Under the pieces are notes generated by a model. It saw only the letters and a list, made by a program, of their open reading frames with translations. It searched no databases and had not been told where the DNA came from. Both the position numbers and the translations under genes were made by a program. This document shows, in pieces, positions 1 to 64,000 of a stretch of DNA of 64,000 nt. This DNA comes from Candidatus Pelethousia sp. GTDB taxonomy: Bacteria > Bacillota > Clostridia > Christensenellales > CAG-138. Positions within the stretch are counted from its first letter, which is position 1; the number at the start of each line of letters is the position of its first letter. The stretch lies in the NCBI GenBank assembly GCA_034928145.1, contig JAYFPE010000016.1:6953-70952 (forward strand), given 5' to 3'.

Positions 1-575
1 CGTTGCAATCCAGTTACAATGTGATTAATGTCGACGATTATGGTGGATTCACACAGGGTATGCAGTTGCTGTATGCCCACGGGCATAGGAAAATTGGTTT
101 TATCAGCGGTCTTATGGAATCCCTGAGCAGTCATACCCGTTATAGCGCCTACGTACAATTTTTAGCGCAGCACGGACTCCCCTTGCGGGAGGAATATGTG
201 ATCAAGGGAGATTATACCTGGAATAGCGGCTACCAGGCTGCAAAAGAGTTTATGGCGCTCAGCGATCATCCTACCGCCATCTTTGCAGCTAACGACCTGA
301 TGGCCATCGGCTGCATGAAGGCGCTTCAAGAAATAGGGTTAGAGATTCCGGGTGATGTTTCGGTACTCGGTTACGACAACATCGAGATGACCAATCTTTG
401 TACACCGGGGTTGACCACCATCGAGCAACCCAAGTACGATCTGGGCGTTTGCAGCGTAGAAATGCTCCTGCGCAGGGTGGAAGAGCGCAATGCTGGAAAG
501 GAAAAGCAAAGCGAACACCTGATGATGGATACCTGCGTGGTTTTGCGCCACAGCGTGGGAGATGTCAAAGCGTAG
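1..575 (+). CDS. LacI/GalR-family transcriptional regulator, C-terminal effector-binding domain (5' end lies outside the window)
   Basis: The ORF is open from the window edge to TAG at 573-575. The translation shows the periplasmic-binding-fold core of LacI repressors (KIGFISG, AIFAANDLMAIGCMKAL, IPGDVSVLGYDN, TTIEQP). The HTH is absent because the gene is cut by the window. Confidence 0.85.
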   Translation, partial: LQSSYNVINVDDYGGFTQGMQLLYAHGHRKIGFISGLMESLSSHTRYSAYVQFLAQHGLPLREEYVIKGDYTWNSGYQAAKEFMALSDHPTAIFAANDLMAIGCMKALQEIGLEIPGDVSVLGYDNIEMTNLCTPGLTTIEQPKYDLGVCSVEMLLRRVEERNAGKEKQSEHLMMDTCVVLRHSVGDVKA

Positions 576-697
576 GAGAAGAGACTATCCGGTGGCGTTT
601 ACAAGGCGCTAAGGCGTCGTTCCCTACTATCCCATGGGCTCATCGATTATCAGCGCACCCGAAAGACCTTCGAAGCGAAAGTAAAAACATCCACAGA

Positions 698-711
698 ATG
701 AAACGTTACAT
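698..711. promoter_or_regulatory. candidate LacI-family operator O1 (ATGAAACGTTACAT)
   Basis: A 14-bp CG-centred imperfect palindrome (half sites ATGAAAC / ATGTAAC) sits directly downstream of the LacI-type gene and upstream of the operon. The 13-nt core ATGAAACGTTACA recurs exactly 60 bp downstream. Confidence 0.5.
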
Positions 712-732
712 AATCCCTTGAAAAAGCCCAGC

Positions 733-760
733 TTGATAAGTGTTTATTTGGAAGTATATG
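733..760 (+). promoter_or_regulatory. candidate sigma-A-type promoter (TTGATA - 16 nt - TATATG)
   Basis: A -35-like TTGATA lies at 733-738 and a -10-like TATATG at 755-760, in the AT-rich gap upstream of the RpiB-like gene. The -10 overlaps operator O2. Hexamer match only. Confidence 0.3.
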
Positions 761-771
761 AAACGTTACAA
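758..771. promoter_or_regulatory. candidate LacI-family operator O2 (ATGAAACGTTACAA)
   Basis: Second copy of the ATGAAACGTTACA core, starting 60 bp after O1 and overlapping the putative -10 element. Confidence 0.5.
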
Positions 772-853
772 TCTACCTGATAATAGATAATTTAAAATAG
801 GAGATATGGCCGCAGTCCCTGGGTGGGCGAATAAACAGGAGGATCGAGGATCT

Positions 854-1375
854 ATGTTCAAAAGAATTGCCATTGGCAACGACCATGGCGGTGTGGAAGC
901 GAAGAATCTGATTGTGGGCTATTTAACGGCGCATGGGTACGAAGTGACCAACATGGGCAGTGATACCGGGGAGATCGTGCGCTACCCTTACTATGCGGCG
1001 CAGGTATGCAATGCTGTTATAGAAGGCAAGGCCGATGGGGGGATCTTGATCTGCTCCACGGGCATCGGTATGAGCATTATGGCCAATAAATTCAAGGGCA
1101 TCCGGGCTTCCCTCTGCACCACGCCCTACCTGGCGCAGATGACCCGCCGCCATAACAATTCCAACGTGCTTTGCCTGGGCGGTAAAACCACCCCCCTGTC
1201 CGAGATTTCCGGCATTGTGGAGGAGTGGCTGCGCCATGAATATGAGGGGGGCAGGCACGATATCTCCCTGCGCATGATAGCTATGGGCGAGGATGCCATG
1301 GAGGGCGTATGCAAGTGGACGCCGCCCCAGGACATTTCCCTCAAGGAAGCAAATCAGGGGGAGGAGCGCGCATGA
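854..1375 (+). CDS. RpiB/LacA/LacB-family sugar-phosphate isomerase (pathway-specific paralog)
   Basis: ATG at 854 is preceded by AGGAGGA. The translation MFKRIAIGNDHGG...LICSTGIGMSI...RRHNNSNVLCLGG matches the RpiB fold, including the active-site Cys region. It carries a C-terminal extension of about 25 aa relative to the second rpiB at 36240-36683. Confidence 0.85.
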   Translation: MFKRIAIGNDHGGVEAKNLIVGYLTAHGYEVTNMGSDTGEIVRYPYYAAQVCNAVIEGKADGGILICSTGIGMSIMANKFKGIRASLCTTPYLAQMTRRHNNSNVLCLGGKTTPLSEISGIVEEWLRHEYEGGRHDISLRMIAMGEDAMEGVCKWTPPQDISLKEANQGEERA

Positions 1376-2214
1376 TGAAACTGTCGGTTGCCATTGCGGA
1401 CGCCGTTGCGGGCCCTTCCGCATTCGTTGTATGGCGCGGGTTTGAGGATTCCGCGCGGAAGGCAGCGGAATACGGATATCATGGCGTTGAGCTGGCGCTG
1501 CGTTGCAAGGAAGATGTGGATGCACCCGCACTCCGCCATTTGCTCAAGCAGTATGGGCTGGAGGTAAGCTGCGTCAGCACCGGGCAGGTCTTCGCGGATC
1601 TGGGCCTTTATTTGACCAATCCCGATGAGGCGCAGCGCGGAGAGGCGCTCCGGGTCCTCAACGGGCTGGTAGAGATGGCGGCGGAGTTTGGCGGTATGAT
1701 AAATCTGGGCCGCTGCCGGGGTTTCATCGCCCCCAACCAGGATAAGCGCGAGGCCACAGACTTGTTCTTAGGCTCTCTGGATATACTTCTGCCCATAGCG
1801 AAAAGCCTGGGCGTCACTGTGATCATCGAGCCGGTGAACCGGTATGAGATCAACTTCATCAACAATGTGGGAGAATGCGCTGCACTGCTTAAGGAAGTAG
1901 CACATCCCAATGTAGGGATCATGCCCGACGTGTTCCATATGAATATTGAGGATGCGCATATTGGCAGGGCGCTTGCCGACAACGCCGCCCTGGTCAAGTA
2001 CGTACATCTGGCCGATTCCAACCGGTTGGCGCCGGGATGGGGGCATCTTGACTTCAACGAGGTGTTCGCGGGTCTGCGGCAGGGTGGCTATGACGGCTGG
2101 GTCTCCATCGAAATATTGCCCAAGCCTGATCCCGATACGGCGGCCAGGCAGGCGGCCGACACCATACTGCCGCTGGTGCGGCGCTATAATGAAGGCGATA
2201 TGTTTTTTGCATAA
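1372..2214 (+). CDS. sugar phosphate isomerase/epimerase, xylose-isomerase-like TIM-barrel family
   Basis: ATG at 1372 overlaps the upstream stop (ATGA), with a GGGGGAGGA RBS. Motifs: YHGVELAL, IIEPVNRYE, YVHLADSNR, WVSIEILP, which are the metal-ligand pattern of this fold. Confidence 0.8.
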   Translation: MMKLSVAIADAVAGPSAFVVWRGFEDSARKAAEYGYHGVELALRCKEDVDAPALRHLLKQYGLEVSCVSTGQVFADLGLYLTNPDEAQRGEALRVLNGLVEMAAEFGGMINLGRCRGFIAPNQDKREATDLFLGSLDILLPIAKSLGVTVIIEPVNRYEINFINNVGECAALLKEVAHPNVGIMPDVFHMNIEDAHIGRALADNAALVKYVHLADSNRLAPGWGHLDFNEVFAGLRQGGYDGWVSIEILPKPDPDTAARQAADTILPLVRRYNEGDMFFA

Positions 2215-2275
2215 GCCGTACGGAACAGTTTCCGGCGGCAAAGCCGCCGGTATAATTCAAAGGAGGATATTTTCA

Positions 2276-3409
2276 ATGAAAAAAGGGCTTGTACTAATGA
2301 TGGCACTGCTCATGGTTCTCTCCCTGGCCGCCTGCGCCAACAATACGCCGGCGCCCGCGGCCCCGTCCGCGGAGGCTCCGGCCGCTACCGACAGTGAAGC
2401 AGCCGAAGCTTCGGCCGCTCCCGAAGCTTCCAATGAAGCGCTTAAGGTTGCCATCGTGCAGGGTATCCGCGGTGACAAAGGCTTCAACGACCAGGCCTAC
2501 CGCGGGATGGAAATGGCCGCGGCGGATTTCGGCATCACCTTCGACGGGGCCGAGTGCAACGATCTGGCCGAGGTGGATGCGGCGCTGCGCAACTATGCCG
2601 ATGCCGGGGATTATGACCTAATCATGGCCGTGGGCTCCAACTATGGGGACAGCCTCGCCCTGGTTGCCAGCGATTACCCGGATCAGAAGTTTTCCCTGGT
2701 GGATACCTTCATGGATCCCGCGCCCGAAAACGTCCACTGGAACGCCGCCATCGATGCGGAGCAGGGTTTTCTCTCCGGCGTCATCTCGGGCTTTGTGACC
2801 AAGGGCGATTATCCCGAAGTCTTCACCCGTGCCAATGCGGATAAAAACGTTATCGTCTATGCAGGCGGTGCCGATTCCCCCACCTCCCGCGCGGGCGCGG
2901 CTGGCTACATGGCCGGCGTATATTACGTAAACCCGGATTGTGAGATCATCTACAACATCGTGGGCAGCTACAATGATCCCGTCAAGGCTAAGGAAATTGC
3001 CATGAACGGCGTGGCCCGCGGCGCGGATATCATCACCGGCAACTGCGGCTCCGGCAGCATGGGCCTCAAGGAAGCCGCCAATGAAGCGGGCTGCTACTTT
3101 ATCGCCACTTCCCTCTCGGGCTTGGATCCCGTGTCCAGCCTGTGCACCTCGGTGAAGCTGAGCGAAAACCAGGTGTATGATGAGATCAAGGCTGTTGTGG
3201 AAGGCACCTGGACGTCCGGCGGCGAGCGCAAGGGCATTGCGGCGGGCTACTGCGACTACAGCGTAGAAGGCGTGAACATCGACTTCCCCCAGGAACTGCT
3301 GGATAAGGTGGACGCCGTGCGCGAAGCCATCAAGAACGGCCAAATCCAGCTTCCCACGGATGTGGACCAGCTCGATGCCTGGAAGGCCGCCAATCAATTC
3401 CAGGGCTAA
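2276..3409 (+). CDS. BMP-family (PnrA/Med/NupN-like) ABC-transporter substrate-binding lipoprotein
   Basis: ATG at 2276 follows an AAAGGAGGA RBS. There is a signal peptide with lipobox LSLAAC and an Ala/Pro/Ser linker, then KVAIVQGIRGDKGFNDQAY, typical of basic-membrane-protein nucleoside binders. The annotated longer ORF (from 1946) overlaps the upstream gene and was trimmed. Confidence 0.85.
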   Translation: MKKGLVLMMALLMVLSLAACANNTPAPAAPSAEAPAATDSEAAEASAAPEASNEALKVAIVQGIRGDKGFNDQAYRGMEMAAADFGITFDGAECNDLAEVDAALRNYADAGDYDLIMAVGSNYGDSLALVASDYPDQKFSLVDTFMDPAPENVHWNAAIDAEQGFLSGVISGFVTKGDYPEVFTRANADKNVIVYAGGADSPTSRAGAAGYMAGVYYVNPDCEIIYNIVGSYNDPVKAKEIAMNGVARGADIITGNCGSGSMGLKEAANEAGCYFIATSLSGLDPVSSLCTSVKLSENQVYDEIKAVVEGTWTSGGERKGIAAGYCDYSVEGVNIDFPQELLDKVDAVREAIKNGQIQLPTDVDQLDAWKAANQFQG

Positions 3410-3461
3410 TGCCCAGACCTTTCGAGGTTGACCGACAAATCTAAAGAGGTAGGTTGAGTCC

Positions 3462-4991
3462 GTGGAAATCATCAGAATGTCAGAGATCACCAAGCGATAT
3501 CCCGGAACGCTGGCGCTAAACAAGGTAGACGCGCGCCTGGAGGAGGGGGAGATTCTCTCTCTCCTGGGCGAGAACGGGGCCGGAAAGACCACGCTGATGA
3601 AGATCCTCTATGGTATGGAGAAGCCCGACGCGGGCGAGATATTCATCCGTGGGGAGAAAGTTGCGTTCAACAACCCCAATGATGCCATTGCCAGAGGAAT
3701 CTGCATGGTCCACCAGCACTTTATGCTGGTTCCGGCCTTTACGGTGATAGAGAATGTCATCGCGGGCATCGAGCCCCGCAAGGGCGTGTTTGTAGACCGA
3801 AGGGCTGCGGAAAGCAAGGTGGCCGCGCTGGTGGAAAAGTACCGCTTTAACATCGACCCTCACGCCAAGGTTGGGAGCCTATCCGTAGGCGAGCAGCAGC
3901 GCGTGGAGATTTTAAAGGCACTGTACCGGGACGCCAAGATCCTGATTCTGGATGAGCCTTCCGCGGTCCTGACCCCTTATGAGGTGGACGAGCTGTTTGT
4001 CACGCTGCGCTTTTTGCGGGAGCAGGGCACCAGCATCGTCATCATCACCCATAAGCTCAAGGAAACCATGAACGTGGCCGACCGCGTAATGGTGTTGCGC
4101 AACGGTGTGCTTATCCACGACGATGTGAAACCCACCGATACCAACCCCCAGGAACTCTCTGCAATGATGGTGGGCCGCCTGATCCAATTGGAGGCCCGCC
4201 ATCCTTCCCCCCGCATCGGAGACGTGAAATTCAGCGTCAAAAACCTCACAGTGAAGGACGAGCGGGGATGCGAGAAAGTGAAAGACGTGAGCTTCGACAT
4301 CCGCGAAGGGGAGATATTGGGTATCGCCGGCATTGAGGGCAACGGCCAGTGCGAACTCATCGAGGCCCTCACAGGGCTGACCACACCCGAATCCGGCGAG
4401 GTATTGCTGGATGGCAAACCCCTTTGCGGCACCGCGCGTGATTTTATAGACAGAGGTGTTGGCCATGTCCCCGAGGACCGCACCCACATGGGCCTGATTG
4501 CGCCCATGACGATAAAATGCAACATGATCTTAGGCTATCAGGATTCCCCGGATATGAGCCGCCATAAGCTGATGCGCTGGAAGGAGATCACCGCCTATGC
4601 AGAGACCTGCCGGGAGGAGTTTGGCGTAAAAACCCCCACCGTGGAAGCACCGGTGAGCTCCCTTTCGGGGGGCAACCAGCAAAAGGTGATCATCGCGCGG
4701 GTGCTTTCCCGTGAGCACGAAGCGTTGATCGTAGCGCACCCCACCCGGGGCATCGACGTAGGCGCCCAGGAGTACATTCACAACGAACTGTACAAATTCC
4801 GAGATAAGGGCAAGGCCATGCTCCTCATCTCGGCGGATTTGGACGAGGTTGTCAAGCTCAGCGACCGGCTGCTGGTGATTTATGAGGGGCGCATCGTTGC
4901 GGACTGCGGGCCTGAGGAGTTTTCCAAGGTACAGCTCGGGCTTCTGATGACGGGTAATTCTCTAGAAAGCGTAAAGGAGGTGGGCGCATGA
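3462..4991 (+). CDS. ABC transporter ATP-binding protein with two fused ABC domains
   Basis: Walker A is GENGAGKTT and the signatures are LSVGEQQ and LSGGNQQ. The second nucleotide site is degenerate (GIEGNGQ), as in ribose/nucleoside-type importers. The start (GTG 3462 versus ATG 3477) is uncertain. Confidence 0.9.
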   Translation: MEIIRMSEITKRYPGTLALNKVDARLEEGEILSLLGENGAGKTTLMKILYGMEKPDAGEIFIRGEKVAFNNPNDAIARGICMVHQHFMLVPAFTVIENVIAGIEPRKGVFVDRRAAESKVAALVEKYRFNIDPHAKVGSLSVGEQQRVEILKALYRDAKILILDEPSAVLTPYEVDELFVTLRFLREQGTSIVIITHKLKETMNVADRVMVLRNGVLIHDDVKPTDTNPQELSAMMVGRLIQLEARHPSPRIGDVKFSVKNLTVKDERGCEKVKDVSFDIREGEILGIAGIEGNGQCELIEALTGLTTPESGEVLLDGKPLCGTARDFIDRGVGHVPEDRTHMGLIAPMTIKCNMILGYQDSPDMSRHKLMRWKEITAYAETCREEFGVKTPTVEAPVSSLSGGNQQKVIIARVLSREHEALIVAHPTRGIDVGAQEYIHNELYKFRDKGKAMLLISADLDEVVKLSDRLLVIYEGRIVADCGPEEFSKVQLGLLMTGNSLESVKEVGA

Positions 4992-6094
4992 ACGAGCATA
5001 ACAGAAAGCGGGTTGCGGACGGCATCACGATATTCGGGCGCTCCGCCTTGGCGCTTCTGGCGGCGCTGCTCATTGGCGGCGTGGTCATTTCCCTGGGCGG
5101 CTATTCCTTTATGGAAGTCTACACCGCTATCTTCAAAGGCTCTCTTGGCACATCTCGGGGTATGCTGCTATCCCTAGCCACCGCCACGCCGCTGATGTTC
5201 ACCGGGTTGGGGTTTGCCATTGGCATCAAGGTTGGCATCGTCAACACGGGTTTGGAAGGACAGCTTTACATGGGCGGCCTGACCGCGGCGCTGGTGGGCA
5301 TCTATGTGGACTTTTTGCCCGGTGCGACCCACGCAGCGGCCACCATGTTGGCAGGCGCCATCGGCGGCGGCGCCGTGGGCCTGCTGATGGGCTGGTTCCG
5401 CACGCGTTTCGGCGCGCCCGAGGTCATCACGGGCATCATGCTCAACAGCATCATTACATATTTTACCGGGTATCTGGTCAACGGGCCTCTCAAGCCCGCT
5501 GGCGCGGGCTCCCCCCAGACGGCACCCATCCTCAAAAGCGCCGAGCTATCACGCCTTGCTTCCAAATCCCAGCTTACCACGGCGCTGATCGTTTGCGTGA
5601 TCCTGTGCATTCTCATTTATCTCCTGCAAAAGCGCACGATATGGGGATTCAAGATGACAGCCGTGGGAATGAACCCACTGGCGGCTAAAGTGGCCGGCAT
5701 CAACGACTCGCGGATGTACCTGGCCGCCCTGGTGCTTTCGGGCGCCATGGCCGGGCTGGGCGGCGCGGCGCTGGTGCAGGGCGTGTTCAAACGCTTTGTG
5801 GATGTTATCTCCAACGGCTACGGCTTCCAAGGCATTCCGGTATCCGCCCTGGCGGCGCATAACCCTCTGGGTGTGATTTTTGCAGCCATCCTTTTCGGCG
5901 TACTGAAGGCAGGGGCGACCATGGTGAACCAGAGCACCACCATTCCGTTTGAGTTCGTGGATATGGTGCAGGCCCTGGTGGTGGTGTTCGTGGCCGCGCC
6001 CTCCATCATCCTTTCGCCCATACAAAAAATCAGGAGCATCATCAAAAAGAAGGGCGGCGGCTCGGCCGCCGCAGGTCAGGGGGGTGCGGCATGA
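4988..6094 (+). CDS. ABC transporter permease (BMP/nucleoside-type)
   Basis: Multi-TM hydrophobic protein. An ATGA start/stop overlap with the ATPase gene suggests translational coupling. Confidence 0.85.
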   Translation: MNEHNRKRVADGITIFGRSALALLAALLIGGVVISLGGYSFMEVYTAIFKGSLGTSRGMLLSLATATPLMFTGLGFAIGIKVGIVNTGLEGQLYMGGLTAALVGIYVDFLPGATHAAATMLAGAIGGGAVGLLMGWFRTRFGAPEVITGIMLNSIITYFTGYLVNGPLKPAGAGSPQTAPILKSAELSRLASKSQLTTALIVCVILCILIYLLQKRTIWGFKMTAVGMNPLAAKVAGINDSRMYLAALVLSGAMAGLGGAALVQGVFKRFVDVISNGYGFQGIPVSALAAHNPLGVIFAAILFGVLKAGATMVNQSTTIPFEFVDMVQALVVVFVAAPSIILSPIQKIRSIIKKKGGGSAAAGQGGAA

Positions 6095-7017
6095 ACAGCG
6101 ATATCATACTCGCCATTATTACATCGACGCTGCGGCTTTCGGTTCCCGTTATGCTGGCGGCGGTGGGCTGCTCCTTCTCTACACGGGCCGGCGTAACCGC
6201 ATTCGGCTGCGAGGGCATGATGGCCGCGGGCGCCATCTTCGCCGTCATCGGATCGGACTTTACAGGGAGCAAATGGATCGGCGTCTTGCTGGCGATACTG
6301 GCAGGTATGCTCGTCTCTTCCCTGCATGCTGTGCTGCACGTAAAATACAGGGTTAACGCCACGCTTTCGGGCATGAGCGTGAACCTTCTGGGAGCTGCCC
6401 TGGGGGCGCTGGCGCTCAAGCTGGTATGGAAGGTTTCCGGCATGTCTCCGGATGTGGCGGCGTTTTCCAAAATTGCGGCCACCCCCAGCCTGAGCTGGAT
6501 GGCGCGCATACCGGTGATCGGTTACGTGTTGGGCGAACAAAGCCTCTTTTTGCTGATCACCATCGCGGTCGTAATTGTGGGCTGGGTGTTCTTATATAAG
6601 ACCACCTTCGGCCTGCGCATGCGCATGGTAGGCGAAAACCCGGTGGCAGCCAATACCGTGGGCATCAACACGGTGCGGTACAAGTACATGGGCGTATTGG
6701 TGTGCGGTCTGCTTTCCGGCCTGGCCGGCGCCTTCCTCTCCCTGGTGGGCATGAACCGCTACATCATCGGCATGACGGCGGGCCGCGGCTACGTGGCTAT
6801 GGTCATCAACAACCTGGGGGCTTCTAACCCTATAGGATCAGCTCTATCGGCCCTGTTCTTCGGCTTCTTCGATTGTTTGCAGTTCGTATTTCAGGGCGTG
6901 CGTACCCCCAGCCAAATCTTGATGATGCTGCCTTATGTGTTCACGCTGATCATCTGCGTGGGCAATACCAAGCGGTCCAAGGGACCGGCCGGCGTGGGCC
7001 AGCATTTTGACAGCTAA
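6091..7017 (+). CDS. ABC transporter permease (second subunit)
   Basis: Multi-TM protein homologous in character to the preceding permease, with an ATGA overlap at 6091-6094. Confidence 0.85.
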   Translation: MNSDIILAIITSTLRLSVPVMLAAVGCSFSTRAGVTAFGCEGMMAAGAIFAVIGSDFTGSKWIGVLLAILAGMLVSSLHAVLHVKYRVNATLSGMSVNLLGAALGALALKLVWKVSGMSPDVAAFSKIAATPSLSWMARIPVIGYVLGEQSLFLLITIAVVIVGWVFLYKTTFGLRMRMVGENPVAANTVGINTVRYKYMGVLVCGLLSGLAGAFLSLVGMNRYIIGMTAGRGYVAMVINNLGASNPIGSALSALFFGFFDCLQFVFQGVRTPSQILMMLPYVFTLIICVGNTKRSKGPAGVGQHFDS

Positions 7018-7068
7018 GCGTATACATAACCGGCGGCACAGCCGCCAAGATAATACAGGAGGAAAGAT

Positions 7069-7878
7069 ATGAAACGCAGTGAATTAAAATCCGTATTCGG
7101 TACTTCCCGTCCCATTTTGGGTATGATACATCTGCCGCCCCTGCCCGGTTCCCCCAACTACCAGGGCAGCATGACGCAGGTAATAGACCATGCGCTGCGG
7201 GATGCGGATGCCCTGGTGACCAACGGCATCTCCGCTATGATCGTGGAGAACCTGGGAGATTACCCCTACTACCCTGTCACGCAGGAGCCCGAGACCGTGG
7301 CCGCCATGACCCGTGCGGCGCTGGAACTGCGCAGGGCTTACCCCAACGTGCCCCTGGGCATCAACGTGCTGCGCAATTCCTGGAAGAGCGCCCTTGCCAT
7401 CGCTTCCATTGCGGATGCCCAGTTTATCCGCCTCAACATTCTGACGGATACCATGGTGACGGACCAGGGCATGCTCAACGGCGAGGCGCACTTGGCACTC
7501 CGCTACCGCAAGGCCATCGGCGCCGAGCAAGTGCTTCTGTTCTGCGACCTTTACTCCAAGCACGCCGCGCCGCTCGCCCCGCGCGATATCACTACGGTGG
7601 CGCATGAGATGGTGGGCCGCGGCATGGCCGACGCGCTGATTATTTCCGGCACCGAAACGCCTGTGCCGCCCAAGAAAGAGGATGTCGAAGAGGTGCGCCG
7701 CGCCGTGCCCGAAACGCCGATCATCCTGGGCAGCGGCGTGACCCTGGGCGCCCTGGATACGGTTGCCCTGGCCGATGGCACGGTGTTCGGCTACGGCACA
7801 AAACCCAGCGGCAATATGAATGATCCGGTGGATGGGCCTACCGTTAAGAAATTCATGGACGCGGTGCGCGCCCTTTAG
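7069..7878 (+). CDS. BtpA/SgcQ-family TIM-barrel protein (biochemical function unknown)
   Basis: The translation ILGMIHLPPLPGSPNY...MIVENLGDYPYY...GINVLRN...IISGTETP matches my recollection of the BtpA/SgcQ family. An AGGAGGA RBS lies upstream. Confidence 0.7.
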   Translation: MKRSELKSVFGTSRPILGMIHLPPLPGSPNYQGSMTQVIDHALRDADALVTNGISAMIVENLGDYPYYPVTQEPETVAAMTRAALELRRAYPNVPLGINVLRNSWKSALAIASIADAQFIRLNILTDTMVTDQGMLNGEAHLALRYRKAIGAEQVLLFCDLYSKHAAPLAPRDITTVAHEMVGRGMADALIISGTETPVPPKKEDVEEVRRAVPETPIILGSGVTLGALDTVALADGTVFGYGTKPSGNMNDPVDGPTVKKFMDAVRAL

Positions 7879-7979
7879 CGAAACCGGCGGCGATTTTTAC
7901 ACCCCAAAGCCGCGCGAAGGAAATAGGAACGCCCTGATCAGAGCGTTCCTTCATAATAATTAAGGAAAGGTGGTTTCCT

Positions 7980-8984
7980 ATGAGCGAAGAAAAGAGAATT
8001 CCCCTCATCATCGATACCGATCCTGGCGACGACGATGCCGCCTCCATCCTGTGGGCGCTCTCTTGCGGTAAGTTTGACGTGAAGGCGCTCACCATCGCAA
8101 GCGGTAACGTAGGGCTGGATAAATGCGCAATTAATGCGCTGCGTACCTTGGAGGTTAGCAAGCGCACGGATATTCCGGTCTATAAAGGCGCATGGAAGCC
8201 TATTGTGATTCCGGCACAGGATGCGAGCTGGATTCACGGGGAGGACGGCCTCGGAGACGCGGGATTCCCTCTGCCCCAAACCCCAGTTACGCCGGGGTAT
8301 GCGCCGGCCGAGATGGTGCGCATTGCCAAAGAATCCCTCGAACCCATCACGATTCTGGCCCTGGCTCCCATCACCAACGTAGCCCTGGCCATACTCTTGG
8401 ACGCCGATTTTAAAAAGCACGTCAAAGAGGTGGTATTTATGGGTGGCGCGGTACGGGTACCCGGCAATATCAGCCCTGGGGCGAGCTTCAATGTGGCTGC
8501 CGATCCCCACGCCGCTTCCATCGTTTATAATTCCGGCATCCCGGTGGTGCAAGTGGGCCTGGATGCGTGCGACCAGGTGACCCAGCGCTGGGAGGATCTG
8601 GATGAGATCGGCCTGGCCGGCACGGCTGTGGCGGATTTCGTGGTACGCATGATGGAGTTCCGGCGGGATAAGGCGGTCAAGGTCATTAAGAACGAGAAGG
8701 GCGAGGTGGTAAGCCGCATCCCCGCCGGCGCACAGGCCGGCCGCGGGAAGCGCGGCATTGGCCTCAACGATTTGACTACCACCGCTTACCTTATCAACCC
8801 CGGCTGGTTCAAGGCGCAGGAAGTGACCATGGATATCGAAACCGGTGGCCTGACTCCCGGTCGAACCACGGCGGATTTCTTCGGCCTGTGGGGCAAAAAG
8901 CCCAACTGTACTTTTGTATACGAAGCGGACGGCCCGGCGCTGGTTGAACGATGGGTGGAGGATATTAAGTCGTTCCGCCCGTAG
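7980..8984 (+). CDS. nucleoside hydrolase (IU-NH fold) paralog 1
   Basis: N-terminal Ca-binding signature IIDTDPGDDDA (DXDXXXDD), plus WIHGEDGLGD, SFNVAADPHAA and GLNDLTTTAYLINP. Confidence 0.9.
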   Translation: MSEEKRIPLIIDTDPGDDDAASILWALSCGKFDVKALTIASGNVGLDKCAINALRTLEVSKRTDIPVYKGAWKPIVIPAQDASWIHGEDGLGDAGFPLPQTPVTPGYAPAEMVRIAKESLEPITILALAPITNVALAILLDADFKKHVKEVVFMGGAVRVPGNISPGASFNVAADPHAASIVYNSGIPVVQVGLDACDQVTQRWEDLDEIGLAGTAVADFVVRMMEFRRDKAVKVIKNEKGEVVSRIPAGAQAGRGKRGIGLNDLTTTAYLINPGWFKAQEVTMDIETGGLTPGRTTADFFGLWGKKPNCTFVYEADGPALVERWVEDIKSFRP

Positions 8985-9010
8985 ATCCGCACGAGCAAAA
9001 AGGAGATCCA

Positions 9011-10015
9011 ATGGATACAATCAAAAAGATTCCCTTGATTATCGATACCGACCCGGGTGATGATGACGCCGCCTCCATCCTGTGGGCGCTCTCCTGTGGC
9101 AAATTTGACGTCAAGGCGCTCACCATCGCAAGCGGCAATGTGGGGCTGGATAAATGCGCCATCAATGCGTTACGCACGCTGGAGGTTAGCAAACGTATCG
9201 ATATCCCCGTCTATAAGGGCGCGTGGAAGCCTATCATGATTCCGGCACAGGATGCGAGTTGGATCCATGGTGAGGATGGCTTGGGTGATGTGGGCTTCCC
9301 CCTGCCCCAAACGCCTGTTACGCCGGGGTATGCACCGGTAGAGATGGTGCGTATCGCCAAAGAATCACCGGAGCCCATCACGATTCTGGCCCTGGCCCCC
9401 ATCACCAATGTGGCCTTGGCCGTACTCCTGGACCACGATTTTAAAAACCACGTCAAAGAGATCGTCTTTATGGGGGGAGCCGTAGGTGTTCCGGGCAATA
9501 CAAGCCCTGGTGCGAGCTTCAATGTAGCCGCCGATCCCCACGCTGCTTCCATCGTATATAACGCCGGCATTCCTGTGGTTCAGGTAGGCTTGGATGCATG
9601 CGATCAAGTGACACAGCGCTGGGAGGATCTGGACGAAATCGGCCAAGCCGGCACCGCCGTGGCGGATTTCCTGGTGCGTATGATGGAGTTTCGTCGGGAC
9701 AAGGCGGTCAAGATCATCAAAAACGAAAAGGGCGAGGTGGTTGCCCGCATGGCTGCGGATGAGGAGGCCGGCCGCGGGAAAACGGGAATCGGCCTCAACG
9801 ATCTGACCACCACCGCTTACCTCGTTAACCCGGGCTGGTTCAAGGTTCGGGAAGTGGCCATGGATATTGAAACCGGCGGGCTGACCCCGGGCAGGACAAC
9901 GGCCGATTTCCATGGCCTGTGGGGAAGAGAGCCCAACTGCACCTTCGCGTACGGGGTAGACGGCCCGGCGCTGGTTCGCCGGTGGGTGGAAGATATCAAG
10001 GCATTCCACCCGTGA
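9011..10015 (+). CDS. nucleoside hydrolase (IU-NH fold) paralog 2
   Basis: Same length (334 aa) and same motifs as paralog 1, with about 39 differences in my manual alignment. Confidence 0.9.
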   Translation: MDTIKKIPLIIDTDPGDDDAASILWALSCGKFDVKALTIASGNVGLDKCAINALRTLEVSKRIDIPVYKGAWKPIMIPAQDASWIHGEDGLGDVGFPLPQTPVTPGYAPVEMVRIAKESPEPITILALAPITNVALAVLLDHDFKNHVKEIVFMGGAVGVPGNTSPGASFNVAADPHAASIVYNAGIPVVQVGLDACDQVTQRWEDLDEIGQAGTAVADFLVRMMEFRRDKAVKIIKNEKGEVVARMAADEEAGRGKTGIGLNDLTTTAYLVNPGWFKVREVAMDIETGGLTPGRTTADFHGLWGREPNCTFAYGVDGPALVRRWVEDIKAFHP

Positions 10016-10035
10016 AATGGGAGAGGAGAGATATC

Positions 10036-11025
10036 ATGGACGAAAACAAGAGGCGCGCCATCATTATCGATACCGACCCCGGTGTGGATGACGCAGCGTC
10101 GCTGTTTTGGGTGCTGGCCAACCCACGGTTTGATATCAAGGCCATCACTATCGCCAACGGCAACGTCTCCTTAGACCAATGCGCCGTCAACGCCCTCAAA
10201 ATTTTGGAGGCAGCCGGCCAAAGCCATATCCCCGTATACATCGGCGCGCCCGATCCCCTTCTGCGTCCCACCGTGGACGCGGCTTGGGTGCATGGCAACG
10301 ATGGGCTGGGGGACGCGGGCTTCCCCATACCCAAAGCCCTAGCCGCGCCGGGCTATGCCCCCGCCGAGATGGCGCGCATCGCTGCCGAATGCGGGGAAGT
10401 CACCATTTTGGCCTTGGCGCCCTTGACCAACGTAGCTCTGGCGGTACGGCTGGACCCGGATTTTAAAAAGCATGTCAAAGAGATCCTTTTCATGGGCGGC
10501 GCGGTGCGGGTGCCCGGCAACGAAAGCCCGGCCTCCAGTTTTAACCCCGCGGTGGACCCGGATGCGGCGCGGATCGTATACCGCTCGGGCATTCCGGTGG
10601 TACAGCTTGGCCTGGATGTGTGTGACAAGGTGCGGGAGATGCCCGAGGATTTCGAAAAGCTGGCCGCTGTGCATACGCCGGTTACGGATTTTATCTTGCG
10701 CATGCTTGCCTTTATTCGCCATAAGGCCCGCCGCGTTTATACCGATGAATCGGGGCAGGTCACAGGCGTGGATGCGATACAGGATAGCGCCGGCGTGGGC
10801 CTCAATGACCTGACCGCCACCGCTTATCTGATCGAGCCGCGCTGGTTTAAGACCAGGGCGCTCTACATCGATATTGATACCGCGGGGCTCTGCCCCGGGC
10901 AGACGGTGGCGGATTTTCGGGGTATGTGGGGCAAGCAGCCCAACGCTCTATGGGCCTATGATGTGGATGCCCGCGCTGCGGTGGACCGCTGGGTAGCGGA
11001 TATTTGCGCATACCGGCCCTTATGA
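10036..11025 (+). CDS. nucleoside hydrolase (IU-NH fold) paralog 3
   Basis: ATG at 10036 (MDENKRRAIIIDTDPGVDDA) follows a GAGAGGAGAG RBS. The listed ORF start at 9919 overlaps paralog 2 and was trimmed. Confidence 0.85.
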   Translation: MDENKRRAIIIDTDPGVDDAASLFWVLANPRFDIKAITIANGNVSLDQCAVNALKILEAAGQSHIPVYIGAPDPLLRPTVDAAWVHGNDGLGDAGFPIPKALAAPGYAPAEMARIAAECGEVTILALAPLTNVALAVRLDPDFKKHVKEILFMGGAVRVPGNESPASSFNPAVDPDAARIVYRSGIPVVQLGLDVCDKVREMPEDFEKLAAVHTPVTDFILRMLAFIRHKARRVYTDESGQVTGVDAIQDSAGVGLNDLTATAYLIEPRWFKTRALYIDIDTAGLCPGQTVADFRGMWGKQPNALWAYDVDARAAVDRWVADICAYRPL

Positions 11026-11043
11026 TAGGAGGAGAGAAAGACC

Positions 11044-12063
11044 ATGATTGAAGAGAAGATTCCCGTGATCATCGACACCGACCCTGGCGACGACGATGCC
11101 GTTGCCATACTCTGGGTCCTTGCCAACTCCCGCTTTGATGTAAAGGCCTGCACCGTAGGCTATGGGAACGCCGGCACGGAAAAGTGCGTGTGCAACATGC
11201 TGCGTATACTGGAGGTGGCGGGCAGAACGGATATCCCTGTGTATGCTGGCGCACACCGCCCCCTTTTGGGGCGGGCGGAAAACGCCGCCTGGATTCACGG
11301 GGAGGACGGATTGGGCGACGCAGGCTTCCCCCTGCCGGATGCGCAGCCTGCGCCGGGCTATGCGCCTGTGGAAATGATACGCCACGCAAAGGAATCCAAG
11401 GAGCCCGTGACCCTGCTGTGCCTTTCGCCCGTCACCAACGTAGCCCTGGCATACCTTTTGGACCCGACCTTTAAGGACCATGTCCGAGAGGTTCTCATTA
11501 TGGGCGGCGCGGTGCGCGTGCCGGGCAATGCCAGCCCCGGGGCCAGCGCCAATCTAAAGAACGATCCCTGGGCCGCGCAAATCGTCTACCGCTCGGGCAT
11601 GCGGGTAGTACAGCTAGGGCTGGATACCTGCAACAAAATGACGGAACTGGATGAGGATTGGGCCGCTTTGGAGGCCGCGAAAACGCCGGTAACGGATTTC
11701 ATCATTCGGATGCTGCGCTTCCGCCGGGAACAGGCTGTGCGCGTGATCACCGATCAGGCGGGCAATGTGCGGCGGCTCTCCCAGGCAGAGGAAATGCCCG
11801 ACCACGCAGGGGGTATAGGGCTCAACGATGTGGCCGCCACGGCTTACCTGATCGAACCCAATTGGTTTAAAACCCGAGAGGTTTATATCGACATCGACGC
11901 CGACTCCCTGTGCCCCGGCCGCACCGTGCCGGATATGCACGGCTTATGGGGTAAGGCGCCCAACGCGCGCCTGGCCTACGATGTGGATGGCCGCGCTGCG
12001 GTGGATCGGCTAATGAGCGACCTTATCGCCTTCCGTCCCCGCAATGGCCGCGTGTATTCGTAA
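11044..12063 (+). CDS. nucleoside hydrolase (IU-NH fold) paralog 4
   Basis: Motifs VIIDTDPGDDDA, WIHGEDGLGD, ANLKNDPWAA and GLNDVAATAYLIEP. Confidence 0.85.
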   Translation: MIEEKIPVIIDTDPGDDDAVAILWVLANSRFDVKACTVGYGNAGTEKCVCNMLRILEVAGRTDIPVYAGAHRPLLGRAENAAWIHGEDGLGDAGFPLPDAQPAPGYAPVEMIRHAKESKEPVTLLCLSPVTNVALAYLLDPTFKDHVREVLIMGGAVRVPGNASPGASANLKNDPWAAQIVYRSGMRVVQLGLDTCNKMTELDEDWAALEAAKTPVTDFIIRMLRFRREQAVRVITDQAGNVRRLSQAEEMPDHAGGIGLNDVAATAYLIEPNWFKTREVYIDIDADSLCPGRTVPDMHGLWGKAPNARLAYDVDGRAAVDRLMSDLIAFRPRNGRVYS

Positions 12064-12134
12064 GCTGTGCCGTAATCGTTAATTGACTCGCTTGGCTTTA
12101 TGAAGATTATGGGTGCTGGACAAGGCAAACAAAT

Positions 12135-12177
12135 AAAACGTAAAGCAGGCGGCATTCGGCCGCCTGCTTTACGTTTT
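12135..12177 (+). terminator. rho-independent terminator (bidirectional type) ending the hydrolase operon
   Basis: A perfect 19-bp stem (AAAACGTAAAGCAGGCGGC / GCCGCCTGCTTTACGTTTT) with a 5-nt loop, an A-tract on the 5' side and a T-tract on the 3' side. Confidence 0.8.
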
Positions 12178-12716
12178 GGAGTCATGATGCACGTTTTCCC
12201 GAAATGTTTATTCAGCATATCTACCGCAGGCCACTCCTTTTCCCCGGATAAATGCGCAACTTTACAGCGTGAATTGGATATCCGAAAACTCCGAAAACTT
12301 CCATGTGGCTTTCTCAAGGGCTTTCAGACTAGGGAGATGGCCAAATTCCGCCTGCGCATTGCCTTCATACATCTTTTCTTCCGCTCCCATTTCCGACCCC
12401 CCTTTGAATCCTCCCAAATCATTTCGTCCGCTTACATTCACCCTTCTCCCTATCACCATACAAACCCGCTTCCCAAACCGTTATGGACCTCGCAAAACCA
12501 AATTCATTGCTTCCTCCTTTCAGTTACACGGCTTCTTTCATTTCCTCCCGCATCATGGAATTGCTTTAAGCACCATGATTTATGGAACAGCTGGAAGACA
12601 TCTTCAATTCGCACCTAGTCCTCTTCTGTATAGGATTGCTTTAGTTCCATAGAAAGGTAATGGGACACGCTAAGGAAAAATAAGTATAGTACACAACGAA
12701 AATCAGGAGTGAGGGC

Positions 12717-12920
12717 ATGAGACAAGGGGGTGTTTGTAAGGTCGTTATTCATATGCCCGAATCCATACATGCCCTCTCTTCCAGGCTTAACGCTTTCTAT
12801 ATCGAAGTGCTTGAAAGAAGGCTCGGCCAGTCTAACCTGACCATGCGTGAAAAGACTCTTGTGCTAAATCGGATATTCTCGAACATGAAATCGGGGGAGG
12901 CCGGGGAGGCCGTCGAATAG
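12717..12920 (+). CDS. hypothetical small protein (67 aa); coding status doubtful
   Basis: ATG with AGGAG 7 nt upstream and a helical-looking translation. It overlaps the convergent XRE-like ORF by 89 nt and lies in a decayed low-GC zone. Confidence 0.25.
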   Translation: MRQGGVCKVVIHMPESIHALSSRLNAFYIEVLERRLGQSNLTMREKTLVLNRIFSNMKSGEAGEAVE

Positions 12921-13098
12921 GTGCTTGTGTAGTCGCCATATGTTGTATGGCGGTTTGCTGTTCCTTGTTTCCCCAGATTAAGGGAGCGTGCCTTACGCCC
13001 ATAATGATGGCTAATTCTTCCTGTGTGAGTTCGTAGAGCTTGCGGTATTTTTTCAGATGTACCCCATAAACGCCACCATCATCGATTGACAAGCACAA
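12832..13098 (-). CDS. XRE-family HTH-like small protein, possibly a remnant
   Basis: The N-terminal part LKKYRKLYELTQEELAIIMGV...W.N resembles the helix-turn-helix of Cro/CI-type regulators. The C-terminal part is proline-rich and non-descript, and the start codon is uncertain. Confidence 0.35.
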   Translation of the reverse strand: MCLSIDDGGVYGVHLKKYRKLYELTQEELAIIMGVRHAPLIWGNKEQQTAIQHMATTQAPIRRPPRPPPISCSRISDLAQESFHAWSG

Positions 13099-13147
13099 TA
13101 CTGCCTTTCATCTTTTTATCGGCTGCCGGGAAGAATTTTGTTGCCCT

Positions 13148-13891
13148 TTGTGTGGTGGCGCATTCCCTACCATGATCAGCGTGATCGCCATGTTCTTTGT
13201 GGGCGGCGTTGGGGGCTGGTTGGGATCGGCGCTGGGGGCGGCGCTGCTCACGGGGATGGTGGTGCTGGGCGTGGGCTGCACCTTCGGCGTTTCCTGGCTG
13301 CTATCTAAAACGGTGCTGCGGGGCGTGCCATCTTCCTTTACGCTGGAGATGCCGCCCTGCCGCAAGCCGCAGGTGGGCAAGGTAATCCTGCGCTCGATGC
13401 TGGACCGCACCATCTTCGTATTGGGTCGGGCGGCGGCTGTGGCCGCGCCTGCTGGCCTGCTCATCTGGGGCATGGCCAATATATCCGTTAACGGCGGCAC
13501 GCTCCTCTTTCATTGCGCCGCTTTTTTGGAGCCGCTAGGCCGCCTCATGGGCCTGGACGGGGTAATTCTGCTGGCCTTTATCTTGGGCCTGCCCGCCAAT
13601 GAGATTGTTGTGCCCATCATCATTATGGCCTACCTGCAAAGCGGCGCCCTGCTTGAATTGGAAAGCCTGGGCGCTTTGCGCGCGCTGCTGACCGGCAACG
13701 GATGGACGCCGCTCACCGCCCTTTGCACGCTGCTGTTTTCCCTGCTGCATTGGCCCTGCGCCACCACCCTTTTGACCATCCGCAAAGAAACGGGCAGCTG
13801 GAAATGGACGGCCCTGGCCTTTGCCCTCCCCACCGGCCTGGGCATGGCGCTCTGCATGCTGGCCGCGGCTTTTTGGCGCCTGCTGGTTTAG
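13148..13891 (+). pseudogene. feoB: ferrous iron transporter FeoB, C-terminal membrane fragment only (5'-truncated)
   Basis: The translation carries FeoB C-terminal hallmarks: FTLEMPPCRKPQ (compare ELPxYRxP), LGLPANEIVVPIIIMAY and LLHWPCATTLLTIRKETGSWKW. The G-domain and first gate domain (about 400 aa) are absent, and unrelated low-GC DNA lies upstream. Confidence 0.6.
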
Positions 13892-13918
13892 ACAAACGGC
13901 GGGAGCCGCTCAGCGTGT

Positions 13919-14242
13919 CAAAAAAGTGGCCATGGCCACTTTTGAGTTTCCACGGAACAACTGCTCATACCTTGGGGCCGTTGTTTCATGCAGAGAAAGC
14001 CTTGGCAAGCAAGGTTCTTCGCGCGCGACGCACACGCGCCCCGGGGCATCCTCTCTTGCCGCCTCGCGGCAATTCACCTTGTCCGCCGCTCACGATTAAA
14101 GCCTCGGGGGCGGAGCCGAGCGCCGCCACTGCGGATGAAGCGAGGCGGAAGCCCGATGAGCAAAGGAGCAGCGCGGCCTTAAGGGCGCATCGCCACTATT
14201 GCGAACTGTGAACGGCCCGCGATTCCTAGGGACTTTTCGACA
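13919..14242. repeat. inverted-repeat-bounded ~320-bp non-coding repeat, copy A (MITE-like)
   Basis: The left end CTCAGCGTGTCAAAA is identical to 24842-24856. The right end ACTTTTCGACA is an inverted copy of TGTCAAAAGT. The internal 28-nt motif CCTCTCTTGCCGC-N3-GCGGCAATTCAC (14050-14077) matches 24924-24951 at 26/28. A 22-bp perfect palindrome AAAAGTGGCCATGGCCACTTTT lies at 13932-13953. Confidence 0.5.
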
Positions 14243-14311
14243 GACCGGGCTGTGGGAGCCTCTTTCTTTCAATTGATTTTACAGCCAGTTCGCAGATCCA
14301 CATACGAAATA

Positions 14312-14320
14312 TGTTATACT
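14312..14320 (+). promoter_or_regulatory. candidate extended -10 promoter element (TGTTATACT) for hflKC
   Basis: A TGnTATACT motif lies 58 nt upstream of the hflK ATG. No convincing -35 was found. Confidence 0.3.
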
Positions 14321-14377
14321 ATATATGGCAGATGTTTTATCCAAAGTTAAGGCAGATCAAACTGCGGAAGGAGCTAT

Positions 14378-15361
14378 ATGGAGCATAACTGGCAAGGGAG
14401 GCCGCCCGAGGCGCGGCAGCCGAGAGACTGGAGGCGGATGGGCCGTGTGGCCCTCCTGGCCCTTATTGCGGTGGCCGTGTTGGGCATCGGCGCGACCTGT
14501 TGGTATACGGTGAACGAGAAGCAGCAGGCTGTGGTAACCACCTTCGGCAAGGTCACGGGGGTGAGTGACGCGGGCATCCATTTCATGTTGCCTCTGGGGA
14601 TTCAGCAGGCGCATAAGGTGGATGTGAACGTATACCAGAAGATCGAACTGGGCTACCGCACCGATGTCGCCCGCGAAGAGGGCTACACGGTGGTGGAAGA
14701 AGAGAGCAAGATGATCACCGGGGATTATAATATCGTCAACGTGGAATTCTTTGTGGAATATAAGGTTTCCGATCCGGTGCGCTATCTTTATGGCTCCTAT
14801 GCGCCGGAAACCATCCTGCGCAACCTCGTGCAGAGCCAGGTGCGCAATGTGGTGGGCTCCACCCCTGTGGACGCCGTGCTTACAGACGGCAAGGAAGCCA
14901 TCCAAATGGAAGTGAAGGAGCTGATCACCGAGGTTCTGGCAAAATACGACGTGGGCCTGATGCTCACGGACGTTAAGATCCAGGATAGCGACCCGCCCAC
15001 CGAGGATGTGACGTATGCCTTCAAGGCTGTGGAAACGGCCAAGCAGGGCGCGGAGACCGTGATCAACGAGGCGCGTGCCTACCAGAACGCGCAGCTGCCC
15101 GCGGCGGAGGCCCAGGCGGACAAGCTGATCCGCAATGCCGAGTACCTCAAACAGAAGCGCATCAACGAGGCAAACGAGCAGGTGGCCATGTTTAACGCAA
15201 TGTATCAGGCATATGCCGACAAGCCCGCCATCACCCGCTCGCGCATGTATTACGAGGCCATCCAGAAGGTGCTGCCCGGCGCGAAGGTTTATATCGATAT
15301 GTCCGAGGGCGGGGTGCAGACCCTGCTGCCCCTTGAATCCTTTGCGGGAGGTGCGCAATAA
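14378..15361 (+). CDS. hflK: FtsH protease modulator HflK (SPFH/band-7 domain)
   Basis: GGAAGGAG RBS and an N-terminal TM segment. The SPFH-domain translation (QQAVVTTFGKVTGVSDAGIHFMLP...) is followed by the paralogous hflC. Confidence 0.8.
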   Translation: MEHNWQGRPPEARQPRDWRRMGRVALLALIAVAVLGIGATCWYTVNEKQQAVVTTFGKVTGVSDAGIHFMLPLGIQQAHKVDVNVYQKIELGYRTDVAREEGYTVVEEESKMITGDYNIVNVEFFVEYKVSDPVRYLYGSYAPETILRNLVQSQVRNVVGSTPVDAVLTDGKEAIQMEVKELITEVLAKYDVGLMLTDVKIQDSDPPTEDVTYAFKAVETAKQGAETVINEARAYQNAQLPAAEAQADKLIRNAEYLKQKRINEANEQVAMFNAMYQAYADKPAITRSRMYYEAIQKVLPGAKVYIDMSEGGVQTLLPLESFAGGAQ

Positions 15362-16242
15362 TGAAAAAGCTTACAGGCAAGCTCATTGGCGCTGTGCTGT
15401 TGATCGCGGCGGCCGTTACCCTCTTTTCCAGCGCCTATACCGTAGGCGAGAACGAATATGCCTGCGTGGTGCGCTTTGAGAAGATTATGTCCACCACGGA
15501 GCAGGCCGGCCTGCATTTTAAGATGCCCTTCCTCGAAGGGGTGAAAAAATTCCCCAAGGCCGTGATGTTCTATGACATCCCGCCCTCCGAGGTGCTCACC
15601 AGTGACAAGCAGAATATGACGGTGGATAGCTATGTGCTCTGGCAGATCGAAAACCCGCGCCTGTTTTACCAGGCCCTGGGCAACACGACCATAGCGGAGC
15701 AGCGGCTCGACGCCCTAACCTACAACGCCCTAAAAAACATCATGGGCACCCTGGCGCAGAAAGATATCATCAACGAGAACGCCGGCTCCGAGCGCAACGA
15801 TATCTATGAGGGCATCGCCGCCAATGTATCCACCATTGCCAAGAATTACGGAATCCGGGTGGTAGATGTGAAGATCAAGCGCTTCGACCTGCCCGAGGCC
15901 AACGAGCAGGCCGTTTACGGCCGCATGATCTCCGAGCGCAACCAGATCGCCGAGAAATATACGGCGGATGGCCAATACGAGGCTTCCATCATCCGCAACG
16001 ATGTGGATAAGCAGGTGAATATCCTCGTATCCAACGCCAAGGCCGAGGCGGCCAAGTTGGAGGCGGAGGGTGAGCAGGAATACATGCGCATCCTGGCCGA
16101 GGCCTACGATACGGCCGATAAGCAGGCCTTCTATGAGTTTACCCTATCCCTTGAGGCGCTCGAAGCCTCGCTTACCAGTGGGGAGAAAACCATCATCCTG
16201 GGCCGGGATTCCGCGCTTGGGAAGGTGCTGCTGAATCCGTGA
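15361..16242 (+). CDS. hflC: FtsH protease modulator HflC (SPFH/band-7 domain)
   Basis: The start follows directly after the hflK stop. It has an N-terminal TM segment and an SPFH core (VVRFEKI...GLHFKMPF...TSDKQNMTVDSYVLWQI). Confidence 0.8.
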   Translation: MKKLTGKLIGAVLLIAAAVTLFSSAYTVGENEYACVVRFEKIMSTTEQAGLHFKMPFLEGVKKFPKAVMFYDIPPSEVLTSDKQNMTVDSYVLWQIENPRLFYQALGNTTIAEQRLDALTYNALKNIMGTLAQKDIINENAGSERNDIYEGIAANVSTIAKNYGIRVVDVKIKRFDLPEANEQAVYGRMISERNQIAEKYTADGQYEASIIRNDVDKQVNILVSNAKAEAAKLEAEGEQEYMRILAEAYDTADKQAFYEFTLSLEALEASLTSGEKTIILGRDSALGKVLLNP

Positions 16243-16395
16243 GGTTTGCAGGGGATATGCATCTGGCCCCCGCGGGGCATAGACGCGATTGTAAAAGAGT
16301 AAGCAGGATAGCTTTTTAACCTTATAAGTACAAACAACGGTCCGGCGCATCCAATTTGCACCGGGCCGTTGCCTATAACGCAAAAACAGGGTTAC

Positions 16396-17274
16396 TTACG
16401 CCTGGATAGAATCCCTTACATGCGCCAAAATCGCCCCTGCCGCGTCCACGCCGGTGGTGGCGACAAGACCGAGGAAATGGGCGTTGGAGTTCACCTCGCA
16501 AAGCAGGGGGCCGGTTGGGCCGATGAGCAAATCTATGCCGGCGAAATCCAGGCCCAATGCCCGGGCCGCGGACAGGGCAAGGGATTCTTCTTCCGGTGAG
16601 GGGATGTAAGCCTCCGCCGTGCCGCCCGCGCTGACGTTGGCGCGGAAATCCCGCGGGTTTTGCCGCCGGATGGAGGCGATTGACCGGCCACCGACCACGT
16701 AGAGGCGGATATCCTCACCCGCGTGGCCGCCTATGTATTCTTGCAGGATCATGGGCGCCGGGGCGTGCTCGCGCAGGAGGGCCGCGGCCTCGCCATACGT
16801 ATTGGCCAGGTATACCTGCCAGCCAAAGGAGCCGCGGCGCTCCTTGATCACCAGGGGGAAGCCCAGGTGTTCCGCTGCCGGCTCCAGAAAATCGAGATTC
16901 GTGTACCCCAGGCCGGCATAGGTGAGGGGCGCGGCGATGGTTTTTGGCTGGGGCAGGCCGTAGGCGGCCAGCCGGAAGTGCGTGAGGGACTTATCATCCG
17001 CCGCTTCAATGGCGTCGATGGGGTTAAACAGCCGCAGGCCCGTTGCTTCCAACTGCCTGCCCAGCAGGATATCCTTATCCCAGAAAAGGCAGAAATCATA
17101 TGCTCGCAGGGAAAAGAGCGGCTTATGTTGCGTCATATCGAAAAGCAGCTGCGCGTTGGTGGCAAAATCCAGCCCAATGCCCAGCCTTTGGGCAGCGGCG
17201 AGCAAAGCCTTGCGCATCCGCACAAAGCTTTCCGTTTGGCCGAATTCATTCATTACCAGCAATCCGTGTGGCAT
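16396..17274 (-). CDS. RimK-family ATP-grasp ligase (alpha-L-glutamate ligase-like)
   Basis: ATP-grasp motifs: PLVIKERRGSFGWQVYL, GEDIRLYVVGG, RANVSAGG and FAGIDLL...LCEVNSNAHF. Confidence 0.75.
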   Translation of the reverse strand: MPHGLLVMNEFGQTESFVRMRKALLAAAQRLGIGLDFATNAQLLFDMTQHKPLFSLRAYDFCLFWDKDILLGRQLEATGLRLFNPIDAIEAADDKSLTHFRLAAYGLPQPKTIAAPLTYAGLGYTNLDFLEPAAEHLGFPLVIKERRGSFGWQVYLANTYGEAAALLREHAPAPMILQEYIGGHAGEDIRLYVVGGRSIASIRRQNPRDFRANVSAGGTAEAYIPSPEEESLALSAARALGLDFAGIDLLIGPTGPLLCEVNSNAHFLGLVATTGVDAAGAILAHVRDSIQA

Positions 17275-17324
17275 GTTGTATCCTTACATAATAGAAAACA
17301 TAAAAAATAGCGATCGTCTTAGCT

Positions 17325-18239
17325 TTATCCATCCGCTTGCGCGGGCAGGCGGGCGGGGTCAAGGCCATTGGCGCGGTAGAGGGAGAGGAGCTCGCCGCTT
17401 TTTGTTAACTCGCCAAGGAGCAGGGAGCCGATCTGGGCCAGGGCCGCGGAATCGGAGGCGGCGCAAATGGCGTAATCCACCGTGCCAAAGGAAAAGGCCG
17501 TGGCCGTGATGGGATAGGCTTCTCCATAGCGTTTGGCATAAGTCTCGGTGAGCAGCACGGCCCGCACCTCGCCATTGGCCAGCGCATCCAGCATATCCGG
17601 ATAGGAGGCGTAGGTTTTGGCCTTAAGCCCCAGATTGGGGTGGGCAGCGTTATAGGCGTTAAACAGCGCGGCCTCCGGGCTTTCTCGTATCTTGTTGGAT
17701 TGGGCCACGCCCACCTCCATGTTTTCCAGCGCAAAACTGGGGGTGCCGGTGAGGGCCACCAGCAGGCAGGGGTCGCTGTAATATGGGACGGAATAGCTGT
17801 ATTTGGTTGCCATGGAGGAGGCGGCCAGGGCAATGGCCACATCAATGCCGCCGTCATCCAGCTTGGGGCCCAGGGTCATGGCGTTCACTTCGACCATTTG
17901 CAGGCTAGCGGTTGGGTCGGCATCAGGCAAAAGCCGCGTGGTTAAAAGGCGCGCCAGGTCGTGCTCCAGCCCGCCCTCCTTTGTGCAGAGGCCCGGCACA
18001 TCGTAGCGCACGCCTACCCGCAGCACGCCCCGCTCCTGCAAGGAAATCACCTCCGCGCTGGCTAAAAGCTGCGGCTCCTCGCGGCTCGCCAGGGCGACGA
18101 TGATCACCAGCGCCAACGCGGCCAGGATATAGAGCGCTGTGCGGTAGGGCTTGCCCTCATCCCCCGTAAAGGTGACGGGATTACGGCGCATATTGAAATG
18201 CAGGCGGCGCATGCGTCTGCGCCAATCGATTTTTTTCAT
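17325..18239 (-). CDS. membrane-anchored family-3 solute-binding-protein-like protein (amino-acid SBP fold)
   Basis: A basic N-terminus plus one TM helix, then GVLRVGVRYDVPGLC...GGIDVAIALAASS, typical of polar amino-acid binding proteins. It lies 50 bp upstream of the RimK-like gene on the same strand. Confidence 0.65.
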   Translation of the reverse strand: MKKIDWRRRMRRLHFNMRRNPVTFTGDEGKPYRTALYILAALALVIIVALASREEPQLLASAEVISLQERGVLRVGVRYDVPGLCTKEGGLEHDLARLLTTRLLPDADPTASLQMVEVNAMTLGPKLDDGGIDVAIALAASSMATKYSYSVPYYSDPCLLVALTGTPSFALENMEVGVAQSNKIRESPEAALFNAYNAAHPNLGLKAKTYASYPDMLDALANGEVRAVLLTETYAKRYGEAYPITATAFSFGTVDYAICAASDSAALAQIGSLLLGELTKSGELLSLYRANGLDPARLPAQADG

Positions 18240-18267
18240 ACCTTGATTATAGCCAGAGCGGCCCGCA

Positions 18268-18297
18268 TTGACAAGTGAACAAACATCACGGTATAAT
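18268..18297 (+). promoter_or_regulatory. sigma-A-type promoter (TTGACA - 18 nt - TATAAT) for alaS
   Basis: A consensus -35 lies at 18268-18273 and a consensus -10 at 18292-18297, 55 nt upstream of the ATG. Confidence 0.6.
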
Positions 18298-18351
18298 TTA
18301 GCAATGTAAAAGCGGGAATTTTGCGCAAATGTTAACAGAGAGGTGCGATCT

Positions 18352-20142
18352 ATGAGACTGTTGAAATCTTACGAGTTAAGGGAACTATATTTGGAGTTTT
18401 TCCGGCAGAAGGGCCACGCTATCATTCCTTCCGCATCCCTCATTCCGGAAAATGACCCCACCGTGCTTTTTACCACAGCGGGCATGCATCCCCTGGTGCC
18501 CTATCTCATGGGCGCCAAGCACCCGGCGGGCGTGCGGCTGGCGGATGTGCAAAAGTGCGTGCGCACCGGTGATATCGACGAGGTGGGCGACGCCTCCCAT
18601 TGTACCTTCTTCGAAATGCTGGGCAATTGGTCTTTGGGCGATTATTTCAAAAAAGAATCCATCGCCTTTTCCTGGGAATTCCTCACGGATGAAAAATGGC
18701 TCGGCATCGATAAAGATAAGCTTTCCTTCACCTGCTTCGAGGGCGATGCGGATGCGCCTCGCGATACGTTTTCCCACGATTGCTGGGTGAATATGGGCGC
18801 GGATCCTTCCCACATCTACTACCTGGGCAAGCGCCATAACTGGTGGGGCCCGGCCGGCGTGACCGGCCCTTGCGGCCCGGATACCGAGATCTTCTACGAT
18901 ACGGGCAAGCCCAAGTGCTCCCCGGATTGCAACCCGGCCTGCTCCTGCGGCAAATTCCTTGAGATCTGGAACAACGTCTTCATGGAATACAACAAAAAGG
19001 CGGATGGAACCTTCGAGCCCCTCTCCCAGCAAAACGTGGATACCGGCATGGGCCTTGACCGCACCGTGGCCACCTTGCAGGGCGTGGAGAGCGTATACGA
19101 TACCGACGCCTTTACCGGCATCATCGCAGCCATTGCGCGCCTCTGCGGCAAAAGCTATCAGGATGGCGGCGAGACCACCCGCGCCTTCCGCATCGTGGCG
19201 GATCATATCCGCTGCGCTACCTTTATGCTGGGCGACCCAAGGGGCGTAACGCCCTCCAATGTTGACCAGGGCTATATCCTTCGCCGGCTGATCCGCCGGG
19301 CCATCCGCTACGCCATGCAGCTGGGCATGCCCGAAAGCAGCCTTTCCCAGGTAGCGGAAGCAGTGATCGCCCAATACGGCGAGCCCTATCCCGAATTGAT
19401 CGAGAACAGGGAGAAGGTTCTCTCCGAGCTGGCAAAGGAAGAGCAGCGTTTCCAGCGCACGCTCAAGAACGGCATGCGGGAATTCGAGCGCATCAAGGGC
19501 GGCTTCCCGGATGGCATGATCGACGGCGTTACGGCCTTCCATCTTTATGATACCTTTGGCTTCCCTGTGGAGTTTACGCAGGAGATGGCCACGGAAAACG
19601 GCCTCACGGTCGATCTTGAAGGCTTCCGCAAAGCCTTTGACGAGCACCAGGAAAAATCCAAGGCCGGCGCGGAGCAGCGCTTTAAAGGCGGCCTGGCGGA
19701 TACCAGCGATCAAACGGCCCGGCTGCACACGGCCACCCACCTGTTGCAGGCGGCGCTGCGCAAAGTTTTGCAGGATGACACCATCAGCCAGCGTGGCTCC
19801 AACATCACGGCGGAGCGCCTGCGCTTCGACTTCAGCTTTGGCCGCAAGCTCACGCCCGAGGAATTGCAGGCGGTTGAGGCCGAGGTGAACCGTTATATCG
19901 CGGCCGCGGCCCCCATCTCCTGGCAGGAGATGACCGTGGACGAGGCCAAAGCCCAGGGTGCTGTGGGCCTCTTTGGCGATAAATACGGCGAGCGCGTCAA
20001 GGTATATACCATGGGCGGCTTTTCCAAAGAGATTTGCGGCGGCCCCCACGCCGAGAACACCGGTGATTTACACCACTTCACCATCAAAAAGGAAGAGGCC
20101 AGCAGCGCGGGCGTGCGCCGCATCAAGGCCGTCTTAGATTGA
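18352..20142 (+). CDS. alaS: alanine--tRNA ligase, short form (about 596 aa; no C-Ala domain, minimal editing core)
   Basis: AlaRS catalytic motifs: FTTAGMHP, KCVRTGDIDEVG, FFEMLGNWSLGDYFK, GPCGPDTEIFYD, LEIWNNVFMEYN and VDTGMGLDR. Editing-site zinc motifs HTATH and CGGPH are present, and the protein ends about 35 aa after the latter. The ATG at 18352 has better RBS spacing than the GTG at 18343. Confidence 0.85.
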   Translation: MRLLKSYELRELYLEFFRQKGHAIIPSASLIPENDPTVLFTTAGMHPLVPYLMGAKHPAGVRLADVQKCVRTGDIDEVGDASHCTFFEMLGNWSLGDYFKKESIAFSWEFLTDEKWLGIDKDKLSFTCFEGDADAPRDTFSHDCWVNMGADPSHIYYLGKRHNWWGPAGVTGPCGPDTEIFYDTGKPKCSPDCNPACSCGKFLEIWNNVFMEYNKKADGTFEPLSQQNVDTGMGLDRTVATLQGVESVYDTDAFTGIIAAIARLCGKSYQDGGETTRAFRIVADHIRCATFMLGDPRGVTPSNVDQGYILRRLIRRAIRYAMQLGMPESSLSQVAEAVIAQYGEPYPELIENREKVLSELAKEEQRFQRTLKNGMREFERIKGGFPDGMIDGVTAFHLYDTFGFPVEFTQEMATENGLTVDLEGFRKAFDEHQEKSKAGAEQRFKGGLADTSDQTARLHTATHLLQAALRKVLQDDTISQRGSNITAERLRFDFSFGRKLTPEELQAVEAEVNRYIAAAAPISWQEMTVDEAKAQGAVGLFGDKYGERVKVYTMGGFSKEICGGPHAENTGDLHHFTIKKEEASSAGVRRIKAVLD

Positions 20143-20161
20143 TTCAAATCAACAAGCGGGT

Positions 20162-20192
20162 GTGGGGCGGCTGATCCGCCCCCATTCTTTGT
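20162..20192 (+). terminator. rho-independent terminator after alaS
   Basis: A GGGGCGG / CCGCCCC stem with a 5-nt loop is followed by CATTCTTTG. Confidence 0.55.
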
Positions 20193-20207
20193 AACCGAGG
20201 AGGAAGG

Positions 20208-20942
20208 ATGGCCCAGGAATACTTTACATACGATTGGCATATGGATGGCGCGCCGGCGCAATTTTTGGTGGATATGAGGCTGAGCGAAGCGGAGCTGGCC
20301 CGGCGGCCTTACCTGCTCTATGTGCAGGGCAAAAGCCAAGACGGGGCGCTAAGCCCCCGCGAGATGAAACGGTTGGATGAACTCGAAAAGAAATGCCGCA
20401 AAAAGCTGGACGCTATTTTCGCAGGTTCCATCCACACGGCGGAGCGGGGCGTGTTCTTCTTTTACGCCAAAGAGGAAGGCGCGCTGGAAGCGGCCCGGCA
20501 TATCGCCGCCAAAGAAAAGCTCCTTCAATGCGCCGCCGGCCTGCGACAGGAGCCGGATCGGGTCACCTTCCAAAAAGTCCTCTATCCGGATGCCGCCCGC
20601 CTCTTTACAGAGCAAAACCGCAAGCAGCTGCAGCTTTTGAAAAAACATGGCGACACCATGACCGCTTCCCGCCGCATTACCCTGCATATGTTCTTTCCGG
20701 CGGAGCCGCTGGTGGGCCTTTTTGCCGAGGACGCACGAGTCAGCGGCTTTGCCGTAGGCGAATATGAATACGAGCCCGAGCAGGAGCTGCCTTACGGCGT
20801 GGCCCTTTGCCGGGTGAGCGGCTTGGATAAGGCCGACATCGACGCCATCACTACCCAGGCTATTCGCCTGGCCGCCCGCTACGAGGGCACGCTCAGCTAT
20901 TGGAACTGCCCCATCGTGGGAAAGATATCGCCATTTCGCTGA
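20208..20942 (+). CDS. DUF695 / RraB-like (ribonuclease-inhibitor-fold) family protein
   Basis: GAGGAGGAAGG RBS. The C-terminal half (NRKQLQLLKKHGDTMTASRRITLHMFF...GFAVGEYEY) resembles the RraB-like domain. The family assignment is tentative. Confidence 0.5.
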   Translation: MAQEYFTYDWHMDGAPAQFLVDMRLSEAELARRPYLLYVQGKSQDGALSPREMKRLDELEKKCRKKLDAIFAGSIHTAERGVFFFYAKEEGALEAARHIAAKEKLLQCAAGLRQEPDRVTFQKVLYPDAARLFTEQNRKQLQLLKKHGDTMTASRRITLHMFFPAEPLVGLFAEDARVSGFAVGEYEYEPEQELPYGVALCRVSGLDKADIDAITTQAIRLAARYEGTLSYWNCPIVGKISPFR

Positions 20943-20974
20943 TCCTTAAAAGCGAATCGGAACGGAGAACGCCT

Positions 20975-21009
20975 GGCGGGGCGCATCTTGGATGCGCCCC
21001 GCCATTTTT
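20975..21009. terminator. strong hairpin terminator between convergent genes
   Basis: A perfect 13-bp stem GGCGGGGCGCATC / GATGCGCCCCGCC with a 3-nt loop is followed by ATTTTTA on the + strand. Confidence 0.8.
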
Positions 21010-21017
21010 ATGATAGC

Positions 21018-21530
21018 CTAGCTCTCTACCCCATATAATCGCAGCGCCAGCCGCTTGACAAGGCGGGCGCGGTTGCGGCGCACGGTGGCTGGGTCGCATT
21101 GCAGGCGCTCGGCGATATCCACCTCCCGCATACCCTGCAAGTAACGCAGCTCGATGGCGGGGTAATAGGGGTCGTCCGCGATGAAGCTGAGCGCGGCCGC
21201 CATGCGCCTAAGTTCCCGCTCGTTGGCCGCCAGGCGGCTGCGCAGGGCCGCCATCTGGTCGCCCCGGATATCCTGGGGCGAGCGCGGAAGATTCGAGCCG
21301 CGGCCCAGCTCCAGCAGCGCGGGCCGCGGCCCCAGCAGCTCCGCCTCCCCGCTTTCCAGGGCCATCAGATCTTCCTTGTCGTCTTCTACCCGCTCCCGAA
21401 TTACGGGCACGCGGTAGAGCCGCTGCTCCGTGGCCCGATAAGCCGCCTGGGCGGGCTGCTCGGGCGGCGCTCCGTAATGCCGCTCCAGCGCCTGGGCGCA
21501 CAGCATGTGGTTCTCAAAATTTCGTTCCAT
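21018..21530 (-). CDS. sigma-70 region-4-like / ArpU-RinA-like phage late transcriptional regulator
   Basis: The C-terminal sequence ELRYLQGMREVDIAERLQCDPATVRRNRARLVKRLALRL is a region-4-type HTH. Its size (170 aa) and position next to the terminase gene fit phage packaging/lysis regulators. It is transcribed divergently from TerL. Confidence 0.55.
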   Translation of the reverse strand: MERNFENHMLCAQALERHYGAPPEQPAQAAYRATEQRLYRVPVIRERVEDDKEDLMALESGEAELLGPRPALLELGRGSNLPRSPQDIRGDQMAALRSRLAANERELRRMAAALSFIADDPYYPAIELRYLQGMREVDIAERLQCDPATVRRNRARLVKRLALRLYGVES

Positions 21531-21795
21531 ATCTCGTCTCCTTGTTCTTTGTTTTTAGGAAGACAGAACAAATGTTCGTGATTATGGGAACATCATACTC
21601 GGAGCGTGAAAGGCTGGTCAAGGGCCAAAAATACCGCAGTCCCATAAATGGGACTGAAAAGCAACAGGTTGCACAAAACGCACCCCTTTTTTGCACAAGG
21701 ATCGCTCGAAAGCTGTCCTTTACCTTAGCGCGGCAGACGGGTATGCTGAAAGGGACAGAACAATTGTGCGAAAAGGAGGATATGGGAGAGATGGC

Positions 21796-23139
21796 TTGCA
21801 ATTGATCTTGAAGGGCCTGCCCAATCCCAGGCAGGCGGCGTTCTTTGAAAGCCGCGCGCGGCATACGGCTTACGGCGGGGCGCGGGGCGGGGGCAAGAGC
21901 TGGGCCATGCGCCGCAAGCTGGTGCTGCTGGCGCTAGACCAGCCGGAGCTGAACATCCTGCTACTTCGGCGAACCTTACCGGAACTTAGGGAGAACCACC
22001 TGGTGCCCCTTTTTAAGGAACTAAAGGGCGTGGCCAACTACAACAGCGGGGAGCGGGTGTTCCGCTTCCCCACGGGCAGCCGATTGCGCCTGGGCTATTG
22101 CGATGGTGAAAACGACGTTTACCAATACCAGGGCCAGGAATATGATGTGATCGGCCTGGAGGAAGCTACGCACTTTACAGAGGAGCAGATGCGCTTCCTC
22201 ACCACCTGCAACCGAACGGCCAAGATCGGCGTGCGGCCCCGCATGTATTACACCTGCAACCCCGGCGGGCCTGGGCATGGCTGGGTCAAGCGGCTCTTCA
22301 TCGATCGGCGCTACGAGGGCGGCGAGCGGGCCGAGGATTATGCATTCATCCCGGCCCGGGTGTGGGATAACCCCGTACTGCTCGCCGCGGATCCGGATTA
22401 TGTGCGCCTGTTGCAGGCCTTGCCGGAAGATCTTCGGCGGGCGCATCTCGACGGAGATTGGGATGTGCTATCCGGCCAGTTCTTCCGCGAGTTTTCGCGC
22501 AACCGCCATGTGACCCCCGCCTTTGACCTCCCCGCCTGGTGGCGGCGCTTCCGCTCCATCGATTGGGGCTATAACGACCCCTGCGCCGTGCTCTGGCACG
22601 CGGTAGATGGGGATGGCCGCGTCTATACCTACCGGGAGCTGTATGTTAGAGCCATGCGGGCGGACAAGGTGGCGGAGCGGATGCTGGCGCTATCCAAGGG
22701 CGAGGCGGTCGCCTATACGGTAGCCTCGCCGGATATGTGGCAAAAGCGCGGGGCCCTGCTAAAAAGCGAGGGCGGCTTTGAGGGGGAGAGCATCGCGGAG
22801 CTATTCGCCCTTTCGGGCGCGCCGCTGACCCCGGCGGATAATTCCCGCGTCGCGGGCTGGCAGCGCCTTAGGGGGTACTTGGGCGAAGGGGCGGACGGCC
22901 TGCCCCGCTGGCAATGCTTCCCCTGCTGCGAAAACCTCATCCGCACCCTGCCGCTGCTGGTATTCGACAAGCATAACCGCGAAGACGCGGCGCAGGGCGA
23001 GGATCACGCCCCGGAATCCCTACGCTACGCGCTGATGTCCCGCCCGGCCGCCTGCGCCCCGCCGGCGCCCCGCCAGCCCAAGCCCTACGACCCTCTGGCC
23101 ACGGACGGGCCGGACGAAAAATCATTTTTAACCATATAA
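21796..23139 (+). CDS. phage terminase large subunit
   Basis: Walker A is YGGARGGGKSW, Walker B-like is YDVIGLEEA, and the C-terminal RNaseH-like nuclease begins SIDWGYNDPCAVLW. The start is uncertain (TTG 21796 chosen; the ORF is open from 21691). Confidence 0.8.
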   Translation: MQLILKGLPNPRQAAFFESRARHTAYGGARGGGKSWAMRRKLVLLALDQPELNILLLRRTLPELRENHLVPLFKELKGVANYNSGERVFRFPTGSRLRLGYCDGENDVYQYQGQEYDVIGLEEATHFTEEQMRFLTTCNRTAKIGVRPRMYYTCNPGGPGHGWVKRLFIDRRYEGGERAEDYAFIPARVWDNPVLLAADPDYVRLLQALPEDLRRAHLDGDWDVLSGQFFREFSRNRHVTPAFDLPAWWRRFRSIDWGYNDPCAVLWHAVDGDGRVYTYRELYVRAMRADKVAERMLALSKGEAVAYTVASPDMWQKRGALLKSEGGFEGESIAELFALSGAPLTPADNSRVAGWQRLRGYLGEGADGLPRWQCFPCCENLIRTLPLLVFDKHNREDAAQGEDHAPESLRYALMSRPAACAPPAPRQPKPYDPLATDGPDEKSFLTI

Positions 23140-23160
23140 GCATATGAGGAGGAAAGGCAA

Positions 23161-24810
23161 ATGAACAAAACGAAAACGGCGGAGGCCGCCTATGCCCTTT
23201 TTGATGAATTCCGCGCCGCCTATACGGCCGAATGGGAGCGGCTGGCCAAATGTGAGCGCCTATACCATGGCGACCATTGGCAGGGCGTTCCCGAAAAGGA
23301 CGCGGGCGAGCCGCGCCCGGTAACGCCGGTGCTGCATTCCACGGTGGAAAACGTGCGGGCAGACCTGATGGACAGCTTCCCCCAGGCTATTGTCACGGCG
23401 GACGACCCGGCCTACGCGGCGGTAGCGGAGGTGCTCAGCGCGGCCTTGCAGGAAAATCACCTGCGCTGCGGCTTCAGCCGGGAATACGGCCGCCTGACCC
23501 ACGACCTGTTGGTGGGCGGCTACATGGTGCAGGAAACGGGCTATGACCCGGCGCTCAGCGGCGGCCTGGGCGGGGCTTTCATCCGCCAGGTGGATCCCCG
23601 CTGCATCCTGTTTGATCCGCTGGTGAGCGATTTGCAGGAGGGCAGGGCCGTGTTCAAGTTCGCACCCTATCCCCGGGCCTGGTTCGAGAGCCATTATCCT
23701 AAGGAGGCGCCCGCCATGAAGGCGGACGGCCTGGGCCTGCGCCCTATGCGGGACGCGCTCCTGGCCGCCCGCGACGCGGATACCATCCTGTTGCTTGAAT
23801 GCTGGCAGCGGGAATACGACCCGGAAACCGGCCGCCACAGCGTGCATATGCAAAAGTTAGCGGGCGGCCTGCTGCTCGAGGATAGCAGGCAGCAAAAGCC
23901 CCAGGGCTATTTTGCCCACGGGGAATACCCGTTCAGCGTAACGGCGCTCTACCCCCGCAAGGGAAGCTGCCTGGGCTACGGCTTGATTGATATGTTTGAA
24001 AAGGCCCAGCTCTATTCGGATAAGCTGGATCAGATCCTGCTCAAAAACGCGCTCATGGCCTCGCACAACAAGCTGCTGGTCACCGGGGCCAGCGGCTTCG
24101 ACGTGGAGGATCTTCGGGATTGGAGCAAGGAGGTGCACAAGGGCGAAAACCTCAACGGCGTTACCTGGTTTCCCACGGCGCCCCTGCCCGCGTATTTGGT
24201 GGGCTATGTGCAATCCATCCGGGAGAGCATCAAGCAGGAGAGCGGCTCCAACGACTTTTCGCGGGGTAATGTGAACGGGGGCGTTACGGCAGCATCGGCC
24301 ATCGCCGCCCTGCAGGAGATGAGCAGCAAGCGGAGCCGCCTGGCGGCCCGCGCCGTACACGATGCCTTCGAGGCGGCTGTGCGCCAGGAGATCGAGGTGG
24401 AGCGGGAGTTCTGCATCCTACCGCGCAGCGTGGCACTGGCCGGTGCGGATAGCAAGCGGGCCCACTTCACGGCCAAGATGCTGATGAAGGAGACGGAGCT
24501 CGGCAACCAAGTGCCCCTCGACTTCAACATCACCGTGAAGGTGCAGCGGGAGAACCGCTTCAGCGTGGCCGCACACAATGAGCTGATCCTGGGCATGGTG
24601 CGACTGGGCATGCTGACCGCCGACGTAGGCATGGAGCTGATGCTCTTTGACAGCAAGGCCCAGGCCCAGGCGCTGATGCAAAAAAAGCTGGCCGAAATGA
24701 AGGCCGAGGCCGAGGCCAAGGCTGCACAGGCCCGGCCCGCCGAAGAGCAGAAGCCGGCGCAAGCCACACCCATTGCGGATGAGCTTATGGGGCGGGGCGC
24801 TGCTTCGTAA
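23161..24810 (+). CDS. phage portal protein
   Basis: A 549-aa ORF 21 nt after TerL with a GAGGAGGAAAGG RBS. Size, position and the Ala/Glu/Lys-rich C-terminal tail fit portal proteins; the family is not resolved by eye. Confidence 0.6.
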   Translation: MNKTKTAEAAYALFDEFRAAYTAEWERLAKCERLYHGDHWQGVPEKDAGEPRPVTPVLHSTVENVRADLMDSFPQAIVTADDPAYAAVAEVLSAALQENHLRCGFSREYGRLTHDLLVGGYMVQETGYDPALSGGLGGAFIRQVDPRCILFDPLVSDLQEGRAVFKFAPYPRAWFESHYPKEAPAMKADGLGLRPMRDALLAARDADTILLLECWQREYDPETGRHSVHMQKLAGGLLLEDSRQQKPQGYFAHGEYPFSVTALYPRKGSCLGYGLIDMFEKAQLYSDKLDQILLKNALMASHNKLLVTGASGFDVEDLRDWSKEVHKGENLNGVTWFPTAPLPAYLVGYVQSIRESIKQESGSNDFSRGNVNGGVTAASAIAALQEMSSKRSRLAARAVHDAFEAAVRQEIEVEREFCILPRSVALAGADSKRAHFTAKMLMKETELGNQVPLDFNITVKVQRENRFSVAAHNELILGMVRLGMLTADVGMELMLFDSKAQAQALMQKKLAEMKAEAEAKAAQARPAEEQKPAQATPIADELMGRGAAS

Positions 24811-24819
24811 AAAGCAAGG

Positions 24820-24842
24820 GAACGCCCTGAAACAGGGCGTTC
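24820..24842 (+). terminator. hairpin after the portal gene (weak T-tract)
   Basis: A 10-bp perfect stem GAACGCCCTG / CAGGGCGTTC with an AAA loop. Only TTCTC follows, so terminator function is uncertain. Confidence 0.4.
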
Positions 24843-25154
24843 TCAGCGTGTCAAAAGACCCGGGATTATCAAGGGGCCGTAGCCCTTGACTTCCATTCCG
24901 GCATCGGCGGCACCCCCCGGGGGCCTCTCTTGCCGCTTTGCGGCAATTCACTTTCTGTACGCCGAAACGAAGGCCGCGTTTGCGTCCCGCAGGGCCAAAC
25001 GCAGAGCGCCTTGATGAAGTGCCGAAATTTTAAGAATTTTCGGCAGATGAAAGCCGCAGGCTTTCTTGCCTTTCACGCTTTGCCGCCCGGAAACGCTTAG
25101 CGCTTTAGGCAAAGCGTGTATTCTTAAAAAAGTAGTGCGGCCACTTTTTTGACA
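24842..25154. repeat. inverted-repeat-bounded ~310-bp non-coding repeat, copy B (MITE-like)
   Basis: It shares the left end CTCAGCGTGTCAAAA and the internal 28-nt motif with copy A. The right end ACTTTTTTGACA is an inverted copy of the left end, and its reverse complement TGTCAAAAAAGTGGCC is identical to 16 nt of the copy A left end. The interior is a chain of 7-11-bp hairpins. Confidence 0.5.
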
Positions 25155-25221
25155 AGCAAAGCCGGGATTTCCAAAGGGAGGCATCCCTATGGTAGGGGGT
25201 TGGGGGCAAAGCCCCGAAAAC

Positions 25222-26295
25222 CTAGGTTATATTCAGCGACGCGATCTCCCAGGCTGTTTCGCCTGTGGCGGGGGAAAGGCGCAGCTCGGCCTTAGCCGCC
25301 TTCATCGCGTCGGCCTCGCCGGGCAGACCCTTCATCAAAAGGCCGCTAAGCACCAGATCCGATCCGTCCAGGCGGGCTTCATCCAGGCGCAGGCCATAGG
25401 CGAGGGCCTCGCCCTCCGGCCATCCGTCGCCGGCCTGCCAGCTGGTGAAGCCGGGGCCGCAATGGCTTGCTAAAACGAAGAACTGGGGCAGCAGGGCCTC
25501 GTAATCCTCGGCCGTAATCTCCTCGCCCACGAAATCGGGATACATGGCGTTGCGGCCAAAGCTGAATTCCAGGGGCGCGCCGCCATGCCCGCCTGTGGAA
25601 AGCACGCCGCTTTGCACATAGAGGGTGTAACCTTCATCCGCAACGGTGAAACCGTTGTAAAGATCGAGCGCTGCGGCCACATCCTCCAGCTCGAGGTCGC
25701 CAAAATAGGCGGCCGGGTCGCGGCCGATGATGTTCCATACCTGCTGGGCGGCGAGGGGCTCCGGCTCATATACGCCGCTGATGGAAGCCAGGCTGCACTC
25801 CATCCCGTCCGCGTCAAAAACCAGGGCGGAGAGTAAGGTTTCGGGCTCCGCGGCATCATCGAACCAGCTCTTTTCATATAAAAGCAGGTTGGTAAAGCTG
25901 CCCAGGGGCGTTTGGGCCTGGCGGATCTCGTAGCTTACCTCGGTGGTGGGCAAGGCTTCGCCCTCGGCCCGGTCTGCCAAGGGAATGCGCTCGGCCTCAA
26001 CCCGCTGGAAAAGTTCATCCAGCCAGGCTTCAAGGGCCGCGTCCATAGCCTCGCCCGCCGGGCCCTGGGCCTTGAAAGCGGGTAGGGTGTAGGCAACGCG
26101 GTAGGCGGCGCTCGCCTCATCCGCCCCCTCGGGATAATATACGGTCACGGATCCGCCCTTGCGGGGCGGTTCCGGGCTGGCCGTGGGCGCGGGGGTAACG
26201 ACGGATACGGCGGGCAATTGCCCCTCTTTTGTTGCGCAGCCGCAGAGGGCCAGGCAAAGGGCCAGGAGCAAAAGCAAGGGCAAGGATTTAGGCAT
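25222..26295 (-). CDS. putative lipoprotein (possibly DUF4163/DUF3298-like)
   Basis: ATG at 26295 follows an AAGGAGG RBS. There is a signal peptide with lipobox LALCGC. The family guess rests only on general resemblance. Confidence 0.6.
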   Translation of the reverse strand: MPKSLPLLLLLALCLALCGCATKEGQLPAVSVVTPAPTASPEPPRKGGSVTVYYPEGADEASAAYRVAYTLPAFKAQGPAGEAMDAALEAWLDELFQRVEAERIPLADRAEGEALPTTEVSYEIRQAQTPLGSFTNLLLYEKSWFDDAAEPETLLSALVFDADGMECSLASISGVYEPEPLAAQQVWNIIGRDPAAYFGDLELEDVAAALDLYNGFTVADEGYTLYVQSGVLSTGGHGGAPLEFSFGRNAMYPDFVGEEITAEDYEALLPQFFVLASHCGPGFTSWQAGDGWPEGEALAYGLRLDEARLDGSDLVLSGLLMKGLPGEADAMKAAKAELRLSPATGETAWEIASLNIT

Positions 26296-26396
26296 GTTTG
26301 CCTCCTTTGACACCAATAGATACCAATATGATAACACAAGCGACCGCCTTCGGGCAATGCGAGGGCGGACAATTCACAGGAAAGGAGGATGTAACC

Positions 26397-26585
26397 GTGG
26401 AGGAAAAGACGGAGGAAACCCGCGCCGTGGCCCTGGCCAGCCTCACGGCCATCTGTGCGGATGAAGAGGCCCGCCACGCCGACCGCATCGCCGCGGCCAA
26501 GCTCCTGCTCGAGAGCACGGAGGGCGGTGAGAAGGGAACCATCGCCGTGGTGATGGAGGGGATACCCAAGGAGTATTTAGCCTAA
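26397..26585 (+). CDS. hypothetical small acidic protein (62 aa)
   Basis: GTG at 26397 lies 8 nt after AAGGAGG and is followed by a good terminator. The segment ADRIAAAKLLLE resembles C-terminal segments of small phage proteins. The listed ORF start at 26298 is less likely. Confidence 0.35.
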   Translation: MEEKTEETRAVALASLTAICADEEARHADRIAAAKLLLESTEGGEKGTIAVVMEGIPKEYLA

Positions 26586-26591
26586 ACACAG

Positions 26592-26616
26592 AAAGGGCCG
26601 TACTACGGCCCTTTTT
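26592..26616. terminator. bidirectional rho-independent terminator
   Basis: Stem AAAGGGCCG / CGGCCCTTT with a 5-nt loop, flanked by A and T runs. It can serve both the small ORF (+) and the V-ATPase operon end (-). Confidence 0.7.
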
Positions 26617-26633
26617 GCGCTACCGGAGAGGTG

Positions 26634-27263
26634 TCACTCCCGGCTGGCGATCATATCTTTGGTTTTCATCAGGCGGGTGAGGTTGCCGCGCTCGTTTTCA
26701 TCGAGCTTCATGGTGATGGTGCGGATGGCCTCGTCAAATTGGGGAATCATCACGTATTCCAGGGCGTTCACCCGGCGGCGGGTTTTTTCGATTTCATCCG
26801 CCAGGCGGTTACAGGTTTTTTCCACCTCGGCCAGTTCGATGAGCAGGGGCAGCACCTGTGCAAAAGCCTGCACGGCCCCGTCAAGCTCGGAGCTGGTGGT
26901 CATAAAGCCGTAAGGGTAATCGAAGCCCTCGGTGGTATTGAGACTTAGCTTAGGCACGCTGATGGAGAGGACCTGCCGGGTGTCCACACTGACCGTGGCG
27001 GGCCGGGCGGGGTAGCAGAGAGCTTCCTCGATGGCCTCGCTGCTCATGGTGGCTCGGGCCAGCACAAAGGCTTGCATGGCGCCGGCCAGCTTTTGTTCTA
27101 CCTGCTCGCGCAGCTCACGGTTACGCCGCACGAAGATGATGAAGCGGCGAACCATTTCATCCCGCTTATCCTTCATCAGCTTGTGGCCCCGCACCGCGAC
27201 TTTCCGCTTCTTTTTAAGGTTGGAAAGCTCCATGCGGGTGGGTTTCACTTGCAACGCTGCCAT
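26634..27263 (-). CDS. ntpD: V/A-type ATP synthase subunit D
   Basis: The translation begins MAALQVKPTRMELSNLKKKRKVAVRGHKLMKDKRDEM, the canonical subunit D N-terminus. It is the last gene of the operon. Confidence 0.9.
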   Translation of the reverse strand: MAALQVKPTRMELSNLKKKRKVAVRGHKLMKDKRDEMVRRFIIFVRRNRELREQVEQKLAGAMQAFVLARATMSSEAIEEALCYPARPATVSVDTRQVLSISVPKLSLNTTEGFDYPYGFMTTSSELDGAVQAFAQVLPLLIELAEVEKTCNRLADEIEKTRRRVNALEYVMIPQFDEAIRTITMKLDENERGNLTRLMKTKDMIASRE

Positions 27264-27266
27264 GGG

Positions 27267-28649
27267 CTACTCCCCCTCTTTTTGGGCCAGATATTTATCC
27301 AGATATACGTCCTTAATGCGTTTGAGCTCGCCCCTGGGCAGGATGGAGAGCAGCTCCCAGCCGATATCCAGCGTTTCTTCGATGCTGCGGTTGGTGTAAT
27401 AACCCTGGGATACATAACGCGCCTCGAATGCGTCGGCAAATTTGGCGTAAAGCTTATCCACATCGGAGAGCGCGGCGTCGCCCAGTATCACGGCCAGCTC
27501 CTTTGCATCCTTGCCGCGCGAATAGGCGGCGAACAGCTGGTTCATGGTATCGGCGTGATCCTCGCGGGTCTTGCCCTCGCCGATGCCCTTATCCTTCAAG
27601 CGGGAGAGGGAGGGCAACACGTTGATGGGCGGGGTAATGCCCCGGCGGTGAAGCTCGCGCGAGAGGATGATCTGGCCCTCGGTGATGTAACCCGTGAGGT
27701 CGGGAATGGGGTGGGTGATATCATCCTCCGGCATGGAGAGGATGGGGATCATGGTGATGGAGCCGGGGTTGCCCTTGATGCGGCCCGCCCGCTCATACAT
27801 GGTGGCAAGGTCCGTATAGAGGTAGCCCGGGTAGCCTCTGCGGCCGGGAACCTCCTTGCGGGCTGCGGATACTTCCCGCAAAGCCTCGGCGTAGTTGGTG
27901 ATATCCGTAATGATGACCAGCACGTGCATGCCCAGGTCGTACGCCAGGTATTCGGCTGCGGTGAGGGCCATGCGCGGGGTGGCGATGCGCTCGATGGCCG
28001 GGTCGTTGGCCAGGTTGATAAAGGTCACCGTGCGTTCGATCGCGCCTGTGGCGCGGAAATCGCTGATGAAGAAATCCGCTTCCTCAAAGGTGATGCCCAC
28101 GGCGGCAAAAACCACGGCGAAGCTTTCATCCGTGCCGCGCACGCGCGCCTGGCGGGCGATCTGCGCGGCGAGGTTGGCGTGCGGCAGGCCGGAGCCGGAG
28201 AAGACCGGCAGCTTCTGGCCGCGCACCAGGGTATTAAGGCCGTCGATGGCGCTAACGCCCGTTTGGATGAATTCGTTGGGGTAATCGCGGGCGGCCGGGT
28301 TAATGGGCGCGCCGTTCATATCCAGCATCTTTTCGGGGATCAGTTCCGGCCCGCCATCCTTGGGGCGGCCCATGCCGTCGAATACGCGGCCCAGCATATC
28401 CGGGGCCACGGCCAGCTCGATGGAGCGGCCCAAAAAGCGGGCCTTGGAATCGGAGATGCGCAGGCCCTGGGAGCCTTCAAAAAGCTGGAGCAGCGCCTTA
28501 TCGCCGTTCACCTCCAGCACGCGGCCCCGGCGGATTTCGCCGCCCGCCTGCTCGATCTCGACCAACTCGTCGTATTTGACGCCCTGGACTTTTTCGACCA
28601 GCATCAGCGGGCCGGCGACCTCTTTGATGGTGCGGTATTCTTTACGCAT
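27267..28649 (-). CDS. ntpB: V/A-type ATP synthase subunit B
   Basis: 460 aa, with [33 protein letters not shown] and [17 protein letters not shown]. Confidence 0.95.
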
Positions 28650-30417
28650 CCTCGTTCCCTCCCTCCGTGAGCGCGCCCACTTGGCTGTTTAGGCTGGCCA
28701 TGAGTTCATCAAAGCGCGCGGCGGCTTGTGCCTCGGGCACGTATTTGTAGCGGCCGATATCCTCCCGCACAGGCAGGGACGCCAGCTTGCTGAAGGAAGC
28801 GCCCTTTTCAAGGGCTGAAAGGCTTTTGTCATAATAGGCCAGGATCAGCTTGAGCAGCATGGCCTGCTTGGCCGGGGAGGCGTAGGTATCCACCTCGTGG
28901 AAGGCGTTTTGGTGCAAATAATCCTCGCGGATGGAGCGGGTGGCTTCCAGGGTGAGGCGGTCCTTATAGCTGAGGGCGTCGATGCCCACCAGCCGCACGA
29001 TCTCCTCCAATTCGCTCTCCTCCTGTAGCATGCCCATGGTTCTATGCACCATATCAGCCCAGGCGGGATCCACGTTTTTATTGAACCAGGGCTCGAGCCT
29101 GTCGAGGTAGAGGGAATAGCTGGTGAGCCAATCGATGGCGGGGAAGTGGCGGCTATAGGCCAGCTTGGCGCTCAGGCCCCAGAAGACCTTGACCGTGCGC
29201 AACGTGGCTTGGGAGACCGGCTCGGAAATATCGCCGCCCGGCGGGGAAACCGCGCCGATGGCCGTAACAGCGCCCTCCTTTGGCTCGCTGCCCAGCGTTT
29301 GTACCACGCCGGCCCGCTCGTAGAATTCCGCCAAACGGCTGCCGAGGTAGGCGGGGTAGCCTTCTTCGCCGGGCATTTCTTCCAGACGGCCGCTCATTTC
29401 CCGCAGCGCTTCGGCCCAGCGGGAGGTGGAATCCGCCATAATGGCCACCTTGTAGCCCATGTCGCGATAGTATTCGGCAATGGTGATGCCTGTGTAAATG
29501 GAAGCCTCGCGGGCCGCCACCGGCATGTCGGAGGTGTTGGCGATGAGCACCGTGCGCTTCATCAACGAGAGGCCGGTGCGCGGATCTTTAAGCTCCGGGA
29601 ATTCCATTAGCACGTCTGTCATCTCGTTGCCGCGCTCACCGCAGCCCACGTAAACGATGATATCCGCATCGGCCCATTTGGCCAGTTGGTGCTGCACCAC
29701 GGTTTTGCCGCTGCCGAAGGGGCCGGGCACGGCGGACACGCCGCCCTTGGCCACGGGGAAGAGGGTATCGATAACCCGCTGGCCTGTGATCATAGGCTCG
29801 CTGGGCGCGAGCTTGGCCTTATAGGGGCGGCCCCGCCGCACGGGCCATTTTTGCAGCATAGGCAGCTCGACTTCGCCCCGCTCGGTTTTGAGGCGGGCGA
29901 TGGGCGTGAGGATGTTGTATTCGCCCTCGGCGATCCAAACGACCTCGCCGCAAACACCCGGGGGCACCATCACCTTGTGCAGCACCGCTTCGGATTCCTG
30001 CACGGTGCCCAACACGTCGCCGGTCGCTACCTGATCGCCAACCTTGGCTACGGGCATGAAGGGCCAGCGCTTTTCGTGGTCGAGAGAATCCACGACTACG
30101 CCGCGGTTGATGCGGTTGCCCGCTTGCTCGCGGATCTTGTTGAGGGGGCGCTGTATGCCATCGTAAATGGATTCGATCAGGCCCGGGGCCAGCTCCACGC
30201 TAAGCGGCGCGCCGGTGGATTCCACGGGCTCGCCCGGACCGATGCCGCCCGTTTCTTCGTATACCTGGATGGAGGCCTTGTCGCCGCGCAGCTCGATGAC
30301 TTCGCCGATGAGCTTTTTTTCGGAAACGCGCACCACGTCGTACATCTGCACATCCGCCATGCCGCTGGCGACGATCAACGGGCCGGACACTTTGATGATA
30401 GTTCCTTGGGTTGCCAT
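28642..30417 (-). CDS. ntpA: V/A-type ATP synthase catalytic subunit A
   Basis: 591 aa, with Walker [21 protein letters not shown] and [27 protein letters not shown]. Confidence 0.95.
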
Positions 30418-30753
30418 CTATTTCTCCTCCGCAAAAAGAATATCCGCGCCAATCGCCTTTTCGACATTGGCTTTGATGTTGGCCATCGCCACGCCGGAGC
30501 TGCCGTGGGCATCCGGGATGGGGATGATGGCGGGGAAGGTTTCGGATTTATATTGCTCCACCGCTTCCCGGCAGGCCGCAAAGAGCGGCTCGGTCAAAAA
30601 GATGACCTTGTATTCCTCCCGGGCCAGGCGGTGGATGAGCCTCGCGGCCTTATCCGGATCCGTTTCGGGGAAAACGGCCAGGCCTACCGCTTTGGCCAGG
30701 AGCACGGAATCCCGCTCGCCAATGATGGCAAGATCGCCTTTTTTACCAGCCAT
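30418..30753 (-). CDS. V/A-type ATP synthase subunit F
   Basis: 111 aa, with LAIIGERDSVLLAKAVGL...VIFLTEPL. Size and position between subunits C and A fit subunit F. Confidence 0.8.
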   Translation of the reverse strand: MAGKKGDLAIIGERDSVLLAKAVGLAVFPETDPDKAARLIHRLAREEYKVIFLTEPLFAACREAVEQYKSETFPAIIPIPDAHGSSGVAMANIKANVEKAIGADILFAEEK

Positions 30754-31726
30754 ATAACGTACGCAGCCTTTCCGTGATGATTCGATCTGATAGGCCGTTG
30801 CGCTTGGCCGTGAGGATCAGGCGCACGCAGAGCGCCTCCTGTTCCCGGGCCAGCAGATAGGCCACCACCGGTGCGATGGATTTATTGTCGTAGCGGGCAT
30901 GGTTAAAGCAGCCCATGAGGTAATCGTCCCGCTCCCGTTCAAGCGCCGAGAGGCCCTCGCCGTTTTGCAGGGCTTCCAACCCCTTGCGGATGCCGGGCGC
31001 GGCGGGGCCGACAGACACCAGCCTCTGGAGGGCTTCCGCGGGCGCTTCGAGGCCGGCGATCAGCGCGCTATGGGGGATATCCCCTGCGGGCAGCAGCAAT
31101 TCCCGCAACCTTTCGGCTGCGCCGCCCATCTGCTTGAGGCGCAGCATGGTGAGCACGTTGTCAAAATCCGCCAGGGCCTTGAAATAGGCCGTGACCAGCG
31201 GGTGCTTTGTATCGTAGGCGTATTGCACATAGGCCCCGTCCAACGCGGTCGAGATGCGCGCCGGATCTACGCCGCTTTGAAAATCTCGCTCCAGAGCGTC
31301 CAGCGCAGCCTGGAATTGGGGGGGCAGCTCCTTATACGCGGCTGCCTCTACCATGTGGGCCAGCGCCTCGGGCTCGTACACGCCGCCCCGCAAGAGGGCC
31401 GGCGCTTCGGTGCTGGCCGTAAGGCGGAGCTTGAGCAGGATCTTTAGGTTATGCACATCCGCTTTGAGCAGGAACACATCCGTAACGGCAGGCTCGAAGG
31501 AAATTTCCTTTACCAGCGCATAGGCGGCGCTAAGGGCGCTGGTGACCAGCCGCTCCGCATCCGCAGCGGTGGCATCCGGCAAACCGCCATAGCCCAAATC
31601 CACCAGGTTGCGCACAGCCTCTTGCGCGTCGCCCTCCAACATGCGCTGGAGGTTAGCAGGGCGCAAAAGCTCTTTTTCATGGCAACGTATGCGCGTTACG
31701 CCGTAAGTGACGCTGTCCTGTGGCAT
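30743..31726 (-). CDS. ntpC: V/A-type ATP synthase subunit C (V0 d homolog)
   Basis: A 327-aa helical protein at the canonical operon position. Confidence 0.8.
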   Translation of the reverse strand: MPQDSVTYGVTRIRCHEKELLRPANLQRMLEGDAQEAVRNLVDLGYGGLPDATAADAERLVTSALSAAYALVKEISFEPAVTDVFLLKADVHNLKILLKLRLTASTEAPALLRGGVYEPEALAHMVEAAAYKELPPQFQAALDALERDFQSGVDPARISTALDGAYVQYAYDTKHPLVTAYFKALADFDNVLTMLRLKQMGGAAERLRELLLPAGDIPHSALIAGLEAPAEALQRLVSVGPAAPGIRKGLEALQNGEGLSALERERDDYLMGCFNHARYDNKSIAPVVAYLLAREQEALCVRLILTAKRNGLSDRIITERLRTLYGW

Positions 31727-31740
31727 ATCAACTACCTTCC

Positions 31741-32343
31741 TTATCCGAATAATAGCGCGGCCACGCCGCTCTCTTCGGCCCTTCGCAAATCGCGCAAAAC
31801 GGCCTCGAAGGAGCAGTTGATCTCGTAGCTTTCGCCGGCGAGCACGAAACCGCCGCTAATCTCTTCCCTATGTTGCCCCAGCGCCAGGGGCGCTTTGGCC
31901 AGGGCCGCAAGCTTCGCATTCACGCCCGGCAAAACGGCTGAGAGGGCTTCCGCATCCGCTTGCGCGGGTAGGATGGTTTCCCCACCCGTGGCGCTCGATA
32001 GCAGGAGCTTTTCGAGGATCGCTTCCCGCTCCGGCCCGGCGAGCGCGTTAAGCTGCGCCGCGGCCGCCTCGAAAGCTTCGTCGATTACGGCGCGCCGATC
32101 GGCCAGGGCCTGCTTGCGCGCATCCAAAAGCGCGTTGGTGCGGCTGCGCTCCAAGATATCCGCGTTTGACGCCTTGGCTCTATCTTCCGCCTCGGCGAGG
32201 ATGCGGCCGGCCTCGGCTGCGGTTTCGTCCGCCTGGGCCTGCGCCCGGGCGCGGGCTTCCGCCAGCGCGGCTTCGGCCTCGGCCTTTGCGCTTTCCACGA
32301 TGGAAGAGAGCAGGCGCTCGCCATTGTTCAAATCCTTAGCCAT
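31741..32343 (-). CDS. ntpE: V/A-type ATP synthase subunit E
   Basis: 200 aa, with an Ala/Glu-rich coiled-coil N-terminus and a globular C-terminus, at the canonical position. Confidence 0.8.
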   Translation of the reverse strand: MAKDLNNGERLLSSIVESAKAEAEAALAEARARAQAQADETAAEAGRILAEAEDRAKASNADILERSRTNALLDARKQALADRRAVIDEAFEAAAAQLNALAGPEREAILEKLLLSSATGGETILPAQADAEALSAVLPGVNAKLAALAKAPLALGQHREEISGGFVLAGESYEINCSFEAVLRDLRRAEESGVAALLFG

Positions 32344-32369
32344 ATTGTATCTCCCAAACGCGCCAGGCG

Positions 32370-32864
32370 TTAAACCTGCACGCCGTTGACCATCAGGAAG
32401 GAGAAGAGTAGCGCCAGAACCGCGTAGGTTTCCACCATAACGGCAAAGATGATGGCCTTACCGGCCTCCTCCGGCCGTTTGCCTACCATGGCGATGCCCG
32501 CAGCCGCCGTACGGCCCTGCATGATGGCGCTATACCAGCCGCCAAAGGCAATGGGCAAGGCGGAAAGGAAGAACTGGATGCCCTGGGTCAGGGAGAGGGT
32601 GGGCCCGCCCGCACCCAACAGGCCGGCTTTGGAGGCGATAACGAAGCCAATCAAGAGGCCATAGATACCCTGGGTGCCGGGCAGGAGCTGCAGCACCAGC
32701 ACGGAACCGAACTTATCCGGATCCTCGGCAATGACCGCCGCGCCCGCTTCGCCCGCGTGACCTACGCCGATGGCCGAGCCGATGCCCGCCCACATTGCCG
32801 CGAACACAGCGCCGGCCGCAGCCAGAAGCTGACCGTTGAGACCAAGAGATTCATAGAGTGCCAT
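32370..32864 (-). CDS. ntpK: V/A-type ATP synthase proteolipid subunit K (double-hairpin c subunit)
   Basis: ATG at 32864 follows GGAGG. The 164-aa protein has four TM helices and carries LLPGTQGIYG and AVMVETYAV. The longer listed ORF (to 33032) overlaps subunit I and was trimmed. Confidence 0.9.
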   Translation of the reverse strand: MALYESLGLNGQLLAAAGAVFAAMWAGIGSAIGVGHAGEAGAAVIAEDPDKFGSVLVLQLLPGTQGIYGLLIGFVIASKAGLLGAGGPTLSLTQGIQFFLSALPIAFGGWYSAIMQGRTAAAGIAMVGKRPEEAGKAIIFAVMVETYAVLALLFSFLMVNGVQV

Positions 32865-32937
32865 TGTTTGAAACCTCCAATTATTGTTTGAAATAGTTTT
32901 TTGTATATTCGGGCGGCGGGCCGCCTTGTTCGGTGCG

Positions 32938-34863
32938 TTATTTGCCCGCCACCTGCGAATGGCGGGTGGCATACCGTAGGGGACGGAAGGGCTTGCCGCC
33001 GGATTCATAGAACTTGCCGAAGAACTCCACATACTGCAAACGCGCTGTATGCACGAAGCAGCCCAGGGTGCTGATGGCCATCATAAAGAGATGGATGCTC
33101 ACGGAAAGGGCGGCCGTGATGATAAAGCCGATCACCGTCATCACCATATTGCCCTTGAAGGCCGCAAAGAGCATATCCCAGCAGAGAATATTGAGAACCA
33201 GGCCGATCACGCCCGTGGAAAGGCCCAGGGCGAAGATGCGCGCGTAGGAGAGCACGTCCCCCAGCCAGGCGGCGATGTCGTAAAGCTTGCCGCCGCCGCT
33301 GAGCAGGCGACCCGCGATGGTTTTCTTGGAGCGGCCCGCAAAGAGGAACACGGCGAGAGCCGCCAGGATGGCCATCCATTTGCCAATAACAGCTAGCACA
33401 CCCGGGAAGCCCAGCATGGGCGCCGCCAAAAGGAGCGCGCCGGAGATAATCAGGATCCAGCAGAAGTTATCGATGATCGCGCCCCACCAATCCCCCGCCT
33501 TTATGCAGCGGTAGGTAGCGATGAGTACGGCGAAGAACATGTGCACGATGCCCAGCCCCGCGCACACGGCCAGCATGGACAGCGGCTCTGTGGAGGAATC
33601 GATCAAGGGGAAGGTATTCTCAAAGGGAAGGCCCCTGAAGATCACCGGCCAGGTAACGCCGAAGAAGGAGCCGAAGAGCAGGCCCATGAAGATGGTGGAG
33701 ATGCCGCCCTGCATCAGCACGCCCGCCAAGCCCGCCATCATCCCCTGCGGTTTCATATATTTGAGAAAGAGCGCCGCGCCGATGGCCAATAGGATGCCGT
33801 AGCCCGTATCCGTAAGCATCATGCCAAAAAAGATAAAATAGAAGGGCATGAATAAGGGCGTGGCGTCCACAGCGCCGTAGGCCGGCAGGGAATAAAGGTT
33901 TGTCACCGCCTCATAGGGCGCGACCAGGGGCTTGTTGCGCAAAACCGTGGGCGGCGTTTCGTCCTCGGCCGGCTCGCTAAAATCGATATAGTATAGATCG
34001 GTTACCGCGCTAAGCGCAGCTTCGATATCATCGCGTTGATCCTCTCGCGCCCAGCCTTCCAAAATGAAGGTAGTGTCGGTAGCGCCGGTCTGCCCTTTGC
34101 CTGCTTCCAGATCCCGCTCGATGAGGGCCGCGTCCTGCCCAAAGCAAAGGGCAGGGCGCTCCTTGCCCAGGCTCGCCAACTCCGCCTGTAAGGCTTCGGC
34201 CCGCGCCACTAAATCGGCAGCCTCACCCTCCAACGCGCGGATATTCTCGGCCGGCGTGCCACAAAGGCCGGGGAAGGCGTATTCGCGGAAGTTCAGACCC
34301 TTGACGAGCGAGAGAACTTCCTCTTGTTTGCCTTCCAGGCAGGCGATGAGTACGGCCTTTTCCCGCCCGGCGCCATAAACCTCCACCACGGCCTCCAAAC
34401 CGGCCAGCAGATCCACCTGCTCGGCCTGCAAAAAGCCCGTGATGTAGCGCACGCTGCGCGTATGGCGGATCTGCGCCATATCGGCCGCAAGGTCCTCCCA
34501 GGGGCGCAGCTGGGCGATGAGGGCGCGTCGCTTATCCGCCTCTGCCCGCAGGCCGGCGATGGCACGCTCCAGTTCTTCGACCTTGGCGCACAGCTCCAAG
34601 GAGGCGGGCAGCGCCTCCGCAAGCGCCGTGGCGCTCATTTCCGGCTTGGGGCCTATGCCTTGCTTATCGGCGTATTTTTTGAGTGTAAGCTGCGCGCCTT
34701 GCAAGCGCTGCACCCGGCTTTCCCAGTGGGGTAGCAAAGCGCTCTCGCGGCCTTCTTCGGCGGGGATGATCTGCACGGCCGCAAGGGCCTGCAGGGCGCC
34801 CAGCAGGGCGCTTTCATCCGCCTTGCGGCCAATGAGCGTGAGCCGTTGGATGGGAACGATCAT
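32938..34863 (-). CDS. ntpI: V/A-type ATP synthase subunit I (a subunit)
   Basis: About 641 aa. A soluble N-terminal half (MIVPIQRLTLIGRK...) is followed by a polytopic C-terminal half containing ARLQYVEFFGKFYE (the conserved Arg region). Confidence 0.9.
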   Translation of the reverse strand: MIVPIQRLTLIGRKADESALLGALQALAAVQIIPAEEGRESALLPHWESRVQRLQGAQLTLKKYADKQGIGPKPEMSATALAEALPASLELCAKVEELERAIAGLRAEADKRRALIAQLRPWEDLAADMAQIRHTRSVRYITGFLQAEQVDLLAGLEAVVEVYGAGREKAVLIACLEGKQEEVLSLVKGLNFREYAFPGLCGTPAENIRALEGEAADLVARAEALQAELASLGKERPALCFGQDAALIERDLEAGKGQTGATDTTFILEGWAREDQRDDIEAALSAVTDLYYIDFSEPAEDETPPTVLRNKPLVAPYEAVTNLYSLPAYGAVDATPLFMPFYFIFFGMMLTDTGYGILLAIGAALFLKYMKPQGMMAGLAGVLMQGGISTIFMGLLFGSFFGVTWPVIFRGLPFENTFPLIDSSTEPLSMLAVCAGLGIVHMFFAVLIATYRCIKAGDWWGAIIDNFCWILIISGALLLAAPMLGFPGVLAVIGKWMAILAALAVFLFAGRSKKTIAGRLLSGGGKLYDIAAWLGDVLSYARIFALGLSTGVIGLVLNILCWDMLFAAFKGNMVMTVIGFIITAALSVSIHLFMMAISTLGCFVHTARLQYVEFFGKFYESGGKPFRPLRYATRHSQVAGK

Positions 34864-35168
34864 GCTTTCACCCTTTCCAGAATGTAGGCCGCGGCGCTGG
34901 GCAAAGCCTGCCTGGCCGCCTCTTTGCATCGGGCGGACTCCGCCGCCTTCTCTTGCACGATCTCCCGGGCCAGCCGCCGGCCCTCTTCCTCCGCTTTCAA
35001 AGCGGAAGCAGCCGCCAGCGCGCGGCCTTCCTCTCGGGCCGCCTCCAGGCGGTCAAGGGCAGCCTGGTGTGCGGAGGCCTCGATGGCGCGGGCCTGCCTC
35101 GCCGCCTCTTTACGGATGGACGATGCCTGCGCCTCCGCCTCAGAGATCTTTTCGATGATGGATGGCAA
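34860..35168 (-). CDS. V/A-type ATP synthase small coiled-coil stalk subunit (G/H-like)
   Basis: A 102-aa Ala/Glu/Arg-rich helical protein. It is the first gene of the operon and overlaps subunit I by ATGA. Confidence 0.65.
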   Translation of the reverse strand: MPSIIEKISEAEAQASSIRKEAARQARAIEASAHQAALDRLEAAREEGRALAAASALKAEEEGRRLAREIVQEKAAESARCKEAARQALPSAAAYILERVKA

Positions 35169-35488
35169 ACCTGTTTACCTCCCTTTATGGTTTATTTCAG
35201 TTCTTATTTTTTTGCTATCGGCCACATGCGCCGGCCAGTGTGGCGCGCCGTGAGCGCATTTATGGCAAATTACGCCGCAAACCCCGATGAAGGGGTATTT
35301 GATCTATTATTAGCGGATTGTGACAAAGAAAACAAAGTATTTCCCTTATTGTACAGCCAAATTTGCGGAAGGGCAAGATAAGACCGCAAAGTTTTGTTAT
35401 AAAATTAATAACAATGGAAAATACAGAATAATGAAACAGAAATCGACCCCTCGCGGACGGGGAGCCGACTTTTGTGATGATCCTGCTG

Positions 35489-36118
35489 CTATTTGGTGCC
35501 GAAGAGGCGGTCGCCCGCGTCGCCCAGGCCTGGAACGATGTAGCCGTGATCGTTAAGCTTTTCATCGATGGCGGCGATGAAGATATCCACATCCGGGTGG
35601 GCTGTCTGTACAGCCTCCACACCCTCGGGCGCGGCGATAATGCAGACCAGCTTTACGCTCTTGGCCCCGGCGCGCTTGATCACATCGATGCCGGCCACGG
35701 CGGAGCCGCCTGTGGCCAGCATGGGATCCACAATGATCATGTCGCGTTCGCTGGTGTCCGGCGGGAGCTTGCTGTAGTAATCCACTGGCTTGAGGGTCTG
35801 CGGGTCGCGATAAAGGCCGATGTGGCCCACCCTGGCGGCTGGGATCAGGCTGGTCATGCCATCCACCATGCCCAGGCCGGCCCGCAAAATGGGCACGATG
35901 CCCAGCTTCTTGCCGGAGAGTACAAAGGTTTTGGCCTCGGCCACGGGGGTCTTAACCGTGGTTTCCTCCAGCGGCAGGTCCCTGGTGGCCACGTAGGTGA
36001 GCAGCATGGCCAGCTCGCCCACCAGCTCGCGGAATTCCTTGGAGCCGGTGTTCTCATCCCGTAAATAGGTGAGCTTGTGCTGCACGAGGGGGTGGTTGAT
36101 AACGACGACTTTTCCCAT
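35489..36118 (-). CDS. upp: uracil phosphoribosyltransferase
   Basis: The translation begins [21 protein letters not shown]. The PRPP-binding motif is [13 protein letters not shown], and [16 protein letters not shown] is present. Confidence 0.95.
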
Positions 36119-36239
36119 ATATAAATCTCCTTTCAATTATATCGCTTTAAGATTCGCAAAAGTGGCCGCGCCACTGTCGTGAGGGGCGGGAAACCTGAAT
36201 TGGGCAAATCTCCCGCAAGCTCAAAGAAGGGGGCGCTGA

Positions 36240-36683
36240 TTAGCGCCCCTCTTCGTAATACGAAATTTTCTCAACTCTTTTTTGATGCCTGCCGCCGAGG
36301 AAATCGGTGGAGAGGAAGACCCGTACGATCTCCCTGGCAAGTTCAATGCCGATGATGCGGCCGCCCAGGGCCAGCATGTTGGCGTTGTTATGTTCACGGG
36401 TGAGCCGGGCGGTCAGCGGATCGCCGCAGAGGGCGCAACGGATACCGCGCACCTTGTTGCAGGTGATGGAAATACCCACGCCCGTGCCGCAGATGACCAC
36501 GCCAAGGTCCGCTTCCCCAGCGGCCACAGCCTGGGCGCAGGGGAGGCCGTAATCCGGATAATCTACGCTATCCGGCCCGTTGCAGCCCATATCCACGGCT
36601 TGGTGGCCCAACTCCTCGATGAAGGGGATGAGCGCCTGCTTATATGCGTAGCCGCCGTGATCCGCCGCAATGGCGATTTTCAT
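36240..36683 (-). CDS. rpiB: ribose-5-phosphate isomerase B
   Basis: MKIAIAADHGG...VICGTGVGISI...REHNNANMLALGGR...GGRHQKRV. A hairpin GGGGCGCT / AGCGCCCC overlaps the stop codon. Confidence 0.9.
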   Translation of the reverse strand: MKIAIAADHGGYAYKQALIPFIEELGHQAVDMGCNGPDSVDYPDYGLPCAQAVAAGEADLGVVICGTGVGISITCNKVRGIRCALCGDPLTARLTREHNNANMLALGGRIIGIELAREIVRVFLSTDFLGGRHQKRVEKISYYEEGR

Positions 36684-37117
36684 TCGGATTCGTTCCTTTC
36701 TGATAAACTTTGGAACAGCCCGTCCAGGCTGCGGTCGATCTGCTCCGCCGCACGATCATAGATATCTTGGCCGGATCCATAAGGATCCATTATATCGTGC
36801 TTGTCCAGCGTGTCAATGGACGCCTGGGGATATTGCTTTTTCAGGGCCTGCGCTTGGGCGGCCGTCATGCATAGCACCAGATCCGCTTCGCTGATGATTT
36901 TACCGTTCACCATGCGGGCGCGGTGGCCGGTCATCTCCAATCCCCGGTTATGAAGGGCGCGGCGCGCGCCGGTTGAAAGCGGCTCGCCGGCCGCCATCAG
37001 GCCCGCGGAAGCAGCCTGCCAGGGCAGGCCCAATCTTGCGGCCCGCTGGTTAAAGAGGGCCTCGGCCATGGGGCTGCGGCAGGTATTGCCTGTGCAGATG
37101 AAGAGCACCCGCCTCAT
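36680..37117 (-). CDS. low-molecular-weight protein phosphatase (YwlE-like arginine/tyrosine phosphatase)
   Basis: The P-loop is VLFICTGNTCRSPMAE. It overlaps its neighbours by 4 nt. Confidence 0.85.
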   Translation of the reverse strand: MRRVLFICTGNTCRSPMAEALFNQRAARLGLPWQAASAGLMAAGEPLSTGARRALHNRGLEMTGHRARMVNGKIISEADLVLCMTAAQAQALKKQYPQASIDTLDKHDIMDPYGSGQDIYDRAAEQIDRSLDGLFQSLSERNESE

Positions 37118-38160
37118 GATTCATCCTCCAGATACTGAAAGCCGGCGGAGCGAAGCAGCCGATTCATGTAGGCAAGGCCCATTTCCCGCTCCGGCAGAGC
37201 CTCGCAGTAGAGGATATCCGCCTCGTCGCCATAGCGGCGCAGGGCCGCGAAAAGATTGGCGCAGAGGGTGGCCGGATTTTTTCTATCGCCTATTATAGCA
37301 TACTTGCGCTGGCGGTAAAAGCCCTGCGTTTGCTCGGTGGCAAAAATCATGCAGGATTTTCCGGCAAGCACGGCCAGGTCATAGGCGGTGCAGATGCGCT
37401 CGGCCGCCTGCCTAGGGCTGCCGGCGGCGATCAGCACCTGCGCGTTTGGCGCATAATGCTTGTATTTCATGCCCGGGGACGCAGCGGTTTCCCCTTCGCC
37501 CAATGGTTCCAAAACTGCGCGGGCCACTTCTACGGGGCCGACGACAGCTTCCAACATTTCTCGGGTAATTCCGCCAGGACGCAGAATGGTCGGCGAGCCG
37601 ATCAGGGAGAGAACTGTCGATTCCAGGCCCACCCTGCAGGGGCCGCCGTCGATAATTATATCGATCTTTCCATCGAAATCGGCCTTCACATGGGCTGCGG
37701 TGGTGGGGCTGGGCCTGCCCGAAAGGTTGGCGCTGGGGGCGGCGATGGGCACATCCGCAGCGCGAATCAGGGCCAGGGCCGTTTTATGCTCCGGCATACG
37801 GATGGCTACGGTGGAGAGGCCCGCACTCACTTCATCCGGCACCTTAGAGCCGCGGTTAAAGACCAGCGTCAGCGGGCCGGGCCAGAAGGCGTCCATCAGG
37901 AGGCGGGCCTCCTCGGGCACCCGAAGCCACAGGTCCTTCACATCGCTTTTTTTTGCTACATGCAGGATCAGGGGGTTATCCGCCGGGCGGCCCTTGGCCT
38001 CGAAGATGCGGCGCACGGCCTCGCCATCGAGCCCATTGGCCCCCAGGCCGTATACGGTTTCCGTAGGAAAGGCGACCAGCCCGCCCGCCCGGATGATGGA
38101 GCCGGCCAGGCGCGTGCCGTTTTCTTTTTGTGTGGTTGCGTTAAAATACTGGGTCTGCAT
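37114..38160 (-). CDS. tsaC: L-threonylcarbamoyladenylate synthase (Sua5/YwlC long form)
   Basis: The YrdC-domain motifs FPTETVYGLGAN and KGRPADNPLILHV are followed by a C-terminal Sua5 domain (348 aa total). Confidence 0.9.
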   Translation of the reverse strand: MQTQYFNATTQKENGTRLAGSIIRAGGLVAFPTETVYGLGANGLDGEAVRRIFEAKGRPADNPLILHVAKKSDVKDLWLRVPEEARLLMDAFWPGPLTLVFNRGSKVPDEVSAGLSTVAIRMPEHKTALALIRAADVPIAAPSANLSGRPSPTTAAHVKADFDGKIDIIIDGGPCRVGLESTVLSLIGSPTILRPGGITREMLEAVVGPVEVARAVLEPLGEGETAASPGMKYKHYAPNAQVLIAAGSPRQAAERICTAYDLAVLAGKSCMIFATEQTQGFYRQRKYAIIGDRKNPATLCANLFAALRRYGDEADILYCEALPEREMGLAYMNRLLRSAGFQYLEDES

Positions 38161-38249
38161 GGATGATGCGGTTCCTCTCAGCAGCCCGCCTCGAATCGGG
38201 AGAAGCTTTCATTATATAATAATGATGGCGCTGCCGTTCTTTTTTATTT

Positions 38250-39320
38250 TTAGCCCTGCTCGCCGGAAAGCTGGGCCGCGCGCTCGGCAATGATCAGCGC
38301 GTCGATCACCTCGTCCATATCCCCATCCAGAAAGGACTCCAGGCGGTAGAGGGTGAGATTGATGCGGTGGTCCGTCACCCGGCCCTGGGGGAAGTTATAG
38401 GTGCGGATGCGCTCGCTGCGGTCGCCGCTGCCCACCATAGAGCGCCGCGCGCCCGCCTCCTTAGCGTCCTTTTCACCTTGATAAAGCTCCAGAAGGCGGC
38501 TTTTGAGCACGCGCATGGCCTTATCCCTGTTTTTCAGCTGGCTGCGCTCATCCTGGCACTGCACCACCAGGCCTGTGGGCAGGTGGGTGATGCGGATGGC
38601 GCTTTCGGTCTTGTTCACGTGCTGGCCGCCCGCGCCGCCGCTGCGGTAGGTATCGATCTGCAAATCCTTCGGATCGATATCCACCTCCACATCCTCGGCC
38701 TCGGGCAGCACGGCCACCGTGGCGGCGCTGGTATGAATGCGGCCCTGGGATTCCGTTTCCGGCACCCGCTGCACCCGGTGCACGCCGCTTTCGAATTTCA
38801 TGCGGGAATAAGCGCCGCGGCCGGAAAGCGAAAGCACCACTTCCTTTACGCCGCCTATCTCCGTCATATTCTCATTCAAAAACTCGCTCTTAAAGCCGTG
38901 GCGCTCCGCGTAGCGCTGATACATGCGCAAAAGATCCGCCCCAAAGAGGGCGGCCTCGTCACCGCCCGTGCCGGCCCGTATTTCGATGATCACGTTCTTG
39001 TCATCATTGGGATCCTTGGGCAGCAGCATGATCTTGAGCTGCTCGGTAAGGGCTTGGGCCTTTTCATGGAGTTCGCTAAGCTCGGCATGCACCATTTCCC
39101 GCATCTCGGCGTCCAGGTGCTCGCCCAGCATGGCTTTGCAATCCTCCGCGCTCTGCATGGCCGTGGTATAAGCGTCGAACACGGTCACGATCTCTTCCAA
39201 TTGGGCGTGCTCCTTGACCATGGCGCGCCAGGCGGCCTGGTCGCTCATGGCGTCCGGCCCGCTCAGGGCCCTGGTCAGTTCGTCATAGCGGGCCTTGATA
39301 CCCCGTAGCTTGTTGAGCAT
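38250..39320 (-). CDS. prfA: peptide chain release factor 1
   Basis: The GGQ motif is [24 protein letters not shown], and [14 protein letters not shown] is an RF1-type tripeptide region. Confidence 0.95.
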
Positions 39321-39326
39321 AGTATT

Positions 39327-40148
39327 TTATCCTTCCAGTAAGATCACGCGGTCCCGGCCGCAGATATCTTGGATCATTTCGCCCCCTTGAAAAAGCGCGC
39401 GAACCGCTTCCCCCTGATCAAAACCGATCTCCAAGGCCAAGAGGCCGCCCTTTGCCAGAAAGGGGGCGTACGCCACGGCGAGGCGGCGGTAAAAAGACAG
39501 GCCGTCCGGCCCGCCGTCCAGCGCCAGGCGCGGCTCCTGCAGCACCTCGAGTTGGAGGCTGTCCACCTCCGCGCGGGGGATGTAGGGCGGGTTGCAGCAA
39601 ATGACATCAAAGGTTTCGCCCGGAACCAGGGCCTCAAACAGGTCGCCCCGGGCGACGCAGATATCCACGCCCAAGCGCGCGGCATTGCGCAGGGCCAGGG
39701 CCAGGCAGGCGGGGCTGATATCCGTCAGCGTGGGCAAAAAGCCGCCCAGCTTTGCCAAGGAAAGGCCGATGCAGCCCGTACCGCAGCCAAGGTCGAGCAG
39801 GCGCAGGCCGTTGCCCTTGGGCCGTCTTTGCAGCACGGCCTCGCAAAGGGTTTCCGTATCCTGCCTGGGGACAAGAGCTTCGGGGCCCACGAAAAACGGC
39901 AGGCCCATAAATTCCCACTCACCCAGGATATACTGCAAAGGTTCGCCGGCCAGCCGCCGCGACAGCAGGGCGGCGAGGGTGGCTTCCCCCTCGGCCGTCA
40001 TGGAGGCGCCATAAGGCGGGCTAAGATGGAGAAGGCCCAAAGCGCCCGCCAGCAGTTGCCGGGCCTCAAAGGGGGCCGCTTCCCCGACGAGGGGCCGCAG
40101 GGCCGCTGCGGCCTCGCTGATAGCTTCGTAATGGGGCCGCATGGTCAA
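39327..40148 (-). CDS. prmC: release-factor glutamine N5-methyltransferase
   Basis: The SAM motif is LLDLGCGTGCIG and the catalytic motif is NPPYIP. It is adjacent to prfA. Confidence 0.9.
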   Translation of the reverse strand: MTMRPHYEAISEAAAALRPLVGEAAPFEARQLLAGALGLLHLSPPYGASMTAEGEATLAALLSRRLAGEPLQYILGEWEFMGLPFFVGPEALVPRQDTETLCEAVLQRRPKGNGLRLLDLGCGTGCIGLSLAKLGGFLPTLTDISPACLALALRNAARLGVDICVARGDLFEALVPGETFDVICCNPPYIPRAEVDSLQLEVLQEPRLALDGGPDGLSFYRRLAVAYAPFLAKGGLLALEIGFDQGEAVRALFQGGEMIQDICGRDRVILLEG

Positions 40149-41131
40149 ACACCGGGCACAGGCTCGGGCGCGGGAGCGGCTTTATCCGCTCTGTGCGCCG
40201 CTACCTTGGCCTGGGCCTCCTCCTCGGGCAGCATCGCCAGGTCAAAGGCCGCAATGGCCACTTCCAGCATATCCGCCGTCGGTTCCTTGGTGGTAATGTA
40301 TTGCAGAGCCATGCCGGGCGCGCGGATGATCTTGGTGAGGAGGTTATCGTACTTGGCCGCAAAGCGCAAAAGCTCATAGCTCAGGCCCGCCACCAGCGGC
40401 AGGAAGAGGAGGCGGCTCAAAAGCCGAAGCCATATGTTGGAATTCCATCCGATGGCAGCGAAAAAGAGGATGGAGACCGCCATTACCAAGAAGAGGTAAT
40501 TTGTGCCGCAGCGGGGGTGGAGCCGGGTATGCCTAGATGCGTTCGCGGGGTTGATCTCCTCCTCGGCCTCATAGCAGGCGATGGTTTTATGTTCCGCGCC
40601 GTGGTACATAAAGATGCGCCGCACATCCTTGACGCTGGCGCAAAAGAGGATGTAACCCACGAAGATCAACAGCCGCACCAGGCCCTCGGTGAGGCTCTTG
40701 GCAAGGGGTGTGGCGGCCAGGCGCGAAAAGATGGCGGAACTGATCAGCTGCGGCAGCAGGAAGAACAGGCCTAAGGATAGGATCACGGCTAGCACTACGG
40801 CCAGGCCCATGACTACCTTTTCCACGGATTTGCCAAGCTTTTCGCTCAGCCAGGTTTCAAATTTACTGGGCTCTTCATCAAAGGCCTCGCCGGCCATTTC
40901 TGCCGATTTGGAAAGGGTGCCCATGCCTAGGGTGAGGGATTCCACAAAAGCCACCACGCCCCGCACGATGGGCAGGCCTAAAAAGGTGCCCTTTTGCGCT
41001 TTGCTGGAATAGGGCGTATAATCCAGCGCGATGCTACCATCCGCCTCCCGTACCGCCATGGCGATACCGGTGGGGGATTTCATCATCACGCCTTCCATGA
41101 CGGCCTGGCCGCCGACGCTGCATTTTTTCAT
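40145..41131 (-). CDS. DUF1385-family membrane protein (YqhQ-like)
   Basis: VGGQAVMEGVMMKSP...YHGAEHKTI...HPRCGTN is the signature I associate with DUF1385. It has the usual position upstream of prmC in Firmicutes. Confidence 0.8.
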   Translation of the reverse strand: MKKCSVGGQAVMEGVMMKSPTGIAMAVREADGSIALDYTPYSSKAQKGTFLGLPIVRGVVAFVESLTLGMGTLSKSAEMAGEAFDEEPSKFETWLSEKLGKSVEKVVMGLAVVLAVILSLGLFFLLPQLISSAIFSRLAATPLAKSLTEGLVRLLIFVGYILFCASVKDVRRIFMYHGAEHKTIACYEAEEEINPANASRHTRLHPRCGTNYLFLVMAVSILFFAAIGWNSNIWLRLLSRLLFLPLVAGLSYELLRFAAKYDNLLTKIIRAPGMALQYITTKEPTADMLEVAIAAFDLAMLPEEEAQAKVAAHRADKAAPAPEPVPGV

Positions 41132-41387
41132 TTGCCTTGTTTCCTTTCAGGTCAGGCATAAAAGGGCGCGCCCTCCTATGCCATTTTATATTATACCACG
41201 AAGCGAAGCGAACAGGGTATAATCCGCGCAGGCGTTTGCCATAAGGGCAAACGCGCGCGTAAAATCCACCTATAACAGGCGTTCGCGCCTATTATAGCAT
41301 AGAAGATAGCGCCTTGTATTGCGGTAAATGTGAAAATGTATGGCAAGGCCGCCATTTTGGCAATACTAGCCACGAGGTGATTCGAGC

Positions 41388-42122
41388 ATGACGGATGATA
41401 AGAAAAACAAGTTCTCCCTGTATAAAGAAAAGACGCTGGCCTTCCTCAAGGATAAGGGCCTCTATGTGGTGGCCCTGATTTGCCTGCTGGTGATCGGCGG
41501 CGCTGCCTTTTTCGCCTATGTGCCGGAGGAAAGCGAAGCCGCCCGGCCCACGCCCACGCCGGCCCAGGTCTCCTACTCTACGGATGAGCGGCTTTCCGAG
41601 GCCGCAAACGCAACGCCTACTCCATCGCCCAGCCCATCGCCCTCGCCCACGCCGACTGCCACCGCAGCGCCCGCCACGCCCGCGCCTACCAAAAAGCCGG
41701 GCCGGGAAAAGCGCAGCGCGCCGGTTAAGGGCGCGCTGCAATGGGCCTTTGCTGCGGACGAGCTGGTCTATTCCGCCACCCTGCGCCAATGGATGACCCA
41801 TAGCGGCATCGACATTGCCGCGGCCAAGGGTACGGAGGTTTACGCCGTTTGGGGCGGCACGGTGGACGCCGTTTATGAGGACGATGCCCTGGGCGTTACT
41901 GTAGAGCTCAGCCATAGCGACGGCCTACGCACCACCTATGCCAATCTCGCCGCCGACCCGCCCGTAAAGGAGGGCCAGCGCGTGAACGCCAATGACCCCA
42001 TCGGCCAGATCGGCGCGACGGCCTTGGCCGAGTGCGCGGATCCTTCTCACCTGCACTTCGAGATCCATAAGGATGGCAAGGCAGTCAATCCGCTGGATTA
42101 TGTGCTGCTGATCGAGGAGTAG
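41388..42122 (+). CDS. M23-family metallopeptidase (peptidoglycan endopeptidase) with TM anchor and Pro/Thr/Ser linker
   Basis: The zinc-ligand motifs are HSGIDIAA and HLHFEIH. It has an N-terminal TM helix and a TPTPSPSPSPSPTPT linker. Confidence 0.85.
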   Translation: MTDDKKNKFSLYKEKTLAFLKDKGLYVVALICLLVIGGAAFFAYVPEESEAARPTPTPAQVSYSTDERLSEAANATPTPSPSPSPSPTPTATAAPATPAPTKKPGREKRSAPVKGALQWAFAADELVYSATLRQWMTHSGIDIAAAKGTEVYAVWGGTVDAVYEDDALGVTVELSHSDGLRTTYANLAADPPVKEGQRVNANDPIGQIGATALAECADPSHLHFEIHKDGKAVNPLDYVLLIEE

Positions 42123-42131
42123 CTTTATGGT

Positions 42132-42171
42132 AAAGAATGGTCCCCCGGCTTTGCCGGGGGACCATTCTTTT
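42132..42171. terminator. bidirectional rho-independent terminator
   Basis: A perfect 17-bp stem AAAGAATGGTCCCCCGG / CCGGGGGACCATTCTTT with a 5-nt loop lies between the convergent M23 and addA genes. Confidence 0.8.
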
Positions 42172-42201
42172 ACCCGGGATGCGGCCCGCTTTACACCCGC
42201 C

Positions 42202-45200
42202 TCACAGGCGGATGCTCTCGCCGCTTCTGAGAAGAACGATATACCGCTCCTTCACCGCAAGACCCGTGAGTTCCCAAAGGGCGCGCGCATAGTGGCTGAG
42301 CTGGGGCGCATGGCGCTGGGCCGCGGAGGCGGATTCGCCTTCTTCGGCATAATCCGTTTTATAATCCAACAGCACCCAGGCCCCGTCCTCTAAGAAGCAG
42401 CAATCGATCACGCCCTGCAGGAGGACGGTTTCTTCGGATTCGCCCAATTCAAGCGCACGCGCGGGGATATGGCAGTTGAAGGCCCATTCCCGCTCCACCC
42501 GGGAAGCGGCGCAAAGGCGCCGGCCCAGCCCACTTTGAAAAAAGGCGGCGATGGCCGGGGCGTAGATGGCCTGGCGCTGGGCAGGGGATAGGAGGCCCCC
42601 GGCTTCCATATCATCGAGCGCGGCGCGCACGGAAGCGGCCGTGTGAGGCAGCAGGGGGATGTGTTCCATCAATGCGTGCGCGGCCATGCCCCGCTCTGCG
42701 GCGCTCAGCGGCCGTTTCTCCTGCAAAAAGAGCGGCGCGTCAGCCAGCGCGGGCAAGTTGCCGATGAGGGCCGAAACCGTTACCTTGCTGGGCAGCTTCG
42801 TATCGCCCGCATAAGGATAGACCCAGCCCAGCCGGGCGGATAGCGCCGCGCAATGGTCTGCGCGGGCGGCTTGCGCAAAGGCGCGGTAGCCCTCCGGAGA
42901 GAGGGCGGCCTCTCCCTCGCCCGGGCGCACGCCTTCGTGGAAAAAGCAGCGTATGCCCGTAGCCGCCCGGCCAGCGGCCGCGGGCGGCAGGTGCAAATAG
43001 GCGCGCAGGCCGTTCCCCTCCGGCCCGGCGAGCACGGCGGGCAGCAGCCAATCCCCAAAGGAGAGGGCCAGCAGGCTGCGGGCCGGGGTGAGGGGCGTGA
43101 GCGCCTTTTGCAGGGCCGCTTCGGGCTTTGGCAGGGCGAAAAGCAGGATGAGGCGCTGCTCCGCCCTGGTCATGGCCACGTAGAGCACGCGCATCTGCTC
43201 GGCCACGGCCTTCTCCCAGGCGCGGCCTGCTATGGCCCCGTGAAAAAGGCTGCTTTGGCGGGTGCTGCGCACCACCGGCTTGAATCCGAGGCCCAGAACC
43301 GGGTCCATTACCAGCAGGGCCCGCTTATCCGCCTGGTTGAATTGCTTGCCCAGCCCTGCGAGAAAAACCACCGGGAATTCCAGGCCCTTACTCTTATGGA
43401 TGGAGAGGATGCGCACCACGTCCGCCCCGCCCACCTGGGCCGCGCCCATGCGGCCGGTATCCCGAACCCTGTCCATAAAGCGCAGAAAGCCCGCCAGGCC
43501 GTGGCCGGTTTGGCTCCAGGCCTCGGCGCTTTCGATGAGCGCATCCAGATTGCCCTTGCGGGCGGCCCCCCCGGGCAGGGCGCGCACGAAACGGCCATAG
43601 CCCGTTTCCTCTACCAAGAGGCCGATCAGCTGGGGCAGGCCCAGAAGGCCCGCACTTTCCTGCCAGCCATCGAGGCGCGCCAAAAAGTCGGCGGCGCGCT
43701 TCCCCAAAGGGGTATCGTAGGCAGCGGCCGCAACCAGGGAATCAAGGCAGCTCTCGCTCTGGCGGCCCGCGCGCAGCTCGATCAACTCCTCGGTGCTCAT
43801 AGCGCCGATGGGGCTTCTTAATACGCTCAACAGCGGAATATCCTGCCGCCGGTTATCAAGGAGCCGGAGGAGATTGAGGAGCACCTGCACCTCGATGGCG
43901 TCGAAATAGCCGCCGGTCAGCTCCGCGTAAGCCGGCACGCCCTCCCGCGCCAGGGTCTGCACCCAAAGCTCGGCAATACGCTTGGGCGCGCTGTGCAGGA
44001 TTACCATATCCCGATAGCGCAGCGGGCGGCCGTGCGGGCCGTCGCCGCCCACCAACTCGCGGATGCGGCGGGCAGCTAAACGGGCCTCGGCCTCGGCGGC
44101 CTGCAAAAGCTCCAGCGCGTCTTCCTCCGCCCCTTCTTCATCTTCCGCCAGCAGGGCCTGCTGGCGCAGGATGTGCAGCTCCACTTCGCCCAAAAGCGCC
44201 AGGCGGCCCTGCCGCAAGGCTGCGTCCGCATCGTATTCAACGCCGCCGGCTTCCTGCCGCATCACCTGTGAAAAGAGGCCGTTCACAGCCTCGATCACGC
44301 CGCTGCCGGAGCGGAAGTTCGAGGAAAGATCGATGCGTTTGCCACCTTGCCCTTGGCCGAAGCGGCTGTATTTTTCTAAGAACAGCCCCGGCTCCGCCAT
44401 GCGGAAGCCATAGATCGATTGCTTCACATCCCCCACCAGGAACATGTTATCCGGCCCGGAAACGGCCCGCAGGATGCATTCCTGCACGGGGTTGATATCC
44501 TGGTATTCATCCACGAACACATGCTGGAAGCGGCCGCGGTACTCGGTGGCGATGGCGGGCTTATGCAAGAGTTCGAGGGCCATATGCTCCATATCCGCAT
44601 AATCGACCAAGCCGCCCTCCTGCTTGCGCTGTGCGTAGCGGCTGTGGAAGGCCAGCATCCAATCGCGCAAGGCTTCCATTTGCGGTTTCATGGCCGCAAG
44701 CCGCGCCGCTTGCTCGCTTAGCGGCAGAGCGAAAGCGGAGGATAGCCTGGCCACTTCCTTTTTAACTGCCTCGCGCGCGGCCTTGACCGGCTCTTTCACG
44801 CCATCCTCCGCGCCCCGGGGCCAAACCAGACGGCCAAACTTGATGCTTTGCAGCTGGGCTGCAAAACCGGGGTAGGTATGGGGCAAAAGCAGGGCGCGAA
44901 GCTGTGTGAGCTCTTCATCCAAAACGCGGGCCGCGCCCGGGAATTCCTCTGCGATATCCTCGCGCAGTGAAGATAGCGCGTCGACCCGCGCGGCTACGCC
45001 GCGCCTGGCGGATGTCAGGAATGCGGCTAGCTGGGGGGAGGCGGCCAGCCTGGCCTCATCAACCGCATAAGCGGCTACGGCCTGCTCGAGCCAGGCGGCC
45101 ATGTCCGGCTGGGCGCAGAGGAAATCATAGAGCCGGGCCGCGCTCTCCAGCAGGGCTTCCTCGCTGCCAAAGGCCGCGACCAAACCCTGCAAGGTCCCCT

Positions 45201-45639
45201 CGGCATAGCCTTCTTCCAAAAGCTCATCCCAAACCTCTTGCCTAAGAACCTCGGCCTGGGCCTCATCCGCGGCGCGGAAGGCCGGATCCAGCCCGGCGGC
45301 GTGGAAATGCCGCCTGAGCACATGGGCGCAGAATGCGTCGATGGTGGAGATGCTGGCCTGGCCCACCCCGGCGGCGGCGGCATTGAGGCGGGCGGCGTCT
45401 TCGTCATCCGCCGTTTCCTGCGCCAGCTGGGCCAGGCGGGAGGCGATGCGCTTTTTCATCTCCGCGGCCGCCGCTCGCGTGAAGGTGACCACCAAGAAGC
45501 GGTTCAGGGGGCAGCCGCCGGCTACCAGCGCGGCGATGCGCTCTGTAAGCACGGCGGTTTTGCCGCTGCCCGCAGCCGCGCTTACCAGCAGAGTGCCCTT
45601 CGCTTCGATGGCGCGGCGCTGCTCAATCGTCCATTCCAT
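42202..45639 (-). CDS. addA: ATP-dependent helicase/nuclease subunit A
   Basis: UvrD-type helicase motifs (VSAAAGSGKTAVL, VDEYQDINP) and a C-terminal RecB-type nuclease (GVIDCCF...LLDYKTD). ATG at 45639 was chosen for RBS spacing. It overlaps the addB end. Confidence 0.9.
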   Translation of the reverse strand: MEWTIEQRRAIEAKGTLLVSAAAGSGKTAVLTERIAALVAGGCPLNRFLVVTFTRAAAAEMKKRIASRLAQLAQETADDEDAARLNAAAAGVGQASISTIDAFCAHVLRRHFHAAGLDPAFRAADEAQAEVLRQEVWDELLEEGYAEGTLQGLVAAFGSEEALLESAARLYDFLCAQPDMAAWLEQAVAAYAVDEARLAASPQLAAFLTSARRGVAARVDALSSLREDIAEEFPGAARVLDEELTQLRALLLPHTYPGFAAQLQSIKFGRLVWPRGAEDGVKEPVKAAREAVKKEVARLSSAFALPLSEQAARLAAMKPQMEALRDWMLAFHSRYAQRKQEGGLVDYADMEHMALELLHKPAIATEYRGRFQHVFVDEYQDINPVQECILRAVSGPDNMFLVGDVKQSIYGFRMAEPGLFLEKYSRFGQGQGGKRIDLSSNFRSGSGVIEAVNGLFSQVMRQEAGGVEYDADAALRQGRLALLGEVELHILRQQALLAEDEEGAEEDALELLQAAEAEARLAARRIRELVGGDGPHGRPLRYRDMVILHSAPKRIAELWVQTLAREGVPAYAELTGGYFDAIEVQVLLNLLRLLDNRRQDIPLLSVLRSPIGAMSTEELIELRAGRQSESCLDSLVAAAAYDTPLGKRAADFLARLDGWQESAGLLGLPQLIGLLVEETGYGRFVRALPGGAARKGNLDALIESAEAWSQTGHGLAGFLRFMDRVRDTGRMGAAQVGGADVVRILSIHKSKGLEFPVVFLAGLGKQFNQADKRALLVMDPVLGLGFKPVVRSTRQSSLFHGAIAGRAWEKAVAEQMRVLYVAMTRAEQRLILLFALPKPEAALQKALTPLTPARSLLALSFGDWLLPAVLAGPEGNGLRAYLHLPPAAAGRAATGIRCFFHEGVRPGEGEAALSPEGYRAFAQAARADHCAALSARLGWVYPYAGDTKLPSKVTVSALIGNLPALADAPLFLQEKRPLSAAERGMAAHALMEHIPLLPHTAASVRAALDDMEAGGLLSPAQRQAIYAPAIAAFFQSGLGRRLCAASRVEREWAFNCHIPARALELGESEETVLLQGVIDCCFLEDGAWVLLDYKTDYAEEGESASAAQRHAPQLSHYARALWELTGLAVKERYIVLLRSGESIRL

Positions 45640-48600
45640 GGCCATCCTCCCCGGAAATGGCGGCAAAAAAGGCCGCCCGATTCACGCTTCTAAGATCCCG
45701 GGCCTTGCTGCCCGCAGCCGGGTCAAAGCCGCATACGCCTTTGTAATCGCAGCCCTCGCAGGCATCCTGCCTGCGGCAGCGGGCGGGCGAGACCGCGGCA
45801 TCCCCCTGCATGATGGCGGAAAGCGTATCCCTGGCCTTATCCTTGGCAAAGCCAACCACTGCGTCAAGCTCCGCCCGCTCCACCAGGCCGGCCGCAGCTT
45901 TGCCTGTGGGGATCAGCCGGTTGGCCGGATCCTGCCCGGCTGTGGCCTCCACCACGGCCTCTTCCGAAAGGGTGAGGCCGCGCAGGCGAAAAGCCTCCTG
46001 GATACGCTCGGACAAAGGGATATCCGCCTCCTGCGTCACCGGGTCGGCAATGGGCATGTAATACATGCCGGCGGGCGCAGCCAAGCGCTCCACGGCCTGG
46101 ATGGCCGCCACATAGAGCGGCAGCTGGAGTTTGAGCCCGTGATAAAGCTGTGTAAAGTCGAACATCGCCCCGCCGCTCTTATAATCCACCACACGGTAGT
46201 AGGATTGTCCCTCGATTTCGGCTTCGTCCACCCGGTCGATGCGGCCGCTAAGGGCATAGGAAGCGCCGCCCGGCAGGGTGATGGCAAGCGGCGGGTATTC
46301 GCAGCCCCGGCCAAAGCGCACCTCGCTTCTACCCGGCTGGAAGGAACCCAGCTGCGCCTGCCGCACGATGGCCCGGGCCGTGGCCTTTACGGTCCCCACT
46401 AGGCGCGCCGCCTTGGCCCGGCCCCGGGCCGTATCCATCAGCACGCCGCCATTGTGCGCCGCCAGGAGGGGGGGCAAAAGGGCATCCAGAATTTCATCCA
46501 CAGCCGCTTCATCCAAGGCGCGGATATCCCCCCGGGCAGCCTCGCGCAAGAATGCGTCCAACGCCTCGTGGCAGAAAGCGCCCTCGTCCGCCCGGCGCTC
46601 CTTGTATTCCTTGCGGGGCTGGGCCGCGAGTCCATATTGCACAAAATGGCGGAAGGGGCAGCGGTTGTAGGTTTCGAGGCGCGTGGCCCCACCGCCAGGC
46701 GCATCCCCATAAAGCCGCAGGGCCAGGCCGTAGCCGAAGGGCTCCGGCGAAAGGCTGGGATACAGCGCTTCTTCTAGACGGCTAAGTTCCGCCGCATATT
46801 CGGGCCGCACCGCGAACCAGCCGTAAAGGGGGGCCAGATCCAGCGGCTCCACGCCCGTATCCACATAGGCGCGCAGACCGGAAGCAAGGGCCACCAGCGC
46901 GCCCGCCGGGCTTTGGGGCGGCGGCGGGAAGAGCTGGCTTTCCTCCGGGATATCCGGGAAAAGGGCGCGAATGCGGTCGATCATGGCCGCGGGCAGGGCG
47001 GCCTCCGCCCCGGCGCGCATGGTATAGGATAGGTAAAGCAAGTCGCTGGGTTTTGCGAGGGCCGCGTAGATATCCATGCGAGCGGCCTCGGCGCGCTCGG
47101 CGCTGTTCTCCCAGCGGGGCAGGCCCAGGGCTTCCAGCCTGGCCAGCTCCTCGTCGTCGATCAGGCCGTCGTCCGCCTCGTCGGGCGGGAAGCTGCCCTC
47201 GTTGGCGCCCAGCACGAACAGCGCCTTCAGGTCCCGGGCGCGCGTGCGGTCGAGGCTGCCCAGCAGCACCTGATCCGCAGTGGCCGGGATGGCGCCGATC
47301 TCGTAGGCTTCCATGCCCTCGCGCAGCACGGCCAGGTAGCGCTTAGTGCTGATTTTGGCATCCCCTAAGATGGCGTGCAGCTGATCGAGCACGGTGAGGA
47401 TATCGCTGTAGACCTGCGCGTTTTCCTCCATCAGCTCCAGCTCGCCCTTGGCCCGCAGGGCTTTCGTAAGGTCTTGGAGCTGGGTGTGGAGGCCCAGCGC
47501 TTCCATATAATCAAAAAGGGCCTCGGTTTTTTGTGCTGCGGTAGAAGCTGCGGCCAGGGCCTGGCGCAGGGAAAGAAGCGGGGCCATCACGGCCTTGCGC
47601 ACGGCTTCGGCCCCGGCCGGCGCATCCTTGCCGCCAAAGGGTCGCGTCAGCGCCGTGCCCCGAAGGCCGGTGGCCAGGAGGTGGTTCTCAAAAAGCTCCG
47701 CGTCCGCCCGTTCCACGCCGCAAAGGCCGGTTTTAACGAGATCGAGCACGTCGTTTTGCGCAAAGCCCCGGCTCACGCAGCTAAGGGCGGCGATCAAGAG
47801 CCTGGGCGCGGCATAATCCGCCAGGCGGTGCAGCGCATCGGCAAAAAATGGAATGCCCCGCACCCGCAGCGCCCGGGCCAGCGGGTCGAGATAGGCCGGG
47901 CCGGCTGCGATCACGGCCATCTCGCGGTAGCGCAGGCCGCCTTGCGCGGCTCGCAGCACCGCCTCGGCCGCAGCCTCGCACTCGCCCGGCACATCCAGCG
48001 CGGCAAAGATGCGGATGGAGCCTGCGTCGCCCCCGCCCGCAAAGGGGCGAAAGGGCCAGGCGAAGGCTTCCCTTTCCAAATGAAGCAAGCGGGCTCCGGA
48101 TTGGCGGGGTTGGAAACCCGGCTGGGGCAGGTTGTGAATGGCCACGGGGCAATCCCGCTCCGCGGCCATGGCCCGCAGGCGTGTGAGCGTGCGCCGCTCC
48201 CCGCGAAAGAGGGGGGCGTCCCGGCCCGGCTGGGGGTCTAAGCGCAGGGAAATATGCAGCGAGGCGGCAATCTCCATCAAAATGCCCACGGCCCGCCAGC
48301 TTTGCTCACCCTTGAGCTCAACGCCATCCATCACGATGTGCCGGCCGGCGAAAGAAGAATGGGGCAGAGCCGCGCAAAAGGCCGCGAAGGCATCCTCCTC
48401 ATCGAGATAGCGGCCCGCGAGATAGCTTTCCGTTTCTGTATATAGTAAGGAAAGATCCCGCAGCTTTTCACCTAACAAGTCCTCCTGCGGCAAGGCCCGC
48501 GCGGCCTGCGAGAGGCGCTCCGGGCCGATCTCATAGCGCTTGAAGCGGGTAAAGAGCTGGGCGCAGGCGGCCGTGAAGCCCGGCGTTTGCCGCACCCGGC

Positions 48601-48910
48601 CAAATGAGGTTAGCTGCGAACCCATTTCCTCCGTCATTTTGCGCACGGCCATGCGCTTGCCCTGGGGAGAAAGAAATACGGCCCCGCCGCCCCGCTCCGC
48701 CAGGGCCCGCCGGGCCAGGGTGGTAAAAGAATAAACGGGTACGCCGGCCAGGCCGCCTTCGGCCAGCTGACGCTCCGTCTCATAGGTAAACTGCTCAGGC
48801 ACGATATAGGCCACGGCTACGCCATCCGCCAGCAGCGCCCGCACGCGCTCGCGCAAAAAACGGCTTTTGCCCGTACCTGCCCGGCCCAATATGAGATCGA
48901 CGGCGGCCAT
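45623..48910 (-). CDS. addB: ATP-dependent helicase/deoxyribonuclease subunit B
   Basis: The N-terminal Walker A is GRAGTGKS. The C-terminal nuclease domain (YYRVVDYKSG) carries an Fe-S cysteine cluster (C...CEGCDYKGVC). It lies immediately upstream of addA. Confidence 0.9.
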   Translation of the reverse strand: MAAVDLILGRAGTGKSRFLRERVRALLADGVAVAYIVPEQFTYETERQLAEGGLAGVPVYSFTTLARRALAERGGGAVFLSPQGKRMAVRKMTEEMGSQLTSFGRVRQTPGFTAACAQLFTRFKRYEIGPERLSQAARALPQEDLLGEKLRDLSLLYTETESYLAGRYLDEEDAFAAFCAALPHSSFAGRHIVMDGVELKGEQSWRAVGILMEIAASLHISLRLDPQPGRDAPLFRGERRTLTRLRAMAAERDCPVAIHNLPQPGFQPRQSGARLLHLEREAFAWPFRPFAGGGDAGSIRIFAALDVPGECEAAAEAVLRAAQGGLRYREMAVIAAGPAYLDPLARALRVRGIPFFADALHRLADYAAPRLLIAALSCVSRGFAQNDVLDLVKTGLCGVERADAELFENHLLATGLRGTALTRPFGGKDAPAGAEAVRKAVMAPLLSLRQALAAASTAAQKTEALFDYMEALGLHTQLQDLTKALRAKGELELMEENAQVYSDILTVLDQLHAILGDAKISTKRYLAVLREGMEAYEIGAIPATADQVLLGSLDRTRARDLKALFVLGANEGSFPPDEADDGLIDDEELARLEALGLPRWENSAERAEAARMDIYAALAKPSDLLYLSYTMRAGAEAALPAAMIDRIRALFPDIPEESQLFPPPPQSPAGALVALASGLRAYVDTGVEPLDLAPLYGWFAVRPEYAAELSRLEEALYPSLSPEPFGYGLALRLYGDAPGGGATRLETYNRCPFRHFVQYGLAAQPRKEYKERRADEGAFCHEALDAFLREAARGDIRALDEAAVDEILDALLPPLLAAHNGGVLMDTARGRAKAARLVGTVKATARAIVRQAQLGSFQPGRSEVRFGRGCEYPPLAITLPGGASYALSGRIDRVDEAEIEGQSYYRVVDYKSGGAMFDFTQLYHGLKLQLPLYVAAIQAVERLAAPAGMYYMPIADPVTQEADIPLSERIQEAFRLRGLTLSEEAVVEATAGQDPANRLIPTGKAAAGLVERAELDAVVGFAKDKARDTLSAIMQGDAAVSPARCRRQDACEGCDYKGVCGFDPAAGSKARDLRSVNRAAFFAAISGEDGHGMDD

Positions 48911-48912
48911 GG

Positions 48913-49446
48913 CTAAAAGCGGGTCCTGTGCAGGACCGAATAGACCATACGGTTATCGTGGCGCACGCTTTCGAAGAGGGCGATGCCCTGCACCTGCATG
49001 GAGGCGTTGGGCGAAAGCGCGGCCAGGTTCTCCAGCGCTTCCTCGGGTAGCACGACGCTGCGGCCCAAGGTGATGTGCGGGGTGAAGCGCTTTTGCTCGC
49101 GGGGGAAGCCGCGCTCGGCAAGGGCGCTTTGCAGGGATTCATAAAGGGCGTTGAGCTCGTCCAGCTCGCCCAGCAGGGAAAGGAAGGCCGTATGCCCTTC
49201 CTTGCGCGCAAAGGTGGAAAAGCGGCTCAGATGCAGGCCGAAGGGGCGTATGCCCCGGCATGCTTCCTCCATGGCCAGCGCGGCCCCGGCCAGATCGTTG
49301 CTCTCGCCGATAAAATGCAGGGTGATGTGGAAATTCGCGGCGGGCACGAAGCGGCCGCCCGCGCTTTTCGCGCGAACCGCCTCCTGTAAGGCGGCGATCT
49401 CCTTGCAAAAGGACTTGGGCAGCTCGATGGCGATAAATAGGCGCAT
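48913..49446 (-). CDS. thpR: RNA 2',3'-cyclic phosphodiesterase (2H phosphoesterase, LigT/ThpR)
   Basis: Two HxT/S motifs are present: NFHITLHF and TPHITLGR. 177 aa. Confidence 0.85.
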   Translation of the reverse strand: MRLFIAIELPKSFCKEIAALQEAVRAKSAGGRFVPAANFHITLHFIGESNDLAGAALAMEEACRGIRPFGLHLSRFSTFARKEGHTAFLSLLGELDELNALYESLQSALAERGFPREQKRFTPHITLGRSVVLPEEALENLAALSPNASMQVQGIALFESVRHDNRMVYSVLHRTRF

Positions 49447-49621
49447 GGTATTCCCCCTTATATTTACACAGCGGGTATCAATGAATTGATCTATTAAAAT
49501 TATAGCATTATTGACGAAAATAAAAAAGCGGCCCGCAAAAGCGGATCGCTTTGAGTCCGAAGCATCAAACTATCAAAAAAGCACGCGAAGGCCGGAGGTT
49601 GCAGCTACCTTTTTGACAGCA

Positions 49622-50083
49622 TTAGGATGCGGCTTTGGGGCTGGCGCTGGCCGTGGGCGCATAAGGGACGATGGTGCCGTCGGCCTTGATGTAGAATTGA
49701 TCCACCTTTTCGGTGCCCGCGGGCTCCTCCAGCATCACGTGATAAACCTGGTCGTTCATATAGGTGACGTAGGTGATGGTTTTGATCTTCACGTTGCTAT
49801 AGGCCTCTTCGATGGCGTCCTTCACTTTTTGAGGCAGCTCGGATTCCTCTACCGTTTTGCCTTCCTCAAAGCCCGTAATGGTTTCCGTGCCGCCTGCAGC
49901 GCCTCCGTTGGTCACAGCCGGGCTGGCGCCCGCATTCGGAGAGACGGCCGCCGCAGGGGAGGGGCTGGCCAGGGGCGTAGCGGGCGTGATGGGAGAGGGA
50001 GAGGGAGTCGGTGTGGTGGGCGTGCAGCCCAAGGCCAGCGCCAGTACCAGCACCAACAAGCCTATAAGGACTGTTCTCTTCAT
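49622..50083 (-). CDS. putative lipoprotein with PepSY-like domain
   Basis: A signal peptide with lipobox LALGC and a Pro/Thr/Ser linker are followed by LPQKVKDAIEEAYSNVKIKTITYV...YHVMLE...FYIKADGTIV. Confidence 0.6.
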   Translation of the reverse strand: MKRTVLIGLLVLVLALALGCTPTTPTPSPSPITPATPLASPSPAAAVSPNAGASPAVTNGGAAGGTETITGFEEGKTVEESELPQKVKDAIEEAYSNVKIKTITYVTYMNDQVYHVMLEEPAGTEKVDQFYIKADGTIVPYAPTASASPKAAS

Positions 50084-50553
50084 TATTTGTTTATCCTCCT
50101 TGCATGTTTGCCGGAATACCGGCGTGTTCTTGGGTTAGTATGCCCGGGATGCGGCGGCCTATACCAGGCTTGCAAGGCGTGTTCTTTTATAAAGAAAAAC
50201 GAAGAATTTGTTATAAATATTTATGTTAATTTTAACATATAACATAGATATCAGTAACGGATTTTTACGAATACCCAGTTAGTTAATATAAAGATCCGCA
50301 GCACGTGATAAGATATCGTTAAGAATAGCATGGAACCTGTTAAGAACATATAAATATGCGCAGATTCTCCTTGAAACGTTCACACGAAGTCCATAAAATA
50401 GCCTACAAGAGGGGCAGCCTACACTTCGCGAACAGAAGCACCAATGGATACGGATTAAGGAATTATCAGAATCATCGGGTTTAGTAGGCGCGTTGGTTGC
50501 CCAAGTATTATTTTTTGGAAAGCCGGCCGTGTTCCGAAATCATTAATTTTTTT

Positions 50554-51984
50554 ATGGGAGGTATTGTCGTGAGTTTTGCAGAACAATTAGCCTCGATTAA
50601 CAGTACCATTAACGGTATTGTGTGGGGCCCGCTGATGCTGATTCTCATCGTCGGCACGGGCATCTACCTCAGCATCCGGGTAGGCTTCATCCAGTTCCGC
50701 CGCTTCGGCTATGCGATGAAGAATACGCTGGGCAAGTGTTTCCAGAAGCACGAAGTCACAGACCCCGGCGCGGTTTCCCCCGTGCAGGCCGTTACCACGG
50801 CCTTGGCGGCTACCGTCGGCACGGGCAACATCGTGGGTGTAACGGGCGCGATCGCGGCCGGCGGCCCGGGCGCCGTGTTCTGGATGGAAGTGGCCGCGCT
50901 CTTCGGCATGGTCACCAAGTATTCCGAGGTTGCCATGTCCATCCACTTCCGCGAGCGCAATTCTAAGGGAGATTGGGTCGGCGGCCCGATGTATTACATC
51001 ACTAAGGGCCTGGGCAGCAACTGGAAGTGGCTGGGCATCGTCTTCGCCGTGCTGGGCGCCATTTGCGCCTTCGGCATCGGCAACATGACGCAGATGCACT
51101 CCATAGCCACCTCCGTTTCCGGCGCGGCCAGTGTTATCTCCAGCGATGTCAATGATATGGTCATCCGCGGGGTCGCCGGCATCTCCATGTGCGTGATTAC
51201 GGCGCTGGTTCTGCTGGGCGGCATCAAGCGCATCGGTGAAGTGACGGAGCGGCTGGTGCCCATCATGGCCGTGATCTACATCGTATCTTCCTTCATCGTG
51301 ATTTTCTCCCACATCGGCAACATCGGCCCGGTGCTCAAGGCCATCTTCATCGGCGCTTTCAACCCCTCTGCCGTGGTGGGGGGCGCGGTGGGCATTACCA
51401 TCACCAAGGCCATGACCAAGGGCGTTGCCCGGGGCGTGTTCTCCAACGAGGCCGGCTTAGGCTCCGCGCCGATCGCCCATGCCGCGGCCGATACCAAGGG
51501 GCCGGTGCAGCAGGGCTTGTTCGGCATCTTTGAAGTGTTCGCGGATACCACCGTTATCTGCACCATGACCGCCTTGGTAATCCTCATGAGCGGCACGCCC
51601 ATTGACTTCAGCAAGGGCGGCGCGGGCGTGGAGTTGACCAACGCGGCCTTTGCTTCCACCTTCGGCAGCGGCGCGAGCATCGTGGTGGCCATCGGCATTA
51701 CCCTTTTCGCTGGCTCCACCATTCTCAGCTGGGGCCTGTACGGCACCCGTTGCGCGGAGTTCCTCTTTGGCGCCAAGGTTATCAAGCCCTATCAGGCCAT
51801 CTTCTGCCTGATGCTGATCGTGGGCGCGACCATGGAGCTGCAGTTGGCCTGGGATATCGCCGATACCCTTAACGCCCTCATGGCCATTCCCAACCTGATC
51901 GCGCTGCTGGGCCTCTCCCCGTTGATCATCAAGCTCACCAGGGACTATTTCCGCAAGGTGGATGCCAATACGCTGCGGGCTTAA
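50554..51984 (+). CDS. alanine/glycine:cation symporter (AGCS family)
   Basis: Polytopic protein with GTGNIVGVTGAIAAGGPGAVFWM and FSNEAGLGSAPIAHAAA. The start may be ATG 50554 or GTG 50569 (GGGAGG lies 7 nt upstream of the latter). Confidence 0.85.
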   Translation: MGGIVVSFAEQLASINSTINGIVWGPLMLILIVGTGIYLSIRVGFIQFRRFGYAMKNTLGKCFQKHEVTDPGAVSPVQAVTTALAATVGTGNIVGVTGAIAAGGPGAVFWMEVAALFGMVTKYSEVAMSIHFRERNSKGDWVGGPMYYITKGLGSNWKWLGIVFAVLGAICAFGIGNMTQMHSIATSVSGAASVISSDVNDMVIRGVAGISMCVITALVLLGGIKRIGEVTERLVPIMAVIYIVSSFIVIFSHIGNIGPVLKAIFIGAFNPSAVVGGAVGITITKAMTKGVARGVFSNEAGLGSAPIAHAAADTKGPVQQGLFGIFEVFADTTVICTMTALVILMSGTPIDFSKGGAGVELTNAAFASTFGSGASIVVAIGITLFAGSTILSWGLYGTRCAEFLFGAKVIKPYQAIFCLMLIVGATMELQLAWDIADTLNALMAIPNLIALLGLSPLIIKLTRDYFRKVDANTLRA

Positions 51985-52005
51985 CCCCCGTTCCAACCGC
52001 ATAAT

Positions 52006-52045
52006 GCAAAGCGCGGAGGCGAAAAGCCTCCGCGCTTTTGCATGG
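52006..52045 (+). terminator. rho-independent terminator after the symporter gene
   Basis: Stem GCAAAGCGCGGAGGC / GCCTCCGCGCTTTTGC with a GAAAA loop. It also marks the start of the lower-GC island. Confidence 0.75.
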
Positions 52046-52347
52046 GATTTAGCACAATAATCCGCCGGTTATGCTGATACGCGTGCAAACCACTAGTTTA
52101 ACTAGCGGCTTTAATTTGACTCCAGAGATTTTTGGAGCCCGCTTTGTAACGAAGCGATAGGCGAGCACACAAAATTGTGCCACATTTCGCGCGAAAACAT
52201 TCGGAATTGACCTAATACCGCCTGCTGAACTATGATTTGGTTATGCCGCTGAGGCAAAAGTAGCGCTTCAAAGGCATGGGCGGAAGAGAATTTGGCGCCA
52301 GCATTTTATAAGCCCATCAGTCTGATTGTACACGCAATATCAAATCA

Positions 52348-52833
52348 ATGGAATGGCAGGATGTTGAGATGAGAGAAAAACTAGTCAGAAGCAGCGATAT
52401 CGAGCTTGGAATAAAAGCGAATAACTGGGAAGAGGCGATAAGTGCGGCCGGTGAGATCATGGTTCGCAACGGCCATGTAACGGCGGAATACGTGCGGGCC
52501 ATGCAGCAGGCAGTCAACGAGCTGGGGCCATATATTGTAATCGCCCCCGGCCTGGCGATGCCGCATGCGAACAGCGCGCAAGGCGTTAAGCAGAGCGCAA
52601 TCAGCATTATTACGCTGGAGTCACCTGTGGCGTTCGGACATAAGGCCAATGATCCTGTTCATATGATTGTGGGCGTTGCGGGAATGAACGACGGGCAGCA
52701 CATGGATATCATCCAGGCCATCGCATCGGTATTTGAGGAGGAGGGGGCGCTAGCGGCGCTGCTGAAGATGTGCGATAAGGAGACAATCGCGGAGATATTC
52801 AATCGATCAATTGAAGCCGGAAGGGAGGTGTAA
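52348..52833 (+). CDS. PTS EIIA component (ascorbate/mannitol-type EIIA_2)
   Basis: IVIAPGLAMPHANSAQG (phosphorylatable His) and DPVHMIVGVAG are present. The start may be ATG 52348 or 52369. Confidence 0.85.
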   Translation: MEWQDVEMREKLVRSSDIELGIKANNWEEAISAAGEIMVRNGHVTAEYVRAMQQAVNELGPYIVIAPGLAMPHANSAQGVKQSAISIITLESPVAFGHKANDPVHMIVGVAGMNDGQHMDIIQAIASVFEEEGALAALLKMCDKETIAEIFNRSIEAGREV

Positions 52834-52835
52834 CG

Positions 52836-53126
52836 ATGCTACGCGTGGTAACGATGTGCGCTTATGGAGTAGGCAGCAGCGTATTAATCAAGATGAATGC
52901 GCTCAAGGCGCTGAAGGAGCTGAATGTGGAGGCTACGGTTGAAGTCTGCGATATTATAAGCGGCAAAGGCATTGCCAAGACCGCGGATGTCATCCTGATC
53001 GGCAAGGAGCTGGCAGGAACGTTGGGGTATATTGACGTGCCGGTGATTCAGATCGACAGCTTCGTCAATAAGCAGGAGATGCGCGAGAAGCTCGAAGCGT
53101 TTTGCAGGGAGAAGGGACTCCCATAA
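52836..53126 (+). CDS. PTS EIIB component (ascorbate-family, UlaB/SgaB-like)
   Basis: 96 aa, with LRVVTMCAYGVGSSVLIK (active-site Cys). Confidence 0.8.
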   Translation: MLRVVTMCAYGVGSSVLIKMNALKALKELNVEATVEVCDIISGKGIAKTADVILIGKELAGTLGYIDVPVIQIDSFVNKQEMREKLEAFCREKGLP

Positions 53127-53154
53127 AAGCTTGGAGAATCGGAGGTAATATGGA

Positions 53155-53931
53155 ATGGACAGGTTTCTCAATAAGGTGGTTGTCGTTACCGGCGCCGCGC
53201 AGGGCATTGGGGAAACGGTATCTCTGGATTTCTATAATGAAGGCGCGACGGTATGCATGTTAGACTTGAATCTGGATGCGCTTGAGCAGGTCGCCGCGAC
53301 AAAGCAGGCTGATCGTTCGCAGATGTGCCTGTGGAAGGTGGATATCAGCGACAGCGAACAGGTTAACGCTGTATTTGGCGCCATCGGCGCAAGATTCGGC
53401 AGGATTGATATCCTTGTCAACAATGCGGGCGTGATAAAACGATGCCTGGCTGAGGAGGCGACTGATGCGCAAATCCGCCTCATGGTGGATGTGAACCTGC
53501 TGGGCCCGATGTTTTGTACCCGCGCAGCAATTCCGCACATGAAAAATATAGGCGCCAATATTGTGAACGTATCGTCGATCTTGGCGACCTTTCCAAACAC
53601 GGGCGCCGGCGTATACGGCGCGACGAAGGCCGGCATAATGGTTCTGACCAGGGTCTGGGCGGCAGAATTGGCGCCATACGGCATCCGCGTGAACTGCTAC
53701 GCGCCGGGCATTGTGGAAACGCCCATGTCGGCGGACGTGATCCAAACGCGGGCCGAATCCAAGCTAGCGCAGATTGCGCTGCGCAGGTTCGGAAAAACGC
53801 AGGATATTTTCAATCTGATTAGTTTTTACTGCTCGGATCAGGCCAGCTATATTACCGGCCAAAGCATCGGCATCGATGGCGGAATCTGGGCAACGCAGAC
53901 ACCGAACGCGGCATGGAGGCTCAACGATTAG
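53155..53931 (+). CDS. SDR-family oxidoreductase
   Basis: The cofactor motif is VVVVTGAAQGIG, with NNAG and a catalytic YGATKAG. Confidence 0.9.
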   Translation: MDRFLNKVVVVTGAAQGIGETVSLDFYNEGATVCMLDLNLDALEQVAATKQADRSQMCLWKVDISDSEQVNAVFGAIGARFGRIDILVNNAGVIKRCLAEEATDAQIRLMVDVNLLGPMFCTRAAIPHMKNIGANIVNVSSILATFPNTGAGVYGATKAGIMVLTRVWAAELAPYGIRVNCYAPGIVETPMSADVIQTRAESKLAQIALRRFGKTQDIFNLISFYCSDQASYITGQSIGIDGGIWATQTPNAAWRLND

Positions 53932-53964
53932 ATCTATAATTAAGGGAGAGAAAGGGAAAGAACC

Positions 53965-55227
53965 ATGGAGACATTCATGAACGTTGTTACCAGCGTATTT
54001 GGTAACGCAACCTTTCTGCTGGGCATTATTGCACTGATCGGCTTGCTCATCATGAAGGAGTCCTTTGGCGATGTACTGACGGGTACGATCAAGACGATGC
54101 TAGGGTACCTCATCATCAGCATTGGTTGCGGCGCCATCTCACCGACCTTGACGCCCATGACCGAGATGATCCGATATGCGATGGGCGTGGAAGGCGTTGT
54201 ACCAAACTGCCTCCCGGCCTTCGGCGTTTCCATGGCGCAATTCGGCACGGAGACTACGTTGATTTTTGTTATCGGTTTCGCGCTGAACCTGCTGCTGGCT
54301 AAATTCACGAAACTGAAATTTGTGGCGTTAACGGCGCATCTGCAGCTGTTCTGGGCGGGATTTATGGCCATCCTGCTCGCGGCGTTCGAGTTTTCCACCC
54401 TCGGGATCATTCTCATTGGCGGCATTACGGCCGGCTTGTATTATTGGCTTGCGACTGCGGTATCCTATCATTATGTAAAAGGCATCACCACCGAGCATGC
54501 CAACTTTGTTCCCAGCGTCGTTGGCTTGGTAATTGCCGGTGAGGTCGGCCGCGTTTTTCCGAAGGATAGCAAATCCACCGAAGAGATCGAATTTCCCAAG
54601 TCCCTCAACTGGTTGAAGGATACCATCGTCTCCGTTTCCGTTATCATGCTGTTGGTGAACGTGATCCTCGCCATCATTGCCGGCGTCGGCTTTGTGCAGG
54701 AGATGGCCGGCGCTACTCCCTGGGTCGTATACCTGATTACCGTGTCGCTGACCTTTGGTGGTTCCATCGCCGTTATCCTCTATGGCGTGCGCACACTGTT
54801 GGGGGCTCTTGTTCCGGCGTTCTCGGGCATTTCCGAGAAGGTTCTGCCCAATGCGAAGCTGGGACTCGATTATCCTACGGTGTATCCCTATGCGGGTACT
54901 GCAGCTATGCTGGGATTCCTGATGCATCTACTGGGCTCCATTGTCGCTTCCCTGCTCATGGTCGTCACCGGCTTTACGCCCTTGGTAATCCCCGGCGTTC
55001 AGATCAACTTTTTTGAAGGCGCTATCGTTGGCGTTTATGCTAACGCCCGGGGCGGTGTAAAGAACGTTATTCTCAGTTCCCTCCTCGTAGGCTTTATCCT
55101 CCAGTTTGGCGTTTCGCTGATCTTCCCGTATACCGGCGCCCTGATTCCGCACAGCGTTGCCTATGAAGCTATCGACTATAACACGTTTGGGCTGGTGCTG
55201 GCCAAAGTTCTCGCCATCCTCCATTAA
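53965..55227 (+). CDS. PTS EIIC component (ascorbate-family, UlaA/SgaT-like)
   Basis: A 420-aa polytopic membrane protein in an operon with the matching EIIA and EIIB. Sequence character fits SgaT-type EIIC. Confidence 0.8.
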   Translation: METFMNVVTSVFGNATFLLGIIALIGLLIMKESFGDVLTGTIKTMLGYLIISIGCGAISPTLTPMTEMIRYAMGVEGVVPNCLPAFGVSMAQFGTETTLIFVIGFALNLLLAKFTKLKFVALTAHLQLFWAGFMAILLAAFEFSTLGIILIGGITAGLYYWLATAVSYHYVKGITTEHANFVPSVVGLVIAGEVGRVFPKDSKSTEEIEFPKSLNWLKDTIVSVSVIMLLVNVILAIIAGVGFVQEMAGATPWVVYLITVSLTFGGSIAVILYGVRTLLGALVPAFSGISEKVLPNAKLGLDYPTVYPYAGTAAMLGFLMHLLGSIVASLLMVVTGFTPLVIPGVQINFFEGAIVGVYANARGGVKNVILSSLLVGFILQFGVSLIFPYTGALIPHSVAYEAIDYNTFGLVLAKVLAILH

Positions 55228-55373
55228 TTTAGGGTGGGATGCCATTGCGGGAGATACGCAAATGAAAGAAGCGGCGGGGCATACGCCGGGCCTGCATATG
55301 CCCCTTGGCTTGCCGCCTATGGTTGCGCCATGCTATCCTGTTCGAAAGGAAAGGCAGGACTAGCCGGGAGGTG

Positions 55374-57512
55374 ATGGAAATGCTGTACAAGCGCTGTATC
55401 GAATTGATGCAATACCTGATTTCACTGCATCAGCCCGTTACGATTGCCGCTTTGGCGCAAAAATTCGGCGTAAGTATGCGTACAGTCCGCAACGATATGG
55501 AGAACGTTGACAGGTGGCTCTCAACGTTTACCCGGAAGCGGATTCAACGGGTTCCCCGCATCGGCGTTTCTCTTGAGGACGAGGATGGCGGCATCCGTGC
55601 CTGCCTGGCCCGCAACGACGTCCCTCAATACGTTGCCAATAAGCAGGAACGCAAGTATTGCATTCTCGGCATGCTGCTGGGCGACAAAAAGACAAATATC
55701 GCGGAGCTGGCCCGGCTCTTTGACGTCAGCCAGACGACTATCTCCACGGACATGCGCGAAGTCAAGCAATGGCTGGCGGACAAGCAGATTCATCTGGAAA
55801 CGGGGCCGCATCAAGGCATCTTTATCCAGGATTCGGAAGGCGATATCCGGCGCGGCTTTGTCATGCTCCTAAGGGATATCCTGGAGACGTGGGCCAAGCA
55901 AAAGGAGCTGATCGAAAAGCGCTTTGTGCAATGCGCGGAGGCGCTAGATTTCTATAGACTGCCGGATTCCTTTCGCGAGGCCTTTAGCCGCTGGCAGGAT
56001 AAGATCATCCTCGCCATCGAGGAGCTGAAAACCAGTGCCGACGCGGTCATTTCGGATGGCGGATTCTGCTTTATGTGGGAATGCCTGCTGGTTTCCCTGG
56101 CGATGATCCTGGAGAAGCGCAATTTGGATGCGGAGTCGATCGCGGCGCTTAAAACGCTGGAAAGCCGCGAAAAGAGCCTCATGGTGGCAATGGAGCAAAT
56201 CCTGGAAAGGGTTTTCGACATCGAAATCCCAAAAGAAGAATTGTATTATCTGGCGGCTGTTTGGCAGTCGCTCCGCAAGTTCGGCGCGAACTTTCAGGTA
56301 GGCGTGGATTATGTGCTGCTCGCGAAGGAGTTGATTCGAAGAATTCAGGAACAATTGGAGGGTGATCGAACCTACGATGAAGAAACCGTTGTGGACATCG
56401 CAACGCACCTGTACCTGATGCACTACCGGCTGCTCCTGAACACGCCCATTGAGAGAAACGACGCTTTGAACGACATCATTAGCGAGTTCCCGGATGCATG
56501 CGAGGCGTCCCGGCGGGCACTGCTGGGGACGCTAAAGGACTTTGTAACGCCGAAAAACAAAGCCGCCTGTGAAGCGGAGGCCCCTTATATCGCCATGCAT
56601 ATCATCGTGGGGTTCTATAAACACACCATTTTGCAGGATGATAAGCGGGATGTGGTCCTGGTGTGTGGCAGTTCCGTCGCAACCTCCAAGATATTGGAAA
56701 ACCGGCTGAATGCGCTTTTTTCCAATATAAATGTAGTAGCGACAATGTCTTATAACGAATTTCTGGCCAATGCAGGCGCACTGCCGTGCGATGTGGTAAT
56801 TTCCACCATACCGTTGGAAAGTGCGAGATATCAATGTATTACCGTTAGCCCCTTGCTGAAAAACGAAGATATCAACCGGCTGATGAACGTGTTCGTTTCT
56901 AGGGCCTATGAGCTCGAGGTCAATACTTATATCGGCGCAACGATGAACATCATTACCCGCGCTTTGGATTTTTCACCGGAGAAGAAGCTGCAGCTGACCA
57001 TCCGCCTGGTTCAGGAGATAGACGGCGAGGTGCGCAAACTCAAATACCAGCGGGGAGGACGCCTTTGCGATACATTGACTTCCCAAACCATCCGTACGGG
57101 CGTTTCTACCCCGGACTGCGCCCAAGCGGTTCGCCAGGGCGCTAACATTTTGGCGGATGCCGGCCTGATCACGCAGAAGGATGTTTCGCAACTGATACGC
57201 GGATTTCGCCGATTCGGCAAGAATGTGGTAATCGACAAGGGCGTGGCCATGCCGCACCTGCTGGCGCCGCAGATTAACATGCCCTGCATGAGCCTGATGG
57301 TGCTGGACAAGCCTGTGGAATTCCATAACGAAGCCAATGATCCGGTCTATGTGGTGCTGACGTTGGTCACCAACAGCAGCATCGCACACATCGGCATCAT
57401 TGAAGATATTATTGACCTAATGAACGATTCACGGCGCAAGGCCGCGCTGATGCACGCGGGCAGCGTACAAGAGGTTCTCAACCTAATTTCATTTAACGAT
57501 ACTAAGGGGTAA
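55374..57512 (+). CDS. PRD-domain transcriptional activator (MtlR/LicR/ManR type: HTH - PRD - PRD - EIIB-like - EIIA-like)
   Basis: An N-terminal winged-HTH (TIAALAQKFGVSMRTVRNDM) and a second HTH (NIAELARLFDVSQTTISTDM) are followed by central PRD-sized helical repeats. The C-terminal EIIA_2 domain carries VAMPHL. ATG 55374 or 55380 is preferred over the listed 55305. Confidence 0.8.
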   Translation: MEMLYKRCIELMQYLISLHQPVTIAALAQKFGVSMRTVRNDMENVDRWLSTFTRKRIQRVPRIGVSLEDEDGGIRACLARNDVPQYVANKQERKYCILGMLLGDKKTNIAELARLFDVSQTTISTDMREVKQWLADKQIHLETGPHQGIFIQDSEGDIRRGFVMLLRDILETWAKQKELIEKRFVQCAEALDFYRLPDSFREAFSRWQDKIILAIEELKTSADAVISDGGFCFMWECLLVSLAMILEKRNLDAESIAALKTLESREKSLMVAMEQILERVFDIEIPKEELYYLAAVWQSLRKFGANFQVGVDYVLLAKELIRRIQEQLEGDRTYDEETVVDIATHLYLMHYRLLLNTPIERNDALNDIISEFPDACEASRRALLGTLKDFVTPKNKAACEAEAPYIAMHIIVGFYKHTILQDDKRDVVLVCGSSVATSKILENRLNALFSNINVVATMSYNEFLANAGALPCDVVISTIPLESARYQCITVSPLLKNEDINRLMNVFVSRAYELEVNTYIGATMNIITRALDFSPEKKLQLTIRLVQEIDGEVRKLKYQRGGRLCDTLTSQTIRTGVSTPDCAQAVRQGANILADAGLITQKDVSQLIRGFRRFGKNVVIDKGVAMPHLLAPQINMPCMSLMVLDKPVEFHNEANDPVYVVLTLVTNSSIAHIGIIEDIIDLMNDSRRKAALMHAGSVQEVLNLISFNDTKG

Positions 57513-57517
57513 TTGCC

Positions 57518-57781
57518 ATGATACAAAAGGAAATAACCGTTATGAATGCAAGCGGGCTGCACGCTCGCCCAGCCGCAGAATTTGCCAATGCCGCGCAGGG
57601 CTTCGACGCTTCCATTGAAATATCCTTTGGCGGGAAAAAGAAAAATGCCAAAAGCATAATCGGTATCATGGCGTTGGGAATCAAGCAGGGATGCACCTTT
57701 ACCCTCACGGTTGCGGGAGAGGATGAGCGAAAGGCGGCGGAGTGCCTGGAAGCCTTGGTTCGATCTAACTTCGGTCAGTAA
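57518..57781 (+). CDS. ptsH: phosphocarrier protein HPr
   Basis: 87 aa, with NASGLHARPAAEF (His-15 region) and AKSIIGIMALG (Ser-46 region). Confidence 0.9.
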   Translation: MIQKEITVMNASGLHARPAAEFANAAQGFDASIEISFGGKKKNAKSIIGIMALGIKQGCTFTLTVAGEDERKAAECLEALVRSNFGQ

Positions 57782-57791
57782 GGAGCGCGGT

Positions 57792-59522
57792 ATGAAGGGA
57801 ATTGCGGTTTCACCCGGTTTGGCCGTCGCCCCGCCGCTGCTGCTGGCCGCGCAAAGCGGCGTGCGGCACCGTGACATCTCACAGGCGGAGGCGGAGACCG
57901 AAATACGGCGCTTCCGGTGCGCGGCGGCGGGATTAGGCCAGCAAATGCGGCAAGCGCTGGAGAACGCGCGACAGGAGCTATCCAAAGACGAAAAAGATAT
58001 ACTGAACATGCATATATCCTTGCTGCAGGACCAGGCTATGATCGAAGACACGGTATCGATCATAGCGAAGGAGCATATCGCTGCGGAATGTGCGCTGGAT
58101 CAGAATGTGAAATCCATACTGGACGAGTTGGAAAGCCTTAACGATGCCTGCCTTCGAGAGCGGGCGGTGGATATTCGCGATGTCTACGGGAAACTGCTCG
58201 GCAAGCTTACCAAGGCGGAGCGGCTGGATTTATCCGCCCTTCAGGAGGACGTCATCGTGGTTGCGCACGAACTGGAACCATCTGAGTTTATCGCTGCTGA
58301 CAAATCCCGCCTCAAAGGCATTGCCTGTGAACAGGGCGGGCCAACATCCCACACGGCAATCCTTGCGCGCAATTATGGCATCCCTGCCGTATTCGGCCTT
58401 GCCGGGCTGATGGCGGCCTGCCGCAGGGCTACGCTGATAGCGGTGGATGGATCGGCGGGCACCGTCACGATCGATCCGGATGAGGGCGCGCGTCAAGCGC
58501 TGGAAGCGGCGATAGAGAAGCGGGCCGTCCTTCATCAAGAGCTGGCAGGCATGATACACTGCGAAGGCGAAACCATTGACGGGAAGAAAGTGGCGGTTTA
58601 TACCAACATTGCCTCCGCGGGGGAGGCCGAACGCGCGGTCGCCCAAGGCGCGCAGGGCGTTGGTCTATTTCGCACCGAATTCGTTTTCATGGATCGGAAC
58701 CAGCCGCCCTCAGAGGAGGAACAGTATGCAATTTACCGCCAGGCGGCGGAAGTGCTTAAGGGCAGGCCGATTATTATCCGCACGCTGGACGCGGGCGGGG
58801 ATAAGCGAATCGGCTACCTGAACACGGTCAGGGAAGGGAATCCCTTCCTAGGCAGCCGTGCGATCCGCCTTTGCCTCCGCAACCCCATGCTGTTTAAAAC
58901 GCAGTTGCGCGCGCTGCTGCGTGCCGGTGCATACGGAAATGTGCGGATTATGTATCCGATGATTTCTTCTTTGGAAGAATTGGCGCAGGCAAGTGCGCTG
59001 CTGGATGAATGTAAACATGAACTAGCCGCAGAAGGAAGGCCGTTTGCAGTTGATGTTCCCGTAGGGATCATGGTGGAGATACCTTCCGCAGCTATTAGCG
59101 CGGATCTATATGCGGGGCATGTAGATTTCTTCTCTATCGGCACAAACGACCTGATCCAATATACCCTGGCCGTGGATCGCGCCAACCCGGAGATTCAGCC
59201 TCTATATGACGCGTATAATCCCTCGGTTCTGCGGCTGATCGACAATACGGTTTGCTGCGCGCGGCGAGCCGGAATAGAAGTGGGCATATGCGGAGAGATG
59301 GGAAGTAACCTGCTTCTCGTGCCTATCTTTGCAGCCATGGGCGTGACTGAACTCTCCGTGAATTTGGCCAGCATTGGCAAGATCAAATACCTGCTTAGCA
59401 GGATCGATGCCAAAGCCGCCCGGCCGGCGCTGGACGAGCTGCTCCAAATGGAGCGAGGCACACAGATACGGGCCTATCTTGAGGCGCAGAGCCGCAGTTG
59501 GGGTACGGATTTCCTGCTTTAA
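57792..59522 (+). CDS. ptsI: phosphoenolpyruvate--protein phosphotransferase (PTS Enzyme I)
   Basis: ATG at 57792 gives MKGIAVSPGLAV. GGPTSHTAILARNYGIPAV carries the phospho-His, and GVGLFRTEFVFM, IRTLDAGGDK and SIGTNDLIQYTLAVDR are present. Confidence 0.95.
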   Translation: MKGIAVSPGLAVAPPLLLAAQSGVRHRDISQAEAETEIRRFRCAAAGLGQQMRQALENARQELSKDEKDILNMHISLLQDQAMIEDTVSIIAKEHIAAECALDQNVKSILDELESLNDACLRERAVDIRDVYGKLLGKLTKAERLDLSALQEDVIVVAHELEPSEFIAADKSRLKGIACEQGGPTSHTAILARNYGIPAVFGLAGLMAACRRATLIAVDGSAGTVTIDPDEGARQALEAAIEKRAVLHQELAGMIHCEGETIDGKKVAVYTNIASAGEAERAVAQGAQGVGLFRTEFVFMDRNQPPSEEEQYAIYRQAAEVLKGRPIIIRTLDAGGDKRIGYLNTVREGNPFLGSRAIRLCLRNPMLFKTQLRALLRAGAYGNVRIMYPMISSLEELAQASALLDECKHELAAEGRPFAVDVPVGIMVEIPSAAISADLYAGHVDFFSIGTNDLIQYTLAVDRANPEIQPLYDAYNPSVLRLIDNTVCCARRAGIEVGICGEMGSNLLLVPIFAAMGVTELSVNLASIGKIKYLLSRIDAKAARPALDELLQMERGTQIRAYLEAQSRSWGTDFLL

Positions 59523-59805
59523 CGTCAGCGGGGAGCGCGGCTTACCCTTCGCCTATGTAATCCACTTGAATAACGGAAATCTAAAAGCGCCTTCGCCTAG
59601 CCTGCGGTTGTTCAAGAAAGCCGTTGGATCGGCGGTATGAAATCTGGCGCAAGGCGGACCAGCAGACCCCGGCATTTGGGCCTGCCGGTTTGTTTTCCTT
59701 GGGCAATCAGCCTGCTCATACGGCTAAATCGCCGGGCTGGAGAAGGCCATGGCAAAAGCCGCGATTCATGCCAGGCTCGATGCTGGCAAGCTCAATATAT
59801 TATAC

Positions 59806-59833
59806 TTGACAACATAAAAAAATGTGATATTAT
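59806..59833 (+). promoter_or_regulatory. sigma-A-type promoter (TTGACA - 16 nt - TGaTATTAT extended -10)
   Basis: A consensus -35 lies at 59806-59811 and an extended -10 at 59825-59833, 50 nt upstream of the DeoC-like ATG. Confidence 0.55.
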
Positions 59834-59838
59834 GATAT

Positions 59839-59856
59839 TGTAAATATATGTTTACA
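59839..59856. promoter_or_regulatory. candidate operator: 18-bp palindrome TGTAAATATATGTTTACA
   Basis: The inverted repeat matches at 8 of 9 positions per half and lies immediately downstream of the -10 element. Confidence 0.4.
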
Positions 59857-59882
59857 TCATTACAACAAAAAGGGGTGCTTAC

Positions 59883-60548
59883 ATGGTTGACTTGGAATTG
59901 GCGAAACGGATGATATTGGCGCCGCTGACAACGGATACGACGGCGCAAGATATCGAACAGTTTGCAAAGGACCTTACGGGAATCGAAATTTACTCCGTAA
60001 TCGTAGATGAATACTATATCTCTTTGGCCAAGGAACTGATGCCCGGTCGAAAGGTTGGCACCATTGCTTCCTATCCCTTTGGCGGCTTTACCACCGAGAT
60101 GAACGTGAAGCTTATAGAGCAGGCGGTCGCTCTGGGTTGCAGCGAGGTGGATATCTGCCCCAAATTTAACTATTTAAAATCGGGTAAATACGAGCTGGCC
60201 AAGCCTGACCTGCGCAGGATCGTCGAGGCGGCGCAGGGTAAATTGGCGATCGTCGCGGTGCCGCAGGTGGGGCAGATGACGCTTAACGAGCTGGAAAAGA
60301 ACTGCAAGTTGTTCTTGGAGTGCGGCATCCGTATCATCAAGACCAACTCTGGCTTCGGCCAAGGTGAGAGCCAGTTCGAGCATATCCAGTTTGTGCGCCG
60401 GATATTCGGCAAGGATATCGAGATCGAAGTATCCGGCGGCGTGCGCACTAGGGAGGATGCACGCCGGTATCTGGAACTGGGCGCGGATCGGATTCATTCC
60501 AGCACCTGGAAATCCGTGATAGGTTGGGAAGGAGAGGCGGCAAAATGA
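59883..60548 (+). CDS. DeoC/LacD-family class I aldolase, divergent paralog
   Basis: A DeoC-like TIM barrel with CSEVDICP and the Schiff-base-type IIKTNSGFG. Other conserved lysines appear substituted (see findings). Confidence 0.7.
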   Translation: MVDLELAKRMILAPLTTDTTAQDIEQFAKDLTGIEIYSVIVDEYYISLAKELMPGRKVGTIASYPFGGFTTEMNVKLIEQAVALGCSEVDICPKFNYLKSGKYELAKPDLRRIVEAAQGKLAIVAVPQVGQMTLNELEKNCKLFLECGIRIIKTNSGFGQGESQFEHIQFVRRIFGKDIEIEVSGGVRTREDARRYLELGADRIHSSTWKSVIGWEGEAAK

Positions 60549-61207
60549 AAAGAAACGAAATCGCGAAACGAATCGACCATACGCAGCTTAAGCCGAACGT
60601 ACCGCTGGAGCAGATCGAGCTGATCTGCCTGGAAGCCAGGCAGTACGGTTTTGCAACCGTGGCGATCCACCCTGCCTATATTGCCGACGCAGTTAAATAC
60701 CTAGAGGGCTCGGATGTGGGCGTCGTGGCCGCGTTGGCGTTCCCCTATGGCTCGCTGAGCGCCGAAATGAAAGCTTTTGAAATAGCCGACGCGCTCAGAG
60801 CGGGCGCGACCGAATGCGACTTTGTGATTAATGTCGGCGCCTTGCGCAGCGGCGATTACGATGCGCTCAAGCGCGAAGGCGAGGCTTGCCGCGCCGCCTG
60901 CCCGAATCATATCCTAAAGGCGATCCTCGAGGTGTGCCTGCTCGATGACGAACAAATTGCCAAGGCCTGCGGAATATACGCGGCTTGCGGCGTCGATTTT
61001 GTCAAGACGTCTACCGGCTTTATGGAGCCTCCCACACCGCGCGTTGTCAAGCTGATGCATGATGCCGTAGCGGGCACAGGCGTTAAGGTAAAGGCTGCGG
61101 GCGGCATCCGCAACGCCGCCGATGCCAAGGCGATGATCGAGGCGGGCGCGGCAAGGCTGGGCACCAGCGCTGGCGTAAGCATTGTAGAAAGCTGGGTAGA
61201 GGAATAA
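60545..61207 (+). CDS. deoC: deoxyribose-phosphate aldolase
   Basis: ATGA overlap with the upstream gene. IDHTQLKP, ECDFVINV, ILKAILEV, DFVKTSTGF and KVKAAGGIR together give the full DERA catalytic set. Confidence 0.85.
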   Translation: MKRNEIAKRIDHTQLKPNVPLEQIELICLEARQYGFATVAIHPAYIADAVKYLEGSDVGVVAALAFPYGSLSAEMKAFEIADALRAGATECDFVINVGALRSGDYDALKREGEACRAACPNHILKAILEVCLLDDEQIAKACGIYAACGVDFVKTSTGFMEPPTPRVVKLMHDAVAGTGVKVKAAGGIRNAADAKAMIEAGAARLGTSAGVSIVESWVEE

Positions 61208-61262
61208 TTCCTCTATCCTAGCCAGCGCTAGGCGTTTAAAGATGCAAAGGAAGGAGCGGCAT

Positions 61263-62828
61263 ATGAGTAAAGCAATTCTGGCCCACGATCTGGGGACAAC
61301 AGGCAACAAAGCTTCGATTTATGGGGAAAATGGAACGCTGCTGGCAACAAAATACTGCCCGTATGAAACCTACTATCCGCATGCCGATTATGTGGAGCAG
61401 AACCCGGCGGATTGGTGGGACGCTATCTGCCGCTCAACGCGGGAGGTGATCGAGAAAGCCGGCGTTTCCAATAAGGATGTTTGTGCGGTATCGTTCAGCG
61501 GCCAGATGATGGCGCTGCTACCGGTTTCTCAAACCGGCGAGATATTAATGGACCGGGCAATCATCTGGGCTGATTCGCGCAGCGTGGATGAGAGCGCTTA
61601 CATCGAACAAAGGTTGGGCTGGAAACGCTTCTATGACATTACCGGCGGCGGTATGCCCATTGCCTTATACGGGGTATCTAAGGCCCTGTGGATCAAAAAT
61701 CATTATCCTGCGGTATACAAAAACACATATAAGTTTATGTCCGTTAAAGATGCCATGATACAGCGGCTTACAGGGCATTTTTGCACGGAGTATTCCGATG
61801 CCTCCAACATCGGCCTGCTGGATATCGAAAAACGCTGCTGGAGCCAGGAGATCATACAGGCTGCCGGCTTGGATAGCGCTAAGTTGGTAGAGGAGATAAA
61901 GCCCTCCACCGGCATCGCTGGCCACATCACCAAGGCAGCGGCTTCGGCTACCGGCCTGATGGAAGGCACGCCTGTAATATGCGGCGGCGGGGATGTGCCC
62001 TGCGCGGCGCTGGGCGCCGGCATCATCCGGGAGGGAAACGCCTACAACTGTATCGGCTCCGCCTCCTGGTTCGCCGTGGCTACCCGTAGCCCGCTGATCG
62101 ATTATGATTCAAGGCCGTTTAACATTTGCCATGTTGTGCCGGATATGTGCGTATCCCAAATGGCGACGTTTTCGGCCGGCGTGGCGCACCAGTGGGTTAC
62201 CCAGAACCTGTGTGATGCGGAGGCGATGCAAAGCCGGGAAAGCGGAGAGAACGTATACGCCGTATACGATGCCAAGGCGTCCAAGGTGCCCGCAGGTTCA
62301 AACGGCGTGCTATTCCTGCCCAATATGCGCCCGGGCGGCGCGCCGCATAATAACTTGGATGATCGCGGCGCCTTCGTGGGCCTTAAGCTGAGCAACACCA
62401 AAGACGACATGCTGCGCGCGGTGCTCGAAGGCGTTTCCTTCAACATCCGCATCATGTGCGAAGATATTGAAAAGAAGACGGGCCTGCGTTTCTCCCAAGT
62501 GGATTTCATCGGCGGCGGCTCCAGGAGCGAAATATGGAGCAATATTCAGGCCTCCATCATGAACCGCGAGTTTAGAACCTTACAGCTGCAACAGGAGGCG
62601 AATTCCTTTGGCGCGGCTATGATCGCGGGCGTTAGTTTAGGCATCTATCCCGATTTTCCTGCGGCGGCCCAGCGCTTTGTTAAGGCCGGTAAAGTATTTC
62701 GTCCCCATGCGGCGGACACGGCTGTTTACGACCGCCTATATCCCATCTACAAGCAGCTATACGATGCCCTAAGCCCTATTAACACCCAGCTCAAGAATGT
62801 TTTGCCGGAAGAGATCCGGAGAGTATAG
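61263..62828 (+). CDS. FGGY-family carbohydrate kinase (xylulokinase-like)
   Basis: ATG at 61263 follows AAGGAAGGAG. LAHDLGTTGNKASIY is the N-terminal actin-fold phosphate motif, and GGGSRSEIW lies in the C-terminal domain. Confidence 0.85.
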   Translation: MSKAILAHDLGTTGNKASIYGENGTLLATKYCPYETYYPHADYVEQNPADWWDAICRSTREVIEKAGVSNKDVCAVSFSGQMMALLPVSQTGEILMDRAIIWADSRSVDESAYIEQRLGWKRFYDITGGGMPIALYGVSKALWIKNHYPAVYKNTYKFMSVKDAMIQRLTGHFCTEYSDASNIGLLDIEKRCWSQEIIQAAGLDSAKLVEEIKPSTGIAGHITKAAASATGLMEGTPVICGGGDVPCAALGAGIIREGNAYNCIGSASWFAVATRSPLIDYDSRPFNICHVVPDMCVSQMATFSAGVAHQWVTQNLCDAEAMQSRESGENVYAVYDAKASKVPAGSNGVLFLPNMRPGGAPHNNLDDRGAFVGLKLSNTKDDMLRAVLEGVSFNIRIMCEDIEKKTGLRFSQVDFIGGGSRSEIWSNIQASIMNREFRTLQLQQEANSFGAAMIAGVSLGIYPDFPAAAQRFVKAGKVFRPHAADTAVYDRLYPIYKQLYDALSPINTQLKNVLPEEIRRV

Positions 62829-62842
62829 AAAGGAGCAAATTC

Positions 62843-64000
62843 ATGAAAAACAAATTGATGGCTGTCATCACCATGATTCTTGTCCTGGCATTGGCGGCCG
62901 GCTGCGCCGGCAGCGGCTCGACGACTGCGGCGCCTGCCGTGGCGGAAGCGGGCGCGCCCGCTACCAGCGCCCAGCCTGCCGCCAATGCGGCGAACGAAGC
63001 GCAAGCACCCGCGGATACCGCAGGCGAGCTGCGCTATAATCCGGATACGGATCCCGCCAGCGACATCGTTATCTACCAAGGCGCCTGGAACGACTGGTGG
63101 GTAAATACCCCTAGGCTAGGCGAGTACCTTGCACAGCCCCCCTACACCATCGGCTTTATCACCGGCTGGCGCGGCGAGGCTTGGCAGGAGCAAATGTATG
63201 CCGAGTTCGAGCGGGAGGTAGAGCGCTCGTCCCTGATTTCAGATGTGGTATATATGGATAGCGCGTCCGATGTGGATACGCAGATCGCCAACCTGGAGGG
63301 CATGTTCGCCATGTGGCAGGCCGGCAAACTCAGTGCGATCATCGTGGATGCGCTGGATGCCAATGCCATTACCGCAACGATTACAAAGATATATGATGCA
63401 GGCTGCCCCATCATCTTGTTCAATAACGCCATCAATTCTACCAAGTATAGCATGATCGTTTCCGACGACCCCGGTGCTTACGGCATAAATGGGGCCGAAT
63501 GGCTGGCCAAGGAACTTAACTACGAGGGAAACATTTTCTTTTTCCGTGGCGTTCAGGGCTATCCCATCGACGAAGGCCGTAGCGGCGGCGCGCTAAAGGT
63601 GTTTGAGAAGTATCCCGGCATCAATATCGTGGCCATCGAGTATTGCAACTGGGCTGCCGACCAAGCTAAATCCGCCTTCTTCAACATGTATGCCGCGCAT
63701 CCCGATTTTGACGGCATTTACTCTGTTGGCGGGCAGATGTCCCTAGCCGTTATCGAAGCGATGGAGGAGCTGGGCCTGAACCCCGGAGACTATGCCCACG
63801 CCTCCGAGGATAACAACGGCTTCCTGCAAAAGTGCCTGGAATACAATATTCCCGCCTGCGCCAACTGCCATCCCTCTATTCAGAGCGCGATCTCGGTCGT
63901 GATGACGGAAATGCTGCTGCAGGGCTATCCCGTGCCGAAGCTGTACTATTTCCCTTCGCCCTATATCACCAGCGAGGAGTTCTCCGATTATGTGCGTTAT
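62843..64000 (+). CDS. sugar ABC transporter substrate-binding lipoprotein (type I periplasmic-binding fold), 3' end outside window
   Basis: My own translation from ATG 62843 (AGGAG RBS) stays open to the window end (386 codons). It has a signal peptide with lipobox LAAGC and an Ala/Pro linker, then a ribose/galactose-binding-like core (IIVDALDANA, FFFRGVQGYPIDEGR, VGGQMSLAVIEAM). It is not in the supplied ORF track because it has no stop. Confidence 0.75.
   Translation, partial: MKNKLMAVITMILVLALAAGCAGSGSTTAAPAVAEAGAPATSAQPAANAANEAQAPADTAGELRYNPDTDPASDIVIYQGAWNDWWVNTPRLGEYLAQPPYTIGFITGWRGEAWQEQMYAEFEREVERSSLISDVVYMDSASDVDTQIANLEGMFAMWQAGKLSAIIVDALDANAITATITKIYDAGCPIILFNNAINSTKYSMIVSDDPGAYGINGAEWLAKELNYEGNIFFFRGVQGYPIDEGRSGGALKVFEKYPGINIVAIEYCNWAADQAKSAFFNMYAAHPDFDGIYSVGGQMSLAVIEAMEELGLNPGDYAHASEDNNGFLQKCLEYNIPACANCHPSIQSAISVVMTEMLLQGYPVPKLYYFPSPYITSEEFSDYVRY

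Follow-up and report, generated by a model that had tools for sequence, protein, structure and literature searches.

Which compound is taken up and broken down by an operon that joins a nucleoside-type importer and four nucleoside hydrolase-fold enzymes to three sugar enzymes? We examined this question at one end of a 64,000-nucleotide stretch of a Candidatus Pelethousia sp. contig (the window). The operon unit (3–12177) consists of a LacI gene truncated by the edge of the window, a pair of identical operators and eleven genes in one orientation, with a strong terminator at the end. It is probably a catabolic operon for nucleoside-type N-ribosides, repressed by LacI. Its features, with scores in bits from profile searches, are as follows.

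3–575, + strand: LacI-family repressor, C-terminal 190 aa (Pfam Peripla_BP_3, 127 bits), with the N-terminal HTH beyond the window
699–710, unstranded: operator-like box O1, TGAAACGTTACA, an imperfect palindrome with a central CG
759–770, unstranded: operator-like box O2, a second copy of O1 60 bp further downstream
854–1375, + strand: RpiB*, a specialised RpiB/LacAB-family isomerase paralogue (TIGR01120, 171 bits; Pfam LacAB_rpiB, 170 bits)
1372–2214, + strand: ketose 3-epimerase-family TIM barrel (Pfam AP_endonuc_2, 146 bits)
2276–3409, + strand: BMP-family lipoprotein, substrate-binding protein (PF02608, Bmp, 121 bits; lipobox LSLAAC)
3462–4991, + strand: two-domain ABC ATPase, GTG start (two ABC_tran matches)
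4988–6094, + strand: ABC permease (BPD_transp_2), ATGA overlap with the ATPase gene
6091–7017, + strand: ABC permease (BPD_transp_2), ATGA overlap with the preceding permease gene
7069–7878, + strand: BtpA/SgcQ-family (beta/alpha)8 barrel enzyme (PF03437, BtpA, 237 bits)
7925–7950, + strand: near-perfect 26-nt hairpin/palindrome in the 101-nt btpA–nh1 spacer
7980–8984, + strand: nh1, IU-NH-fold hydrolase, S/N-D subfamily, clade B (PF01156, IU_nuc_hydro, 256 bits; tree)
9011–10015, + strand: nh2, tandem duplicate of nh1 (88% amino acid and 81.5% DNA identity)
10036–11025, + strand: nh3, S/N-D IU-NH, clade A, grouping with the BtpA-adjacent hydrolase of Treponemataceae
11044–12063, + strand: nh4, S/N-D IU-NH, clade A (PF01156, 251 bits; tree)
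12135–12177, unstranded: likely bidirectional intrinsic terminator, a 19-bp perfect hairpin between an A-run and a T-run

The ORF coordinates agree with the genes, their order and their spacing as described in an earlier note, and profile HMM searches returned the families named there, including the importer architecture of a BMP lipoprotein, a two-domain ATPase and two permeases. All eleven genes lie on the + strand of the ORF list, with successive gaps of −4, 61, 52, −4, −4, 51, 101, 26, 20 and 18 nt, three ATGA start/stop overlaps and a GGAGG-like ribosome-binding site upstream of every gene start. The operon encodes no ribokinase, nucleoside phosphorylase or phosphopentomutase, as had been claimed; none of ten other kinase-sized window ORFs scanned matched the PfkB or FGGY family, and the sole FGGY-like tblastn match in the window is far off, at ~61.2 kb. 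Transketolase is encoded neither in the operon nor elsewhere in this window, and no riboswitch or other Rfam element was found at the locus. The Bmp protein is distant from PnrA/TmpC (38.7 bits), its closest PDB sequences being 4pev and 7x0r, and the best NCBIfam match of the ATPase is a “putative B6 ABC transporter ATP-binding protein” (441 bits, under the cut-off).

The proposed gating by LacI is supported by the regulator ORF and the two operator-like boxes, whereas the operon start given earlier, 698, corresponds to the first operator, and lacI lies upstream of it. The best partial NCBIfam matches of the LacI fragment are CytR, PurR and RbsR, and the fragment shares 94% identity with the LacI of locus L001, a full-length protein of 338 aa that carries PF00356. 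With up to 2 mismatches allowed, the TGAAACGTTACA pattern has 6 matches in the window (each of the two boxes being counted on both strands) versus 1.44 by chance, and 0 of 100 shuffles reached 6. The motif also occurs upstream of both lacI and rpiB* in L001, of an MBL gene in L009, and of btpA in L094, where it is a perfect TGAAACGTTTCA. O2 adjoins the A+T-rich −10-like hexamers TATATG (755–760) and GATAAT (779–784 and 786–791); the promoter is placed there by eye only, because a consensus scan called no sigma-70 site near O2. At the distal end, the 12135–12177 hairpin likely closes the operon.

The residues of the four hydrolases set them apart from ordinary inosine/uridine enzymes, which the earlier note had allowed they might be: Ser (S169) stands in place of the 5'-OH-binding Glu, and Asn (N263) in place of the catalytic/leaving-group His. 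Both replacements are invariant in 120 of the 120 closest homologues, and all ligands of the Ca and the ribose 2',3'-OH groups are retained; in a control set of 96 metagenomic IU-NH ORFs, 83 retained the Glu. By these sequence criteria the hydrolases are assigned to a distinct S/N-D subfamily, of which two ancient clades are represented in the operon. The hairpin in front of nh1 could split the operon into two transcription units. It is not a clear terminator because it lacks a U-run, and its folding z-score is only −1.6; in L001 the element occurs twice, on either side of a ~215-nt insertion.

RpiB* and the housekeeping RpiB share 39% identity; the gene for the latter is located at 36240–36683 on the − strand among upp, sua5, prfA, prmC and a low-molecular-weight phosphatase-like ORF that was named from its sequence alone, without a family scan. 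The housekeeping rpiB is confirmed to lie elsewhere in the window, and the copy in the operon is pathway-specific, as suggested, having a signature of its own (GGRHxISL, ICSTGIGMS, IVRYPYYA and a C-terminal tail) that is common to all BtpA-linked copies and missing from the housekeeping RpiB. In GGRHxISL, a Ser takes the place of the second phosphate-binding Arg. RpiB* may nevertheless simply isomerise ribose 5-phosphate, since its 171 bits exceed the cut-off of the TIGR01120 rpiB equivalog (138.65). The TIM barrel is placed in the free-ketose 3-epimerase family by its closest PDB sequence, the ketose 3-epimerase TM0416 (150 bits), to which its conserved acidic and His motifs can be aligned; its NCBIfam match is IolO (238 bits, under the cut-off of 300). 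Because the TIM barrel falls in a free-ketose family and RpiB* has lost the Arg, part of the sugar processing may act on unphosphorylated sugar, and “sugar-phosphate module”, the earlier label, may be correct only in part.

For BtpA, full-text literature searches found no published biochemistry, and they found no characterised pathway of this composition, in line with both earlier statements; no close PDB relative was found. The AF2 model of the protein (pLDDT 94.8) and an alignment of 74 sequences revealed invariant polar residues (E60, N61, D64, R102, N103, R121, N123, D132, Q133, D160, K164, H165 and R184), most of which are at or just past strand ends, D132 and Q133 being located in a β-hairpin insertion. 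BtpA also contains the standard phosphate-binding motif GSG...G and is predicted to be a phosphate-binding TIM-barrel enzyme. With no kinase gene at this locus, the substrate of BtpA would have to come from transketolase or receive its phosphate from an enzyme encoded elsewhere.

In a census of species-level loci, an IU-NH gene was located within 10 kb of btpA in 25 of 36 loci at BtpA identities of at least 48%, spanning Clostridia, Treponemataceae, Bacilli and Actinobacteria; in four further loci of the 36, BtpA is beside DeoC and nucleoside phosphorylases. Among more distant BtpA loci, 1 of 44 had an IU-NH gene nearby. All BtpA-linked IU-NHs at or above the 48% threshold have N-D instead of H-D, and their Glu is replaced by Ser, or by Asp in Actinobacteria. 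The isomerase and BtpA might have turned out to lack conservation with the hydrolases, a possibility raised earlier; instead, both of them, and the TIM barrel as well, are conserved together with the hydrolases across phyla. When the search starts from IU-NH genes, the association with BtpA is less tight: Enterocloster aldenensis (L096) and three S/N-D loci of at least 8 kb (L103, L105 and L115) lack a BtpA gene in the vicinity. The 12-gene layout is identical in one 97%-identical MAG, and the core RpiB*-TIM-Bmp-ABC-permease-permease-BtpA-IU-NH was found again at 71% BtpA identity, with Cdd, three PNP/UP genes, DeoC, a second TIM barrel and a ComB-like phosphatase added. In Treponemataceae the order is ABC-permease-permease-IU-NH-BtpA-Bmp-RpiB*-IU-NH, followed by a divergent GntR gene and, past it, genes for a TIM barrel, a split transketolase, Fe-ADH, LarA and 2-Hacid_dh. 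Of 8 cluster types, 5 encode a split transketolase and only 2 a kinase (XylB-like in L094, SKI-family in L096). With their split transketolase, Fe-ADH and usual lack of a kinase, to which Cdd, PNPs and DeoC are added, the relatives' clusters resemble the logic of the sulfo-TK pathway, in which an isomerase, a split transketolase, a PF02502 (RpiB-family) isomerase and Fe-ADH act on a sugar that cannot take a phosphate on its terminal carbon (PMC9594981).

In the N-riboside catabolism that we favour, nucleoside-type compounds would be taken up by the BMP lipoprotein/ABC importer and their N-glycosidic bonds cleaved by the four cytoplasmic IU-NH-fold enzymes, whose Ca2+/2',3'-diol machinery is intact. 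The released pentose would be processed by three co-evolved enzymes, the RpiB-type aldose–ketose isomerase, the ketose 3-epimerase and BtpA, and delivered to the pentose-phosphate pathway, most likely by isomerisation, 3-epimerisation to a xylulose-type ketose and transketolase, without a dedicated kinase. The earlier suggestion of an unusual riboside or a modified nucleoside as the substrate is not established: cytidine deaminase, DeoD-type and uridine phosphorylases and true DeoC are encoded in relatives' clusters, so ordinary nucleosides are possible substrates.

One alternative is ordinary nucleoside scavenging. Canonical A/G/C/U ribonucleosides would be imported and hydrolysed, an unlinked ribokinase would phosphorylate the ribose, and RpiB*, the TIM barrel and BtpA would be flux-raising pentose-phosphate auxiliaries with nothing unusual about them. 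Besides those salvage enzymes, the TIGR01120 score of RpiB*, a 5'-nucleotidase nearby in Treponemataceae and the kinship of the LacI ligand domain to CytR, PurR and RbsR fit such a scheme, and the two hydrolase clades could simply be purine- versus pyrimidine-preferring. We regard it as rather unlikely, however, in view of the Glu and His lost throughout the closest homologues while most other IU-NH ORFs keep the Glu, the pairing of one S/N-D hydrolase with three phosphorylases in L004–L006, which would be redundant for canonical substrates, the free-ketose epimerase family, which has no role in the textbook pentose-phosphate pathway, and the housekeeping rpiB already in the genome. Catabolism of 5'-blocked nucleosides, by-products of SAM chemistry such as 5'-deoxyadenosine, methylthioadenosine or SAH-type compounds, accommodates the Ser in the 5' pocket and the lost Arg of RpiB*. 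The hydrolases would free a 5-substituted ribose, closed to phosphorylation at C5; RpiB* would convert it to the ketose, the TIM barrel would epimerise C3, and transketolase would shift C1–C2 onto glyceraldehyde 3-phosphate, leaving a C3 aldehyde (e.g., lactaldehyde) to be reduced or oxidised. The split transketolase without a kinase in most cluster types and the Fe-ADH, LarA and 2-hydroxyacid dehydrogenase that follow it in Treponemataceae suit this route, as do (i) an amidohydrolase of the MtaD/DadD deaminase type in L014–L018 (second-best match 5'-deoxyadenosine deaminase, 204 bits, under the cut-off); (ii) BtpA-RpiB*-XylB-like genes ~5 kb from a DHAP-shunt-like IF-2B/PNP/class II aldolase/PNP set in L094; and (iii) TRAP or TTT transporters (L019, L021 and L096), appropriate for an anionic substrate such as SAH. 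Every one of these lines is circumstantial, however, and we think the route unlikely: Asn could not protonate adenine N7, the Cdd, uridine phosphorylase and DeoC of L004 would have no role on 5'-deoxyadenosine-type substrates, the BtpA phosphate site would have no obvious substrate except the transketolase product, and four hydrolase paralogues point to variety of bases more than of 5' positions.

The association of BtpA with either S/N-D IU-NH genes or PNPs raises the question of whether ribose 1-phosphate is the intermediate common to both cluster types, with BtpA as a phosphopentomutase substitute or ribose-1-phosphate isomerase and the S/N-D enzymes possibly phosphorylases. Such an activity would explain the missing ribokinase; the BtpA-DeoC-PNP-PNP order of L014–L018 recalls a deo operon with BtpA at the deoB position, deoB was not seen in an 18-gene cluster, and several invariant Arg residues that BtpA has in addition to its standard phosphate site could hold a second phosphate. 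We nonetheless consider it improbable. The clusters with PNPs are exactly those with ComB-like phosphatases, so a free pentose fits as the common intermediate; E. coli carries both deoB and sgcQ; and we know of no TIM-barrel phosphopentomutase and no IU-NH-fold phosphorylase. Salvage of a micronutrient, in which the hydrolases would release queuine from queuosine, or another 7-deazapurine or vitamin-like base, with the sugar genes as bystanders, seems very improbable. More distant S/N-D hydrolases do adjoin Q_salvage (Qng1-like) genes in L007, L101 and L102 and ECF transporters in Bacilli, and 7-deazapurines, having no N7 to protonate, would fit the His loss; but eleven genes including four hydrolases and three sugar enzymes are oversized for a trace nutrient, tgt, queL and other Q genes are absent from the window operon, and Clostridial clusters contain bulk catabolic genes (PNPs, DeoC and transketolase).

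With nucleoside-type N-ribosides as the favoured substrates, the operon places the BtpA/SgcQ family in a metabolic context that can be tested. In E. coli, the sgc operon, to which SgcQ belongs, is induced 16–25-fold in the “Group D” conditions of an expression atlas, that is, slow-growth, nitrogen-containing carbon sources, the legend of which treats inosine and ribose-1-phosphate (PMC13343008).

Behind a LacI-family repressor gene, the window carries eleven genes on the plus strand that are, judged by their families, a nucleoside catabolic operon; its importer and hydrolases belong to known families, but the hydrolases miss two defining active-site features. Pfam and NCBIfam agree with all the families named in the earlier note, and the genes, their order, and their spacing were described correctly there; only the start at position 698 had to be corrected, since the repressor gene (3–575) is upstream of it. 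The features, in window positions, are as follows:

3–575, LacI-family repressor, C-terminal 190 residues (gene start beyond the window edge)
278-nt spacer between lacI and rpiB*
699–710 and 759–770, operator-like box TGAAACGTTACA, two identical copies in this spacer
854–1375, plus strand, RpiB-like isomerase (RpiB*)
1372–2214, plus strand, AP_endonuc_2 TIM barrel
2276–3409, plus strand, BMP lipoprotein
3462–4991, plus strand, two-domain ABC ATPase
4988–6094, plus strand, permease
6091–7017, plus strand, permease
7069–7878, plus strand, BtpA
7980–8984, plus strand, nh1 (IU-NH)
9011–10015, plus strand, nh2 (IU-NH)
10036–11025, plus strand, nh3 (IU-NH)
11044–12063, plus strand, nh4 (IU-NH)
12135–12177, terminator at the operon end (19-bp hairpin and T-run)

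The gaps between the eleven genes are, in order, −4, 61, 52, −4, −4, 51, 101, 26, 20, and 18 nt, with 3 ATGA overlaps, and a GGAGG-type ribosome-binding site lies ahead of all eleven starts. The box pattern, with at most 2 mismatches allowed, has 6 matches in the window against 1.44 by chance; we take the operator core AAACGTT to be PurR/RbsR-like. The highest NCBIfam scores of the LacI ligand domain are those of CytR, PurR, and RbsR, all far under cut-off. The 12-gene layout is repeated in a metagenome-assembled genome of an uncultured Clostridia bacterium (L001; BtpA 97% and LacI 94% identical), where the identical box is located ahead of lacI and ahead of the RpiB-like gene. A perfect TGAAACGTTTCA is present in the LacI–BtpA interval of the variant locus L094, and in L009, a Bacillus-type cluster, TGGAAACGTTTCCA occurs in the interval from LacI to the first structural gene. 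The predicted repressor link is thus conserved among relatives. The consensus scan called no promoter in the LacI–rpiB* spacer, and the Rfam scan of the whole window matched no riboswitch and no other RNA family. The 101-nt btpA–nh1 gap contains a 26-nt hairpin without a U-run, whose stability is not unusual (z = −1.6). In L001 (10858–11095; compare window 7925–7950), this hairpin element, AGGAACGCCCTGATTAGAGCGTTCC, occurs in two copies bordering an insertion of ~215 nt with the terminal inverted repeats GTCAAAAA...TTTTTGAC, which looks like a small MITE inserted with target duplication.

The importer parts were all found, namely the BMP lipoprotein with a lipobox, the fused double ATPase, and two BPD_transp_2 permeases, and the architecture is the same as in the NupNOPQ importer of B. 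subtilis and the PnrA importer of T. pallidum. However, the Bmp protein is only distant kin of PnrA (38.7 bits against TmpC/PnrA); its other BMP-family matches in the PDB are 6pi5, deposited as an atrazine-binding protein, and 4iil (TpN38(b)), presumably the riboflavin-binding RfuA. The importer is predicted to carry nucleoside-type compounds.

The operon hydrolases (PF01156 scores of 256 and 251 bits) share the IU-NH fold, the DXDXXXDD motif, and the Ca/2′,3′-OH ligands with RihA, RihB, and RihC. In the alignment of nh1 to E. coli RihA (PDB 3g5i), DXDXXXDD and all ligands of Ca2+ and the ribose 2′,3′-OH groups (D10, D14, D15, N39, T126, N160, N168, and D242 in Cf numbering) are kept, and residues D12, D14, D18, D19, N43, T132, N163, N171, and D264 are invariant in nh1–nh4 and in 119–120 of 120 homologues, which are the closest database relatives, with identity down to 51%. 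By contrast with the Rih enzymes, (i) the Glu of the RihA AAEFN motif (Cf E166, ribose 5′-OH) is replaced by Ser (S169), and (ii) the catalytic His of LHD is replaced by Asn (N263), both in nh1 and in 120/120 homologues; neither the His of group I (RihA H239) nor the Trp of group II or the Cys of group III is present. In IU-NH enzymes, the Glu anchors the 5′-OH and the His protonates the leaving base, so the altered parts are the 5′ pocket and the leaving-group activation.

Both substitutions are found in all four paralogues and in all BtpA-linked IU-NHs of Clostridia, Treponemataceae, and Bacilli, and Asn-Asp is present in every linked copy where BtpA is at least 48% identical to that of the window; the actinobacterial BtpA-linked enzymes have Asn-Asp too, but their first site is Asp plus an insertion. 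As a control, 96 IU-NH ORFs from the metagenome scan included 47 with Glu/His-Asp; Glu was kept in 83, replaced by Ser, Thr, or Asp in 13, and accompanied by Asn for His in 13 cases. The mark of this subfamily, which was unrecognised before, is Ser plus Asn-Asp together (S/N-D). By these residues nh1–nh4 are not ordinary IU-NH enzymes, and cleavage of N-ribosides is their predicted activity; leaving-group activation in the subfamily would differ from that of the three textbook groups, and the substrate probably does so as well. The four enzymes divide between two ancient clades: one unites nh3 and nh4 with the BtpA-adjacent Treponema enzyme, and the other unites nh1 and nh2, a younger duplicate pair with 88% protein identity, with a second enzyme from Treponema and that of E. 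aldenensis.

The 2′-O-methylnucleoside hydrolases RK9NH and AgNH belong to another cluster (with DERA-like aldolases and without BtpA), and identification of nh1–nh4 with them was dropped because the 2′-OH ligands D18 and N171 are conserved in the operon hydrolases. More distant S/N-D enzymes (38%–41% identical to nh1) adjoin 1–2 Q_salvage (DUF2419/Qng1-like) genes at L007:3483–6636 and in two further loci (L101 and L102), a hint that this branch is connected with queuosine-type nucleosides. At six other loci (L108, L112, L116, L121, L125, and L136), a canonical Glu/His-Asp IU-NH gene is directly followed by a Glu/Asn-Asp paralogue, with an ECF transporter close by in 5 of the 6. These Glu/Asn-Asp paralogues are another non-canonical IU-NH class, separate from S/N-D.

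RpiB* passes the TIGR01120 equivalog cut-off (171.3 against 138.65 bits), contains the motifs NDHGG, ICSTG, and HNNSN, and is 39% identical to the second RpiB of the window, the neighbours of which are upp, a low-molecular-weight phosphatase-like ORF (named from sequence alone), sua5, prfA, and prmC. The second phosphate-binding Arg of GGRHxxR, which both the housekeeping copy and E. coli RpiB keep, is replaced by Ser (GGRHxISL) in 9/9 distinct BtpA-linked RpiB copies; we take the Arg pair to be R133/R137 of E. coli. ICSTGIGMS, IVRYPYYA, and the C-terminal tail are also common to all nine. The operon's copy is, by these motifs, a specialised RpiB. In Clostridium thermocellum RpiB, removal of the phosphate-site Arg reportedly gave more activity on free sugars. 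For the TIM barrel, the top solved relative is TM0416 (2zvr; 150 bits, full-length), followed by D-allulose, D-tagatose, and L-ribulose 3-epimerases, and the metal-site motifs (iiEPvNRyE, DvfHmniE, HlaDsnR, and vsiE) align with those of TM0416. Against the equivalog of IolO, the 5-keto-L-gluconate epimerase, it scores 238 bits, under the cut-off of 300. The TIM barrel is, by sequence, a relative of the ketose 3-epimerases, not IolO. Ketose 3-epimerases of the TM0416 type act on unphosphorylated ketoses.

BtpA scores 236.7 bits against PF03437 (cut-off 30) and 234.7 bits against TIGR00259 (cut-off 153.4), and 250.7 bits against NF045918, the equivalog for cyanobacterial photosystem I biogenesis BtpA, which is under the cut-off of 400; no photosynthesis genes were found among the scanned window ORFs or the Pfam-labelled neighbourhoods of the operon's BtpA subclade. 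The family ranges over bacteria, archaea, and cyanobacteria (E. coli SgcQ and cyanobacterial BtpA), and in the searchable literature we found neither an assigned reaction nor a solved structure for it; the exact-sequence look-up of the window BtpA in the collection returned no record. The AlphaFold model (74 sequences; pLDDT 94.8) is a (β/α)8 barrel. Its invariant polar residues (E60, N61, D64, R102, N103, R121, N123, D132, Q133, D160, K164, H165, and R184) are mostly located at or just past strand ends, with D132 and Q133 in a β-hairpin insertion, and G221-S222-G223 together with G241 forms a standard phosphate-binding motif. Foldseek against the PDB returned generic phosphate-binding barrels with TM scores of 0.55–0.59 (Kce, TrpA, GGGPS, ThiE, RPE, KGPDC, and PRAI) and no neighbour above ~0.59. 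The signature motifs of RPE and KGPDC are missing, and the profile search against PDB sequences matched the C-terminal phosphate motif alone (GGGPS, OMP decarboxylase, IMPDH, and TrpA). Thus, no reaction can be transferred to BtpA, which in the model looks like an enzyme of a phosphate-bearing substrate.

BtpA neighbourhoods were examined twice, by exact-protein look-ups and by a one-genome-per-species scan of 80 loci with tblastn labels. Among the 36 loci with a BtpA at least 48% identical to that of the window, 25 had an IU-NH gene within 10 kb and four further loci had DeoC plus nucleoside phosphorylases (PNPs); the rest were mostly short contigs. Among the 44 loci with a more distant BtpA, by contrast, one had an IU-NH gene, of the canonical Glu/Trp-Asp type. 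For BtpAs below 47% identity, neighbour families recurred only through synteny inside a lineage (5 of the 44 loci at most), and the Pfam scan of a few of these neighbours gave nothing informative. This census ruled out chance adjacency of BtpA and IU-NH, and the operon genes are, by their distribution, co-conserved beyond mere adjacency. Starting from the hydrolases, the association is weaker: the E. aldenensis cluster and three longer metagenomic S/N-D loci are without BtpA.

The relatives' clusters differ in composition. The cluster with 71% BtpA identity reads RpiB-TIM-Bmp-ABC-perm-perm-BtpA-IUNH, after which come another TIM barrel, a tandem cytidine deaminase, a ComB-like phosphatase, DeoC (TIGR00126, 202 bits), two DeoD-type PNPs, and uridine phosphorylase. 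The Treponemataceae have the order ABC-perm-perm-IUNH-BtpA-Bmp-RpiB-IUNH and, past a divergent GntR gene, TIM, a split transketolase, Fe-ADH, LarA, and a 2-hydroxyacid dehydrogenase. L094 has LacI-BtpA-RpiB-XylB-like kinase, with BMP-type permeases and an IF-2B/PNP/class II aldolase/PNP set ~5 kb upstream. In Bacilli, the order is LacI (or a PfkB-type regulator)-MBL-SDR-BtpA-IUNH-amidohydrolase-ECF transporter-Asp/Glu racemase-HIBADH-DUF1537 kinase-class II aldolase, and in Microbacterium, BtpA is ~2 kb from an MFS/IUNH/class II aldolase/DUF1537/AP_endonuc_2/dehydrogenase/MBL cluster. Enterocloster aldenensis (L096) has LacI-LacI-RpiB-TIM-IUNH-split transketolase-TIM2-2-hydroxyacid dehydrogenase-sulfatase-TctCBA, and BtpA is absent within 10 kb. 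Split transketolase is present in 5/8 cluster types and kinases in 2/8 only. ComB-like phosphatases occur exactly in the PNP-using clusters, which fits a free pentose as the common intermediate.

Two further arrangements were observed in these neighbourhoods. A conserved 401-aa protein is encoded directly upstream of BtpA at L014:8767–9969, L015:8739–9935, and L016:4398–5603; it has no Pfam match, and its NCBIfam score for sulfoquinovose isomerase SftI is weak (86.6 bits; cut-off 700). This protein is probably a free-sugar isomerase from the FucI-like superfamily that has yet to be described. In four Bacillus-type clusters (L024, L029, L030, and L033, at ~9.0–10.8 kb each), two tandem BtpA paralogues lie between SDR and IU-NH.

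The unit observed under one repressor comprises an importer, four hydrolases with an unusual active site, and three enzymes of sugar metabolism that accompany these hydrolases across phyla; it suggests a LacI-repressed operon for catabolism of nucleoside-type N-ribosides, a general model that we favour with some reserve. The importer would take up nucleoside-type compounds and the hydrolases would free base and pentose; RpiB* would convert the pentose to the ketose, which the TIM enzyme would epimerise at C3 to the xylulose configuration; and a transketolase would then hand C1–C2 to a phosphorylated acceptor. This last step, which we infer from the relatives' clusters only, deserves about half the confidence of the general model. 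As BtpA needs a phosphorylated substrate, it would act on the transketolase product or on the sugar phosphate of an unlinked kinase.

Within the general model, the substrate can be narrowed only tentatively. Ordinary nucleosides, to which the cytidine deaminase, uridine phosphorylase, and DeoC of the relative's locus L004 point (ordinary or deoxy), are unlikely, albeit the least unlikely of the candidates weighed here. These three genes speak against 5′-blocked nucleosides, as does the presence of four paralogues in two clades, which look like base specialisation; 5′-blocked nucleosides would, on the other side, suit the loss of both the 5′-OH Glu of the hydrolases and the phosphate Arg of RpiB*, the kinase-free design, the lactaldehyde/lactate-type enzymes past the transketolase in Treponemataceae, the MtaD/DadD-type deaminases in L014–L018, the DHAP-shunt-like neighbours in L094, and the anion-type transporters in L019, L021, and L096. 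On this divided evidence we regard them as a doubtful candidate. That BtpA serves in a ribose-1-phosphate role seems improbable, and that the operon serves queuosine-type salvage is very improbable.

A bolder proposal, which we consider speculative and rather unlikely, is that BtpA/SgcQ provides the enzyme still missing from a route, widespread but so far undescribed, that handles nucleosides with a ribose closed to phosphorylation at C5, the candidates being 5′-deoxyadenosine, MTA, and SAH-type SAM by-products or another 5′-modified class. The S/N-D hydrolases would free the sugar, which anaerobes would process by isomerase, 3-epimerase, and transketolase, and aerobic Bacilli and Actinobacteria by dehydrogenase, lactonase, DUF1537 kinase, and decarboxylase, with BtpA catalysing a new reaction in both branches.

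We found no described cluster of the operon's composition in the searchable literature, and no characterised pathway corresponds to it, in line with the earlier note: the sulfo-TK, als, ula, erythritol, apiose/tetronate, 5-deoxyribose, and DHAP-shunt systems share parts only. In als (RpiB and AlsE) and ula (UlaD and UlaE), an RpiB-type isomerase or an AP_endonuc_2 epimerase works with a phosphate-binding barrel on ketose phosphates; the operon's TIM barrel belongs with the free-ketose enzymes (TM0416) and not with UlaE (25–27 bits). Compared with the Nup and Rih systems, the hydrolases are joined with RpiB*, a ketose epimerase, and BtpA in one operon, and rbsK and deo genes are absent. We rejected the pathways for inositol (IolO), erythritol (EryC/EryI), D-allose (als), ascorbate (ula), apiose, and tetronate, each of which has 1–2 families in common with the operon while its defining kinases, dehydrogenases, or transporters are absent from the window; in Bacilli and Actinobacteria, tetronate-type genes (HIBADH, DUF1537 kinase, and class II aldolase) do occur together with BtpA and IU-NH.

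The sulfo-TK pathway (SqvD, SqwGH, SqwI, and SqwF) degrades a sugar with a blocked terminal carbon by means of a PF02502 isomerase and a split transketolase (PMC9594981). The same toolkit is found in relatives, with a free-sugar isomerase (FucI/SftI-like, in L014–L016), split transketolase, PF02502 isomerase, and Fe-ADH, and no kinase. By contrast, a sulfoquinovosidase is lacking, the predicted entry reaction is cleavage of an N-ribosyl bond, and a ketose 3-epimerase and BtpA are added; YihQ, SqvD, and SqwGH are all absent from the window operon, the split transketolase and SftI-like isomerase being confined to relatives. Beyond the TRAP or TTT transporters of some relatives, there was no sign of a sulfonate substrate. 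At L096:14784–19369, the RpiB*/TIM/IU-NH/transketolase cluster of E. aldenensis runs on into a sulfatase and the TctCBA tripartite transporter, and a sulfated or otherwise anionic substrate is a possibility in that species.

5-Deoxyribose salvage (DrdK/DrdI/DrdA; PMC6079011) and the DHAP shunt (PMC10986504) serve 5′-blocked nucleosides and, as in the proposed scheme, place glycosidic cleavage before aldose–ketose isomerisation. They differ in using C1 phosphorylation, an isomerase of the MtnA family, and a class II aldolase, all missing from the window operon; a C1 kinase/MTA phosphorylase, an MtnA-family isomerase, and a class II aldolase were found only ~5 kb from the L094 variant. In E. coli sgcABCEQX, the PF03437 member SgcQ lies beside the pentose-phosphate-type SgcE (RPE-like), a setting like that of the operon's BtpA, but uptake is by a PTS instead of an ABC importer, and IU-NH hydrolase, RpiB, and ketose epimerase are absent. 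A 2026 E. coli transcriptome atlas labels sgcABCEQX putative and reports it 16–25-fold up in "Group D", which comprises slow-growth, nitrogen-containing carbon sources; the Group D legend treats inosine and ribose-1-phosphate, and adenosine and inosine are among the 43 substrates tested (PMC13343008). This induction agrees, though indirectly, with a nucleoside link.

The operon and its relatives would place one BtpA subclade in nucleoside catabolism with defined partner enzymes, and the main value is that PF03437 and the S/N-D subfamily gain a concrete, testable context. Cultured carriers include Enterocloster aldenensis, Clostridium sp. 1001271st1 H5, Oceanobacillus, Lysinibacillus sphaericus, and Agromyces. 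If true, the transketolase-dependent, kinase-free route would extend the sulfoquinovose logic to nucleoside sugars in gut and digester anaerobes.

Directly past the terminator, the stretch 12064–13147 has low GC (~0.48 against 0.58–0.61 in the operon) and no convincing gene; a 172-aa ORF at 12100–12618, which crosses the terminator hairpin, is probably spurious. Synteny with L001 stops in this stretch, and L001 goes on into the S10 ribosomal operon. The ORF at 13148–13891, which starts with TTG, matches FeoB at its C-terminal end alone (FeoB_C and Gate domains); it may represent a truncated gene or a relic. At 30746–31726, amid minus-strand ORFs spanning ~26.6–34.9 kb, lies a V-type ATPase subunit (vATP-synt_AC39), which is probably part of a V/A-type ATPase operon unrelated to the nucleoside operon.

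Follow-up and report, generated by a model that had tools for sequence, protein, structure and literature searches.

The window, a stretch of 64,000 nucleotides, carries four intact tandem open reading frames of the nucleoside-hydrolase (NH) family PF01156 at 7980-12063 on the forward strand (profile-search E-values 1e-74 to 3e-81), hereafter p1 to p4. They belong to an operon with a LacI regulator and a Bmp transporter, whose features are as follows.

854-1375, + strand: RpiB (ribose-5-phosphate isomerase B), the first enzyme gene of the operon; TIGR01120, 171 bits, above the cutoff of 139
1372-2214, + strand: AP_endonuc_2 / IolO-like (ketose 3-epimerase-like) TIM barrel; NF041099, 238 bits, under the cutoff of 300
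2270-7017, + strand: Bmp-family lipoprotein, double ABC ATPase (3462-4991) and permeases (4988-6094 and 6091-7017)
7069-7878, + strand: BtpA/SgcQ-family TIM barrel, directly upstream of p1; PF03437, E = 4e-70
7980-8984, + strand: p1, NH paralog 1, 334 aa, Ser169/Asn263 type, with a Shine-Dalgarno sequence; PF01156, E = 9e-76
9011-10015, + strand: p2, NH paralog 2, 334 aa, 88% identity to p1
10036-11025, + strand: p3, NH paralog 3, 329 aa, Ser168/Asn257
11044-12063, + strand: p4, NH paralog 4, 339 aa, Ser168/Asn261, ASAN variant
12135-12177, unstranded: perfect 19-bp hairpin with an A-run and a T-run on its flanks

A Shine-Dalgarno sequence precedes each of the four genes (GGAGAGGAG in the case of p3), and the spacers between them are tight (18-26 nt). 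The ATG at 10036 is the likely start of p3 and is favoured over the GTG at 9919. The hairpin probably acts as a (bidirectional) terminator at the end of the operon. p1 to p4 encode proteins with the nucleoside-hydrolase fold, predicted to be cytoplasmic hydrolases; the AF2 model of p1 has a pLDDT of 95.4 and matches RihA (3g5i) best, with TM-scores of 0.87/0.95. The genes are under purifying selection, with a dN/dS of 0.07 at a dS of ~1 between p1 and p2 and of 0.15-0.23 for the other pairs. Orthologues of p3 elsewhere are closer to it (63-71% identity) than its local paralogs are (58-61%), and p4 has a single close relative (P0011; 96% identity).

Substitutions in the active site

Nucleoside-hydrolase classes have His, Trp or Cys at the leaving-group position. 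Both a MAFFT alignment of p1 to p4 with E. coli RihA/B/C and high-posterior phmmer alignments with the RihA structures 1yoe/3g5i place Asn in the column where characterised relatives have the catalytic His, which in E. coli K-12 RihB is residue 239 of the segment GGPVHDATCIGYLINP. The original prediction, that Asn replaces the canonical leaving-group His in all four paralogs, thus holds, and its four Asn codon positions were exact, although the p2 segment it gave as AYLINP reads AYLVNP. The outcome it had named as counting against it, a His, Trp or Cys placed at the catalytic position by a proper alignment, was not seen in the aligned column of p1 to p4 by either method. Its scheme of His, Trp and Cys classes agrees with the literature for the two-His rule of group I (PMC11241417, PMC10474468), in which a pair of His residues stabilises the leaving group (PMC10474468); the other classes are general background.

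Contrary to the earlier assumption, the active site departs from the canonical one outside this position too, and a second change had been overlooked. The Glu directly before FN (xEFN motif; Glu164 of RihB), which binds ribose O5' (PMC10474468), is aligned with Ser in all four paralogs. Moreover, Trp occupies the column of RihB Asn80, and a clade-specific insert precedes the Asn. The corresponding positions are listed below.

8229-8231, + strand: Trp84 codon of p1, RihB Asn80 column, two positions before the retained His86
9260-9262, 10285-10287 and 11290-11292, + strand: Trp84-equivalent codons of p2, p3 and p4, RihB Asn80 column
8484-8486, + strand: Ser169 codon of p1, aligned with RihB Glu164, the O5' ligand
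9515-9517, + strand: Ser codon of p2, same column
10537-10539, + strand: Ser168 codon of p3, same column
11545-11547, + strand: Ser168 codon of p4, same column
8658-8762, + strand: end of helix alpha8 and insert of p1 (aa 227-261), Arg/Lys-rich, an insertion relative to RihA/B/C
9689-9793, 10711-10800 and 11719-11820, + strand: end of helix alpha8 and insert of p2, p3 and p4
8766-8768, + strand: Asn263 codon of p1 (AAC), aligned with RihB His239
9797-9799, + strand: Asn codon of p2 (AAC), same column
10804-10806, + strand: Asn257 codon of p3 (AAT), same column
11824-11826, + strand: Asn261 codon of p4 (AAC), same column

The segment before LND, put earlier at about 20 residues longer than in RihB, is longer by 19 residues in p1 and p2 and by 18 in p4, but by just 14 in p3. 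In the AF2 model of p1 the insert is modelled as a beta-hairpin (233-237, 243-248) plus a short helix, with a pLDDT of 81-92 over the block. Basic residues are conserved here across the 124 members of the clade described below (Arg229 in 92/124, Lys/Arg231 in 90/124 and Arg255 in 108/124). Where Trp84, Gln191, Arg229 and Arg255 lie with respect to the ligand is inferred from the alignment.

The motifs DTDPGDDD, IHGEDG and FN..ADP had been described as retained in all four proteins, but p3 has DTDPGVDD and VHGNDG, and p4 has AN..NDP. The Ca2+ ligands, the general base/nucleophile, the 2'/3'-OH ligands and the first His (His86) are nevertheless invariant in the clade, and these residues predict catalytic competence, in line with the earlier view that the enzymes look active. 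Asn163, the second O5' ligand, is also still invariant. Since all 124 clade members carry Asn in the His column, it is not a chance substitution; together with the dN/dS values, this invariance agrees with the proposal that Asn is kept by selection rather than left by decay. The absence of two catalytic or substrate-binding residues could suggest decayed, non-catalytic paralogs that serve in binding or regulation, but we consider this extremely improbable: purifying selection is strong, the Ca2+ and general-base residues are invariant in more than 120 clusters, the genes are intact and operonic with ribosome-binding sites, and the same two substitutions are fixed throughout the clade, unlike a pattern of decay.

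The Ser/Asn subfamily and its genomic context

p1 to p4 belong to a distinct, large, widespread and conserved subfamily, which we call Ser/Asn. The same pair of Ser and Asn is found in each of the 120 closest database relatives, whose identity reaches down to 48%; Ser is invariant in the O5'-Glu column (124/124 clade members), and the RihB Asn80 column is aromatic (Trp/Phe/Tyr) in 124/124. Among 50%-identity family representatives the Ser and Asn states co-vary (odds ratio 34, p = 3e-11; phylogeny uncorrected). In wider samples, which are biased toward relatives of the query, only one residue is more frequent than Asn at the His position, and Asn appears there in at least three independent sequence contexts. 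The Asn arrangement, first presented as non-canonical, is therefore neither rare nor special to this genome but common in relatives. It had also been allowed that the variant might be a common, already characterised subgroup; it is common, while PDB searches found no solved structure and literature searches no paper on an Asn-type nucleoside hydrolase. Clade members are annotated as 'nucleoside hydrolase' in databases.

The genomic neighbourhoods of the clade differ sharply from those of canonical hydrolases. RpiB adjoins the NH gene at 12/13 clade loci versus 0/62 canonical loci (p = 5e-13; phylogeny uncorrected), whereas a PfkB (ribokinase-type) kinase is adjacent at 0/13 versus 21/62 (p = 0.015; phylogeny uncorrected); the argument from the missing kinase would fail if the genome encoded a housekeeping ribokinase at another site. 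Like the residue samples, this survey of loci is biased toward relatives of the query. The IolO-like epimerase (AP_endonuc_2) recurs at 7/13 clade loci and is, with a split transketolase, a 2-hydroxyacid dehydrogenase and BtpA, a frequent neighbour. The transporters are interchangeable (Bmp-ABC, TRAP, TCT and CUT1), and the regulators are often GntR/FCD. TRAP, TCT and GntR/FCD usually handle carboxylates.

The operon in the window has no carboxylate-related gene; with its LacI regulator and nucleoside-type Bmp system, ordinary nucleosides are therefore possible substrates here. p1 to p4 would then cleave common purine and pyrimidine ribonucleosides to scavenge base and ribose, with Asn or His86 replacing His239, in an operon for nucleoside uptake and ribose use. 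In the PDB, the binding protein has Bmp/PnrA-type, nucleoside-binding lipoproteins as its relatives, RpiB exceeds the equivalog cutoff for ribose-5-phosphate isomerase, neither the fold nor the machinery for the ribose 2'/3'-OH groups has changed, and the database annotation agrees. However, neither the leaving-group His nor the O5' ligand is present, the two losses co-vary, and in IU-NH mutation of the corresponding His carries a ~10^3-fold penalty on inosine. The context of RpiB rather than PfkB, with TRAP/TCT and GntR, and scores far under the cutoffs of the RihA/B/C and UriH NCBIfam equivalog models also argue against such a role, which we regard as possible but rather unlikely.

Alternatively, the enzymes might be N-ribosidases of nucleotides (5'-phosphoribosides) that release ribose-5-phosphate directly, which would account both for the replacement of the anionic Glu by Ser at O5' and for the missing kinase. 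The invariance of this Ser, the 12 of 13 loci with RpiB and none with PfkB, the phosphosugar-type transketolase and epimerase and the anion-type transporters of relatives are consistent with this. Additionally, the AF2 model of BtpA is a TIM barrel with an invariant GSG near its C-terminus, and its nearest Foldseek relatives, weak ones, are TrpA, ThiE, GGGPS, Rpe and PRAI, which we take to be phosphate-binding barrels. Against this, we know of no nucleotide import by Bmp, CUT1, MFS, TRAP or TCT systems and of no NH-fold member that accepts 5'-phosphates; no conserved basic residue could be assigned to the 5' site from the alignment, and a 5'-nucleotidase gene ~5 kb upstream of the cluster in a relative (L084) favours nucleoside uptake. 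Cleavage of 5'-phosphoribosides thus seems improbable.

The lost O5' ligand would also fit furanosidases acting on O-linked, non-nucleoside furanosides whose sugar lacks C5 or differs there (such as apiosides or erythrofuranosides), the sugar then being handled unphosphorylated by an RpiB-like isomerase, a ketose 3-epimerase and transketolase. The 2'cADPR bond cut by the NH-fold XopQ is a ribose-ribose O-glycosidic bond. XopQ is reported to cleave 2'cADPR to linear ADPR (bioRxiv 10.64898/2026.06.15.732069). A Microbacterium locus combines a divergent Asn-type NH with dehydrogenase-like, lactonase-like and OtnI/OtnK/OtnC-like (four-carbon acid-sugar, tetronate) genes, and AP_endonuc_2 and split transketolase occur together in kinase-less clusters, as in the apiose pathway (PMC13001218), although the known pathway does include a kinase (PMC13001218). 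The split transketolase, however, shares just 36-40% identity with AptA/AptB of E. coli SE15, with no orthology signal, the RpiB score is that of a genuine ribose-5-phosphate isomerase, Asn163 stays invariant and Bmp-type binding proteins point to base-containing ligands, all of which make furanosidase activity very improbable.

Proposed function and comparison with known systems

The Ser/Asn subfamily occurs in kinase-less sugar operons and therefore probably cleaves some non-standard riboside. We favour, at about even confidence, a role of p1 to p4 as active Ca2+-dependent ribosidases specialised in ribosides of a non-canonical kind, probably anionic or modified at the 5' position. The half of the mechanism that deals with the ribosyl oxocarbenium would be kept, with Asp14 as general base and Ca2+ held by Asp14, Asp19, the carbonyl of Thr132 and Asp264, while the enzymes would do without the hold of a carboxylate on O5' (Glu to Ser) and without protonation or stabilisation of the leaving group by His (now Asn). 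Departure of the leaving group may instead be aided by a hydrogen bond from Asn, by stacking on the clade-invariant aromatic (Trp84) beside His86, and by the conserved Arg/Lys of helix alpha8 and the hairpin insert. Such a site would suit ribosides whose aglycone needs no protonation or bears an anionic group, or those with a modified 5' position. The operon would import them through the Bmp-type ABC system here, and through TRAP, TCT or CUT1 in relatives; the four diverged paralogs may divide the compounds among them, and the sugar would enter the pentose-phosphate pathway via RpiB and the epimerase (plus transketolase in relatives) without a dedicated ribokinase. Consistent with this, the NH fold hydrolyses pNP-riboside (PMC10474468) and nicotinamide riboside (PMC11241417), whose leaving groups need no protonation.

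Among known enzymes, RihA is the best PDB sequence match of p1 to p4 (1yoe/3g5i; E = 8e-51), with an identity of 38% in the MAFFT alignment and 34% in the structural alignment. E. coli RihA/YbeK, RihB/YeiK and RihC are group I, pyrimidine-preferring or non-specific nucleoside hydrolases. They share with p1 to p4 the overall fold, the DXDXXXDD motif, the Ca2+ ligands and equivalents of Asn39, His82, Asn160, Asn168 and Asp242. In p1 to p4, by contrast, His239 is replaced by Asn, Glu164 by Ser, Asn80 by Trp, Met186 by Gln and Thr192 by Cys, and a hairpin insert of 14-19 residues precedes the Asn; in the clade, RpiB, BtpA and transketolase take the place of a kinase or nucleoside permease as neighbours.

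The purine-specific IAG-NH of group II (for example from Trypanosoma vivax) activate the leaving group by aromatic stacking on Trp and keep the O5' Glu. Like the Ser/Asn clade, which has an invariant aromatic by the His82-equivalent loop, they have no His as leaving-group acid, but the leaving-group loop carries Trp rather than Asn, the O5' Glu stands where the clade has Ser, and sequence similarity is weak and local (E ~1e-5 in the PDB search). The NH-fold type III effectors XopQ/HopQ1 have non-nucleoside substrates, 2'cADPR being reported for XopQ (bioRxiv 10.64898/2026.06.15.732069), but they are secreted, unrelated in genomic context and so remote in sequence that the PDB search did not list them. 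Finally, URH1p and TvRH, riboside hydrolases that act on nicotinamide riboside, are group I members in which both His and Glu are still present. They show that ribosyl distortion alone lets the NH fold cleave ribosides such as pyridinium ribosides and pNP-riboside, in which the leaving group does not have to be protonated (PMC11241417, PMC10474468), as in the activity we propose for p1 to p4.

Two active-site substitutions in four tandem hydrolases

In textbook schemes, nucleoside hydrolases (NHs) are classed by their leaving-group-activating residue, which is His, Trp or Cys. The window encodes four tandem NH paralogs, p1 to p4, followed by a hairpin that is a probable bidirectional terminator:

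7980-8984, + strand: p1, 334 aa, intact ORF, PF01156
9011-10015, + strand: p2, 334 aa, intact ORF, PF01156
10036-11025, + strand: p3, 329 aa, intact ORF, PF01156
11044-12063, + strand: p4, 339 aa, intact ORF, PF01156
12135-12177: perfect 19-bp GC-rich hairpin, A-run upstream and T-run downstream, 72 nt past the p4 stop codon

All four proteins match PF01156 (IU_nuc_hydro) over their full length (E = 1e-74 to 3e-81), scoring 251-274 bits against a gathering threshold of 34.2 and covering profile positions 1-295 of 297. Their N-termini show no apparent signal peptides. A Shine-Dalgarno sequence precedes every paralog gene, with spacers of 18-26 nt. The longest p3 ORF would begin with GTG 9919 and share 97 nt with the 3' end of p2; the likely start is ATG 10036, which is preceded by the ribosome-binding site GGAGAGGAG, a strong Shine-Dalgarno sequence. 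Automatic annotation could mis-call the one start for the other.

Neither Rfam nor tRNA scanning of the window revealed RNA genes. Beyond the hairpin, the stretch 12200-13891 begins with about 1 kb of lower GC (0.53) without a convincing ORF and ends in a 247-aa ORF (13148-13891) whose only domains are FeoB_C and Gate, the C-terminal part of FeoB; it is probably a gene remnant. Further downstream (14378-16242), two SPFH/Band 7 genes adjoin each other as an HflK/HflC-like pair, which has no relation to the hydrolase operon.

E. coli K-12 RihB carries His239 in the segment GGPVHDATCIGYLINP. MAFFT alignment with RihA, RihB and RihC of E. coli K-12, and likewise phmmer comparison with RihA crystal-structure sequences, placed Asn in the His239 column of all four paralogs (Asn263 in p1, whose numbering is used for the paralogs hereafter). 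The original prediction of this replacement is thus real, and the Asn codons (AAC, AAC, AAT and AAC in p1 to p4) lie exactly where it had placed them. It had also described the segment before the LND motif as about 20 residues longer than in RihB; the lengthening is genuine and measures 14-19 residues. The remaining active-site motifs, in contrast, are not all retained as had been claimed. The residue just before the 'FN' motif is Ser in p1 to p4 (codons 8484-8486, 9515-9517, 10537-10539 and 11545-11547), a substitution that had been missed, and it aligns with RihB Glu164, the equivalent of Glu166 of the Crithidia enzyme. The motifs quoted for the paralogs also contained slips in p2 (YLVNP), p3 (DTDPGVDD, VHGNDG) and p4 (AN..NDP). 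In structures, the Glu of xEFN hydrogen-bonds the ribose O5' alongside an Asn and has been called strictly conserved (PMC10474468). With Ser in the Glu164 column and Asn in the His239 column, the active site is therefore altered at two functional positions, not one.

The paralogs p1 and p2 are 88% identical, and the remaining pairs share 56-59% identity. Orthologues of the p1/p2 type and of the p3 type found elsewhere are each closer than the paralogs are to one another, indicating that the duplication is old; the copies have presumably sub-functionalised. For p1/p2, Nei-Gojobori dN/dS was 0.07 with dS near 1; the other pairs, in which synonymous sites are saturated, gave 0.15-0.23. These ratios, together with the intact motifs, bear out the view that the genes are under selection and led us to reject decay or pseudogenes.

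The four proteins belong to a Ser/Asn subfamily, hereafter the clade, of which 124 members were aligned. It keeps, without exception, the Ca2+ ligands, the general base, the ligands of the 2'/3'-OH groups and the first His. Set against 82 canonical sequences, the clade is further distinguished by an aromatic residue in the column of RihB Asn80 (Trp in 111, Phe in 12 and Tyr in 1 of the 124), by Gln in place of Met186, Cys in place of Thr192 and Tyr in place of Phe178, and by basic residues kept in helix alpha8 and the insert: Arg229 in 92, Lys/Arg231 in 90 and Arg255 in 108 of the 124 members. An AlphaFold2 model of p1, built with 65 clade sequences, reached a pLDDT of 95.4, and its top PDB matches by Foldseek were RihA and RihB (TM 0.85-0.95; RihA 3g5i, 0.87/0.95). 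In this model the clade-specific insert forms a beta-hairpin (233-237, 243-248) and a short helix immediately before Asn263.

Taken together, our data show that the clade is a distinct, selected and catalytically equipped subfamily in which both the O5' site and the leaving-group site are remodelled. The original prediction was partly right in its interpretation, in that the enzymes are non-canonical, selected and probably active; the trait belongs to a large existing subfamily and is paired with the substitution that had been missed.

Distribution of Asn at the His column

In the 120 database sequences closest to p3, which represent 90%-identity clusters and reach down to 48% identity, Asn at the His column is always combined with Ser at the Glu column. 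A search of 1.84 billion 50%-identity representatives with the clade profile returned 3,545 family members at E <= 1e-30. Among the 134 full-length sequences of the best 150 of these, the pairs at the Glu and His columns were E/H (80), S/N (15), E/Y (8), T/H (6), E/N (5), T/N (4), E/P (4) and S/H (3), and a few had C, A or W. A generic DTDPGxDD scan of genome contigs found at least four clade loci and, among the matches listed, provided a family-wide sample of 121 hydrolase ORFs from 80 genome loci; here the His column read H in 62, N in 36, W in 13, Y in 11, P in 2 and G in 1, the rest being gaps. Both family samples are biased toward the query. Despite this bias, the sequences indicate that Asn at the His column is clearly common, in at least three contexts:

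Core clade, 'ASFN...LND': Clostridia and Spirochaetes
Outer Ser/Thr-Asn group, 'AS/TxN...[FY]ND[VM]P': Bacilli, Actinobacteria and Chloroflexi
Glu/Asn type, 'AEFNT...CVIND': usually in tandem with a Glu/His paralog

Asn at the His column goes strongly together with Ser or Thr at the Glu column (19/11/5/98; odds ratio 34, p = 3e-11, without phylogenetic correction). The Glu/Asn type, which keeps the O5' Glu, is apparently a second, independent Asn type. Tandem Glu/His and Glu/Asn hydrolases occur in Anaerolineae/Chloroflexota (genome loci L025, L027, L028, L030, L032, L037 and L066). Their usual neighbours are ABC transporter genes, joined in most of these loci by a PfkB kinase.

Full-text literature searches turned up neither an Asn-type NH nor an NH-RpiB-BtpA-transketolase cluster. 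PDB searches gave no solved structure near either the Ser/Asn type or the Glu/Asn ('CVIND'-like) type, the His column being read only in part among the distant entries (8db6, 6ba1, 3fz0, 5mj7, 8oi7, 8rih, 2c40). For the Tyr type, the nearest structure is 8qnd (L. reuteri RihC), in which the residue is His.

Operon context and candidate substrates

Behind a LacI-family gene, the window operon runs in the order RpiB, IolO-like AP_endonuc_2 epimerase, Bmp lipoprotein, ABC ATPase, two permeases, BtpA and p1 to p4, and its RpiB exceeds the TIGR01120 equivalog cutoff. An exact-sequence look-up of this RpiB, made to reach DNA upstream of the window, gave no match. RpiB adjoins the hydrolase in 12 of 13 distinct core-clade loci and overlaps the hydrolase start codon in several. 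The IolO-like epimerase is present in 7 of the 13, a split transketolase in 6, a second AP_endonuc_2 in 5, in 3 of them together with a 2-hydroxyacid dehydrogenase, and BtpA in 4; an enolase-superfamily (MR_MLE) gene is added in two. The transporter swaps between Bmp-ABC, TRAP DctPQM, TctABC and CUT1 ABC, and the regulator is often GntR/FCD. A PfkB-type kinase was found in none of the 13 core-clade loci. By comparison, 62 loci with only canonical, Glu-type hydrolases had RpiB adjacent in none and a PfkB kinase adjacent in 21 (Fisher, p = 5e-13 for RpiB and 0.015 for PfkB), demonstrating that the genomic association of the clade differs from that of canonical nucleoside hydrolases.

A kinase-less sugar module surrounds the hydrolases in the window (854-2214) and in loci L005, L006, L084, L087, L091 and L092. 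Its parts are RpiB, the IolO-like AP_endonuc_2 epimerase, the split transketolase, the second AP_endonuc_2 and the 2-hydroxyacid dehydrogenase, with a Bmp-ABC, TRAP, TCT or CUT1 transporter. This RpiB/epimerase/transketolase module looks like an undescribed catabolic pathway.

In the clade, the ribosyl-side chemistry would be unchanged and the leaving group would be activated without a His acid. The NH fold cleaves substrates that need no leaving-group protonation, such as pNP-riboside and nicotinamide riboside, efficiently by ribosyl distortion alone (PMC10474468, PMC11241417). The invariant aromatic residue beside His86, the cluster of Arg/Lys residues near the Asn, the anion-type transporters and regulators of relatives and the missing kinase jointly favour, as substrates, ribosides that carry an anionic group or are modified at the 5' position over plain nucleosides. 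Two forms of this reading are both compatible with our data: the aglycone may be anionic or otherwise atypical, with the ribose phosphorylated by a kinase encoded elsewhere, or a 5'-phosphorylated substrate may yield ribose-5-phosphate directly. Ordinary nucleoside hydrolysis remains a serious rival, above all in the window, where the transporter is of the Bmp type that binds nucleosides. PDB relatives of the TRAP DctP and Bmp binding proteins are all distant (88-134 bits) and not diagnostic. A non-nucleoside furanoside such as an apioside is less likely, because the RpiB score is that of a genuine ribose-5-phosphate isomerase and the clade split transketolase, only 40% and 36% identical to E. 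coli SE15 AptA and AptB, has no specific relationship to them, which leaves the apiose hypothesis without support.

We know of no biochemical function for the BtpA/SgcQ family. Its gene recurs beside Asn-type NH genes in Clostridia-type, Bacillaceae and Microbacterium loci:

7069-7878: BtpA/SgcQ gene of the window
11001-11810: BtpA/SgcQ gene of L084
2618-3424, - strand: BtpA/SgcQ gene of L091
8192-8998, - strand: BtpA/SgcQ gene of L096
8935-9846: BtpA/SgcQ gene of L008
10001-10840: BtpA/SgcQ gene of L097 (Microbacterium)

BtpA adjoins the Bacillaceae Ser/Asn-type hydrolase as well. In the Microbacterium locus it lies about 2.3 kb, two genes, away from a divergent Asn-type hydrolase (13178-14161, - strand), an NH-family protein with 'DTDTGVDD' and 'MGIND' and without the xEFN motif. 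This cluster also holds an MFS transporter, a class II aldolase-like protein, a DUF1537 kinase, AP_endonuc_2, a 2-hydroxyacid dehydrogenase, an SDR-like protein and a metallo-beta-lactamase; it resembles an acid-sugar oxidation pathway, and the locus has genes that look like those for OtnI, OtnK and OtnC, enzymes of the tetronate (four-carbon acid-sugar) pathway. A sequence search of the PDB found no relative of BtpA. Its AlphaFold2 model (pLDDT 94) is a TIM barrel that Foldseek matched, at a TM of about 0.55, to generic barrels only, namely TrpA, ThiE, GGGPS, Rpe and PRAI, all of which are phosphate-binding.

We advance only tentatively, and as a rather improbable proposal, that the clade is the first NH-fold family with something other than a plain nucleoside as its physiological substrate (a 5'-phosphorylated or 5'-modified riboside, with direct release of ribose-5-phosphate, or one with an anionic aglycone), and that it is the entry to an undescribed kinase-less pathway (RpiB, IolO-like epimerase, split transketolase and BtpA), widespread in gut Clostridia and Spirochaetes, in which BtpA/SgcQ has its first enzymatic role. 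If the substrate were found, the annotation of thousands of 'nucleoside hydrolase' or 'RihA/RihC-like' genes from gut and environmental genomes would change, gut anaerobes could prove to use a new class of nutrient and a new pathway, and the BtpA/SgcQ family would gain a functional handle. Should the enzymes hydrolyse ordinary nucleosides, they would still represent a His-independent leaving-group activation in the NH fold. Known chemistry is not overturned. The clade is a large natural subfamily that lacks the leaving-group residue and the O5' Glu, keeps all else under strong selection and is tied to a recurrent operon; specialists would take note of the joint loss of His and Glu and of the close RpiB/BtpA linkage in kinase-less operons.

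Comparison with described nucleoside hydrolase groups

The superfamily fingerprint is present, with DTDPG[DV]DD, Thr132 and Asp264 invariant in the clade (equivalents of DXDXXXDD, Asp10, Asp15, the Thr126 carbonyl and Asp242). What defines homology group I (IU-NH/CU-NH) is a pair of conserved His residues in the active site, corresponding to His82 and His239/241 (PMC11241417, PMC10474468). The first is kept as His86, whereas the second is Asn in p1 to p4 and in 124/124 clade members. Similarly, of the group I pair that binds O5', Asn163 is kept and the xEFN Glu is replaced by Ser in 124/124 members. Unlike group II (IAG-NH), the leaving-group loop column holds Asn instead of Trp, and matches to IAG-NH chains were only local (E = 1e-5 to 7e-5). 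Nor is the residue the Cys of group III; Cys occurred at the His239 position in 2 of the 134 representatives, none of them from the clade.

Scores of p3 fell far below the NCBIfam equivalog cutoffs for RihC (214 vs 382), RihA (203 vs 433), UriH (177 vs 450) and the RihB-type ribosylpyrimidine nucleosidase (161 vs 459), and database names of relatives are generic ('nucleoside hydrolase', 'inosine-uridine nucleoside N-ribohydrolase'). QueK, the C. difficile queuosine hydrolase, is marked by linkage to a QueT/QrtT transporter and the radical-SAM queuine lyase; compared by linkage, the QueT transporter and queuine lyase pairing was seen in 0/13 clade loci. In locus L094, a Vut_1 (PF02592) and radical-SAM gene pair lies about 2 kb downstream on the opposite strand and looks unrelated to that linkage. 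By profile, motif and fold, p1 to p4 are members of the NH superfamily and, as judged from their aligned residues, they lack what defines each of the three homology groups described so far.

Follow-up and report, generated by a model that had tools for sequence, protein, structure and literature searches.

Positions 52046-64000 of the window (the whole 64,000-nucleotide stretch of DNA analysed here, from a Christensenellaceae-like gut bacterium) hold two units of sugar-transport and catabolic genes, all on the + strand and assigned by Pfam and NCBIfam profile matches; every gene that the original prediction listed at 52-64 kb is present and intact. The left edge of this lower-GC region is an intrinsic terminator (52009-52040, +), recognized by sequence inspection at the end of the upstream alanine:Na+ symporter gene (product matching Na_Ala_symp), in which the stem-loop GCGCGGAGGC-GAAAA-GCCTCCGCGC is followed by TTTTGC. 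A promoter-like site (52207-52236; TTGACC, 18 nt, TATGAT), a consensus match only with 10 of 12 positions in agreement, precedes the first unit. This opens with a PTS EIIA of the mannitol/fructose/ascorbate type (52348-52833; PF00359, PTS_EIIA_2, 111 bits) that keeps its active-site His (AMPHA) and, among NCBIfam models, comes closest to ascorbate IIA (103 bits vs a cut-off of 187), followed by an EIIB (52836-53126; PF02302, PTS_IIB, 57.7 bits) with its N-terminal Cys (VVTMCAYG). Between EIIB and EIIC lies a classical SDR of the NAD(H) type (53155-53931; adh_short and adh_short_C2 matches) carrying the TGxxxGxG motif, the NSYK tetrad and an Asp at the end of β2 (VCMLDLN). The SDR scores 215 on a glucose-1-dehydrogenase subfamily model with a cut-off of 215, models for butanediol, acetoin and diacetyl reductases are among those ranked next, and its orthologues form a distinct group (50-74% identity, with a fall to 44% beyond it); it would probably serve as the dehydrogenase for the PTS product. 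EIIC (53965-55227; PF03611, 283.6 bits) belongs to the L-ascorbate (UlaA/SgaT) family, EIIC-GAT, and falls below both NCBIfam ascorbate-IIC equivalog cut-offs (341.6 vs 380).

The first unit continues with a PRD-containing transcriptional activator (55374-57512) composed of HTH_11, Mga HTH, PRD and C-terminal EIIA-like domains, an HPr phosphocarrier (57518-57781; PF00381, 98.5 bits; TIGR01003, 97.8 bits) with the His15 (GLHARPA) and Ser46 (AKSIIG) motifs, and Enzyme I (57792-59522; TIGR01417, 531 bits vs a cut-off of 341.7). No phosphorelay motif of EIIA, EIIB or HPr is disrupted, nor is the SDR tetrad. Among the related loci collected from other genomes and metagenomes (L numbers), orthologous regulators lie 3' of the PTS genes in L007, L022, L024, L027 and L030-L035, and HPr and Enzyme I are also found inside the operon in L007, L020, L027 and L109.

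A terminator-like hairpin (59669-59688; CCGGCA...TGCCGG followed by TTTGTTTT; a pattern match only) lies 3' of Enzyme I. The consensus promoter proposed in front of the second unit is borne out as a near-consensus sigma-70-type site (59806-59833; TTGACA, 16 nt, TATTAT, with an upstream TG) that has 11 of 12 matches and is the top site of the 15 kb scanned. Directly 3' of its -10 element is an 18-bp operator-like palindrome (59839-59856; TGTAAA-N6-TTTACA), and a similar TGTAAAGACATGATTACA occupies the equivalent position upstream of the orthologous gene in the Spirochaetia MAG L001; the palindrome is a candidate binding site for a repressor. The two units are separable modules, each with its own promoter and probably its own regulator. 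With separate promoters, an intervening hairpin and different likely regulators, they could respond to different compounds.

The second unit begins with two DeoC-type genes, ald1 (59883-60548) and ald2 (60545-61207), whose reading frames share 4 nt, as they do in L001, L002 and L007, and which form the sole DeoC pair in the window, just downstream of the PTS unit. The product of ald2 is a canonical short ('A-type') DERA (TIGR00126, 204 bits vs a cut-off of 117.3) that conserves the residues aligned to E. coli D16, T18, D102, K137, K167 and K201, and it is the second gene of the pair in every locus examined. The ald1 product is a DeoC-like paralogue ('C-type') that barely passes the same model (117.5 bits vs 117.3) and scores under threshold on Pfam DeoC. 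In alignments it keeps the Schiff-base Lys153, while the second catalytic Lys is replaced by Glu. In all, it lacks the equivalents of three DERA residues, D16, K137 and K201, and might be non-catalytic. It nevertheless keeps the GG motif, the Ser motifs and many invariant residues specific to its family. The AlphaFold model (pLDDT 88.5) predicts a DERA fold, with Foldseek TM scores of 0.89-0.90 against DERA structures that share about 29% identity with it. Ald1 is a member of a very rare paralogue family: 5.8 billion proteins yielded just 26 clusters, and 1.84 billion about two full-length clusters at 50% identity.

Downstream of the pair are an FGGY-family sugar kinase (61242-62828; FGGY_N and FGGY_C matches) and the substrate-binding lipoprotein (62843-64000) of a CUT2-type ABC importer of the ribose/polyol class, whose gene runs past the window end. 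The kinase is 60-65% identical to its positional counterparts in L001, L002 and L007; it scores below cut-off on the XylB (354.8 vs 380) and AI-2 kinase (238 vs 528) models, and its PDB relatives reach at best about E 1e-45 to 1e-51. The binding protein is Peripla_BP_4-like, with a signal peptide and lipobox (LALAAGC) evident in the sequence. In the PDB it comes closest to binding proteins of the ribose, threitol and xylitol types (E 1e-20 to 1e-14), and it is only 35-40% identical to its counterparts in otherwise orthologous modules. Further genes in related loci encode an ABC ATPase, two permeases, an Lpd-like flavoprotein, a C_GCAxxG_C_C protein and SDRs.

The region had been described as compositionally distinct, with a GC drop immediately past the symporter terminator. 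Computed over the window, GC is 0.603 for positions 1-52045 vs 0.544 for 52046-64000, and no 12-kb interval upstream of 52046 falls below 0.579. The drop from 60.3% to 54.4% is thus genuine, though modest at about 6 points; the contrast originally quoted with 45-47 kb is too large, because window GC peaks there (0.66-0.675). GC3 likewise falls, from 0.744 (sd 0.06, 44 genes) outside the region to 0.668 (sd 0.02, 9 genes) within it (Mann-Whitney p = 1.4e-4). This composition, together with mobile-element neighbours in other genomes, suggests that the locus was acquired horizontally: its relatives have 43-51% GC, integrases adjoin L020/L021, IS elements interrupt L018, and in L002 the DeoC genes have a transposase gene immediately upstream, on the flank that the PTS unit occupies in L007. 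The right end of the region lies past position 64000, where a search for an integrase or tRNA gene had been suggested; the window itself holds no tRNA gene, no visible mobility gene, no integrase among its annotated ORFs and no detected flanking repeat. It is possible, if doubtful, that the drop instead reflects native variation, such as accessory genes that are weakly expressed and have passed down vertically in the Christensenellaceae. The small size of the drop, the lack of an integrase, tRNA or repeat, the other low-GC spots in the window, a PrfA that places the host as Christensenellaceae-like and the same joint layout in another Christensenellaceae lineage are consistent with native variation. 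However, the nine genes are uniformly low in GC3 and clearly apart from the 44 others, the change is abrupt and coincides with the terminator, homologous operons elsewhere adjoin integrases or IS elements, and the related Christensenellaceae copy has 43% GC.

The EIIA-EIIB-SDR-EIIC operon is conserved in Lachnospiraceae, Clostridium, Erysipelotrichaceae and Tepidanaerobacter, and SDR orthologues (49-74% identity) lie between EIIB and EIIC in all PTS-type loci with flank reaching both. Directly upstream of the SDR-PTS unit, all 15 informative loci elsewhere carry a DeoC-like gene paired with a DeoC gene; these are the loci with enough flank, comprising five independent contig groups (L018/19, L020/21, L022/23, L024-26 and L027/28) and ten metagenome loci (L029-L037 and L039). 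This linkage strongly supports the earlier proposal that the SDR and the DERA-type pair serve one pathway. The same SDR group also occurs with a kinase and no PTS: L042/L043 carry aldB, aldA, SDR (46% identity) and FGGY in a row, and L040/L041 carry SDR (52%) and FGGY with the aldolase genes on the opposite strand. In L040-L043 an FGGY gene thus accompanies this SDR group and a DeoC pair, so a kinase can stand in for the PTS, and the PTS and the transporter-plus-kinase appear to be interchangeable feeders of one catalytic core. The ald1/ald2/FGGY/binding-protein/ABC module is found independently of any PTS in Spirochaetia, Actinomycetota, Thermotogae, Aerophobetes and other MAGs, and in an NC10 MAG the aldolase pair adjoins an MFS transporter, with no kinase detected. 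The window joins both feeders around one aldolase pair, as does one other Christensenellaceae MAG lineage (L007/L109), whose juxtaposed units match those of the window at 51-74% protein identity.

The explanation to which we lean, with modest confidence, is that the locus catabolizes one small sugar, deoxysugar or polyol, or a close set of them, by two entry routes that converge on the DERA-family pair. In the first, the L-ascorbate-family PTS (EIIA, EIIB and EIIC), supplied by a dedicated HPr and Enzyme I and under the control of a PRD-type activator encoded in the same unit, would import and phosphorylate the substrate, and the NAD(H)-dependent SDR would alter the oxidation state of the phosphorylated product. 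In the second, expressed from its own strong promoter with the operator-like palindrome, the CUT2-type importer would bring in the free compound for phosphorylation by the FGGY kinase. Both routes would yield a phosphorylated intermediate for the translationally coupled ald1 and ald2, whose retro-aldol cleavage would end the pathway with glyceraldehyde-3-phosphate plus a short aldehyde, acetaldehyde being the likeliest; the part taken by ald1 may be other than catalytic. The Aerophobetes version carries an aldehyde:ferredoxin oxidoreductase gene, which fits an aldehyde product.

As to the substrate class, 2-deoxy-D-ribose with a related reduced or oxidised derivative (a polyol or lactone) is offered tentatively. 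A narrower version, in which the locus specifically uses 2-deoxy-D-ribose derived from DNA, is equally uncertain: the ABC importer and an FGGY-type deoxyribokinase would supply deoxyribose-5-phosphate, the PTS and SDR would import a redox relative (2-deoxyribonolactone or deoxyribitol, for example) as the 5-phosphate, and ald2 would split deoxyribose-5-phosphate into glyceraldehyde-3-phosphate and acetaldehyde. This agrees with ald2 as a full DERA equivalog, with the ribose-binding proteins nearest to the binding protein, with deoD and a 5'-nucleotidase gene beside the Spirochaetia homologue, and with a nucleoside ABC importer and four nucleoside hydrolases in the window that would free pentoses, although these nucleoside genes are 40 kb off. 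A gamma-lactone is a known substrate of UlaA-type carriers, and the activity named by the model whose cut-off the SDR exactly reaches is a lactol/lactone interconversion. However, the region has no DeoK, DeoB or DeoA marker, the kinase is without a characterised close relative, and the SDR and the second DERA paralogue are superfluous in known deoxyribose catabolism. Were the node plain deoxyribose-5-phosphate, known chemistry would need neither the SDR nor ald1.

We regard it as improbable that two unrelated operons merely stand side by side, a polyol-type PTS and an independent ABC/FGGY/DERA operon for another sugar such as deoxyribose, with the SDR product entering central metabolism directly or the PTS decaying as a remnant. 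The separate promoter, hairpin and palindrome of the second unit, its independent occurrence in many phyla and the missing aldolase pair and methyltransferase of the canonical PTS operon would suit such an arrangement, yet an SDR-PTS unit without a DeoC pair was met in 0 of the 15 loci, ald1/ald2 is the only pair to hand in the window, L007/L109 retains the adjacency, and the PTS genes are all intact. Much less probable still is an Lsr-like system that handles autoinducer-2 (DPD) or a 1-deoxy-dicarbonyl compound resembling it, in which a CUT2 importer and LsrK-like kinase would feed DeoC/LacD-family Schiff-base enzymes acting as LsrF, with the SDR as a diketone reductase. The layout of Peripla_BP_4 binding protein, FGGY kinase and DeoC/LacD-family enzyme resembles lsr, the kinase is matched by the AI-2 kinase model (238 bits) and by LsrK (PDB 5ya0, E 1.7e-45), diacetyl-type reductases are among the next-best SDR models, and L001 and L013 hold VOC/glyoxalase genes. 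However, the kinase does better on the xylulokinase model and falls far short of the LsrK cut-off, the binding protein has no LsrB among its structural relatives, LsrG is missing, and ald2 is of the DERA subfamily, not of the LsrF/FbaB type.

A variant L-ascorbate utilisation system is hardly credible: the NCBIfam models nearest to EIIA, EIIB and EIIC are the ascorbate ones, but all three proteins score under the equivalog cut-offs, and no UlaG, UlaD, UlaE or UlaF homologue is encoded in the region or in any related locus. No Ula catabolic enzyme is found within 52-64 kb and no lactonase, decarboxylase or epimerase gene in the region or the related loci examined, in keeping with the original view that the substrate is not ascorbate by the known route. 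That no described pathway matches also holds as far as checked, the family libraries and sources giving generic names only and full-text literature searches returning no published description of the locus. In other genomes the canonical PTS operon includes a methyltransferase and an aldolase pair of another subtype, whereas the PTS unit in the window has neither. The unit may therefore be a remnant that has shed its aldolases and no partner of ald1/ald2. The two DeoC-like subtypes differ at the second-lysine position, which is Met in the PTS operons elsewhere and Glu in ald1.

Judged from its genes, the locus at 52046-64000 is a variant of PTS/ABC sugar catabolism arranged around a conserved core of SDR, DeoC-like protein and DERA. 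Two entries, a PTS plus SDR route and an ABC importer plus FGGY kinase route, are fused here and are both proposed to feed one pair of aldolases (ald1, the DeoC-like gene, and ald2, a canonical deoC), and this two-entry locus was probably acquired horizontally. The original prediction proved real and essentially right in its interpretation, and every gene that it listed was confirmed by Pfam and NCBIfam. Unit 1 runs in the order EIIA, EIIB, classical SDR, UlaA-type EIIC, activator, HPr and Enzyme I. The full phosphorelay (EI, HPr, EIIA, EIIB and EIIC) is present with strong scores for all five proteins, and the catalytic motifs are intact in the translations (HPr His15 and Ser46, the EIIA His and the EIIB Cys), while the activator carries HTH_11, Mga, PRD and PTS_EIIA_2 domains in the expected order. 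With HPr and Enzyme I inside the locus the cassette is self-sufficient. The SDR, encoded between IIB and IIC, retains the NSYK tetrad and has an Asp at the end of β2, which under the established SDR cofactor rule corresponds to NAD(H) and indicates that NAD(H) would be its cofactor. It is a candidate dehydrogenase for the phosphorylated PTS product; no named polyol-phosphate dehydrogenase model is among its top NCBIfam matches.

Secondly, the PTS-SDR operon recurs in other genomes. The SDR orthologue group is sharply bounded, with identities of 50-74% and then a fall to 44%. In five independent contig groups (labelled Tepidanaerobacter, Clostridia, Clostridium sp. and Lachnospiraceae, plus the unlabelled L027/L028) the genes follow the order DeoC-like, DeoC, EIIA, EIIB, SDR, EIIC, small SAM methyltransferase and PRD activator, sometimes with HPr and EI downstream; in the Clostridia loci L020/L021 a DeoR-type regulator takes the place of the PRD activator. 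A metagenome scan added ten loci (L029-L037, L039) with the same order wherever the contig is long enough. In all PTS-type loci with flanks that extend to IIB and IIC the SDR is encoded between the two, and the DeoC pair accompanies the PTS-SDR operon at all loci with enough flank (15/15, from the five contig groups and the ten metagenome loci). Four further loci combine the same SDR group with the DeoC pair and an FGGY kinase and have no PTS (L042/L043, SDR 46% identical, the four genes consecutive; L040/L041, SDR 52% identical, aldolase genes on the opposite strand). Because the three enzymes stay together across the 15 PTS loci and the four FGGY loci, the catalytic core, as read from this conservation, is the SDR with the DeoC-like protein and DERA, and the phosphorylating uptake appears to be interchangeable between PTS and transporter plus kinase. 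This conserved linkage is also the main support for the earlier proposal that the SDR and a DERA-type cleavage belong to one pathway. An SDR orthologue occurs in an Erysipelotrichaceae MAG as well (a protein match, gene context aside), and with regard to plasmid carriage PLSDB holds no SDR orthologue of more than 43% identity. The small SAM-dependent methyltransferase (~180-190 aa) stands directly after EIIC in PTS-type operons (L018, L020 at 12197-12736, L022, L024, L027 and L030-L036), and this gene is absent from the window and from the Christensenellaceae locus L007.

Unit 2, preceded by a terminator-like hairpin (59669-59688), consists of ald1 (59883-60548), ald2 (60545-61207), an FGGY kinase and a lipoprotein binding protein of the ribose/polyol (CUT2) class that runs past the window end. 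The product of ald2 scores 204.4 bits against TIGR00126 (cut-off 117.3) and, in an alignment with what we take to be the E. coli DERA sequence, keeps all residues equivalent to D16, T18, D102, K137, K167 and K201, with the Schiff-base Lys, second Lys and proton-relay Asp of a DERA all in place. The ald1 product reaches a borderline 117.5 bits against the same cut-off of 117.3. It keeps the Schiff-base Lys and the Asp/Asn and lacks the remainder of the DERA catalytic set, the second Lys being replaced by an invariant Glu and the D16 and K137 equivalents by hydrophobic residues; direct alignment with ald2 gives the same substitutions as the DeoC-family comparison. Its family has 36 invariant residues, ald1 itself retains the GG and Ser motifs, and the predicted fold is a DERA barrel (pLDDT 88.5) that superposes on Bacillus halodurans DERA with a TM of 0.89-0.90 at 29% identity. 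Ald1 thus has a DERA scaffold but should not be classed as a DERA.

In a tree built from every DeoC-family gene of these loci, three types are resolved, which have the Schiff-base lysine in common. The first comprises the canonical DERAs, ald2 and the second gene of every pair, with all six E. coli-equivalent residues; the second, the first gene of the PTS-linked pairs, has Met at the K201 position; and the third, to which ald1 belongs, carries Glu at K201, with the D16 and K137 positions occupied by hydrophobic residues. Other class I aldolases, KDPG aldolase and transaldolase among them, use a catalytic Lys/Glu pair, and by this analogy ald1 is probably an active enzyme with an altered reaction rather than a pseudoenzyme. 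Self-condensation of acetaldehyde by ald1, with the product feeding the SDR in a 1,3-butanediol-type sink, is less likely because the GG and Ser motifs, which bind phosphate in DERA, are still present. The genes for ald1 and ald2 overlap by 4 nt, both in the window and in three further lineages, which would suit either a complex or consecutive steps. PDB matches of both aldolases are DERA entries only, and those of the binding protein, kinase and SDR are distant relatives only, so that no substrate specificity can be transferred to these three proteins.

The neighbourhood comparison proposed with the original prediction separates the two halves of the locus, unit 1 being a conserved operon and unit 2 an independent conserved module. 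Relatives of ald1 form 26 clusters (90% identity) among 5.8 billion proteins, and a word-index-free search of 1.84 billion 50%-identity representatives returned about two full-length clusters that score as ald1-like, followed by more distant paralogues and then ordinary DERAs. Wherever ald1 occurs an ald2 orthologue follows, and nearly all of these loci have an FGGY kinase and a CUT2 ABC system after or close to the pair; often there are also an Lpd-like flavoprotein (TIGR01350, 458 bits), a C_GCAxxG_C_C protein and GolD/DthD/KduD-like SDRs. MAGs labelled Spirochaetia, Actinomycetota, Thermotogae and Aerophobetes carry the module with no PTS at all, and in an NC10 MAG an MFS transporter adjoins the pair and no kinase was detected. 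An aldehyde:ferredoxin oxidoreductase gene is part of the Aerophobetes version, which fits an aldehyde product. What lies past 64 kb in the window's contig we infer from four homologous loci only (L001, L002, L007 and L109). Some genomes stack 3-5 DeoC-family paralogues and two FGGY kinases (homologous loci L012 853-10006, L013 6522-8623 and L007 6849-9909), and one DeoC-family subtype in these stacks has lost the Schiff-base lysine and carries Ser/Cys instead. The binding protein (62843-64000) is 35-40% identical to its counterparts in L001, L007 and L109, as against 60-74% for the enzymes of the same modules, perhaps because the transporter was swapped or its ligand specificity has shifted.

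In the window the PTS unit has neither an upstream aldolase pair of its own nor the methyltransferase, and it lies directly upstream of the ABC-type module, whose ald1 and ald2 are the sole aldolase pair available. A Christensenellaceae MAG lineage (L007 and L109, counted as one at 96.8% DNA identity) is the one other case of this fusion, with protein identities to the window of 51% (EI) to 74% (SDR, ald2); there EI and ald1 are separated by additional DeoC paralogues and a GntR regulator. In the related locus L002 an rve transposase gene (5576-6391) lies just upstream of the extra DeoC genes, on the side that bears the PTS unit in L007 and L109.

Each unit has its own putative control region. 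Unit 1, which encodes its own PRD activator, is preceded by a weaker consensus promoter match (52207-52236), while the consensus promoter claimed for unit 2 is the best match in the region (59806-59833, 11/12 with an extended -10). Just after this -10 lies an operator-like 18-bp palindrome, TGTAAATATATGTTTACA (TGTAAA-N6-TTTACA, 59839-59856), and a similar palindrome occupies the equivalent position in the Spirochaetia homologue (L001, ~30 nt upstream of 10001), which points to a dedicated repressor whose gene lies elsewhere; no candidate regulator gene for it is present in the window. Because no convincing motif or repeat is shared by the two promoter regions, the two entries may be induced separately. 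Rfam elements (riboswitch, RAT-type RNA) gave no match at E ≤ 0.1 in 49-64 kb.

The composition of the locus sets it apart from its surroundings. In a 1-kb profile GC is ~0.58-0.67 up to 52 kb and 0.51-0.58 from there to the window end, and exact values are 0.603 for 1-52045 and 0.544 for 52046-64000, the lowest upstream 12-kb value being not under 0.579. The abrupt change coincides with the hairpin terminator of the alanine:Na+ symporter gene (52009-52040). GC3 follows, at 0.668 (sd 0.02) in nine locus genes against 0.744 (sd 0.06) in 44 other ORFs (Mann-Whitney p = 1.4e-4), so that in GC, GC3 and the shift at the terminator the locus has the atypical composition of a genomic island. The predicted GC drop is therefore real but moderate; the larger contrast first drawn was against the AddAB genes at 44-48 kb, where GC in the window peaks. 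The proposed search for a mobility signature gave no tRNA in the window and no integrase among its annotated ORFs, and the right end of the locus lies past 64 kb. Annotated upstream genes are mostly housekeeping (AddA/AddB, PrfA, PrmC, Sua5, LigT), and the host appears Christensenellaceae-like, since a Christensenellaceae MAG has a PrfA of 87% identity to its own; in the nearest relatives (P0147-P0149) PrfA identity is 91-93%. Homologous operons do have mobile neighbours: the PTS-type operon of the Clostridia MAG adjoins two tyrosine-integrase plus S24/M78 peptidase genes (L020 3515-6082; L021 1111-2309), which suggests carriage on an integrative element, and in the Tepidanaerobacter copy (L018 5455-9509) IS110 and Transposase_20 genes split the aldolase pair from the SDR. 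The GC offset, relatives with a GC of 43-51% and these integrase and IS neighbours make horizontal acquisition plausible but unproven. Elsewhere in the window, the ORF of lowest GC (12100-12618, + strand; GC 0.466, GC3 0.48, no Pfam match) may be a small foreign insertion, and a 596-aa protein with AlaRS catalytic and tRNA_SAD domains is encoded at 18352-20142 (+ strand); canonical alanyl-tRNA synthetases are longer.

Family libraries, the PDB and the literature supply no name for the substrate, and full-text searching found no description of this gene cluster, in line with the original statement that no described pathway matches; one paper retrieved for its mention of DeoC and xylulokinase (PMC8346489, on encapsulin cargo) is irrelevant to the cluster. 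A 2-deoxypentose node is favored by the full DERA character of ald2, by the resemblance of the binding protein to ribose-binding proteins, by deoD and a 5'-nucleotidase gene beside the Spirochaetia copy, and by a nucleoside importer and four nucleoside hydrolases in the window (2-12 kb). A polyol is favored by SDRs near the GolD/DthD model within homologous modules and by the distant similarity of the binding protein to threitol- and xylitol-binding proteins. Both readings leave the obligatory SDR and the second DERA paralogue, the most interesting feature of the locus, unaccounted for. Tentatively, and with somewhat less than even confidence, we suggest that SDR, DeoC-like paralogue and DERA form the core of an undescribed pathway for an unrecognised natural carbon source, distributed gut-Clostridia-wide as a mobile, self-sufficient PTS cassette. 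Under this proposal the paralogue (Schiff-base Lys kept, Met or Glu for the second Lys) would catalyze a non-DERA reaction, the substrate might be, for example, a deoxy-pentonolactone, deoxypolyol or deoxy-ketose, and the cassette would move between genomes with its own Enzyme I and HPr. The nucleoside uptake and hydrolysis cluster (806-12063, + strand) encodes RpiB, a xylose-isomerase-like TIM barrel protein, a PnrA/Bmp-type binding protein, an ABC ATPase, two permeases and a BtpA-family protein, with the four inosine-uridine-preferring nucleoside hydrolase paralogues in tandem at 7980-12063 (+ strand); the free pentose from these hydrolases may link loosely to the kinase/DERA unit.

Gut Firmicutes genomes commonly contain orphan L-ascorbate-family PTS and extra DeoC paralogues, and the labels 'ascorbate PTS', 'FabG' and 'deoxyribose-phosphate aldolase' that they routinely receive are mis-annotations. 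Together these genes make up a single, tightly conserved functional unit whose uptake part is interchangeable (PTS, ABC plus kinase and apparently MFS), and ascorbate use should not be inferred from them in metagenomic profiling. The locus is not categorically new; it offers a good target for the discovery of a substrate and of enzymes, both for a pathway whose substrate would be competed for by Lachnospiraceae, Clostridium, Erysipelotrichaceae and Christensenellaceae and for what may be a new reaction on the DERA scaffold, a matter of interest to biocatalysis because DERA is an industrial enzyme.

Among known systems, polyol PTS operons (gut/srl sorbitol with the SDR SrlD, gat galactitol, and the pentitol PTS of Listeria and Lacticaseibacillus) co-transcribe Enzyme II genes with the gene of an NAD-dependent dehydrogenase, which converts the phosphorylated product into a glycolytic or pentose-phosphate intermediate, under a dedicated regulator that is often of PRD type. 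The window likewise has Enzyme II genes, a dehydrogenase gene and a dedicated PRD-type regulator; however its PTS-SDR operon is invariably linked to two DERA-family genes, its SDR is not orthologous to a named polyol-phosphate dehydrogenase and its carrier is of the L-ascorbate family. The erythritol/threitol pathways of Mycolicibacterium smegmatis combine ABC, SDR and FGGY components and end with isomerases that lead to erythrose-4-phosphate. With the tetritol/pentitol pathways of this organism the locus shares a binding protein resembling the threitol- and xylitol-binding proteins (4rsm, 4rs3), SDRs downstream in homologous modules that match the GolD/DthD model and an FGGY-family kinase, but all similarity is distant and the aldolases here are DERA-type. 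As in the deo regulon (DeoC with DeoK, DeoB, DeoA and DeoD), ald2 is a canonical DERA with glyceraldehyde-3-phosphate and acetaldehyde as expected products, whereas the locus lacks a ribokinase-family DeoK, phosphopentomutase and nucleoside phosphorylase, its kinase is FGGY-type, and a second divergent DERA paralogue and the SDR are obligatory partners. The layout of the Lsr AI-2 system (CUT2 ABC importer with a Peripla_BP_4 binding protein, FGGY kinase and a DeoC/LacD-superfamily Schiff-base enzyme) is shared as well, yet an Lsr-like AI-2 function has low probability and membership is ruled out by a kinase score of 238 bits against the LsrK cut-off of 528, the absence of LsrB from the binding protein's 49 PDB relatives and of an LsrG-like gene from the locus, and aldolases of the DERA subfamily rather than the LsrF type; a PTS route is also present here. 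Finally, the L-ascorbate pathway is ruled out, as originally argued for the known route, since UlaG lactonase, UlaD decarboxylase and UlaE/UlaF epimerases are found neither among the 11 genes at 52-64 kb nor in the PTS-type loci L018-L028, and NCBIfam ascorbate equivalog scores are sub-threshold (IIC 341.6 vs 380, IIA 102.9 vs 187, IIB 30 vs 138). The Ula fold families do match (PF03611, PF02302, PF00359), and the locus resembles the E. coli ula (sga) regulon in its UlaA-type EIIC and separate EIIB and EIIA proteins, but it differs in placing an SDR between IIB and IIC, in carrying HPr and EI, and in using a PRD activator in place of the DeoR-type UlaR.
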